32,000 nucleotides of DNA from Fibrobacter succinogenes subsp. succinogenes S85 (GTDB taxonomy: Bacteria; Fibrobacterota; Fibrobacteria; Fibrobacterales; Fibrobacteraceae), in assembly GCF_000146505.1 (NCBI RefSeq), contig NC_017448.1, forward strand, positions 1,950,001 through 1,982,000, given 5' to 3'. Within the stretch, counting starts at the first letter, position 1. Every line of letters starts with the position of its first letter. The position numbers were made by a program, and so were the translations under genes. The notes beneath the pieces are model-generated. The model was not told the DNA's origin and did not search any database. It saw only the letters and a list, made by a program, of their open reading frames with translations. Below are positions 1 to 32,000 of this stretch, in pieces.

Positions 1-459
1 GTTTCATTCATTTTATGTATGGCAACCGGGTTTGGTATTGTCCTTTTTACTCTAGTTGGATTTTCAATGGGCGCAAACCGATCTGCAGGCTTTCACGATT
101 TAAAATTAATAACCATTCTGCCATATATCAAATATATCCCTATAGGCGCCATCCTGCTTTTTTGTTTCTTTACAAAAAACAACATAGTCCGAGACTATTG
201 GCTAAACCATCTTAAATTTGCGCTTGGTATTGCGTCAGTTCTCGCCGTAAACGCAATCACTACATTCATCTCAGGGACATACAGTGGCATATACCGCTGT
301 TGCTCAGGAACACCCGCCTACATAATAGCCGCAGGCATTCTCTTTTTTTCGATATTATTTATCCTAAATACATTCTTTACCATCAACAAAAAAATCCGTC
401 CCAAAAACGGGCTTACGCTAATTGCACTCGCCCTAATCCTTGAAACGGCGCTCCGATAA
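1..459 (+). CDS. Hypothetical polytopic membrane protein (first ATG at 19; frame is open to the window edge, so it may be 5'-truncated)
   Basis: ORF track 19..459 (146 aa). There is no in-frame stop between nt 1 and 19. The product is almost entirely hydrophobic, with several TM-like segments (GFGIVLFTLVGFSMG, IGAILLFCFF, LGIASVLAVNAITTFI, AYIIAAGILFFSILFIL). I recognise no family motif. Confidence 0.45.
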   Translation, partial: VSFILCMATGFGIVLFTLVGFSMGANRSAGFHDLKLITILPYIKYIPIGAILLFCFFTKNNIVRDYWLNHLKFALGIASVLAVNAITTFISGTYSGIYRCCSGTPAYIIAAGILFFSILFILNTFFTINKKIRPKNGLTLIALALILETALR

Positions 460-465
460 CCGTTT

Positions 466-1527
466 TTACAATTTCTTTTTCAGCACCTTCGCACAGGGCT
501 TTTCTACAAGTTCATGTAACGCAATTGCCATAACCGCGCACAACGCGACCGACATTACAATCTGCAATACGTTATTCTGGATATCGCACGCAGCAAACAG
601 CCAGTTCTCAATTTCAGTATTGAAAGTCTGCGCCAAGAAAAACGCATAGCTTGCCGCACTCGCATAACGAAGCACCGCAGAATTATGCAGCCGAGGTGAC
701 TTAAGCCCTGCTAGCGTTAAAATCATAAAGGCAAACAGCGGAATCACAATCCAGTCGTAAAGCATGTAATTGCCCACGAAAATATTCAGCCGCACGGCAA
801 TTGATATTCCTGCAACTAAAAGCAAAACTTCAACAAGCAAAGCTTTCCAAGTCGCAAGGATTTTCGCAATGCCATCGCGGATTGGCAACGAGCACAAAAG
901 CACGCCAATGAAAAATTCCAGCCCACGGAAAAACGGGTTCGAATAAATCGAGTCCGTCGAAAATGTATGCACGACAAGCGGAGACCAGAACAAAACCGCC
1001 GAGCATATTGCAAGCGACATCCACTTCGTGCGAGCCGTCATCTGCTTTACGATTTCTTGCATCAGCGGGAACGCCAAATACGCAAACAGCAGGCAAGAAA
1101 TAAACCAAGTCCCGCCATTATGGCTCACTGGGAACAGCGTCGAAAACACGCTTTGCAATCCCAAGATTTCAATCGGCAAAAGCACTAGATTCTGGAACAC
1201 CGATTCCTCCCCCAAGGTCACAACGTACAACACCGCCACGACCAAGTACAAAGGAAAAATTCCGAAAATGCGTTTCAGATAAAAGTTTTTGAGCGCCGGA
1301 GCCTGTACAAGCGATTTATCCTTGTACGTCAAGAACAGCACATAACCCGAAAGCATAAAGAACGCTGTCATGAACACGGCGCCCATCGAGACAAATCCCG
1401 TCAATGGTCCAAAATTGCTTTCGTGATGGATATTGCAATGGAACAGCAATACCATCACAGCGGCTACAACGCGAAAGAGGTCAAGCCCCGCCGCACGGTG
1501 TTGCATTTTGGACTTGTCGATAATCAC
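466..1527 (-). CDS. Acyltransferase family 3 (OafA/YrhL-type integral membrane O-acyltransferase)
   Basis: 353-aa ORF with about 10 hydrophobic helices. The N-terminal RAAGLDLFRVVAAVMVLLFHCNIH block is typical of the acyltransferase_3 family. Start is GTG at 1527 (1-nt overlap with the upstream stop) or ATG at 1506. Confidence 0.8.
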   Translation of the reverse strand: MIIDKSKMQHRAAGLDLFRVVAAVMVLLFHCNIHHESNFGPLTGFVSMGAVFMTAFFMLSGYVLFLTYKDKSLVQAPALKNFYLKRIFGIFPLYLVVAVLYVVTLGEESVFQNLVLLPIEILGLQSVFSTLFPVSHNGGTWFISCLLFAYLAFPLMQEIVKQMTARTKWMSLAICSAVLFWSPLVVHTFSTDSIYSNPFFRGLEFFIGVLLCSLPIRDGIAKILATWKALLVEVLLLVAGISIAVRLNIFVGNYMLYDWIVIPLFAFMILTLAGLKSPRLHNSAVLRYASAASYAFFLAQTFNTEIENWLFAACDIQNNVLQIVMSVALCAVMAIALHELVEKPCAKVLKKKL

Positions 1528-2651
1528 TAATCTTCTTCCTTGATGCCCATGAGCGTCATGGCAAGTTTCCAGGTTTCCTTGTTTTCAAAGCTGTCGCGCT
1601 TGCCGCCGCCGTAGCGGGCGTGCGCAAATTCCTCGAGCAGGGGCTTCCAGCCGTCCAGTTTGCCATCGGCCACAAGAGCATCTAGATTCACCGCGGAGGC
1701 GGCGGCAGTTCCTTCGGCAGCACCAAACTGGTGCAGAGCATATTCCTTGCAGATTCCTTCAAGTTCCAAGAGCCATTCGCGGCTATCGGCCACCATCACG
1801 CGCTGCTTCAAGACAACCATCTTCTCGCGTAACGCATTCTCAAATGCATTCTTCGCGGCAGTCGCTGCACGCAAATGAGCACGCTTGCGCATGCGCCACA
1901 ACGCAGCAAGCAGCACACAAACGCCTACCGCACCGCCTGCAATAAACGGCATCGCATTAAACGGCGCATCGACACGTATAGGCACGCTATCGCTACGCAA
2001 ATCAAGCGACTGCCCCATCGGCGTCGGAATTTCAAAACGCATGGCAGGGATGTTCAAGTTGCCCGTATCCTGCATAACGAGCTTGTAGTTGAACGTGATC
2101 TGCGCCATTTCCTTGCCGTCTTTTACCGATCGGCTAGATTCCTGCGACACGCCCAGCTGCAAAATGCCCTTCGCATTTGCTGAACTTGTCGGCACCACGA
2201 GAATCGCACTCCCGTTCACGCTCCACGAGACCGTCACCGGGAAAATAATCGTATCGCCTACAGTCGCCGAAAGCGGCACATTTCCAGTAGCACTTCCGGT
2301 AGCATTCCCTGCATCACCAGCATTTCCTACGTTTCCAGCTGTAATCGTAATCCCGAGCTGTTCAGCTGTCGGGAGCGCAGGCATACCCGCATCATTTCCC
2401 GCGGAATCACCGTCAACAGCACCTGCATCCAAATTGCCCGGAGCATTCAAACAATCCGGTTCTATCGCAAGGACATTCGTCGAATCTTTTTTTGTTGCAA
2501 CAAGCAACGAATCAGCATTTTTTTCTTGAGTCTCAGCCTTAGCTTTTTTAGCCTTGACAGGCTTCGCAGTCTTAGAATTCACGTTTTTTTCTTTCATACG
2601 TAATGAATATACAAAAAAGACGATAATAAAGGGGCTTGCCCAGAACAACAA
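1527..2651 (-). CDS. Hypothetical membrane-anchored protein, tentatively BatD/DUF4381-like
   Basis: 374-aa ORF. It has a Lys-rich and Gly/Asn/Ala-rich N-terminal region, a beta-rich middle part, one clear TM helix (FIAGGAVGVCVLLAALW followed by RMRKRAH) and a helical C-terminal domain. The TTG start at 2651 lies inside the U-tract of the upstream GH8 terminator, so ATG at 2597 (MKEKNV...) is an equally plausible start. Confidence 0.6.
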   Translation of the reverse strand: MLFWASPFIIVFFVYSLRMKEKNVNSKTAKPVKAKKAKAETQEKNADSLLVATKKDSTNVLAIEPDCLNAPGNLDAGAVDGDSAGNDAGMPALPTAEQLGITITAGNVGNAGDAGNATGSATGNVPLSATVGDTIIFPVTVSWSVNGSAILVVPTSSANAKGILQLGVSQESSRSVKDGKEMAQITFNYKLVMQDTGNLNIPAMRFEIPTPMGQSLDLRSDSVPIRVDAPFNAMPFIAGGAVGVCVLLAALWRMRKRAHLRAATAAKNAFENALREKMVVLKQRVMVADSREWLLELEGICKEYALHQFGAAEGTAAASAVNLDALVADGKLDGWKPLLEEFAHARYGGGKRDSFENKETWKLAMTLMGIKEED

Positions 2652-2676
2652 AAAACTCCCGGAAGGTTCCGGGAGT
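2647..2676 (-). terminator. Intrinsic terminator downstream of the GH8 gene
   Basis: Perfect inverted repeat ACTCCCGGAA / TTCCGGGAGT (2655-2664 / 2667-2676), followed on the minus strand by a U-run (plus-strand A-run 2650-2655). Confidence 0.7.
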
Positions 2677-2723
2677 CGAGACTGTTCGTCTTACATTTTT
2701 CGAGGCTCAAGCCTCATTCACTA

Positions 2724-4172
2724 CTAGACTCCAGCCGGGCGAACGAACAGACCGTTCAGCAAGGCGGAATACATCGTGAGCAAGATATCCGAGAAGTAGC
2801 TCTGCGTCGTAAGCGAAGGCACCTTTGCGTTCAAGCCCGTCGTGCAGGTAGAAAGCCATGTTGCATTGCCTGCAATACCCGTAGCGCACCAAGCACCGTA
2901 CCACTGCGACGGAACAACCGTATTGCTCGTGTAGTCAGCACCGACAGCCAAATTCCAAGAGTAGTTGACGGCAAGAGCCATGTTATTCGGGTCACCGCTA
3001 GCCTTCTTCGAAATGAAGGAATTCAAAGTGGAGAGTACTGCGAGAGCGCGAGCATCCTGGTACCAGTAGTAGTCCCAAGCGATACGCCACGGAATACGCA
3101 CAGATTCCTTGTTGAACTGCCAGTAGGTCGTGTTTGCAGAACCGTTAGCAGGCTTGATTGCATTGCCAGCGCCATCGCTCCAGTCCGGGAACACGCCCGT
3201 ACCAGCATTCTGGACCTGCTGCATGTAAGCATACATTGCATTCAAGACACCCGTCCAGTTATGAGCAACGTCCACGATTGCAAAGAGACGGAGTGCCACC
3301 GGAGAGAAGTAGCTCAGGTTGTAAACCGGATTTGCGCCCTTCCACATATCTTCGTCACCAGAGTAGATGAGCAAGTTAGTCGGGTTCACTTCGGCATCCC
3401 AAATGGCATTGATCAAGCTCATAGCGTCTTGCAAGTACAAGGCGTTACCCGACTTGAAATACATAAGGATCAAAGCCGTCGCGATATCTTCATCGGCGTC
3501 TGTAGCACTGGAGTTATCGACTTCGGTCCAGTGGAACGACTGGGTGATCCACGGCATAAGCTTTCTGTTGGAATATTCCCTAAAAGCTCTGCTGTAATTC
3601 CACAAGCGGAGGAACGTGTCATCATCACCATTGAAGTAAGCCAAAAGCATACCGTAACCGATACCTTCCGACACCGTGCAAGCACGGGTCTTCATGTTCG
3701 GGACCGTAGTGGTGTTATCAGAGCAGTAGCTCTTGTAATAACCCGTCTGGCTAGACCAAACGACACGGCCCGCCGGCATATACACAGCCGGGAACACAAC
3801 GTTGAATTCCGTTGCGAGGGTCGGATACGTGATCATTTCCTGTTCTTCGGTCGTGAAGTGGAAGCTCTTCCACAATGCATAATGGTTCACGGCATAAGCA
3901 GGATTTGCAGTCGTGGCGAGCGGAGCATAAGTTCCAGTCGGGGTCGGAGTCGGCGTTGCAGAACTTGCCGGAGCCGGTGCAGAAGAAGTCGGAGCCGGAG
4001 TAGAGCTCGTCGGGAGCGGAGTATAAACAGAAGAGGAGCTCAACGTCGGGAAGATAACCGCAGAGCTCGGGGTCGGATTATTCGGAGCGCTCGGTGCGGC
4101 ATCGTCACCGCAGGCGCCAAAGAAAAATGCTGAGCCCACCAAAACAGGCAACAGGATTTTTTTGCAAACCAT
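2724..4172 (-). CDS. Glycoside hydrolase family 8 endo-beta-1,4-glucanase, lipoprotein with a Pro/Ser/Thr-rich linker
   Basis: 482-aa ORF. The signal peptide ends in a lipobox-like FFGAC and is followed by a long P/S/T/A linker. The GH8 catalytic-region motifs TVSEGIGYGMLLAYF and ATDADEDIATALILMY closely match the GH8 PROSITE-type signature A-[ST]-D-[AG]-D-x2-[IM]-A. Confidence 0.85.
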   Translation of the reverse strand: MVCKKILLPVLVGSAFFFGACGDDAAPSAPNNPTPSSAVIFPTLSSSSVYTPLPTSSTPAPTSSAPAPASSATPTPTPTGTYAPLATTANPAYAVNHYALWKSFHFTTEEQEMITYPTLATEFNVVFPAVYMPAGRVVWSSQTGYYKSYCSDNTTTVPNMKTRACTVSEGIGYGMLLAYFNGDDDTFLRLWNYSRAFREYSNRKLMPWITQSFHWTEVDNSSATDADEDIATALILMYFKSGNALYLQDAMSLINAIWDAEVNPTNLLIYSGDEDMWKGANPVYNLSYFSPVALRLFAIVDVAHNWTGVLNAMYAYMQQVQNAGTGVFPDWSDGAGNAIKPANGSANTTYWQFNKESVRIPWRIAWDYYWYQDARALAVLSTLNSFISKKASGDPNNMALAVNYSWNLAVGADYTSNTVVPSQWYGAWCATGIAGNATWLSTCTTGLNAKVPSLTTQSYFSDILLTMYSALLNGLFVRPAGV

Positions 4173-4212
4173 AAAAGCCTCTCATTAAATATCCCCAAAG
4201 CGGGGCTGGTAA

Positions 4213-4243
4213 ATGCCAAAGTAATATATATAAATATAGCTTT
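4213..4243 (-). promoter_or_regulatory. Candidate promoter/regulatory element upstream of GH8 (AAAGCTA - AT core - ACTTTGGCAT); shared with the GH5 upstream region
   Basis: The minus strand reads AAAGCTATATTTATATATATTACTTTGGCAT and ends about 40 nt upstream of the ATG at 4172. A similarly oriented element lies at 7755-7786 upstream of GH5. The AT core contains TATATT/TATATA -10-like hexamers. Confidence 0.3.
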
Positions 4244-4308
4244 TAAGGAAAGGCTGCAAGCAAAAATCAAGTTTACTTGTGAGCACAAACACGAGCTTCA
4301 ACATGCAG

Positions 4309-4330
4309 AAAAAGGCCGCTTGTGCGACCC
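4309..4330 (-). terminator. Intrinsic terminator after paralog A
   Basis: Minus-strand RNA reads GGUCGC-ACAA-GCGGCC followed by UUUUU. The stem contains a U-G wobble that can only form in the minus-strand transcript. Confidence 0.65.
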
Positions 4331-4357
4331 TTATTAAAAGATTTTTTGAATTTTAAA

Positions 4358-5326
4358 TCACTTCAGCACGATTTTATCTACGAAGTTGACAGACTTGCCG
4401 GTCACCTGGACCATGTACACACCCACATTGAGAGAAGAAAGATCTAGCGTAGAACCATTGTCAATGGAAGCCTTGACTACAACCTGCCCACGGATGTTCC
4501 TAACCTCGACCGAAGCGGCTGAATTTACGCCGGAAATCCCAAGATTACGCCCCAAGAGGGTCGCCTTGGCATTGGATGGTCCTCGAACGGAATTAATCGC
4601 ATCAGGAAAAATAGGACCACAACAGCCACAGCTTTTCGGGCAAGATCCATCGTACGGACCGATACCGCAGATGTTAAAGTCATACGTCCCCGGCTGAGCC
4701 TGCATCTTGAATTTCACCGAAACAAGCTGTTTTGCAGCCTCCTCACCTGAAATTTTCGTAGTTCCCTTGTACCAGGACGGCTGCGAAAAGCCAGACCAAG
4801 GAATAGCCTTGGATGCAGCAGCAGCGGCCGCCTTCGAAAGAGGAGCAGCCGGATTTGCGTAACCAATTGTAGCGTCAAACTCGCCGAGACCGAGTTCGAG
4901 AGACGGAGCAACTGAAGAAGTATAAGTAATGCAGAGGCCGCCCCAAGCAGAAGCATCACCTGGAACCGGATTACCAGAAGCGTCTTCACCAACGACGTTG
5001 AAACCAATACCGACAAAAGGATTATAGGTCAAAATGCCTTTATCGAGGACCGCAGAACCACAGATACCACCGCAGTGTTCAATAACAGGATCCATCGAAC
5101 CGTCATAAGCATTATAGGAGTCAGACTCAACCGGCCATACAACCTTCGAAGTACCACCATCGTCATTGTCATTATAACTGTACCAATACCCATGAGTATT
5201 GCTTTCATTACCAAGGCCCGTTTGAACCTGAGATTCCCCGTACCCACCATACCACGTTTCAAACTCACCTGCGAATACGGCAGAAACAACGAGCAACGCC
5301 GAAGCAGCAAAAATCTTCTTGTTCAT
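4358..5326 (-). CDS. Secreted protein of unknown function, paralog A: signal peptide, conserved ~210-aa Cys-containing domain, Cys-rich linker, Por/T9SS-type C-terminal sorting domain
   Basis: ORF track 4358..5350. The homologous start of all three paralogs is MNKK (ATG at 5326), preceded by an AGGAGG Shine-Dalgarno (plus-strand CCTCCT at 5333-5338). The signal peptide ends AVFA/GEF. The C-terminal ~70 aa (...LDLSSLNVGVYMVQVTGKSVNFVDKIVLK) matches the general pattern of T9SS C-terminal domains. Confidence 0.85.
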   Translation of the reverse strand: MNKKIFAASALLVVSAVFAGEFETWYGGYGESQVQTGLGNESNTHGYWYSYNDNDDGGTSKVVWPVESDSYNAYDGSMDPVIEHCGGICGSAVLDKGILTYNPFVGIGFNVVGEDASGNPVPGDASAWGGLCITYTSSVAPSLELGLGEFDATIGYANPAAPLSKAAAAAASKAIPWSGFSQPSWYKGTTKISGEEAAKQLVSVKFKMQAQPGTYDFNICGIGPYDGSCPKSCGCCGPIFPDAINSVRGPSNAKATLLGRNLGISGVNSAASVEVRNIRGQVVVKASIDNGSTLDLSSLNVGVYMVQVTGKSVNFVDKIVLK

Positions 5327-5377
5327 AACAATCCTCCTAGTCACAAGCACTCACAAACTAATATAGATTTTTTGACA

Positions 5378-6381
5378 TTACCTCAGCACGATTTTGTCTA
5401 CGAAGTTGACAGACTTGCCGATCACATGGACCATGTACACGCCCACATTGAGAGAAGAAAGGTCAAGCGTAGAGCCATTGTCAATGGAACCCTTGGCGAC
5501 CACCTGCCCCTGGATGTTCTTGACCTCGACTGTGGCAGCAGAATTTACGCCAAAAATACCGAGATTACGCCCCCAAAGTATCGCCTTGGCATTGGATGGA
5601 CCACGAGATGAATTAATCGCTAAATAATATTTATCAGGATTATCATATCCAAAAGCAACATTGTAACCAGGAGGACACGCACCACCACAACACATCGGGC
5701 AAGTTCCATCGTACGGGCCGATAGCGCAAATGTGAAGTCATACATCCCCGGCTGAGCCTGCATCTTGAATTTCACCGAAACAAGCTGTTTAGCGGCTTCT
5801 TCACCTGAAATTTTAGTAGTCCCCTTGTACCAAGACGGCTGCGTAAAGCCAGACCAAGGAATAACCTTATGAGCAACTCCAACAGCAGCCCTCGGAAGAG
5901 AAAACGACGGATTTGCATAACCGATTGTGGCGTCAAAGTCGCCAAGGCCGAGTTCAAGAGACGGAGCCGCCGAAGCAGAATAAGTGATACAGATGCCGCC
6001 CCAAGCAGAAGCATCACCAGCAACTGGATTACCAGAAGCGTCTTCACCAGCCACGTTGAAGCCGATACCGGCGAACGGATTATAGGTCAAAGCGCCTTTA
6101 GAAAGAGCTGCCGTACCACAGATACCGCCACAGTGTTCAATAACGGGGTCCAAGGCATCAGCAAATTGACTATTACCTATTTCGATCGACCCCGGCCATA
6201 TAATCTTAGATTCTCCCCCATCCTCATGATCATCGTAACTGAACCAGTACCCTTGAGTTTTGGTTTCGTTTTCAAGGCCAGTCTGAATCTGATAATCATC
6301 GCCATACCAGGTTTTAAACTCACCTGCAAACGCGGCAGAGACCGACAAAAGCGCCGTAGCAGCCACAAAACTCTTATTCAT
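5378..6381 (-). pseudogene. Paralog B of the same secreted protein family, interrupted by a 1-nt deletion (two ORFs, 5620..6381 and 5378..5695)
   Basis: The N-terminal ORF is colinear with paralogs A and C up to QAQPGMYDF and then goes out of frame. The ORF at 5378..5695 encodes the Cys-rich linker plus the sorting domain. Compared with paralog A (gatgttaaagtcata), this copy reads aaatgtgaagtcata at 5729-5743, so one base is missing near 5733-5735. Restoring it gives DF(N/H)ICAIGPYDGTCPMCCGGACPPGY... in frame. Confidence 0.8.
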
Positions 6382-6505
6382 AGAACACTCTCTCCTTACT
6401 CTATTGAATATAACATTTTATCAAACAAAAGAATAAGAAAATATGGATCCTATCACCTTCGGCTCCAGGATGACAAGGGCGAAAATAGCAGTGCTTAAAA
6501 TACAG

Positions 6506-6529
6506 AAAAGGGCCGCTTGCGCGACCCTT
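6506..6529 (-). terminator. Intrinsic terminator after paralog C
   Basis: Minus-strand RNA reads GGGUCGC-GCAA-GCGGCCC followed by UUUU. It has a GNRA tetraloop and a U-G wobble that forms only in the minus-strand transcript. Confidence 0.7.
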
Positions 6530-6555
6530 CTCTAAAGATTCTTAGGAATCCGAAA

Positions 6556-7485
6556 TTACTTCAGAACAATCTTGTTGGTGAAGTTGACGGACTTGCCAGC
6601 AACGCGAACCATGTAGACACCTGCATCGAGAGAAGCGAGGTTCATAGCAGAGGAAGCGTCACCCTTGGCGACAACCTGACCCTGGAGGTTCATGATTTCT
6701 GCGTTAGCAGCAGACTTCACACCAGAGAAGCTGAGGGTACGGCCAGTGAGGATAGCCTTAGCAGAGGAAGCACCGCGAACAGCCTTGATGGAAGCATTAC
6801 AAGAAGTCGGGCAGGTGCCACCAGCGTACGGACCGATAGCGCAGATGTTGAAGTCATAGTTACCAGCAGCAGCCTGGATCTTGAACTTAACAGCAACGAG
6901 CTGTGCAGCAGCGTCAGTACCGCTCATCTTTGTGGCACCCTTGTACCAAGACGGCTGAGTAAAGCCAGACCACGGAATAGACTTCGTTGCAGCAGCAGAA
7001 GCAGCCTTAGCGAGGGAAGCAGCCGGGTTTGCGTAACCGATGGTTGCGTCAACGTCGCCGAGACCGAGTTCAAGAGTCGGAGCAGCAGCGGAAGTATAAG
7101 TAATGCAGAGGCCACCCCAAGCAGAAGCGTCACCCGGCACCGGATCACCAGAAGCGCCTTCGCCGACGACGTTGAAGCCGATACCGACGAACGGGTTATA
7201 AGTCAAGGAACCCTTAGCGAGAGCTGCAGTACCGCAGATACCGCCGCAGTGTTCAACAACCGGGTCCATAGCGGTAGCAGAGTATTCGTTACCGAGTTCG
7301 ACCGGCCAAACAACCTTGGATTCACCACCGTCACCGTCGTCGCCGTAGCTGAACCAGTAACCGTAGGTGTTCGTGTCGTTACCAATGCCAGTTTCAACCT
7401 GCGGAGCATCGCCCAGCCAGGTGTCAAATGCAAAAGCAGCAGAGGCAGCGAGAATTGCCGAAGCAATTGTGAGTTTCTTATTCAT
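6556..7485 (-). CDS. Secreted protein of unknown function, paralog C (same architecture as A, more diverged)
   Basis: 309-aa ORF with signal peptide MNKKLTIASAILAASAAFA. It shares the conserved blocks DPVVEHCGGICGTAAL, TYNPFVGIGFNVVGE, GDASAWGGLCITYTS, LELGLG..DATIGYANP and IPWSGFTQPSWYKG, and ends in the sorting domain ...LDAGVYMVRVAGKSVNFTNKIVLK. Confidence 0.85.
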   Translation of the reverse strand: MNKKLTIASAILAASAAFAFDTWLGDAPQVETGIGNDTNTYGYWFSYGDDGDGGESKVVWPVELGNEYSATAMDPVVEHCGGICGTAALAKGSLTYNPFVGIGFNVVGEGASGDPVPGDASAWGGLCITYTSAAAPTLELGLGDVDATIGYANPAASLAKAASAAATKSIPWSGFTQPSWYKGATKMSGTDAAAQLVAVKFKIQAAAGNYDFNICAIGPYAGGTCPTSCNASIKAVRGASSAKAILTGRTLSFSGVKSAANAEIMNLQGQVVAKGDASSAMNLASLDAGVYMVRVAGKSVNFTNKIVLK

Positions 7486-7754
7486 AATTCTCTCTCTTTT
7501 TTTAACTGTTTACCCAAATTGGGTGATTTGGACAACAATATATTTTTTTTTCTTCCAAAATGCCATACCTACAGCCGTTTGAAAAAAAAATTTACATAAC
7601 TGTTTGCAAACCGCCCTTTCCTTGATAATATACCACTTTGGCGACGTTCAAAGTACATACAAATTTGTTTACAAAATACTTCTGTGTTGTCCGTCACATG
7701 AAAGAGGAACGCAATTTTTTTATTACGATAGAAATCCTTGACTCCTGCGAGCAG

Positions 7755-7786
7755 AAAGCTACATTATATATAAATATACTTGCCAT
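7755..7786 (+). promoter_or_regulatory. Candidate promoter/regulatory element upstream of GH5 (AAAGCTA - AT core - ACTTGCCAT)
   Basis: The plus strand reads AAAGCTACATTATATATAAATATACTTGCCAT. It has the same flanks and the same orientation relative to its gene as the element at 4213-4243. It lies about 184 nt upstream of the ATG at 7970, which implies a long leader. Confidence 0.3.
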
Positions 7787-7969
7787 CCCGACAGGGCCTT
7801 GCGCAAAGCGGGATCCCACGTTGCAAGGGTGGCAAAAAACGGGGTAAAGGTGTACAACAGGCACAAAGCCAACAGCCTTGTGTTCAATAGTAAACAAAAA
7901 ATTAGCCTAAATTGTTTACTATCTTCGATTTAATTAGATAATTTTTGTCAAAACAAAAGGAAAACACTC

Positions 7970-10204
7970 ATGAAATTGACAAAGCTTCTGACAAGCATCT
8001 TGGCAGGCGCGGCAATATCCGCCTTTGCAGCCGATGCATCGACAGCAACCCCCAAGAAAGTTGGGCCGGTCTCTTATTATGGCGCTCTCCATACAAGCGG
8101 CAGTAAGATCATTGGCGCCAAGAACAACCAGCAGGTCATGCTCCGCGGTGTGAGCCTTTTCTGGTCCGACGCAACGGGTCTTTCTTACTATAACCCAACC
8201 GTCATTTCATGGGTTGTAGACAATCTCAAAATTGACGTGTTCCGCTATGCCATGGGTATTGAATACTACGACTCCAATGGCGGCACCAAGAACAAGCTGG
8301 ACGATCAGGTTTCTTATACGAAGTCCCCGGAAGGCCAGCTCTCCACCATCGACAGAATGGTCCAGGCTGCTATCGAAAACGACGTCTATATCGTCATCGA
8401 CTGGCATAGCCACAGAGCTCACCTCGAAACAAACCTCGCCAAGGACTTCTTCGCCAAGATTTCCCAGAAATACAAAGATGTCCCGAACATCATCTACGAA
8501 ATCTACAACGAACCGGTCAGCGGTAGCGGTGGCGACTGGGGTGCCATCAAGAACTACGCCAACTCCGTCGTGCCGGCTATCCGTACCAACACGCAAAACT
8601 TGATCATCGTCGGTACGCCGAACTGGTCCCAGCATCCGGAACAGGGCGCAAGAGACCCGATCCAATCCACGAACATTGCTTACGTTTTGCACTTCTACGC
8701 CTCCAGCCACTCCAAGGGTAGCTTCGGCGGTTACGTCTCTAGCGCACTCAGCGCCGGTTATCCGGTGTTCATCTCTGAATGGGGTACCACCAACGCTGAC
8801 GGTGACGGCGAACCGAACTCCAGCGCAACAAACGAATGGACTCAGTTCATGGACCAGAACATGATTCCGAACTGCAACTGGAGCTTGCGTCAGCAGACTT
8901 CCGATGTGGACCAGAAGAGTGAAAAGTCCGCCATCTTCGCTGGCGACAAGTCCCTCATCACGGCCGCAGCCCTCGATGCAGCAACTTTCACCTCCTCGGG
9001 TAATATCATCAAGAGCTACCTCACCAAGAACGCACGTTCCTGGGCAGACTCCCTCGTCAAGGGCAAGAGCGGCAGCTGCTCCTTCAAGGCTACAACAGCC
9101 AAGCAGACTGACGGCAAGATTTCTGGAGTCCTCAAGTCCGGTTGTACTTACACCTCCAGCAACGAAAAGGTTGCTTCCGCTTCTGGCAGCGACATCGTCG
9201 TGGGCGACTATGGTTTCGCCATCCTCACTGGTAATGACGGTTCTCAGTCTATCGTGACGGTCAAGCAAGTTGCAGGCCAGACCATCACGAACCTCTCTGA
9301 TATCACTTGCAATTTCTCCGGTAGCTGCACGGCCGCCTCCAAGAACGGCATGTCTCGCGACTTTGACGGTGACGGTACCAAGGACTACCTCCTCACCATG
9401 GACGACAAGACCAATGAAGGCTCCAAGTTCACCCTCACTTCTCTTGACCCGACAACCGTTTCTGTAAGCAAGAACAAGTGCACTAACGCCAACTGCTCCA
9501 ACTCTCAGAAGAATCAGCAAGTTTGGATGTTGCACTTCCACAAGTACGGCACAGCCAAGGTCGTTGCATCTGCACCGGCAATTACAGGCTTCCGCGCCAT
9601 GCAGGACACCTTCGAAATCACTTACAAGAAGGGTTCCTACAACATGAACAACAAGTTCAAGGATCAGACCATCGCTCTTGGCGGAACCACTACAGAAGGA
9701 TTCCCGGATGCATTGCTCGGCAACGCCGTTACCTACACGTTCAACGGCCAGCCCACCACGCCTTACTTGACCAAGGTCGGCAACGCCTTCGTCGGTGGCG
9801 CCCAGAACGCAATCTTCGCTATTACGGCCCACATTGCAGAAACTGCCGACTACGAAGAATTCGAAAGAACTGTAACGGTTATCGTTGGCGACGCAGGCAC
9901 GGCAGTCAACTTGGCCGAATGGATTGCATACACCAACCCGATCGACGCCATCAAGCCGGCTAACAAGATTGTAAACAGCTTCAACGCCCGCATGGACGGT
10001 TCGATGCTCCAGTTCACGACCAAGAACACTGGCCTCGTGAAAGTTGACATCTATGACGCTCTCGGCGCAAGCGTGAAGCAGATGTCCGAAGTCTACGGCA
10101 AGGGCAGCCACGCTATCGACCTCAAGGGTCTCCCGAACGGCTCCTACACGCTCGTTGTCCGCCAGGGCAGCCAGAAGGCCTCCATCCGCTGGGTGAACAA
10201 GTAA
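7970..10204 (+). CDS. Glycoside hydrolase family 5 endoglucanase (cellulase): signal peptide, GH5 catalytic domain, ~330-aa uncharacterised middle region, Por/T9SS-type C-terminal sorting domain
   Basis: 744-aa ORF with signal peptide ...AISAFA/ADAS. GH5 hallmarks are present: VIDWHSH, IYEIYNEP (acid/base Glu181), GTPNWSQ, HFYASSH and FISEWGT (nucleophile Glu270). The C-terminus ...LPNGSYTLVVRQGSQKASIRWVNK resembles the sorting domain of the paralogs. An AAGGAAAA Shine-Dalgarno sits upstream of the ATG. Confidence 0.9.
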   Translation: MKLTKLLTSILAGAAISAFAADASTATPKKVGPVSYYGALHTSGSKIIGAKNNQQVMLRGVSLFWSDATGLSYYNPTVISWVVDNLKIDVFRYAMGIEYYDSNGGTKNKLDDQVSYTKSPEGQLSTIDRMVQAAIENDVYIVIDWHSHRAHLETNLAKDFFAKISQKYKDVPNIIYEIYNEPVSGSGGDWGAIKNYANSVVPAIRTNTQNLIIVGTPNWSQHPEQGARDPIQSTNIAYVLHFYASSHSKGSFGGYVSSALSAGYPVFISEWGTTNADGDGEPNSSATNEWTQFMDQNMIPNCNWSLRQQTSDVDQKSEKSAIFAGDKSLITAAALDAATFTSSGNIIKSYLTKNARSWADSLVKGKSGSCSFKATTAKQTDGKISGVLKSGCTYTSSNEKVASASGSDIVVGDYGFAILTGNDGSQSIVTVKQVAGQTITNLSDITCNFSGSCTAASKNGMSRDFDGDGTKDYLLTMDDKTNEGSKFTLTSLDPTTVSVSKNKCTNANCSNSQKNQQVWMLHFHKYGTAKVVASAPAITGFRAMQDTFEITYKKGSYNMNNKFKDQTIALGGTTTEGFPDALLGNAVTYTFNGQPTTPYLTKVGNAFVGGAQNAIFAITAHIAETADYEEFERTVTVIVGDAGTAVNLAEWIAYTNPIDAIKPANKIVNSFNARMDGSMLQFTTKNTGLVKVDIYDALGASVKQMSEVYGKGSHAIDLKGLPNGSYTLVVRQGSQKASIRWVNK

Positions 10205-10241
10205 TTAAATAATGGCGGGCTCCGCCCGCAAAACAAATGTG

Positions 10242-10274
10242 AAAAACTCCAGCCACTGGCTGGAGTTTTTTTTT
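10242..10274. terminator. Bidirectional intrinsic terminator after GH5
   Basis: 9-bp perfect stem ACTCCAGCC / GGCTGGAGT (10246-10254 / 10258-10266), flanked by an A-run on the left and a 9-nt T-run on the right. Confidence 0.8.
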
Positions 10275-10308
10275 CATGCGAAATTTTTGAAAAGAATTTC
10301 CGCTGAAA

Positions 10309-10473
10309 TTAGTCCTTAAAGACGAATGCGTAACCGAGAACGACCTTTTCCGTTGTCGAGAAATTGTAGTAGCGTTTGATCTTAATCGTAAGCGGACTAG
10401 ACGAAGGTGCTACGAATTCAACAAGTTCAAACGGGTTGTACAGCGAGTTCGAAATTGCGATGCTTGTGGGCAT
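10309..10473 (-). CDS. Possible small ORF (54 aa), function unknown
   Basis: ATG at 10473 and stop at 10309, read by hand (too short for the ORF track). It translates to MPTSIAISNSLYNPFELVEFVAPSSSPLTIKIKRYYNFSTTEKVVLGYAFVFKD. It sits alone between the opp-operon terminators and the bidirectional GH5 terminator. I see no convincing Shine-Dalgarno sequence. Confidence 0.2.
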   Translation of the reverse strand: MPTSIAISNSLYNPFELVEFVAPSSSPLTIKIKRYYNFSTTEKVVLGYAFVFKD

Positions 10474-10558
10474 AGTCCGTGACGTCTGACTTCTTCAAGA
10501 TATTCTAATTTATTAAAAACGCTGGCTTTTATTTTTCCATTCCATACAAAAAGAAAAA

Positions 10559-10620
10559 CCGCAGCGGTTGTTGCGGCTTTTCGAATTGCACAAAAGGCGC
10601 CCCCGGAACGGCGTCCGGGG
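10559..10620 (-). terminator. Tandem terminator hairpins after the ABC transporter operon
   Basis: In minus-strand RNA there are two hairpins. The first is CCCCGGA-CGCCGU-UCCGGGG (10601-10620). The second is CCGCA...UGCGG (10559-10576), followed by UUUUUCUUUUU. Confidence 0.65.
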
Positions 10621-10631
10621 TGACATTTGCA

Positions 10632-11441
10632 TTACTTCTTAGAACGATGGCTGTTCTTGATCCATTCAGTCTTGTGGACTTCCGGAATGTCATCAAGCAA
10701 GCGGAGCGTATGCGGTTCGTTCGTGTTGTCGAGCACTTCAGCAGGAGTACCCTGGTTCACGATCTTACCGTCGTGCATGATGAAGATACGGTCAGAAACG
10801 TAGTTTGCAAGACCGATATCGTGGGTCACGAACACCACGGTCATCTTCAGCTCGTCTTTCAACTTGCGGAGGTAATCGAGGATGTTTGCACGAACGCAGG
10901 CGTCCACCATGGAGGTTGCTTCGTCAGCAATGAGGACCTTCGGACGGAGCGCGAAGATACGGGCGAGAAGCATACGCTGCATCTGACCACCAGAGAGTTC
11001 GAACGGATACTTACCTTCGATATCTGCCGGAGCGACGTTAACGGCCTTGAGACCTTCGTCAACGCGGCGACGTACTTCTTCCTTGGACGGCTTGTCCTTG
11101 AGGATGTTGAGAGCGTCTTCGAGCTGGCTACGGATTGTGAAGAACTGGTTAAAGCAGCCAAACGGGTCCTGGAAAACGGACTGGACTTCGTTCCAGTGGT
11201 CCTTCAGGTTCTTGATCGGCTTGTCGCGATAGAGGAACTGACCGCGAGTCGGCTGGTAAAGGCCGAGCATGATCTTAGCAAGCACGGACTTACCGCAACC
11301 AGAACCACCCACGATGGAGATGAATTCTTCGTCATAGATGTCAAAGGAAACATCCTTAACAGCAGTCTTCAAGCTCTTGCCGGCACCGAAATCCTTGCTG
11401 ATGCGCTTGGCAGAAAAAACAATGGGCTTATCACTTTGCAT
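10632..11441 (-). CDS. ABC transporter ATP-binding protein, OppF/DppF-like
   Basis: 269 aa with Walker A GGSGCGKS, signature LSGGQMQR and Walker B LIADEATSMVD. It overlaps the upstream ATPase gene by 11 nt. Confidence 0.9.
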   Translation of the reverse strand: MQSDKPIVFSAKRISKDFGAGKSLKTAVKDVSFDIYDEEFISIVGGSGCGKSVLAKIMLGLYQPTRGQFLYRDKPIKNLKDHWNEVQSVFQDPFGCFNQFFTIRSQLEDALNILKDKPSKEEVRRRVDEGLKAVNVAPADIEGKYPFELSGGQMQRMLLARIFALRPKVLIADEATSMVDACVRANILDYLRKLKDELKMTVVFVTHDIGLANYVSDRIFIMHDGKIVNQGTPAEVLDNTNEPHTLRLLDDIPEVHKTEWIKNSHRSKK

Positions 11442-12429
11442 AATCGCACCTCACGTCACGATCGCCGACAATGCGGAGATTCTGGGTATTCTTCTTGCAG
11501 TCCGGGCATGCCTTGCTGCAACGCGGAGCGAAGCGGCAGCCCACAATCTTGTTCTTGAGGCTAGGAGGAGCACCTTCGATAGCCACCGGATGACGGCCAC
11601 GCTGGCTTGCCTCGGTACTGAGCATAGCGCCCATCAAAGCCTGCGTATACGGATGACGCGGGTCCTTGACGACCTGTTCTGCAGTACCCTTTTCCACGAT
11701 TTCGCCTGCATACATAATGGCGATGTTGTCTGCCACGTGGTAGAGGAGCGGAAGTTCGTGGGTAATGAAGATCATCGATTGGAAGATGCCCTTGTCGAGC
11801 AAGTCGAAGATCATCTTGATCACTTCCTTCTGCGTGGAAACGTCCAAAGCAGAAGTCGGTTCGTCAGCAATCACCATCTTCGGGAGAAGAATCGTAGAGA
11901 TTGCAATCACGCAACGCTGGCGTTCACCTGCAGTAAGGTTGATCGGGAAGGAATTGAGCACGCGCTTGGTATCCATACCGATACGGTCGAAGTGAGCATA
12001 GACACGATCGTAGATCTGCTTAGCATCAAGCTTCTCACCCGGCTTCAAGTGAGCCTTGAGCACGTCGGCGGCGATATCCTTGATCTTGCGAACCGGGTTC
12101 AATGCGTTGAATGCGCCCTGCGGAATCATGGAGACCTGCTGAGCGAGGACATTCGCGCGAACATCTTCGATGCTGCGGTTCATGAGGGATTCCATCTTGT
12201 CGCCGTTCTTGACGCGAACGTCACCCGTTTCCGGGTAAAGCGGCGGGATGCACATGCCCATGAGACCAGAAACGAGCGTAGACTTACCGCAACCAGATTC
12301 ACCGGCGATACCGAGAATTTCCCCCTGCTTCATGGAGAAGGACACGTCTGTAACAGCGTGAGTCTTGTCTCCAAAACGGCCGAGGTAATAAAGACCCAAG
12401 TGGTCAACTTCAAAAACATTTTCAGACAT
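11431..12429 (-). CDS. ABC transporter ATP-binding protein, OppD/DppD-like, with the Opp-type C-terminal extension
   Basis: 332 aa with Walker A GESGCGKST, a degenerate signature LTAGERQR, Walker B VIADEPTSALD and a C-terminal Cys-containing tail (GCRFAPRCSKACPDC) as seen in OppD/DppD. Confidence 0.9.
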   Translation of the reverse strand: MSENVFEVDHLGLYYLGRFGDKTHAVTDVSFSMKQGEILGIAGESGCGKSTLVSGLMGMCIPPLYPETGDVRVKNGDKMESLMNRSIEDVRANVLAQQVSMIPQGAFNALNPVRKIKDIAADVLKAHLKPGEKLDAKQIYDRVYAHFDRIGMDTKRVLNSFPINLTAGERQRCVIAISTILLPKMVIADEPTSALDVSTQKEVIKMIFDLLDKGIFQSMIFITHELPLLYHVADNIAIMYAGEIVEKGTAEQVVKDPRHPYTQALMGAMLSTEASQRGRHPVAIEGAPPSLKNKIVGCRFAPRCSKACPDCKKNTQNLRIVGDRDVRCDYAK

Positions 12430-12439
12430 TTTTTACCTC

Positions 12440-13285
12440 TTACTTGCGCAGACGCGGGTTGAAGACGCCTTCCATAGAAGTGTTAATCAAGTACAGAGCA
12501 AACACCGTGAGGGTAACGACGATCGTTGCCGGGATGAATGCAATCCAGATGGAGTCGGAGAGAGCACCGTTATCCTTAGCCTGGTTCAAGATGATGCCGA
12601 AGCTAGTGGAATCGACAGGGCCAAGACCGATCATGGAGATGGATGCTTCGGAAAGAATACCGGAAGACACCTGCATGATGAACACCATGAACACGTACGA
12701 GAGCAAGTACGGAAGCACATGCTTGATCACAATCGTGAGAGTCGATGCACCGTTGAGGCGGGCAAGGGCAATGTGGTCGCGGCTACGGAGAGAAGAAGCC
12801 TGAGCACGAACGGCACGGGCAGACCAGCTCCAAGCGGTAAGACCGATGATGAGACCAATCAAGGTGAGGGAACGGCCATCCTTAACAGCGGAGCTGATAA
12901 GAACGAGAATCACGAACTGCGGGATAACGATGAAGATGTTGGTGAGCATGTTCAATACTTCATCAACCCAGCCACCGCGGAAACCGCCGAACAAGCCGAT
13001 AAGCACACCGATAGTCGTAGCAATGATACCTGCAACGAAGCCCACATAGAGGGAGCTGCGGAGACCGGCGATCAAGAGGGACACGTAGTCACGGCCGAGG
13101 TGGTCCGTGCCGAGCCAGTGAGCAGAGCTAGAACCTGCATACGGGCCAGCGACGATGTCACGAGCGTGAGTATCTACGTTGTAGAAAAGAGGTCCAAAGA
13201 TGGCGATGAGGAGCGTGAGCACAAAGATGGACACGCCAATCACGAACATCGGGGACTTGAGAAGGTTTCTTAAAAGCTTACCCAT
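12440..13285 (-). CDS. ABC transporter permease, OppC/DppC-like
   Basis: 281 aa and polytopic. It contains the binding-protein-dependent transport EAA-like region (ALARLNGASTLTIVIKHVLP). Confidence 0.85.
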   Translation of the reverse strand: MGKLLRNLLKSPMFVIGVSIFVLTLLIAIFGPLFYNVDTHARDIVAGPYAGSSSAHWLGTDHLGRDYVSLLIAGLRSSLYVGFVAGIIATTIGVLIGLFGGFRGGWVDEVLNMLTNIFIVIPQFVILVLISSAVKDGRSLTLIGLIIGLTAWSWSARAVRAQASSLRSRDHIALARLNGASTLTIVIKHVLPYLLSYVFMVFIMQVSSGILSEASISMIGLGPVDSTSFGIILNQAKDNGALSDSIWIAFIPATIVVTLTVFALYLINTSMEGVFNPRLRK

Positions 13286-13287
13286 GA

Positions 13288-14703
13288 TTACTTACCTCCC
13301 ATCTGGAGACCGGCCTTGACACGCGGGTCAAAGACAGCGATCAAAACGTCAACTGCAAAGTTTGCAACGAGAACGCAGGTAGAAATCATCAAGGTGCAAC
13401 CCTGGATCGTTGCGTAGTCGTTCTTCTGAATGGCATTGAGCATTGCCATACCGAGACCCGGATAAGAGAAGATCATTTCGGTAATGAGAGCGCCACCCAC
13501 CATGGCACCGAGGCTCTGGGCAAGACCAGTGAGCTGCGGGAGCATAGCGTTGCGGAACACATAGCTAATAATCTTGCCTTCGCGGAGGCCGAGCCACTTA
13601 GCATACTTCATGTAGTCTGTACCGAGTTCGTAAATGGACATGGAACGCATACCCGTTGCCTGACCAGAAAGAAGAATCGGGAACACAGAGAAGAACGGGA
13701 GCACGTAGTACCAGCTGACGCTCTTGAAGCAGGACCAGCTGAACGTGAGTTCCGGAATGTCCGGGCTGTAAGCGCCCATAGCCGGGAACCAGCCAAGCGT
13801 GATGGAGAAGAATGCCACGAGGAGCATACCGAACACGAAGAACGGCACACCGTTGAGGAACATGGCGCACGGGAAGAATACCTTGTCGAAAATGCCGCGC
13901 TTGTAAGCAGCGAAGGCACCGAGAAGGTTTCCCACGATCCAGCCGAGAAGAATCGTCGGAGCCTGGATAGCGAGCGTCCACGGGAGGGACTTCTTGATAA
14001 CGTTCGTCACCGGTTCGTTGTTCTGGTAAGAGAGACCGAGGTCGCCGTGGAACACGTTGCCCACATAGCGGAAGAACTGAGAAACTGCAGAAGCAAGCTT
14101 CGGATCGGTCTTCAAGACCGGCTGATCAACCATGACGGTATCGATGCGTTCGGCCTGAACCTTTTCCATGACCGGAATCTTTTCGACAGCAGCTGCAGCG
14201 ACAGCCTTAGCAGCCTTGCCCTTCTTGGCCTTGACCTTCTTAGCCTTCTTAGCTTTCTTGCCCTTCTTGCCCTTGTGATCGGCAGGAGCCTTTTCAACAA
14301 AGACCGGGTTGCCAGCTTCATCGAGCTTCTGGCGTTCGACCATCACCGGATTGCCGGCTTCGTCAACAACCTTCACGACGTTCACGACCGGCTGGCCGTT
14401 TTCGTCAAGCTGCGGAACCTTCTGCATGACAACGTTGCCGTTGGCGTCAGTTTCCGGTTCATAGATAACGTTACCATTTTTGTCCAATTCAGCCATGCCG
14501 AAAGAGACGAGGAGTTCAGCCTTTTTCTTCTGAGCTTCAGTCGGAGAAAGGCCCTTACCGGCTTGACCCATGATGATGTCAACCGGGTTGTTGTCGCCGA
14601 GACGCGGCAACGCGAAGTTGAGTGCCACTGCACAGACGAAGGTCAACAAGTACCAGAACGCCTTCTGCAGGACATAACGTAGCATAGGATATTGTTTAAG
14701 CAT
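13288..14703 (-). CDS. ABC transporter permease, OppB/DppB-like, with a ~130-aa insertion in the first extracytoplasmic loop
   Basis: 471 aa. The OppB-like N-terminus (LRYVLQKAFWYLLTF...LPRLGDNNP) and the motif FHGDLGLSYQ are separated by about 170 aa, against a few tens of residues in typical OppB. The EAA-like region is KWLGLREGKIISYVFRNAMLP. An AAAGGA Shine-Dalgarno precedes the ATG at 14703. Confidence 0.85.
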   Translation of the reverse strand: MLKQYPMLRYVLQKAFWYLLTFVCAVALNFALPRLGDNNPVDIIMGQAGKGLSPTEAQKKKAELLVSFGMAELDKNGNVIYEPETDANGNVVMQKVPQLDENGQPVVNVVKVVDEAGNPVMVERQKLDEAGNPVFVEKAPADHKGKKGKKAKKAKKVKAKKGKAAKAVAAAAVEKIPVMEKVQAERIDTVMVDQPVLKTDPKLASAVSQFFRYVGNVFHGDLGLSYQNNEPVTNVIKKSLPWTLAIQAPTILLGWIVGNLLGAFAAYKRGIFDKVFFPCAMFLNGVPFFVFGMLLVAFFSITLGWFPAMGAYSPDIPELTFSWSCFKSVSWYYVLPFFSVFPILLSGQATGMRSMSIYELGTDYMKYAKWLGLREGKIISYVFRNAMLPQLTGLAQSLGAMVGGALITEMIFSYPGLGMAMLNAIQKNDYATIQGCTLMISTCVLVANFAVDVLIAVFDPRVKAGLQMGGK

Positions 14704-14720
14704 TGGTAGTCCTTTATCCT

Positions 14721-16538
14721 TTATTTAGCAAGCTTCAAATTCCAAAGGGTCTTGGTACCCGAGGCCACCCACGGAAGCTGAGCAGGAGCGTACGGGTTCT
14801 TTTCGGTCGGCCAGTTCGTCCAGACGCGGTCGCTGAATTCGTAGAACTGTTCCGGCAAGTAAACCAGCGGAATGGACGGCTGGTCTTCCATGAAGATCTT
14901 GTTGAGTTCGCGGTAAGCGGTTGCGATGGAATCAGCATTCTTCATGAGCGGAATTGCAGAGAGAAGCTTGTCGACTTCCGGACGGAAACCTTCGGTACCC
15001 GGCTGGTTGTAGCGGCCGATGTTCACACCTGCCCAAGAACCAAGCGGCTGCCAGTCGCGGCTTGCCATGATTTCGTTGAAGCGGCTCCACGGGAGAGACG
15101 GAGTCACGTCAGCAACAGGCTTGTGCATGATGAGGTCGAAGTTACCGAGACCCATGGCCGGCCAGTAAGAACCGCCATCCACGAAGCCTTCACGAATATC
15201 GATACCAGCCTTGCGCATACCTTCGACAGCGATGGTCACCATAGCTTCCCAGTCGATCCAGCCGTTCGGGCTCGTGATGTACATCGTCGGAATCTTTTCG
15301 CCCTTGGCGTTTTCCATGTGGTCGAGCGTACCGTCGTCATTCCAGACAGACTTGTAGCCAGCTTCAGAAAGCATCTGCTTCACCGTTTCGACGCGTTCCT
15401 TTTCGTCCGTGATGGTGAGCTTGACACCATACTTAGCGAGGTCTTCGTCGCTGATGTACTTGCCTTCGAGGTTAGTCGGCATGATGAGGCCCGGCTTGAT
15501 CTGGTCCGTGTAGTCGGACACAGCGAACTTGCGGAGAGCCATGTAGTCAATAGCAGTTGCAAGAGCACGGCGGAAGCGCTTGTCGTTAAGCGGTTCCTTC
15601 ATCGTGTTGATGATGAGCATCGGCATTGCACCCGGCAAGAAATACGGCGGTTCATTGAGCCATGTATGTACGCCAGCGCCAGCCTTGCGGTTGATACGCG
15701 GGATGTAGCTCTGGGATGCGTCGAGGTTGCCGCTACGCATAGCGATGGTGTTGTGTTCGTTGTTCTTGTAAATCGGATGAACGATATACTTCGGAGCAGG
15801 GAGCTGACCATTGTGGAGAGCGGCATTGCCCCAGTAGTCGTCACGGCGTTCAAGAATAATCTTGTTCGGGTCGGCACTGCGGAGAGCGTACGGGCCGGAA
15901 ACAACCGGATTCTGGTCCATCGGGAGTTTCTTCACTTCGTCCTTGGAGCCAAGCTTTTCGATGAGCGGTTCAAACACGTGAGCCGGGACAATACGGATGG
16001 CCTGCAACAAGTCCATCACAGAAAGCGGGTTGTTACGCTGCTTCTTGTTGATAAGGAAAGCAACTCGTTCCACCTCACCTGCCGGTTCGGATTTAACGGT
16101 ATCAACGTGGATTGCGGAAATCTGTTCGCTAGTGTTGATGGAACCCATCGTGTAGATGAACTTCACGTCACGAGAAGTAACCTTTTCACCATCGCTCCAC
16201 TTTGCGGCCGGGTTCAAGTCGACGACGATAGAGTCGTTGTTCTTGCTCACGAGCGAGCCGAGGAGGGATTCAATTTCACCCGTCAAAGAGTTGTAGGTGA
16301 GAAGCGGTTCGTACATCAAGTTGAAACGACCACTCACAGGCCAGGTTGTCATCCAGCTTTCTGCAAGGGGGTTGAACGTACCAGGAGCATCATTCTGCTG
16401 CCCAGACAAATAGAGCGTTTCCTGACGCGGCAAGGAACCGCTGGCAAGCTCGTCTTGCGATGAGCTACCGCACCCAAAAAGTGCGCCAGTTGCCGAAAGC
16501 ACCAAGGCCGTTCTAGCAATCGATTTCAATCCAATCAT
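14721..16538 (-). CDS. ABC transporter substrate-binding lipoprotein, family 5 (OppA/DppA/NikA-type)
   Basis: 605 aa. The signal peptide has a lipobox, LFGC. Length and overall sequence character fit SBP family 5. It is the first gene of an SBP-permease-permease-ATPase-ATPase operon. Confidence 0.8.
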   Translation of the reverse strand: MIGLKSIARTALVLSATGALFGCGSSSQDELASGSLPRQETLYLSGQQNDAPGTFNPLAESWMTTWPVSGRFNLMYEPLLTYNSLTGEIESLLGSLVSKNNDSIVVDLNPAAKWSDGEKVTSRDVKFIYTMGSINTSEQISAIHVDTVKSEPAGEVERVAFLINKKQRNNPLSVMDLLQAIRIVPAHVFEPLIEKLGSKDEVKKLPMDQNPVVSGPYALRSADPNKIILERRDDYWGNAALHNGQLPAPKYIVHPIYKNNEHNTIAMRSGNLDASQSYIPRINRKAGAGVHTWLNEPPYFLPGAMPMLIINTMKEPLNDKRFRRALATAIDYMALRKFAVSDYTDQIKPGLIMPTNLEGKYISDEDLAKYGVKLTITDEKERVETVKQMLSEAGYKSVWNDDGTLDHMENAKGEKIPTMYITSPNGWIDWEAMVTIAVEGMRKAGIDIREGFVDGGSYWPAMGLGNFDLIMHKPVADVTPSLPWSRFNEIMASRDWQPLGSWAGVNIGRYNQPGTEGFRPEVDKLLSAIPLMKNADSIATAYRELNKIFMEDQPSIPLVYLPEQFYEFSDRVWTNWPTEKNPYAPAQLPWVASGTKTLWNLKLAK

Positions 16539-16754
16539 TTGAGTCCTCTTAGAATAGGGCCTTTGCGGAGGCCCCTTTTAATTGAAAATTCAAATCTAAT
16601 ATAGATTATTCCAATTCAAAATTATTTTTGAACTTGGTAAAAATCCCTTGATGATTTCTCAATTTGAATTAAGATTTTTTACATTTAGAAATGTTTACAA
16701 ACTAGATGCGAAAACGGACTTTTAATCCTACAAGCGAAAGACGAGAGATGCGCT

Positions 16755-18626
16755 TTAGGCGCGTTCTTCTTCAGCGGGGTCACCGGCGGCGCAGTATTCA
16801 GCGACTTGTTCGCGGAGTTTTGCGCCGCGGACTTTTCCAAGCAAATCGATGATGTCTTCGAGCGGGGCGTCCATAAACGCCTCGGCGCTCTTGTACTTGC
16901 TCAGAATCTTGATGCGGGTTTCGTGACCCACACCCGGCATCTTGAGCCATTCGACTTCAAGATCTTTTTTGCGCTTGCTGCGCTGATATGTAATAGCAAA
17001 TCGGTGCGCCTCGTCGCGGGCGTTCTGCAAAAGCTTTAGCGCGGGACTTGTACGATGTAACACAATGCTTTTGCGGTCATCGGGGAACACGATTTCTTCG
17101 AGGCGTTTTGCAAGCCCGATCAGCGGCAAATCCTTATCGTGACCGAGTTCCTTCAAAATCTGCATCGTGGCATCGACTTGACCTTTACCGCCATCGCACA
17201 CCCACAAATCAGGCATCGGGATACCTTCTTCTTCCAGACGGCGGATACGGCGCGTCATCACTTCGCGCATGCTCGCAAAGTCATCGACACCTGTTACAGT
17301 CTTGATGATAAACTTGCGGTAATTGCTCTTGTCGGGGCGACCATTCTTGAACGCCACAAGGCTTGCAACCGTATTCGTACCGGACAAATGCGAAATATCC
17401 ACGCACTCGATGCGGAACGGCGTCTTCTTTAAGCCGAGAACTTTCTGCAGTTCAAAAACGCTGCTGTCGATTTCGCTGTACTTCTGCACTTCGGCGCGCA
17501 TTTCCACGAGAATCATGTCGGCATTCGCCGAGGCGAGTTTCAAGAACCCGAGCTTTTCGCCGCGCTGCGGATTCGTGAGCACGACCTTGTGCGTCGTCTT
17601 GGAAGCGAGCGCCTGTTCAATAGACAGCCGTTCCGACATGTCCGTCGGGAGCGGCACATCCGTTGCAATTTCGCCCGGAATAAATTCCACGTCCATGTAC
17701 CATTGCACCACCATCTGGCGGAAAATTTCCGTTTCGTCATCTTCAAGCTTGCATTCCAGGCGGTAGTGGCGGCGCCCACAAAGCACGCCGTTGCGGTACT
17801 CAAAAATCACGGCGGCAGCCATCGTGCCGTTACGCTTGAGCGAAAGCACGTCCACGCAGAGGCTCGCATCGGACACATCCGTTTTCTGGTGCGCACTCGT
17901 CGCCTTGAGCGCCTGAATCGCATCGCGCTTTTTCGCCGCCGTCTCAAAATCCATGCGTTCGCTCGCCTCGAGCATTTCGCGTTCCCAAAGATCAATCAGG
18001 TCATCACGCTTGCCACCCAAGAGCATCTGCGTCTGCGCAACCTTTTTCTGGTACTCTTCACGCGTCACGAGCCCCGCACACGGAGCGCCACAGCGCCCGA
18101 TATGGTAATTGAGGCAAGGACGTACCGGACGATTGAGTGGCAACTTCAGTTTGCATTCGCGAATCTGGAACAGTCTCGCCGCGATATCTTGCAGCTGGCG
18201 GATCATGCGCGAGCTCATATAAGGCCCGTAATACAGGCAGCCATCCTTCTTGACCGAACGGCTCAGAAACAGCCTCGGGAACGGCTCGTTCACAGAGAAC
18301 GCCAAATACGGAAAATGCTTATCGTCCTTGAGCAATACGTTGTACTTAGGCGTATGCTTTCGGATGAGGTTTGCTTCCAAAATAAGCGCTTCGGTTTCGC
18401 TCTCCGTGATAATCCACTCGATGTCGCGGATATACGGGAGCATGAGCGTCGCCGCACGGTGGCCGGCATGGTCGCTGCCGTCAAAGTAGCTCGACACGCG
18501 GTTCTTCAGGACCTTCGCCTTCCCTATATATATAATCTTCCCCTGGGCATTCTTCATGATGTACACCCCAGGTAGCAGAGGGAGTTCCGCCAGTCGTCGC
18601 TCAATGTGTTCACTTACTGGAATCAT
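16755..18626 (-). CDS. uvrC: Excinuclease ABC subunit C
   Basis: N-terminal GIY-YIG block (PGVYIMKNAQGKIIYIGKAKVLKNRVSSYF), a UvrBC-interaction region, an endonuclease domain and C-terminal helix-hairpin-helix motifs. The ORF track starts at 18707, but the homologous start is the ATG at 18626 (MIPVSEHIERRL...). Confidence 0.93.
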   Translation of the reverse strand: MIPVSEHIERRLAELPLLPGVYIMKNAQGKIIYIGKAKVLKNRVSSYFDGSDHAGHRAATLMLPYIRDIEWIITESETEALILEANLIRKHTPKYNVLLKDDKHFPYLAFSVNEPFPRLFLSRSVKKDGCLYYGPYMSSRMIRQLQDIAARLFQIRECKLKLPLNRPVRPCLNYHIGRCGAPCAGLVTREEYQKKVAQTQMLLGGKRDDLIDLWEREMLEASERMDFETAAKKRDAIQALKATSAHQKTDVSDASLCVDVLSLKRNGTMAAAVIFEYRNGVLCGRRHYRLECKLEDDETEIFRQMVVQWYMDVEFIPGEIATDVPLPTDMSERLSIEQALASKTTHKVVLTNPQRGEKLGFLKLASANADMILVEMRAEVQKYSEIDSSVFELQKVLGLKKTPFRIECVDISHLSGTNTVASLVAFKNGRPDKSNYRKFIIKTVTGVDDFASMREVMTRRIRRLEEEGIPMPDLWVCDGGKGQVDATMQILKELGHDKDLPLIGLAKRLEEIVFPDDRKSIVLHRTSPALKLLQNARDEAHRFAITYQRSKRKKDLEVEWLKMPGVGHETRIKILSKYKSAEAFMDAPLEDIIDLLGKVRGAKLREQVAEYCAAGDPAEEERA

Positions 18627-18799
18627 GATTTTTAGAAAATAGTTTTTTCTGCACGCAGTAGATTTTCTATTTTGCGCCCGCCCGTAAAAAAGGAGATGCA
18701 AATACAAAGGTCATTTTACATTTTATCATACTCTAGTTACAAGAAAATTTTATATATCTTACGTAGTAAGTTTCGCACCCCGCCAAATATGGAGAAATA

Positions 18800-19699
18800 A
18801 TGAATTTCGAAAACATGAACTTGTTGTCGCAGAAGGTTGAAAGCGTCCTCGGTACGGTACGCGCCCTGCGTGAAGAAAACGCCAAACTCAAGCAGCTTCT
18901 CGAAGGCAAAGACGCCCAGGCAGAAGACCAGAAAAACCTGTTGGACTCCGCCAACGCAAAGATCGCCGACTACGAAGCCGCCCTCAATGCAAGAGCCAAC
19001 CAGGCTGCCGCTCAGGACGAAGCCATCAACGAAAAGAATGGCATCATCGACAACTTGAACGCACAAATTAACGAAAAGAACGGCATTATCGATTCCCTCA
19101 ACGCTCAAATCGCAGAGAAGAACGGAATCATCGACGCCCTCAACGGCCAGGTCGCCGAAAAGGACAACGCCATCAACTCCGGAAACGAACAGATCAACGA
19201 GAAGAATGGCATTATCGATTCCTTGAACGGCCAGATCAACGAAAAGAACGGTATCATTGACGCCCTTAACGGCCAGGTCGCCGAAAAGAATGGCATCATC
19301 GATTCTCTCAACGGTCAGGTCGCCGAAAAGAACGGTATCATCGATTCCCTCAACGGCCAGATCAACGAAAAGAACGGCATCATCGACAGCCTCAATGGTC
19401 AGATGGACGAAAAGAACAACATCATTGATTGCCTCAACGGTCAGGTCGCCGAAAAGAACGACATCATCGACAACCTCAACAACCAGGTCCAGAACCAGAG
19501 CAACGAAATTTCCGAAGCCCAGAGCAAGTTCCAGCAGCTCCTTTCTACGATTGAAAGCGAACTCGGTACCGAAATCAACATCAACAACGAGCCGGCAGCA
19601 GAACAAGCCCCTGAACAGCAGGCAGAAAACAAACCTCAAGAAGAAAACCCTGACCTGTTCGCGAGCAATGGAGGCTCGCAACCCGGTTTTTTCGGCTAA
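18800..19699 (+). CDS. ZapB-like protein expanded by a 14-aa tandem repeat array
   Basis: 299 aa. The N-terminus FENMNLLSQKVESVLGTVRALREENAKLKQ resembles the start of E. coli ZapB ([27 protein letters not shown]). It lies immediately upstream of a zapA-like gene. A GGAGAA Shine-Dalgarno precedes the ATG. Confidence 0.75.
   Translation: MNFENMNLLSQKVESVLGTVRALREENAKLKQLLEGKDAQAEDQKNLLDSANAKIADYEAALNARANQAAAQDEAINEKNGIIDNLNAQINEKNGIIDSLNAQIAEKNGIIDALNGQVAEKDNAINSGNEQINEKNGIIDSLNGQINEKNGIIDALNGQVAEKNGIIDSLNGQVAEKNGIIDSLNGQINEKNGIIDSLNGQMDEKNNIIDCLNGQVAEKNDIIDNLNNQVQNQSNEISEAQSKFQQLLSTIESELGTEININNEPAAEQAPEQQAENKPQEENPDLFASNGGSQPGFFG
19025..19486 (+). repeat. 11 tandem copies of a 42-nt (14-aa) in-frame repeat, consensus [IV][NA]EKNGIIDSLNGQ
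   Basis: Read directly from the translation: INEKNGIIDNLNAQ, INEKNGIIDSLNAQ, IAEKNGIIDALNGQ, VAEKDNAINSGNEQ, INEKNGIIDSLNGQ, INEKNGIIDALNGQ, VAEKNGIIDSLNGQ (twice), INEKNGIIDSLNGQ, MDEKNNIIDCLNGQ, VAEKNDIIDNLNNQ. Confidence 0.95.
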
Positions 19700-19744
19700 G
19701 GTGGTTGTTGGATAACGATCCATTCGGCGTAGGAATGAAATAAT

Positions 19745-20059
19745 ATGGCAAACGAGACACTTAGATCAGTCAGCATTAACGTCGCTCAAGAACGCATCCA
19801 CATCCGCACAGACTTGCCCGATACGGACTTGAAGGAAATCGTCGATTTCATCGAAAGTCGTCTCGATAATTCCTCGAAATTTAAACTGGAACTGAAGAAG
19901 CAGCTGTGCCTACTGGCTGTGGAACTCACTTCCGAGATTGTCGAGCTGCGCAAGCAATTGCGCAAGGCCAAAACATACCACGACCTGATGGACAAGGACC
20001 TTAGGGAACTTTCGCTCCAGTTGGACGAGGGACTCCCTAAAGCCGACAACCAAGTTTAA
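19745..20059 (+). CDS. zapA: Cell division protein ZapA (probable)
   Basis: 104 aa. The layout matches ZapA: an N-terminal beta segment (VSINVAQERIHIRTDLPDTDLKEIVDFIESRL) followed by a long helix. It lies next to a ZapB-like gene. Confidence 0.6.
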   Translation: MANETLRSVSINVAQERIHIRTDLPDTDLKEIVDFIESRLDNSSKFKLELKKQLCLLAVELTSEIVELRKQLRKAKTYHDLMDKDLRELSLQLDEGLPKADNQV

Positions 20060-20091
20060 GCCAATCCGGATACATTTAATACACTTACGAA

Positions 20092-20119
20092 ATCTCGGTA
20101 TTTTTGCCGAGATTTTTTT
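20092..20119 (+). terminator. Intrinsic terminator after zapA
   Basis: Stem ATCTCGG / CCGAGAT (20092-20098 / 20107-20113), followed by a 7-nt T-run. Confidence 0.75.
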
Positions 20120-20130
20120 GTGTTTTTCCC

Positions 20131-20159
20131 TTGTTTTTGGTCCTCAAGAAACATATATT
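20131..20159 (+). promoter_or_regulatory. Sigma-70-like promoter (TTGTTT - 17 nt - TATATT) for the candidate ncRNA
   Basis: The -35-like TTGTTT is at 20131-20136, the spacer is exactly 17 nt, and the -10 TATATT is at 20154-20159. The predicted +1 (G at 20166) is the first base of the long-range closing stem. Confidence 0.45.
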
Positions 20160-20165
20160 ATACGT

Positions 20166-20331
20166 GGGCATCCCACGGATTTTACACCCGATCTAACAGG
20201 AATAAATCAGCTCGTTGCTCTTGTGGTTCAGTTTAGGCGCGCATCGACGCGAAAAACAAATCCCCGAGGCGCTGCTATCATTGTAAAATAGTAGTTTCGA
20301 GTGTTCGTACCGTAGGAGATGCCCTTTTTTT
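20166..20331 (+). ncRNA. ssrS: Candidate structured small RNA, possibly 6S RNA
   Basis: The 5' end GGGCATCCCACGG (20166-20178) pairs with the 3' end CCGTAGGAGATGCCC (20310-20324). That gives 13 bp (7+2+4) with two single-A bulges, followed directly by TTTTTTT (20325-20331). The unit has its own promoter and sits directly downstream of zapA, as ssrS does in E. coli. No credible ORF lies within it. Confidence 0.4.
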
Positions 20332-20358
20332 ATTGTGGCAAAATTTGCCGGGGCGAAA

Positions 20359-21402
20359 ATGGAAATCTCCGAAAAACTATCCGAACTTTTAGAGAAAGCA
20401 GAATCCGAAGATATTTTTGACAAGGCCGTCGTTGGCTATTTGCTTCCGGACGGCACGAGCCACACCGTTACGCTCAACACTCCCGAAGATACAGTTTTTG
20501 ACATCGCGTCGCTCACGAAGGTCTGCCCCACCTCGACGCTTGCGCTCTCGTACATTCTTGAAGGCAAGCTCTCCATTGATGCCAAAGTCATTGACTTTAT
20601 CCCGGAACTCAAGACAAACTACCGCGACGAGATTTACGTTTCGCACCTGCTCACGCACAGCCTCGATTACCGCGTACCGATGAAGACATTGCGAACGCTC
20701 TCGCCCGAAGGAATCCTCAACGCCCTTTACACGTACCAGTTCGCCGCCGCTCCGGGAACCATCTTTAATTACGGGAACCCCGCAAGCGTGCTACTTGGCA
20801 TTTTGTTGCAGAGACTTACGGGCAAGAACTTGCAGGAACAAGGTAACGAACGATTCTTTACGCCGCTCGGCATGACGCGCTCGGGCTACAACCCGCTCAC
20901 GCGAGTCCCGAAATCAGAAATTGCGGCAACTGAACTTTGCGAGTTCCGCCATCGCGAAATCCAGGGCGAAGTCCACGACGAGAGCGCCTGGGTTCTGCAA
21001 AAGCTATTCCCCGTCGGGAGTGCAGGCATGTTCAGCTGCGTCCCCGACCTTCTGAAGTTCGTGAAAATGATTCTGATGGACGGCAAGTTCGAAGACAAGC
21101 AAATCGCCCCTGCCGGAATTCTAGACATCGTAAGCCACAACGCCCTGGCTGATAACGTCGGAGCAGAAACCGCCCTCGGCTGGGAGCTGAACGCAGCCAA
21201 GTTCATGGGTACAAAGGTCTCGCCACAGGCATTCGGCAAGACAGGATTTACGGGTGCAAGCATCGTTGCCGACCCAGACAAGGGAGGCGCCATCATTCTC
21301 CTCAGCAACTTCACCTACCCGCATCGCGAACCGAACGCCGACAGGATTCACGCATTCCGCGCTACGCTTGCGGACGCGTTCTTTGAAAAAATCAGTGATT
21401 AG
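20359..21402 (+). CDS. Serine hydrolase of the beta-lactamase / penicillin-binding-protein family (class C-like)
   Basis: Contains the S-x-x-K motif (ASLTKV), a Y-x-N-like FNYGN and a K-T-G motif (GKTGFTG). The ORF track begins at GTG 20335, inside the T-run of the upstream RNA, so I prefer ATG 20359 (MEISEK...). Confidence 0.8.
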   Translation: MEISEKLSELLEKAESEDIFDKAVVGYLLPDGTSHTVTLNTPEDTVFDIASLTKVCPTSTLALSYILEGKLSIDAKVIDFIPELKTNYRDEIYVSHLLTHSLDYRVPMKTLRTLSPEGILNALYTYQFAAAPGTIFNYGNPASVLLGILLQRLTGKNLQEQGNERFFTPLGMTRSGYNPLTRVPKSEIAATELCEFRHREIQGEVHDESAWVLQKLFPVGSAGMFSCVPDLLKFVKMILMDGKFEDKQIAPAGILDIVSHNALADNVGAETALGWELNAAKFMGTKVSPQAFGKTGFTGASIVADPDKGGAIILLSNFTYPHREPNADRIHAFRATLADAFFEKISD

Positions 21403-21430
21403 TGGTTAGTGATTAGTTAATAGGAAAAGC

Positions 21431-21458
21431 AAAAACGGCCCGCGATGCGGGTCGTTTT
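21431..21458. terminator. Bidirectional terminator between the serine hydrolase and dksA-like genes
   Basis: 9-bp stem ACGGCCCGC / GCGGGTCGT with a GAT loop, flanked by AAAAA on the left and TTTT on the right. Confidence 0.7.
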
Positions 21459-21503
21459 CGTTCAAAGGGGGATTCCCTCTCGGAGGCGGGAATGACAAGT
21501 TTA

Positions 21504-21977
21504 TTAACGGCCAGCGGCCTTGCGGAGCATTTCCTTGCGCTGGGCTTCAGCGAACATCTTTGCCATTTCCATGCGGTTGTCAAGAATTTCCTTTTTCTTG
21601 GTTTCTTCCTTGCAGTTCACGCACTTGGTAGCAGTCGGTACGGCCATAAGTCTCGCCTTCGGAATCAGCTGTCCACAGATTTTGCAAACGCCGAAAGTTC
21701 CATTTTTGATGCGCTTAAGAGCTTCTTCCAAATAAACGAGGTACTTGCCTTCGCGAGCTGCCAATGAAAGGTTGGTTTCGAGCGAGTTGATATCCGTTGC
21801 AGAATCTGCACCTTCGGAATCGCCGCCGTCACCAGACTGATTCTTCTGGTCCAAGAACACGTTAGCCTTTTCGGAATCGCTCTGGGCGGTCACAAGCTCG
21901 CGTCTCTTTTCCAAAAGCATTTCTTCAAAGAACTTAAGATCAGCATCGCTCATCTTTACGGGTTTCTTCTCAGCCAT
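21504..21977 (-). CDS. dksA: DksA/TraR-family C4 zinc-finger transcription factor
   Basis: 157 aa. A coiled-coil N-terminal part is followed by CKICGQLIPKARLMAVPTATKCVNCK (C-x2-C-x17-C-x2-C). Confidence 0.75.
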   Translation of the reverse strand: MAEKKPVKMSDADLKFFEEMLLEKRRELVTAQSDSEKANVFLDQKNQSGDGGDSEGADSATDINSLETNLSLAAREGKYLVYLEEALKRIKNGTFGVCKICGQLIPKARLMAVPTATKCVNCKEETKKKEILDNRMEMAKMFAEAQRKEMLRKAAGR

Positions 21978-22109
21978 ATTAAACTCCTTCTTTGTGAGTT
22001 ACACTGTGATAAGTACCGCTTTAAATTATCTTTTTTTACAAAAAAGAACAATTAAAATAATATTTTTCAAAAAAAAATGTTGATAAGTCGGTAAAAAAGG
22101 AGTTGCCGA

Positions 22110-23027
22110 CTAGAATATATCCACATTGAGCTTGAGGCCGTCTTTTTTGACGCCACTGAGCAGCGCATCGAAGTCTTTTTTCAGAATATCAAAATTCTTA
22201 TTCAGCTTGGATGATTCATCGAGGAACATCCTTGCCGAGCCCTCACTTTCGTCAAACTTGGTGACAATGGCAAGAGCCTCGTTTTTAGAAGCTTCAACAC
22301 GGTCCAAAAGTGTACGCACGCGATCCATAGCTTCGTTTGCCTTCGTAGCGGTTTCGCCACCGCGGTCCGAAAGTTCCTGTAACGAGCGTTCAAGTTTTTC
22401 ACCCGCTTCCTGGTAATCGTTGAGGAGCTCATCCACCATGGATTTCCACTTGCGGATATCGGCATTCGTCACGCGCAAAAGCTTCTTGACCTTCTTGCCG
22501 ACACGGTCCAAGCGCTTGCCCGTCTCGCCCACTGTTATCGAATCACAAAAATCGGTGATGGTCTGCTTGATATCGCCAATGTCCTTGAAAACTTCGGCAA
22601 GATTCTTCGAAATTCCAGAAGTGCCTTCGTCGTAAAGACCGCTTACGGTATCGCCATCCGCCACAAGTTTGCTCGAATTGCCGGTAATGATGCTCATTTC
22701 GCGTTCGCCCATGAGGCCCGCCGTCACAAGTCGGAATTCAGAGTTCACAGGAATCTTCGCTTCGGCAAGTACACGTGCAGAGACATAGACCGCTTCGTCC
22801 GTAAGCTTCACATCGACAATCTCGCCCATCGCAATGCCACGGACGCGCACAAGGTTTCCCGGAGAAAGCGTACCGATAGTCTCGTATTTTACAACAAACG
22901 TATAGCGTTTGTGGTACGGGCTAGACGGATGGTAATAATAAATCGCCAGCCCACACGAGACCACGATAATGAGAAAAATAAGACATGCTACAAAATTTTT
23001 CTTGATTTTAAACAGCAAACTATTCAT
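22110..23027 (-). CDS. MCE/MlaD-domain protein with a long helical C-terminal extension
   Basis: 305 aa. It has an N-terminal TM anchor, then an MCE-like beta domain (YTFVVKYETIGTLSPGNLVRVRGIAMGEIVDVKL...NSEFRLVTAGLMGE), then a helical region. It overlaps hprK by 8 nt. Confidence 0.7.
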   Translation of the reverse strand: MNSLLFKIKKNFVACLIFLIIVVSCGLAIYYYHPSSPYHKRYTFVVKYETIGTLSPGNLVRVRGIAMGEIVDVKLTDEAVYVSARVLAEAKIPVNSEFRLVTAGLMGEREMSIITGNSSKLVADGDTVSGLYDEGTSGISKNLAEVFKDIGDIKQTITDFCDSITVGETGKRLDRVGKKVKKLLRVTNADIRKWKSMVDELLNDYQEAGEKLERSLQELSDRGGETATKANEAMDRVRTLLDRVEASKNEALAIVTKFDESEGSARMFLDESSKLNKNFDILKKDFDALLSGVKKDGLKLNVDIF

Positions 23028-24048
23028 AGAAAGACCAGTTCTGCGGATTAAAATCTAGCAAATCATCGGTGAATTCACCCTTCGCCTTCGCCTTAATCTT
23101 CTGCATTAAGGACTCGTTGAAATCCTTTGCCACGTTCTGGCCGCTCATCTTCATAAGGGCGTTCATCGCAATGACTTCAGAAATCACGGTCATGTTCTTG
23201 CCGGGCGCCACAGGCAACACCACCTTCGGGATGTTCACGCCCATGACGTTTTCTTCCATCTCGTTTAAGCCAGTGCGTTCGTACGAGACGTCTTGACGCC
23301 ACTGCTGGAGCTCGACAATCATTTCAATTTTCTTGACTTTGCGAATCGCGTGGATACCGAACATCGAACGAATGTCCAAGATGCCAACACCGCGAATTTC
23401 CATATGATGACAGATCAGCGGATCCGGACGGCCAATAATCGACTTGCCCACATGGCTGATATGAACCACATCGTCTGCCACCATGCGATGTCCGCTTTCA
23501 ACAAGGTCAAGCACGCATTCGGACTTACCAACGTTACTTTCACCCACGTAAAGCATGCCCACACCATACACATCCACAAGGCTTCCGTGAATAATGGCAT
23601 GCGGAGCAAAGAACTCGTCAAGAATTCTCTGGCTTATCTTGAAAAATTCAAAAGTGTGGAGCGTCGTCGAGAACAGCGGGATGTGCAAACGGTTGCACAT
23701 ATTCCTAAGTTCATCGTGCGGAGTCTGTGCATGCGTCACGACCCACATCGGAGCACGGAATACAGACAAGTTCTCAAAAATTTTCGCACGCGCTTCAGGG
23801 CCGACCGACTCGAGGTAATTCCATTCCGTATGTCCAATGACCTGAATCTGCTGCGAACTATAAACTTTAGTATAACCAGCCATGGCAAGGCCAGGGCGGT
23901 GGATTCCGCTTTCTTCGATGCAGGATTCCATATCCTCATCGGGGCAATGTTGCACCATCTGCAAATCTTTGCCGTAGCGGATAAAAAAGTCCCGCACCGG
24001 GAAGCGTTCCCGGTGCAGGATCTTGATGTCATTTAATCTATCAGCCAT
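23020..24048 (-). CDS. hprK: HPr kinase/phosphorylase
   Basis: 342 aa. It has the P-loop GESNVGKSE and the HprK signature region HRMVADDVV...MEIRGVGILDI. Confidence 0.85.
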   Translation of the reverse strand: MADRLNDIKILHRERFPVRDFFIRYGKDLQMVQHCPDEDMESCIEESGIHRPGLAMAGYTKVYSSQQIQVIGHTEWNYLESVGPEARAKIFENLSVFRAPMWVVTHAQTPHDELRNMCNRLHIPLFSTTLHTFEFFKISQRILDEFFAPHAIIHGSLVDVYGVGMLYVGESNVGKSECVLDLVESGHRMVADDVVHISHVGKSIIGRPDPLICHHMEIRGVGILDIRSMFGIHAIRKVKKIEMIVELQQWRQDVSYERTGLNEMEENVMGVNIPKVVLPVAPGKNMTVISEVIAMNALMKMSGQNVAKDFNESLMQKIKAKAKGEFTDDLLDFNPQNWSFYE

Positions 24049-24365
24049 TAGGTGAGTTCAGAAACCGGCTGAGATCTGTGATCGTTCTGCTTGTCGTTGG
24101 CCTTCTTGAGCTGGACCTTGATACGTTCAAGCGTTACGTCAACAGCCTTGCCCATGTTTTCTTCGTCAGCAGAAGCGACAATGACGGAACCTGTGATGTT
24201 GACAGAAATTTCGCAATGACGCTGGTGTTCAACTTCGTGGTCAAGAATTACAGAGGCGCTAGTGATATTCGGGTAAAATTTGGCCAACTTATCCATTTCT
24301 TCCTGAATACGGTCCTGAAGACCTGCCGATGCGTTAAAATGACGAGCAGAAAACTGAATATCCAT
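24048..24365 (-). CDS. hpf: Ribosome hibernation promoting factor (short HPF/RaiA, sigma-54 modulation protein family)
   Basis: 105 aa starting MDIQFSARHFNASAGLQDRIQEEMDKLAKFY, typical of HPF. It lies downstream of rpoN, as in many Gram-negative bacteria. A GGAGG Shine-Dalgarno is present. Confidence 0.85.
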   Translation of the reverse strand: MDIQFSARHFNASAGLQDRIQEEMDKLAKFYPNITSASVILDHEVEHQRHCEISVNITGSVIVASADEENMGKAVDVTLERIKVQLKKANDKQNDHRSQPVSELT

Positions 24366-24550
24366 GATAAACCTCCGTATGTTAATGTTAAGATATATTT
24401 ACGTTTAAAAACTCTTTGGAACTTGCGTTCCGCAATTAAAGTATATACATCTTTTTTTTTCAAAAGTCCACAACTAAATTGGATTTTGCAAAAAAAATTC
24501 GTTCCATCTTGGAATATTTGCTATAGCGAATTGCCGAAATTTCGCTTTTT

Positions 24551-26182
24551 TTAGCGCTTTCTTTGGTTCTTTGGCAAAATCTTGAGCTCTTTTTCGCGAT
24601 ATTTGGCGACTGTACGGCGTGCCACCTTGATTCCCTGCTTCAAAAGCTCGTCGCTGATGTCCTGGTCGGAGAGCGGAGAGGACTTGTCTTCTTCGTCAAT
24701 AAGCGTCTTGATGGCGTCGATAATCTGCGCAGAACCCACTTCTTCGGCATCCGGAGCAGACCCCTGCTTGACACCGGACGTAAAGAATTGTTTAAGTTCG
24801 TACATGCCGTAAGGCGTTTCCACGTACTTCTGGTCAGTCGCGCGCTGTACCGTGCTCACCGCCAAATGGACATCGTCGGCGACATCCTGGAGGATCATCG
24901 GCTTAAGGAATGCGGGGCCGTTTTCGAAGAACCCGCGCTGACGCTTGACAATCGCACGCATCACAAGCTCAATCGTCGAGAAGCGGTTATCGACCGCCTT
25001 GATGAGGTCCGTCGCCTTCGCAAGCTGCGCCTTCACATATTCCTTGTCCTGCTTCGATGCAGACGGATCCGTGAGAATCGCCTTGTACGTCTGGTTGATG
25101 CGGAGAGACTTCTGCATCTTGGTCTTAAAGCAGACGACTTCGTAATTGCCCTTCTTTTCGACAACCTTCAAATCCGCATTGATAATGTGCGAATACGAAT
25201 GCGAAAGCTGGAAGCCCGGATGCGGGCGCAAACGCGAGAGGCTTGCGACAGCCGTCTTGACTTCATCGGCGGAAACGTTCAACGCCTTTGCAATTTTTGC
25301 ATAGCGGAGCTGCAAAAGATTCTCGTATTCTTCTTCGAGAATGCGGATAGCAAGGCTCGGGAAATTCGGGATGGCGTATGCCTGAATCAAGAAGCATTCA
25401 CGCTGGTCGCGGGCGCCAATGCCACTCGGCTTGAACGACTGCAAAACGTGAACCGCTTCGCGCACCGGGAGGCTTGCGTCTTCGAGCTTGAGTTCCCCAC
25501 GTAGCACGCGTTCAATCTCGTCAATGTACTTGTCGTCCGACTGGACGATCATCGCTTCAGATTCATTGTCGCGATTCACATCGCAAAGGAATCCATCGTC
25601 GTTAATGGAGTTGATGAGGTACTGGACCAACTTGCGGAAATGCTCTTCGGTCACGCCGTTTTCTTGAAGCTGTTCCTGCAATTCACGGGTGCCGTTCCAG
25701 AGGCGGAGCTGGTCTTCGAGCTGTTCCTGCAAGCTCTTGCCCACATCCTTGATCGGGCGGTCCCAATCTTCGTCCGGATCTTTCCCGCCTGAATTCAAAT
25801 CGTTAAAGGGAGCGTCATCGTACGATGTGCCATCGCCCAAATAGCTATCCCAGTTCACATCCGAAGATTCGCCGTCGAGGTAACTGCTATCGACATCGGC
25901 GGTATCGTCTAGGGAACCGCGAGCCATGTCCTCGATATCATCGGGAAGGTCATCCGAATCTGCACGCGGGTCAAGTTCTTCCGGGTCCTTGTCAACGGAA
26001 ACATCCTGATCGTCAAAGTCACCATCGTCCACTTCCAAAAGCGGATTGACTTCGACTTCTTCCTTGATGGCGGTTTCCAGTTCCTGCGAAGTTTTCTGAA
26101 GCATCTTCACAGACTGGAGAAGCGCAGGAGATAAAGTCTGTTCCTGCGTCTGTCCAATATTTGCCTGCATTCCAAGATTCAT
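24551..26182 (-). CDS. rpoN: RNA polymerase sigma-54 factor
   Basis: 543 aa. Region I reads LSPALLQSVKMLQKTSQELETAIKEEVEVNPLLE, region II is long and acidic, and the C-terminal RpoN box is ARRTVAKYRE. Confidence 0.93.
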   Translation of the reverse strand: MNLGMQANIGQTQEQTLSPALLQSVKMLQKTSQELETAIKEEVEVNPLLEVDDGDFDDQDVSVDKDPEELDPRADSDDLPDDIEDMARGSLDDTADVDSSYLDGESSDVNWDSYLGDGTSYDDAPFNDLNSGGKDPDEDWDRPIKDVGKSLQEQLEDQLRLWNGTRELQEQLQENGVTEEHFRKLVQYLINSINDDGFLCDVNRDNESEAMIVQSDDKYIDEIERVLRGELKLEDASLPVREAVHVLQSFKPSGIGARDQRECFLIQAYAIPNFPSLAIRILEEEYENLLQLRYAKIAKALNVSADEVKTAVASLSRLRPHPGFQLSHSYSHIINADLKVVEKKGNYEVVCFKTKMQKSLRINQTYKAILTDPSASKQDKEYVKAQLAKATDLIKAVDNRFSTIELVMRAIVKRQRGFFENGPAFLKPMILQDVADDVHLAVSTVQRATDQKYVETPYGMYELKQFFTSGVKQGSAPDAEEVGSAQIIDAIKTLIDEEDKSSPLSDQDISDELLKQGIKVARRTVAKYREKELKILPKNQRKR

Positions 26183-26190
26183 AATAACTC

Positions 26191-26928
26191 CTAATCCAAG
26201 CGGAAAGAATCACCGAGATAAATGCGACGTGCTTCCGGATCTTCGGCCAAGTGTTGCGAAGAACCTTCCGTGAGCACCTGGCTCTTGTACATAATATAGG
26301 CGCGGTCCGTAATAGAAAGCGTTTCGCGCACATTGTGGTCCGTGATGAGCACGCCCATGCCGCGATCCTTGAGTTCCGAAATGATGGACTGGATGTCGGC
26401 AACGGCAATCGGGTCAATGCCCGCAAACGGTTCGTCGAGCAAGAGGAACGAGGGGTCGCTTGCAAGTGCTCGCGCAATTTCCAAGCGGCGGCGTTCGCCA
26501 CCAGAGCAGCTCATGGATTTTGTCTTGCGGATGTGCGTGATCTTGAATTCTTCAAGGAGCTGTTCCAACTTCTTTTTGCGCTCGGCACGTTTCATGTCTT
26601 GCGTTTCGAGAATCGCCATAATGTTGTCTTCAACGGAGAGTTTGCGGAAGATGGAAGCTTCTTGTGGGAGGTAACCCACACCGAGACGAGCGCGCTTGTA
26701 CATCGGCTTGTCCGTCATCTCAATATCGTCCAAGAAGATGTGGCCTGCATCCGGGCGGACCATGCCCACAATCATGTAGAATGTGGTCGTCTTGCCGGCA
26801 CCGTTCGGACCGAGGAGCCCGACGATTTCGCCCTGCGAAACTTGGATGGAGACATCGCTCACCACCTGACGGTGGCCATAAATTTTGCGCAGCTTGTCGG
26901 TGCGTATCGTGCTAACCAAATTTTTCAC
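26191..26928 (-). CDS. lptB: LPS export ABC transporter ATP-binding protein
   Basis: 245 aa with Walker [10 protein letters not shown], signature CSGGERRR and Walker [12 protein letters not shown]. It is positioned between the lptA-like gene and rpoN. Confidence 0.9.
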
Positions 26929-28268
26929 TGTGCGTCCTCCGTTTTCGCAGTTTCGTCCGCCGGCTTACCCTTTTCTCTACGGCGGTTGAAAAGACCTCTC
27001 AACTTTTTATCTTTCGCTGATTTCTTTATCGTCGTCGAATCGCTTTCTGTCAAGTTCTTCTTTGAACTTTTTTCTTTTGCGGCAAGCGAATCAAGCCTTG
27101 CGAGCGAATCCTTCTTGGCATTTTCCGCAATGCGGTTTGCCTTTTCCAAGTCGATAAATCGCCCACTGGCATTTGTCTTTCTGCCCATGAGCTTGAGCGA
27201 CTTCACCGCGTTCTTTTGAGCATCGAACAAAATGTGAATCGTGTCACCCGTCGCTTCGTTCTTACCAGAAACAGTCCTATCCTTTTTCACGTAGAAGTAG
27301 GTGCTCTGCGCCTTGCCTGAAACAATTGCGCGGTCCATGCGACCCTTTTTAAAATACAAATCGAGACGGTCGCCGTCCATCAAATTGCGGTAATCCTTCA
27401 AGTCCGTTTCGTAGAAAAATCCCTTGGCGTTTACGTTCACGTAAAGGCGCTCAATTTTTCCTTTTTTGAATTCGCAGTAGAGCGTATCGCCGAAGGCTTC
27501 GGTCACGTTACCGGGATTGCCACGTTTCGGAGCTTCGTTCTGGATGCCGTGTGCGTTGCGAATCACGAGTGCGGACTTGAGCATCTTGCCCGTTTCGTCA
27601 AGCACGAGGAAAATGGAGTCGCCCGTGAGGTGGTAATTCTTCATATCGCAAGTCGGGTGGCCCTTCATGCTGAGCCAATTATCTTTGCGATTAAAGTAAC
27701 CCGTATCGCAAGTGACCACGAGATCTTTCTGTGTGAGCTTCACATCTTGAAAGGCTTGCGCAAAGCTGTTCTTCTTGTCGAAAATGAGGGAGCGCGAAGA
27801 AATCGTTACGGTATCAATCGTACCATTTTTCTGCTTTTCGTACTGATAAAGTCTCGGCGACATCGGAATTGTCACGATGTCTTCTTTGCGGTCGTACTTG
27901 AGGTACTGACCGGTCATGAGGTAGTTGCCTGCGGAATCGCCTGCGCTCACTTCGCCAGAGGCAATCGCAATTTCGCTTTTTCTTTGATAAGAGCCGTTCC
28001 TTGCGCGCACGAATCCGGACGGATGCGTGAAGAGGAACCCGCCGCCACATTCAACCGTTTCGGTATTGCGGTTCCAAGAAGCGCGCTGCGTCTTGAAAGC
28101 AACGCTGTCATGGACAAAGTGGACATTGCCGGTCAAGAGGAGAGTTCCGCGCTTGCGCGACACATCGAGGTTGTCAGCGTGGTACATGATGAGCGGCGAG
28201 GACTGCGCAAATGCGAGAGTAGCCGCAAGGAAGGTTGCAGCGATGAAGAGGAATGCGCGGAAATTCAT
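26925..28268 (-). CDS. OstA/LptA-like periplasmic protein (unusually long, Lys/Glu-rich C-terminal tail)
   Basis: 447 aa with signal peptide ...TLAFA/QSS and beta-rich OstA-like sequence ([25 protein letters not shown]...). It overlaps lptB by 4 nt and sits in the conserved lptC-lptA-lptB position. Confidence 0.65.
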
Positions 28269-29068
28269 TACGGCATCCCTGCCTTTGGCCTAAACGGGAG
28301 ACCGCGTGGCGGAGCCTTCCTGGACGGTGACGAGGCGGGCTTTGCAGCCTGCGACGACGAGGACGGCGGATTGCTTAGACGTTCCGCCTCAGCCTGTCGT
28401 TTGTCTTCATCCTTCATACGTTTTGCCGCATCTTGGAAAATACCCGTCACGTTAGAAAGAATTTTCCAGTTGTCAAACTGCGCATCGCTTTCAAAACCGA
28501 CACCTTGCAACACGTCGCCGTCTTCGGAGACAACGCGCACATAGCTTGCGGTTCTGACCAAATTATCCTTCTTGTTCCAGAGGAGCGAATCGGCACGAAC
28601 CGAGGCGCCCTTCGGAGTCAGCGCATAAACGTGGCCGTAAGCGTAAACGTACGTGAACGTCATGTCGAGACTGCCGGAGTCCGCACGCAGAAACGCCACG
28701 CGCTCGCCAATGGAATCGTAAATGTCCACGAACACCGGACGCACCGTCACGATTTCCTTGTCGGCCCAGCGTTCCAGATAAGCGGTTTTCAGGCGCCAGT
28801 TGAGCACGCCCTTATCGTAGCTGTCGAGAAGAGTCGTATCGGTAAAGAGCATCTGCGGGCGCTCGACACGAATCCAAGGCTTGGGTTCTTCGATTTCTTC
28901 GCAACCAAGCAAAAATGCAGCTAGAATGGCACATGCGAAAACGCCCCACAAGCGAGATGCTTTGCGGGATACTTTGCAAGATGCGAGGGACGCATAACGG
29001 GATGCCGCCGAGCAAGATGCCGGCGCAAGCGCATTCTTTATGTTCTGCAAAAATTGTGCCACAAACAC
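28268..29068 (-). CDS. LptC-like protein (membrane- or lipid-anchored, Pro/Ser-rich C-terminal tail)
   Basis: 266 aa. The hydrophobic segment LWGVFACAILAAFLLGC ends in a lipobox-like LLGC and is followed by a beta-rich domain. The assignment rests on position upstream of lptA-lptB. The GTG start at 29068 is uncertain. Confidence 0.55.
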   Translation of the reverse strand: MFVAQFLQNIKNALAPASCSAASRYASLASCKVSRKASRLWGVFACAILAAFLLGCEEIEEPKPWIRVERPQMLFTDTTLLDSYDKGVLNWRLKTAYLERWADKEIVTVRPVFVDIYDSIGERVAFLRADSGSLDMTFTYVYAYGHVYALTPKGASVRADSLLWNKKDNLVRTASYVRVVSEDGDVLQGVGFESDAQFDNWKILSNVTGIFQDAAKRMKDEDKRQAEAERLSNPPSSSSQAAKPASSPSRKAPPRGLPFRPKAGMP

Positions 29069-29196
29069 AAATTACAAATATAAAAGCACGTTATTTAAGG
29101 TTTTCTCGGAAATTTGAGGGAATTTGGGCGTATTTCTTGGGGAGAAAGGTACAAGGGTTGTACAATCCGACACACAAATGAAAAATAACTGACGCT

Positions 29197-29230
29197 AAAA
29201 AAAGGCGACCCCGGCACAGTGGCCGGGGTG
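29197..29230 (-). terminator. Intrinsic terminator after iorB
   Basis: In minus-strand RNA, ACCCCGGC-CACUGU-GCCGGGGU forms a hairpin (29208-29229), followed by a U-rich stretch (CGCCUUUUUUU). Confidence 0.75.
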
Positions 29231-29258
29231 ACATTGTAAAGGCGAGAGCCTTTGTTAC

Positions 29259-29732
29259 TTAGCCTTCGCGGCCGAGCATGAATGCCTTCTTGTTGCCTTC
29301 GTGGAACTTTTCGGCAAAGAGCTTGTTCAAAGCGACCATCCACTGATCGACGGTGAAGTCAAAGTACTTGGAGAGCTTGCCGAGCATGGCGACGTTCAAA
29401 GCCTTCACGTTTTCGAGCTTCGAAACATCGATGTCGGCCGGCGTGAGGAGCACGCCACCCTGCTTCATGTAGGCTTCGTTCACGACAACCTGCGTCTCGT
29501 CAAAGACGACGAGGTAGTCGGCTTCGCCGCACGGGATCATCGGGGACTGCACTTCTTCATCTTTTGCAAAACGCACGTCAGAAGCGATGGAACCGCCGCG
29601 CTGGCTCATGCCATGGACTTCAGCTTTCTTCACGTCGTAACCTTGTTCGAAAACGAGTTCGGCCATCACGTCACTAGCCTTGATAACGCCTGTGCCACCG
29701 AGGCCTGCAAATTTAACGTTCATTACGCTCAT
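29259..29732 (-). CDS. iorB: Indolepyruvate/2-oxoacid:ferredoxin oxidoreductase, beta (gamma-domain) subunit
   Basis: 157 aa. The block NVKFAGLGGTGVIKASDVMAELVFEQGYDVKKAEVHGMSQRGGS is typical of the POR-gamma/IorB family. It lies directly downstream of iorA. Confidence 0.8.
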   Translation of the reverse strand: MSVMNVKFAGLGGTGVIKASDVMAELVFEQGYDVKKAEVHGMSQRGGSIASDVRFAKDEEVQSPMIPCGEADYLVVFDETQVVVNEAYMKQGGVLLTPADIDVSKLENVKALNVAMLGKLSKYFDFTVDQWMVALNKLFAEKFHEGNKKAFMLGREG

Positions 29733-29750
29733 AATTATTCAACCTCTCTA

Positions 29751-31419
29751 TTAAAAGTTATTGTTCTTCTTGGCAGCGGCTTCCGCTTCGGCAAGTGCCT
29801 TTTCGGCCTTTTCCTTGTTTGCCTTGTCCCAGGCAAGGATGCTCTTGAGGGCGAGAATGCAGGGGCTCTTAGCAACGATAAGCGTGAGTTCGTCCTTTTC
29901 GAGGGATTCCTTCACGAGACGCTTGAATTCTTCCGGTTCCTTGACCTGGTTCACTTCGTAGACGTTGTCGAAACCGGCGACCTTCGCGACTTCCTTGTAG
30001 TCAATCTTGTATGCCGGAGAGTGGTCGAGGTGACGGCCCGTACCCGGGTGTTCCTGCTGACCGGTCATAGCGGTAATGCTGTTGTCGAGAATGACGACGA
30101 CGTGGCCAGTTTCCGGACGGTTATAACCCGCTTCCACAAGGCCGGTGATGCCACTGTGAACAAACGTAGAGTCGCCAATCACGGAGACAACGCGCTTTGC
30201 CTGTTCGCGCGGGAGCACGTTACGGAGACCGATACCCATACCGATTGCGGCACCCATGTCAATCATGTAGTCCATGGCGCTGATGGGCGGGAGAGCGGCC
30301 AGCGTGTAGCAGCCGATGTCACCGGAAACGATGCAGTCGAGTTCCTTGAGAACTGCGAAGGAACTGCGGTGCGGGCAGCCCGGGCAGAGCATAGGCGGCT
30401 TACCCTTGACCGGAACCGGATCCGGGTTCTTGTCGCCAGCGATAATGCGGCGGACGCGGTTCACGTCGAGTTCACCAAAGCGGAAAATCGGGTCAAACTT
30501 GCTTTCGCACTGGATGCCAGCGGCCTTGATGTTTTCAGCAAGCCACGGGTCGTTTTCTTCGATGACCATGAGGCGCTTGCCTTCGAACTTCTTCGCGAAA
30601 TCCTTGATGAGCTGCATCGGCAGCGGGTAGGTCATACCGAGCTTGAGGATGCTTGCTTCCGGGGCGGCTTCGCGAACGTGGTGGTAGCTGATGCCGCTCA
30701 CGATGATACCGAAATCAGCGCTACGCATTTCGACCTTGTTCGGGCCTTCAGCAACGTTCCATGCTTCCATTTCGTCCATCTTGGCGCGGAGGCGACGGCC
30801 AGCCGGCTTCGAGAATCCCGGCACCATCACATGCTGTGCGATGTTGCGTTCAAAGTTCGGCACCATTGCCGGGAGTTCTTCCTTCGGCACGACGATGGAC
30901 TTGGAATGGTCCACGCGGGTGGTCATGCGGAGGATGACAGGAATCTTGAACTTTTCACTCGTCTGCATGGCGATGCGGAAGAAGTCGTAGGCTTCCTGGG
31001 AGTTGGACGGTTCGAACATCGGGCAAACGGATGCCTTGGCGTGGTTACGCGTATCCTGTTCGTTCTGGGAGCTGCCCTGACCCGGGTCATCGGCAACAAT
31101 CCACACCATGCCGCCATCAACACCCGTGTAAGTTGCAGTATAAAGAACATCACTTGCCACATTCAAGCCAACCATCTTCATGGTGACAACACTGCGGGCG
31201 TGTCCAAAAGCGGCACCGAGAGCGACTTCGGCAGCGACCTTTTCGTTCGGAGCCCACTGGGCATAGCCACCCAGTTCAGAGTAATCTTCCAAGATTTCGG
31301 TGGAAGGAGTTCCCCGGATAACCTGCGGCAAGCTGCACATTGCAATGACGCATGGAAAGGGAAATGGCTTCGTTGCCCGAAATCAGCATCTTTTTCGCAT
31401 TTGGATCAAAAGCTGGCAT
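29751..31419 (-). CDS. iorA: Indolepyruvate:ferredoxin oxidoreductase alpha subunit, with an apparent 1-nt insertion (frameshift) about 105 nt into the gene
   Basis: ORF track 29751..31340 starts inside the conserved GYPG-TPSTEI motif. A 47-codon ORF from ATG 31419 (MPAFDPNAKKMLISGNEAISLSMRHCNVQLAAGYPG...) supplies the missing N-terminus in another frame. An AAGGA Shine-Dalgarno and a TATATT -10 (plus-strand aatata at 31461-31466) lie upstream of 31419. The thiamine-diphosphate domain motifs CPGCPHR and GDIGCYTL are present. Confidence 0.8.
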
Positions 31420-31654
31420 GATATTCCTTTTTTGTTTTAATCGTTTTTTAAACGAACTGCAATATAGAAAAAAGGATTGCGCGGGATCCTCGCCGATCCT
31501 TGCAACAACACGTTTGGACTACATTTTCGTATTTATCAGTCGTAATCCAACACATCGATGTACTATCTAGCAGCCATTAAACAAAAAATCTACAAATCAA
31601 CACACTCAGCAAAATTGGTCTCGACCACTTCCTTTTTTGCTATATTACAACCAA

Positions 31655-32000
31655 ATGAATAATGAAAGAAAAACATTCTACACCTTTGCTGTTTTTGCAG
31701 CACTATTCCTCAACGGATGCGCATCTATCTTTTTCTCGACTTTGAATCTACAACATGTCACTGTCGTGGCTGATGACGATGACGCATACGACTTTTATGT
31801 AAATGGAATCCTTAAATGCGAAAATACGAACGAGTGTGACTTTTACCGTTCCACGATTTCGCGATGCCAGTTGACCATTGAAGCAAAAATTGACGAAGTA
31901 GTCTTGGGCACGGAAAAATATGGCTACTGGAAAGAATATTCCTTCATCGAGCAGATGTTTCGAAACAAGGATGATGACGAAAAGGAGAAGAAGTGCCCCG
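31655..32000 (+). CDS. Hypothetical lipoprotein (3'-truncated by the window edge)
   Basis: Read by hand: ATG at 31655 and open to the end of the window. It begins MNNERKTFYTFAVFAALFLNGCASIFF..., with lipobox LNGC. The mature part is rich in Asp and Cys. Confidence 0.5.
   Translation, partial: MNNERKTFYTFAVFAALFLNGCASIFFSTLNLQHVTVVADDDDAYDFYVNGILKCENTNECDFYRSTISRCQLTIEAKIDEVVLGTEKYGYWKEYSFIEQMFRNKDDDEKEKKCP

What the first reader, a model, noticed from the sequence alone, without database searches (positions are those of the whole stretch)
2724..10204. Three tandem secreted paralogs of unknown function sandwiched between a GH8 and a GH5 cellulase: candidate cell-surface cellulose-capture or processing module
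Seen in the sequence:
- Three head-to-tail genes (4358-5326, 5378-6381, 6556-7485) encode the same architecture. Each has a signal peptide, a conserved ~210-aa domain, a Cys-rich linker and a ~70-aa C-terminal sorting domain.
- The conserved domain has invariant blocks: GYW[YF]SY.D..DGG.SK..WP, DPV[IV]EHCGGICG, TYNPF.GIGFNV.GE.ASG.PV.GDASAWGG.CITY, LELGLG..DATIGYANP, IPWSGF.QPSWYKG.
- The same type of sorting domain ends the divergently transcribed GH5 cellulase.
- The other flank is a lipoprotein GH8 endoglucanase with a PT-linker.

I do not recognise the 210-aa domain as any named CBM or enzyme family. Its Trp/Tyr/Gly-rich, beta-strand-like block pattern would fit a beta-sandwich carbohydrate-binding fold, but that is only an inference.

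The mechanism by which Fibrobacter-type bacteria attach to cellulose and feed cellodextrins across the envelope, without cellulosomes or classical PULs, is not fully resolved. A multi-copy, surface-targeted unknown protein embedded between cellulases and next to an importer is a plausible missing component.
Basis: partly seen in the sequence, partly recalled or inferred. Interest (0 to 1): 0.72.

Follow-up and report, generated by a model that had tools for sequence, protein, structure and literature searches.

The report
Secreted CBM-like proteins between Fibrobacter cellulases
Three tandem genes in the rumen cellulose-degrader Fibrobacter succinogenes S85 encode secreted proteins whose unnamed 205-residue domain is predicted to fold like a glucan-binding module; one is very highly expressed, sits between two cellulase genes in at least 34 Fibrobacter genomes, and has never been studied.

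Summary
The window is Fibrobacter succinogenes S85, the FSU_ assembly. The three paralogs are FSU_1682/Fisuc_1221 (A), FSU_1683/Fisuc_1222 (B) and FSU_1684/Fisuc_1223 (C). They lie between the GH8 gene Fisuc_1219 and the GH5 cellulase FSU_1685.

- **Observation:** it holds, with one correction. B carries a 1-base deletion at 5734 in this assembly. It is intact (334 aa) in the other S85 assembly.
- **Architecture:** each protein has a signal peptide, a 205-aa domain, a Cys-rich linker and a T9SS type A sorting domain.
- **Domain:** it has no Pfam, NCBIfam or PDB sequence match. A confident AlphaFold model (pLDDT 92) is a beta-jelly-roll closest to CBM11 and CIA30. Divergent relatives hit Pfam CIA30.
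- **Family:** the named and genome-resolved members are all Fibrobacter, with 727 representative clusters. None of 149 scanned is fused to a glycoside hydrolase.
- **Synteny:** GH5 | domain gene | GH8 is kept in 35 loci from 34 genomes, usually with one copy. C is the ancestral copy.
- **Published omics:** C mRNA exceeds both neighbouring cellulase mRNAs. C protein is found in outer-membrane and extracellular fractions.

The most likely role is a non-catalytic glucan-binding surface protein. Binding has not been tested.

The parts
6556..7485 (-). Paralog C = FSU_1684/Fisuc_1223, 309 aa. Signal peptide, CBM11/CIA30-like domain (about 6826-7431), Cys-containing linker, T9SS type A sorting domain (about 6559-6729). 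This is the ancestral, highly expressed copy.
   Evidence: ORF. TIGR04183 at 34.3 bits. Domain HMM E = 9e-113. Identity to S85 proteins. Orthologues in other species are closest to C in 26 of 30 cases. Mean rlog expression 13.99. RPKM 8203 on cellulose against 1818 on glucose, and protein in outer-membrane, periplasm and extracellular fractions.
5378..6381 (-). Paralog B = FSU_1683/Fisuc_1222. Same architecture, but split into two ORFs in this window by a missing base at 5734. It is intact (334 aa) in CP001792.1.
   Evidence: Domain HMM E = 2.5e-105. Sorting domain in the 5378-5695 frame, TIGR04183 at 37.5 bits. Protein unique to the extracellular medium.
4358..5326 (-). Paralog A = FSU_1682/Fisuc_1221, 322 aa. 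Signal peptide, domain (about 4649-5269), Cys-rich linker (6 Cys), T9SS sorting domain (about 4361-4528).
   Evidence: AF2 models.
6503..6534 (-). Terminator-like hairpin (14 pairs, 7 G-C, then a T-rich tail) about 20 nt after the stop codon of C. A promoter-like site at 6447-6476 lies ahead of B.
   Evidence: It fits C mRNA being about 30-fold higher than B and A. It is a consensus match only.
7486..7969 (.). Divergent intergenic region between paralog C and the GH5 gene. It presumably holds both promoters. No Rfam family matches.
7970..10204 (+). GH5 cellulase FSU_1685/Fisuc_1224, 744 aa. Catalytic domain, about 350 aa of unannotated middle region, T9SS sorting domain.
   Evidence: PF00150 at 1e-50, PF18962 and TIGR04183. 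Cellulase activity shown in Suen 2011. More abundant on cellulose and part of a vesicle complex.
2724..4172 (-). GH8 endoglucanase Fisuc_1219, 482 aa. Lipobox-like N-terminus and a Pro/Thr/Ser linker.
   Evidence: PF01270 at 6e-27. Sequence. Unique to the extracellular medium. Mean rlog expression 11.31.
10632..16538 (-). Opp/Dpp-type ABC importer FSU_1687-1691: two ATPases, two permeases and a family-5 solute-binding protein. It has been proposed in the literature as a cellobiose/cellodextrin importer.
   Evidence: ORFs. Pfam annotations in the L070 gene table. Raut 2019 Table 4. Raut 2015. Adjacency is seen only in the closer relatives, within the 10-kb flanks.
1527..2651 (-). BatD-like membrane protein. 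It is syntenic with the cluster in most species and is probably unrelated in function.
   Evidence: PF13584 at 5e-6. Synteny.

Best explanation
FSU_1684 and its two recent duplicates are non-catalytic glycan-binding proteins of the Fibrobacter cell surface and vesicles.

Proposed steps:
1. The signal peptide takes each protein into the periplasm.
2. The C-terminal type A sorting domain hands it to the type IX secretion system. The protein is then either released or attached to the outer membrane.
3. The 205-aa beta-jelly-roll, a divergent and unclassified branch of the CBM11/CIA30 superfamily, binds single beta-glucan chains such as amorphous cellulose, cellodextrins or mixed-linkage glucan.
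4. Because the protein is very abundant, it holds substrate or cells close to the co-located GH5 (FSU_1685) and GH8 (Fisuc_1219) endoglucanases.

What is shown: the domain architecture, the fold class, the genus-wide gene order, the high expression, and presence in outer-membrane and extracellular fractions.

What is inferred: glycan binding, ligand identity and cooperation with the cellulases.
For: - **Sorting domain:** TIGR04183 is above its cut-off in all three proteins and in the GH5. This domain, historically called BTD or Fpm-1, has been proposed as the T9SS signal of S85 cellulases.
- **Fold:** the domain model has pLDDT 92 and pTM 0.88. Top PDB matches are CtCBM11 (1v0a, E = 9e-6, probability 1.0), CIA30/NDUFAF1 (TM 0.55/0.53), CBM61, a laminarin-binding CBM, CBM29 and CBM30. 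The full-length model also hit CBM4 and CBM11.
- **Sequence bridge:** P0146, with four copies of the domain plus a sorting domain, scores 47.5 bits on Pfam CIA30 (cut-off 24), over the same residues as a domain copy. Seven of 20 single divergent domains hit CIA30, best 1.6e-4. CIA30 and CBM_11 share CDD superfamily cl15292.
- **No catalytic signature:** across members about 30% identical, the invariant residues are W6, F90, W109, G111, Y116 and W158. No invariant acid, His or Cys pair is present.
- **Gene order:** GH5 | domain gene | GH8 is kept in 35 complete loci of 34 genomes, down to 42-50% domain identity. A second locus type puts tandem copies next to three GH43 genes, two of which also carry CBM6.
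- **Expression:** mean rlog is 13.99 for C, against 11.46 for the GH5, 11.31 for the GH8 and 13.24 for the major GH8 Fisuc_1802. RPKM is 4.5-fold higher on cellulose than on glucose in batch culture, like the GH5 at 5-fold.
- **Location:** C protein is in outer-membrane, periplasm and extracellular fractions. In a surface-biotinylated envelope proteome it appeared only in cells grown on acid-swollen cellulose.
- **Selection:** dN/dS is 0.19-0.27.
Against: - No binding experiment exists.
- The window proteins do not reach Pfam CBM_11 or CIA30. TM-scores to CBMs are modest, at 0.4-0.55.
- None of 149 family representatives carries a GH, PL or CE catalytic domain. Fusion partners are Fib_succ_major, beta-helix, Flg_new and PKD domains and lipoprotein anchors.
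- Several family loci have no glycan genes nearby.
- In growth-rate-controlled chemostats, expression is the same on cellulose, cellobiose and glucose.
- Conserved order also includes the unrelated BatD-like and acyltransferase genes.
- CIA30 itself is a protein-assembly factor, not a lectin.
Confidence: 0.5

Rival explanations
1. The domain is a protein-protein interaction or structural module of the Fibrobacter envelope, for example a coat or scaffold component, or an assembly helper like CIA30. It has no direct glycan binding. Its position between GH5 and GH8 would be inherited gene order.
For: - The best TM-score is to the complex I assembly factor NDUFAF1/CIA30, at 0.55/0.53.
- Fusion partners are surface-protein modules (Fib_succ_major, PKD, Flg_new), never catalytic CAZyme domains.
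- Many members are predicted lipoproteins in loci without glycan genes.
- The BatD-like and acyltransferase genes are syntenic too.
- Expression is constitutive in chemostats.
- FSU_1685 is reported in a multi-protein vesicle complex.
Against: - Apart from CIA30, all the top structural matches are carbohydrate-binding modules.
- CIA30 Pfam hits in rumen data co-locate with cellulase domains and share a superfamily with CBM11.
- A second independent locus type pairs the family with GH43 genes, two of them carrying CBM6.
- Transcripts rise 4.5-fold on cellulose in batch culture, together with the GH5.
Confidence: 0.22
2. The domain binds a glycan, but not cellulose. The ligand would be hemicellulose such as arabinoxylan or mixed-linkage glucan, or the bacterium's own capsule or LPS glycan. 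The proteins would then serve general plant-cell-wall attachment or envelope organisation rather than cellulose capture.
For: - Tandem family members lie next to three GH43 genes, two of them carrying CBM6, in three genomes.
- The structural neighbours include modules that bind laminarin, galactan, mannan and mixed-linkage glucan.
- The family has many subfamilies, which may differ in specificity.
Against: The subfamily in this window is always between a GH5 cellulase with shown cellulase activity and a GH8. It was detected on surface-labelled cells only on acid-swollen cellulose.
Confidence: 0.18
3. The domain is an unrecognised enzyme, a new beta-jelly-roll glycoside hydrolase, lyase or oxidative enzyme acting on cellulose.
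For: - Old annotations call FSU_1682 and a UWB2 homologue 'endoglucanase (domain protein)'.
- Within the GH-linked subfamily several acidic residues are invariant: D34, D37, E125 and D132.
- Jelly-roll GH families exist (GH11, GH12, GH16; from general knowledge).
Against: - Across the wider family no acidic, His or Cys residue is invariant, and only D34 is nearly so.
- No GH11, GH12 or GH16 structure is among the top 50 PDB matches.
- The 'endoglucanase' name probably reflects the shared sorting domain. This is inference.
Confidence: 0.05

Closest known systems
CBM11 (e.g. CtCBM11 of Clostridium thermocellum Lic26A-Cel5E, PDB 1v0a; CBM11 modules are annotated in F. succinogenes cellulases FSU_0382, FSU_2772 and FSU_2914)
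   Same: It is a beta-jelly-roll of similar size and the best Foldseek match (E = 9e-6, probability 1.0). It occurs in a cellulolytic organism next to GH5. CBM11 shares a CDD superfamily with CIA30, which relatives of this domain hit.
   Different: There is no match to Pfam CBM_11 for the window proteins or for any of the family members scanned. TM-scores are only 0.41/0.48. The domain is stand-alone or fused to a sorting domain or lipoprotein anchor, never to a catalytic module. Binding is untested.
CIA30 / NDUFAF1 family (Pfam PF08547)
   Same: It is the only Pfam family reached by sequence, through divergent family members. It also gives the best TM-score, 0.55/0.53.
   Different: The window proteins themselves do not hit the model. 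CIA30 is a mitochondrial assembly factor. These are secreted bacterial proteins with a T9SS sorting domain.
Non-catalytic CBM-only and cellulose-binding proteins of F. succinogenes (e.g. Fisuc_1525 with CBM30; fibro-slime proteins)
   Same: They are secreted, non-enzymatic and found in envelope and extracellular proteomes of cellulose-grown cells.
   Different: Those proteins carry CAZy-classified or experimentally cellulose-binding domains. Fisuc_1221-1223 are listed only as hypothetical proteins and are not in the CBM-only table of the genome paper.
Surface glycan-binding proteins of Bacteroidota polysaccharide utilisation loci (SusE/F-like)
   Same: They are a functional analogue: abundant, non-catalytic, surface-exposed binding proteins encoded beside the glycoside hydrolases and an importer.
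   Different: Those are lipoproteins next to a SusC/SusD pair. Here there is no SusC/D within the 20-kb locus. Anchoring is by a T9SS sorting domain, and the neighbouring importer is an inner-membrane ABC system.
T9SS cargo proteins with a type A C-terminal domain (P. gingivalis RgpB; Fibrobacter and Cytophaga cellulases)
   Same: The C-terminal domain matches TIGR04183/PF18962. In the full-length model it matches the RgpB C-terminal domain and a T9SS-bound NucA C-terminal domain.
   Different: The cargo is a small, unclassified binding-type domain rather than an enzyme.

Membership tests
T9SS type A cargo | C-terminal sorting domain matching TIGR04183 / PF18962 above the curated cut-off | tested here: met
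   TIGR04183 scores 38.4 (A), 37.5 (B, second frame) and 34.3 (C) bits against a cut-off of 23. PF18962 scores 31.6, 31.5 and 26.8 bits against 27.
T9SS type A cargo | N-terminal Sec signal peptide | tested here: met
   MNKK...SAVFA|G is read directly from the sequence. SignalP cleavage at 19-20 is reported for FSU_1684 in Raut 2015 S2. No predictor was run here.
T9SS type A cargo | T9SS machinery in the genome, with cleavage of the sorting domain and attachment or release | not tested
   It is not encoded in the window. Raut 2019 proposes T9SS export for S85 cellulases from missing C-terminal peptides.
CBM11 (CAZy / Pfam PF03425) | Significant sequence similarity to family members | tested here: not met
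   There is no CBM_11 hit at E <= 0.1 for the window proteins. There is none among 51 + 98 representatives at E <= 0.001 or among 20 single domains at E <= 1.
CBM11 (CAZy / Pfam PF03425) | Beta-jelly-roll fold superposable on CtCBM11 | tested here: inconclusive
   1v0a is the top Foldseek match (E = 9e-6, probability 1.0), but TM is 0.41/0.48 and rmsd 7.8 Å. This shows the same fold class, not a close match.
CBM11 (CAZy / Pfam PF03425) | Binds beta-1,4 and beta-1,3-1,4 glucan chains in a cleft lined with tyrosines | not testable with these tools
   No coordinates or binding data were available.
Carbohydrate-binding module in the CAZy sense | Contiguous module within a carbohydrate-active enzyme | tested here: not met
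   None of the 149 best family representatives carries a Pfam GH, PL or CE catalytic domain.
CIA30 (Pfam PF08547) | Match to the Pfam model above the gathering score | tested here: inconclusive
   The window proteins give no hit. The relatives P0146 (47.5 bits) and P0178 (31.7 bits) exceed the cut-off of 24 only when their four copies are summed. Seven of 20 single domains hit at E <= 1, best 1.6e-4.
CIA30 (Pfam PF08547) | Fold similar to NDUFAF1 | tested here: met
   7zkp_A and 7zkq_A give TM 0.55/0.53 with probability 1.0.
Bacteroidota PUL surface glycan-binding protein | Encoded next to a SusC/SusD-like pair | tested here: not met
   The gene table of the 20.9-kb S85 locus lists no TonB-dependent receptor or SusD family.
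GH5 and GH8 flanking genes | Match to PF00150 / PF01270 above the cut-off | tested here: met
   PF00150 scores 173 bits and PF01270 scores 95 bits. Cellulase activity of Fisuc_1224 is reported in Suen 2011.

The most novel reading that the evidence does not exclude
The 205-aa domain founds a new carbohydrate-binding family seen so far only in Fibrobacter. Its lead member, FSU_1684, is among the most highly expressed secreted proteins of the cell. It would be the main lectin that captures amorphous cellulose chains or cellodextrins at the cell and vesicle surface and presents them to FSU_1685 and Fisuc_1219. That would make it a so far overlooked component of Fibrobacter's cellulosome-free, PUL-free cellulose attack.
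Probability: 0.3. Interest if true: 0.8.

Novelty: new variant of a known kind. Interest (0 to 1): 0.55.

Why it matters
How F. succinogenes binds and degrades crystalline cellulose without cellulosomes or classical PULs is still debated. Its omics papers repeatedly list abundant 'hypothetical' secreted proteins without follow-up.

This work turns one such protein into a concrete, cheap experiment: a small soluble domain with a confident model to be tested for glucan binding.
- FSU_1684 mRNA is higher than that of the neighbouring cellulases and of the major GH8.
- The protein is secreted.
- Its gene is conserved between a GH5 and a GH8 across the genus.

If binding is shown, it would define a new CBM family. 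It would also explain a large set of Fibrobacter surface proteins, 727 representative clusters in all. If no glycan binding is found, the family still marks a major uncharacterised building block of the Fibrobacter envelope.

Tried and rejected
- **Direct family searches:** Pfam, NCBIfam and PDB sequence searches with the window proteins and with two profiles gave nothing for the N-terminal domain.
- **RNA elements:** an Rfam scan of 4000-8200 found no riboswitch or other RNA element, for example c-di-GMP.
- **Literature:** no paper in the library names FSU_1682, FSU_1684, Fisuc_1221 or Fisuc_1223, or their accessions, in its main text. 'Endoglucanase domain protein' is not discussed anywhere. 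Jun 2007 is not held, and Arntzen 2017 has no PMC id in the reference list and was not looked up. The supplements of Raut 2019, Yeoman 2021 and the 2025 transcriptome paper hold nothing on these genes.
- **Pseudogene reading of B:** rejected, because the other S85 assembly has it intact, dN/dS is 0.25-0.27, and the protein was detected.
- **Single three-gene operon:** rejected, because of the terminator-like hairpin after C and the 30-fold expression gap.
- **Taxonomy of distant members:** the second large protein search, with a divergent profile, returned mostly the same close Fibrobacter proteins and added nothing.
- **Dockerin hit:** a regex hunt for the single Dockerin_1-positive representative failed.

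Full report
**Identity of the window.** Paralog C is identical to a protein of Fibrobacter succinogenes S85. The first 17.5 kb of the window match CP001792.1 at 99.989%, with no mismatches and two single-base gaps. Accessions tie the genes to locus tags (GH8 and GH5 tags).

| Gene | Locus tags | Note |
|---|---|---|
| Paralog A | FSU_1682 / Fisuc_1221 | 322 aa |
| Paralog B | Fisuc_1222 (334 aa) / FSU_1683 (truncated 253-aa call) | split in this window |
| Paralog C | FSU_1684 / Fisuc_1223 | 309 aa |
| GH8 | Fisuc_1219 | |
| GH5 | FSU_1685 / Fisuc_1224 | |

The window is therefore the CP002158 assembly.

**Check of the observation.**
- The three minus-strand genes exist, and A and C are intact.
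- B is split into 5620-6381 and 5378-5695 because one base is missing at 5734, next to the codon for the Asn of 'YDFNIC'.
- The other assembly has B intact. B evolves under purifying selection, with dN/dS of 0.25-0.27. Its protein was found in culture medium. An assembly error is the most likely cause.
- The proteins are 68-77% identical.
- The GH8 (PF01270) and the divergent GH5 (PF00150 plus the same sorting domain) are confirmed.
- The domain has no Pfam, NCBIfam or PDB sequence match.

**What the domain is.**
- An AlphaFold model of the domain alone is confident, with pLDDT 92 and pTM 0.88, and is a beta-sandwich.
- Foldseek against the PDB ranks CBM11 first (1v0a, E = 9e-6). The CIA30 assembly factor NDUFAF1 follows with the best TM-score, 0.55/0.53. 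Then come CBM61, a laminarin-binding CBM, CBM29, CBM30 and the CBM-like N-terminal domains of GH50.
- The TM-scores are modest, so this is a fold-class assignment, not a close relative.
- A sequence bridge exists. A profile of the domain finds 727 representative clusters, 315 of them below 1e-30.
- Two four-copy relatives exceed the Pfam CIA30 gathering score over the same residues as a domain copy. Seven of 20 isolated divergent domains hit CIA30 weakly.
- CIA30 and CBM_11 belong to one CDD superfamily, and both occur with cellulase domains in rumen metagenomes.
- Pfam CBM_11 itself is never hit, so the domain is not a CBM11 member.

**The wider family.**
- All named hits, and 67 of the 69 loci in the species-representative genome collection, are filed under Fibrobacter. 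The two exceptions look like mis-binned contigs.
- Proteins carry one to four copies of the domain.
- Among the 149 best representatives, partners are the T9SS sorting domain, the Fib_succ_major domain, beta-helix/Cthe_2159, Flg_new and PKD. None has a GH, PL or CE catalytic domain.
- Roughly 60% look like lipoproteins that end with the domain. This comes from a crude pattern match.
- Across members about 30% identical, only W6, F90, W109, G111, Y116 and W158 are invariant. The CGGxCG motif is specific to the subfamily in this window, and there is no conserved catalytic-type residue set.
- The domain is thus a general surface-displayed, non-catalytic module of Fibrobacter. The window holds its T9SS-exported subfamily.

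**Genomic context.**
- GH5 (divergent) | domain gene | GH8 | BatD-like is conserved in 35 complete loci from 34 genomes, plus five loci cut by contig ends. It holds down to 42-50% domain identity and 51-60% GH5 identity.
- Most species have one copy, four loci have two, and only S85-like strains have three. The single copies are closest to C in 26 of 30 cases. C is therefore ancestral, and A and B are recent duplicates.
- Six loci carry an extra divergent GH8-like gene.
- The Opp-type ABC importer lies within the flanks only in the closer relatives. Its ATPases are more abundant on cellulose, and the system has been proposed as a cellodextrin importer.
- Caveat: the BatD-like and acyltransferase genes are equally syntenic, so gene order alone does not prove functional coupling.
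- A second locus type places two or three tandem family genes beside three GH43 genes, two of them carrying CBM6. Other loci have no glycan genes.

**Expression and location, from published data.**
- In chemostats, C has a mean rlog of 13.99 with a CV of 2%. This compares with 11.46 (GH5), 11.31 (GH8), 13.24 (the major GH8, Fisuc_1802) and about 9.0 (A and B). It does not change with substrate.
- A 14-bp terminator-like hairpin directly after C fits this gap.
- In batch culture, cellulose against glucose RPKM values are as follows.

| Gene | Cellulose | Glucose |
|---|---|---|
| C | 8203 | 1818 |
| GH5 | 551 | 107 |
| GH8 | 604 | 369 |
| A | 113 | 53 |
| B | 97 | 29 |

- C protein is in outer-membrane, periplasm and extracellular fractions. 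B and the GH8 are found only in the medium.
- In a surface-biotinylation proteome, FSU_1684 was seen only on cells grown on acid-swollen cellulose, with 3 peptides.
- All of these papers list the proteins as hypothetical. No paper in the library discusses them.

**Interpretation.**
- The best-supported reading, at about 0.5, is a non-catalytic beta-glucan-binding protein. It would be exported by T9SS, displayed or shed at high copy number, and act beside the GH5 and GH8.
- Rivals are a protein-interaction or coat module (about 0.22), a glycan binder with a non-cellulose ligand (about 0.18) and a hidden enzyme (about 0.05).
The claim of a cellulose-capture component remains untested, and the 'three-paralog module' is a strain-level expansion of a single conserved gene.

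**Verdict.** This is a real and well-defined feature. It is an unclassified branch of a known fold superfamily in a known export architecture. It is of moderate to good interest because the lead protein is so highly expressed, is conserved next to cellulases and is easy to test.

Noticed in passing
window 5734 and 16681: The window differs from S85 assembly CP001792.1 only by two missing bases. One frameshifts paralog B, giving the truncated FSU_1683 call. The other shortens a T7 run to T6 in an intergenic stretch.
   Followed up: yes
window 8930-9980 (GH5 FSU_1685, residues about 320-670): About 350 residues between the GH5 catalytic domain and the sorting domain have no Pfam hit. They are co-conserved with the catalytic domain in all syntenic loci (41-77% identity). 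This could be another unclassified binding region.
   Followed up: partly
L038, L043, L046, L049, L055, L056 (about 8690-9470 in locus coordinates): In six Fibrobacter genomes a second, divergent GH8-like gene (30-32% identical to the window GH8) is inserted between the GH5 and the domain gene.
   Followed up: no
L006:2179-10882, also L007 and L008: A second conserved locus type has two or three tandem domain-plus-sorting-domain genes, divergently adjacent to three GH43 genes. Two of the GH43 proteins carry CBM6 and the third a ricin-type lectin domain.
   Followed up: partly
L049 (CAVJTH010000002.1) and L048 (JAGBQS010000272.1): These contigs are filed under Senegalimassilia and Bacteroidales but carry Fibrobacter-type genes. 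L049 has the full GH5 | domain gene | GH8 order and L048 the domain gene next to a GH8 fragment. They are probably mis-binned or mislabelled.
   Followed up: no
window 6503-6534 (-) and 6447-6476 (-): A strong terminator-like hairpin lies right after paralog C, and a promoter-like site lies ahead of B. This matches published mRNA levels, with C about 30-fold above B and A.
   Followed up: partly
representative proteins P0121-P0269: One of 98 family representatives has a Dockerin_1 hit (5e-7), which hints at a member outside Fibrobacter or in a cellulosome context. I could not identify which protein it was.
   Followed up: partly
window 10632-16538: The Opp/Dpp-type ABC system FSU_1687-1691 has been proposed in the literature as a cellodextrin importer. 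Its solute-binding protein is abundant in envelope proteomes on all substrates.
   Followed up: partly
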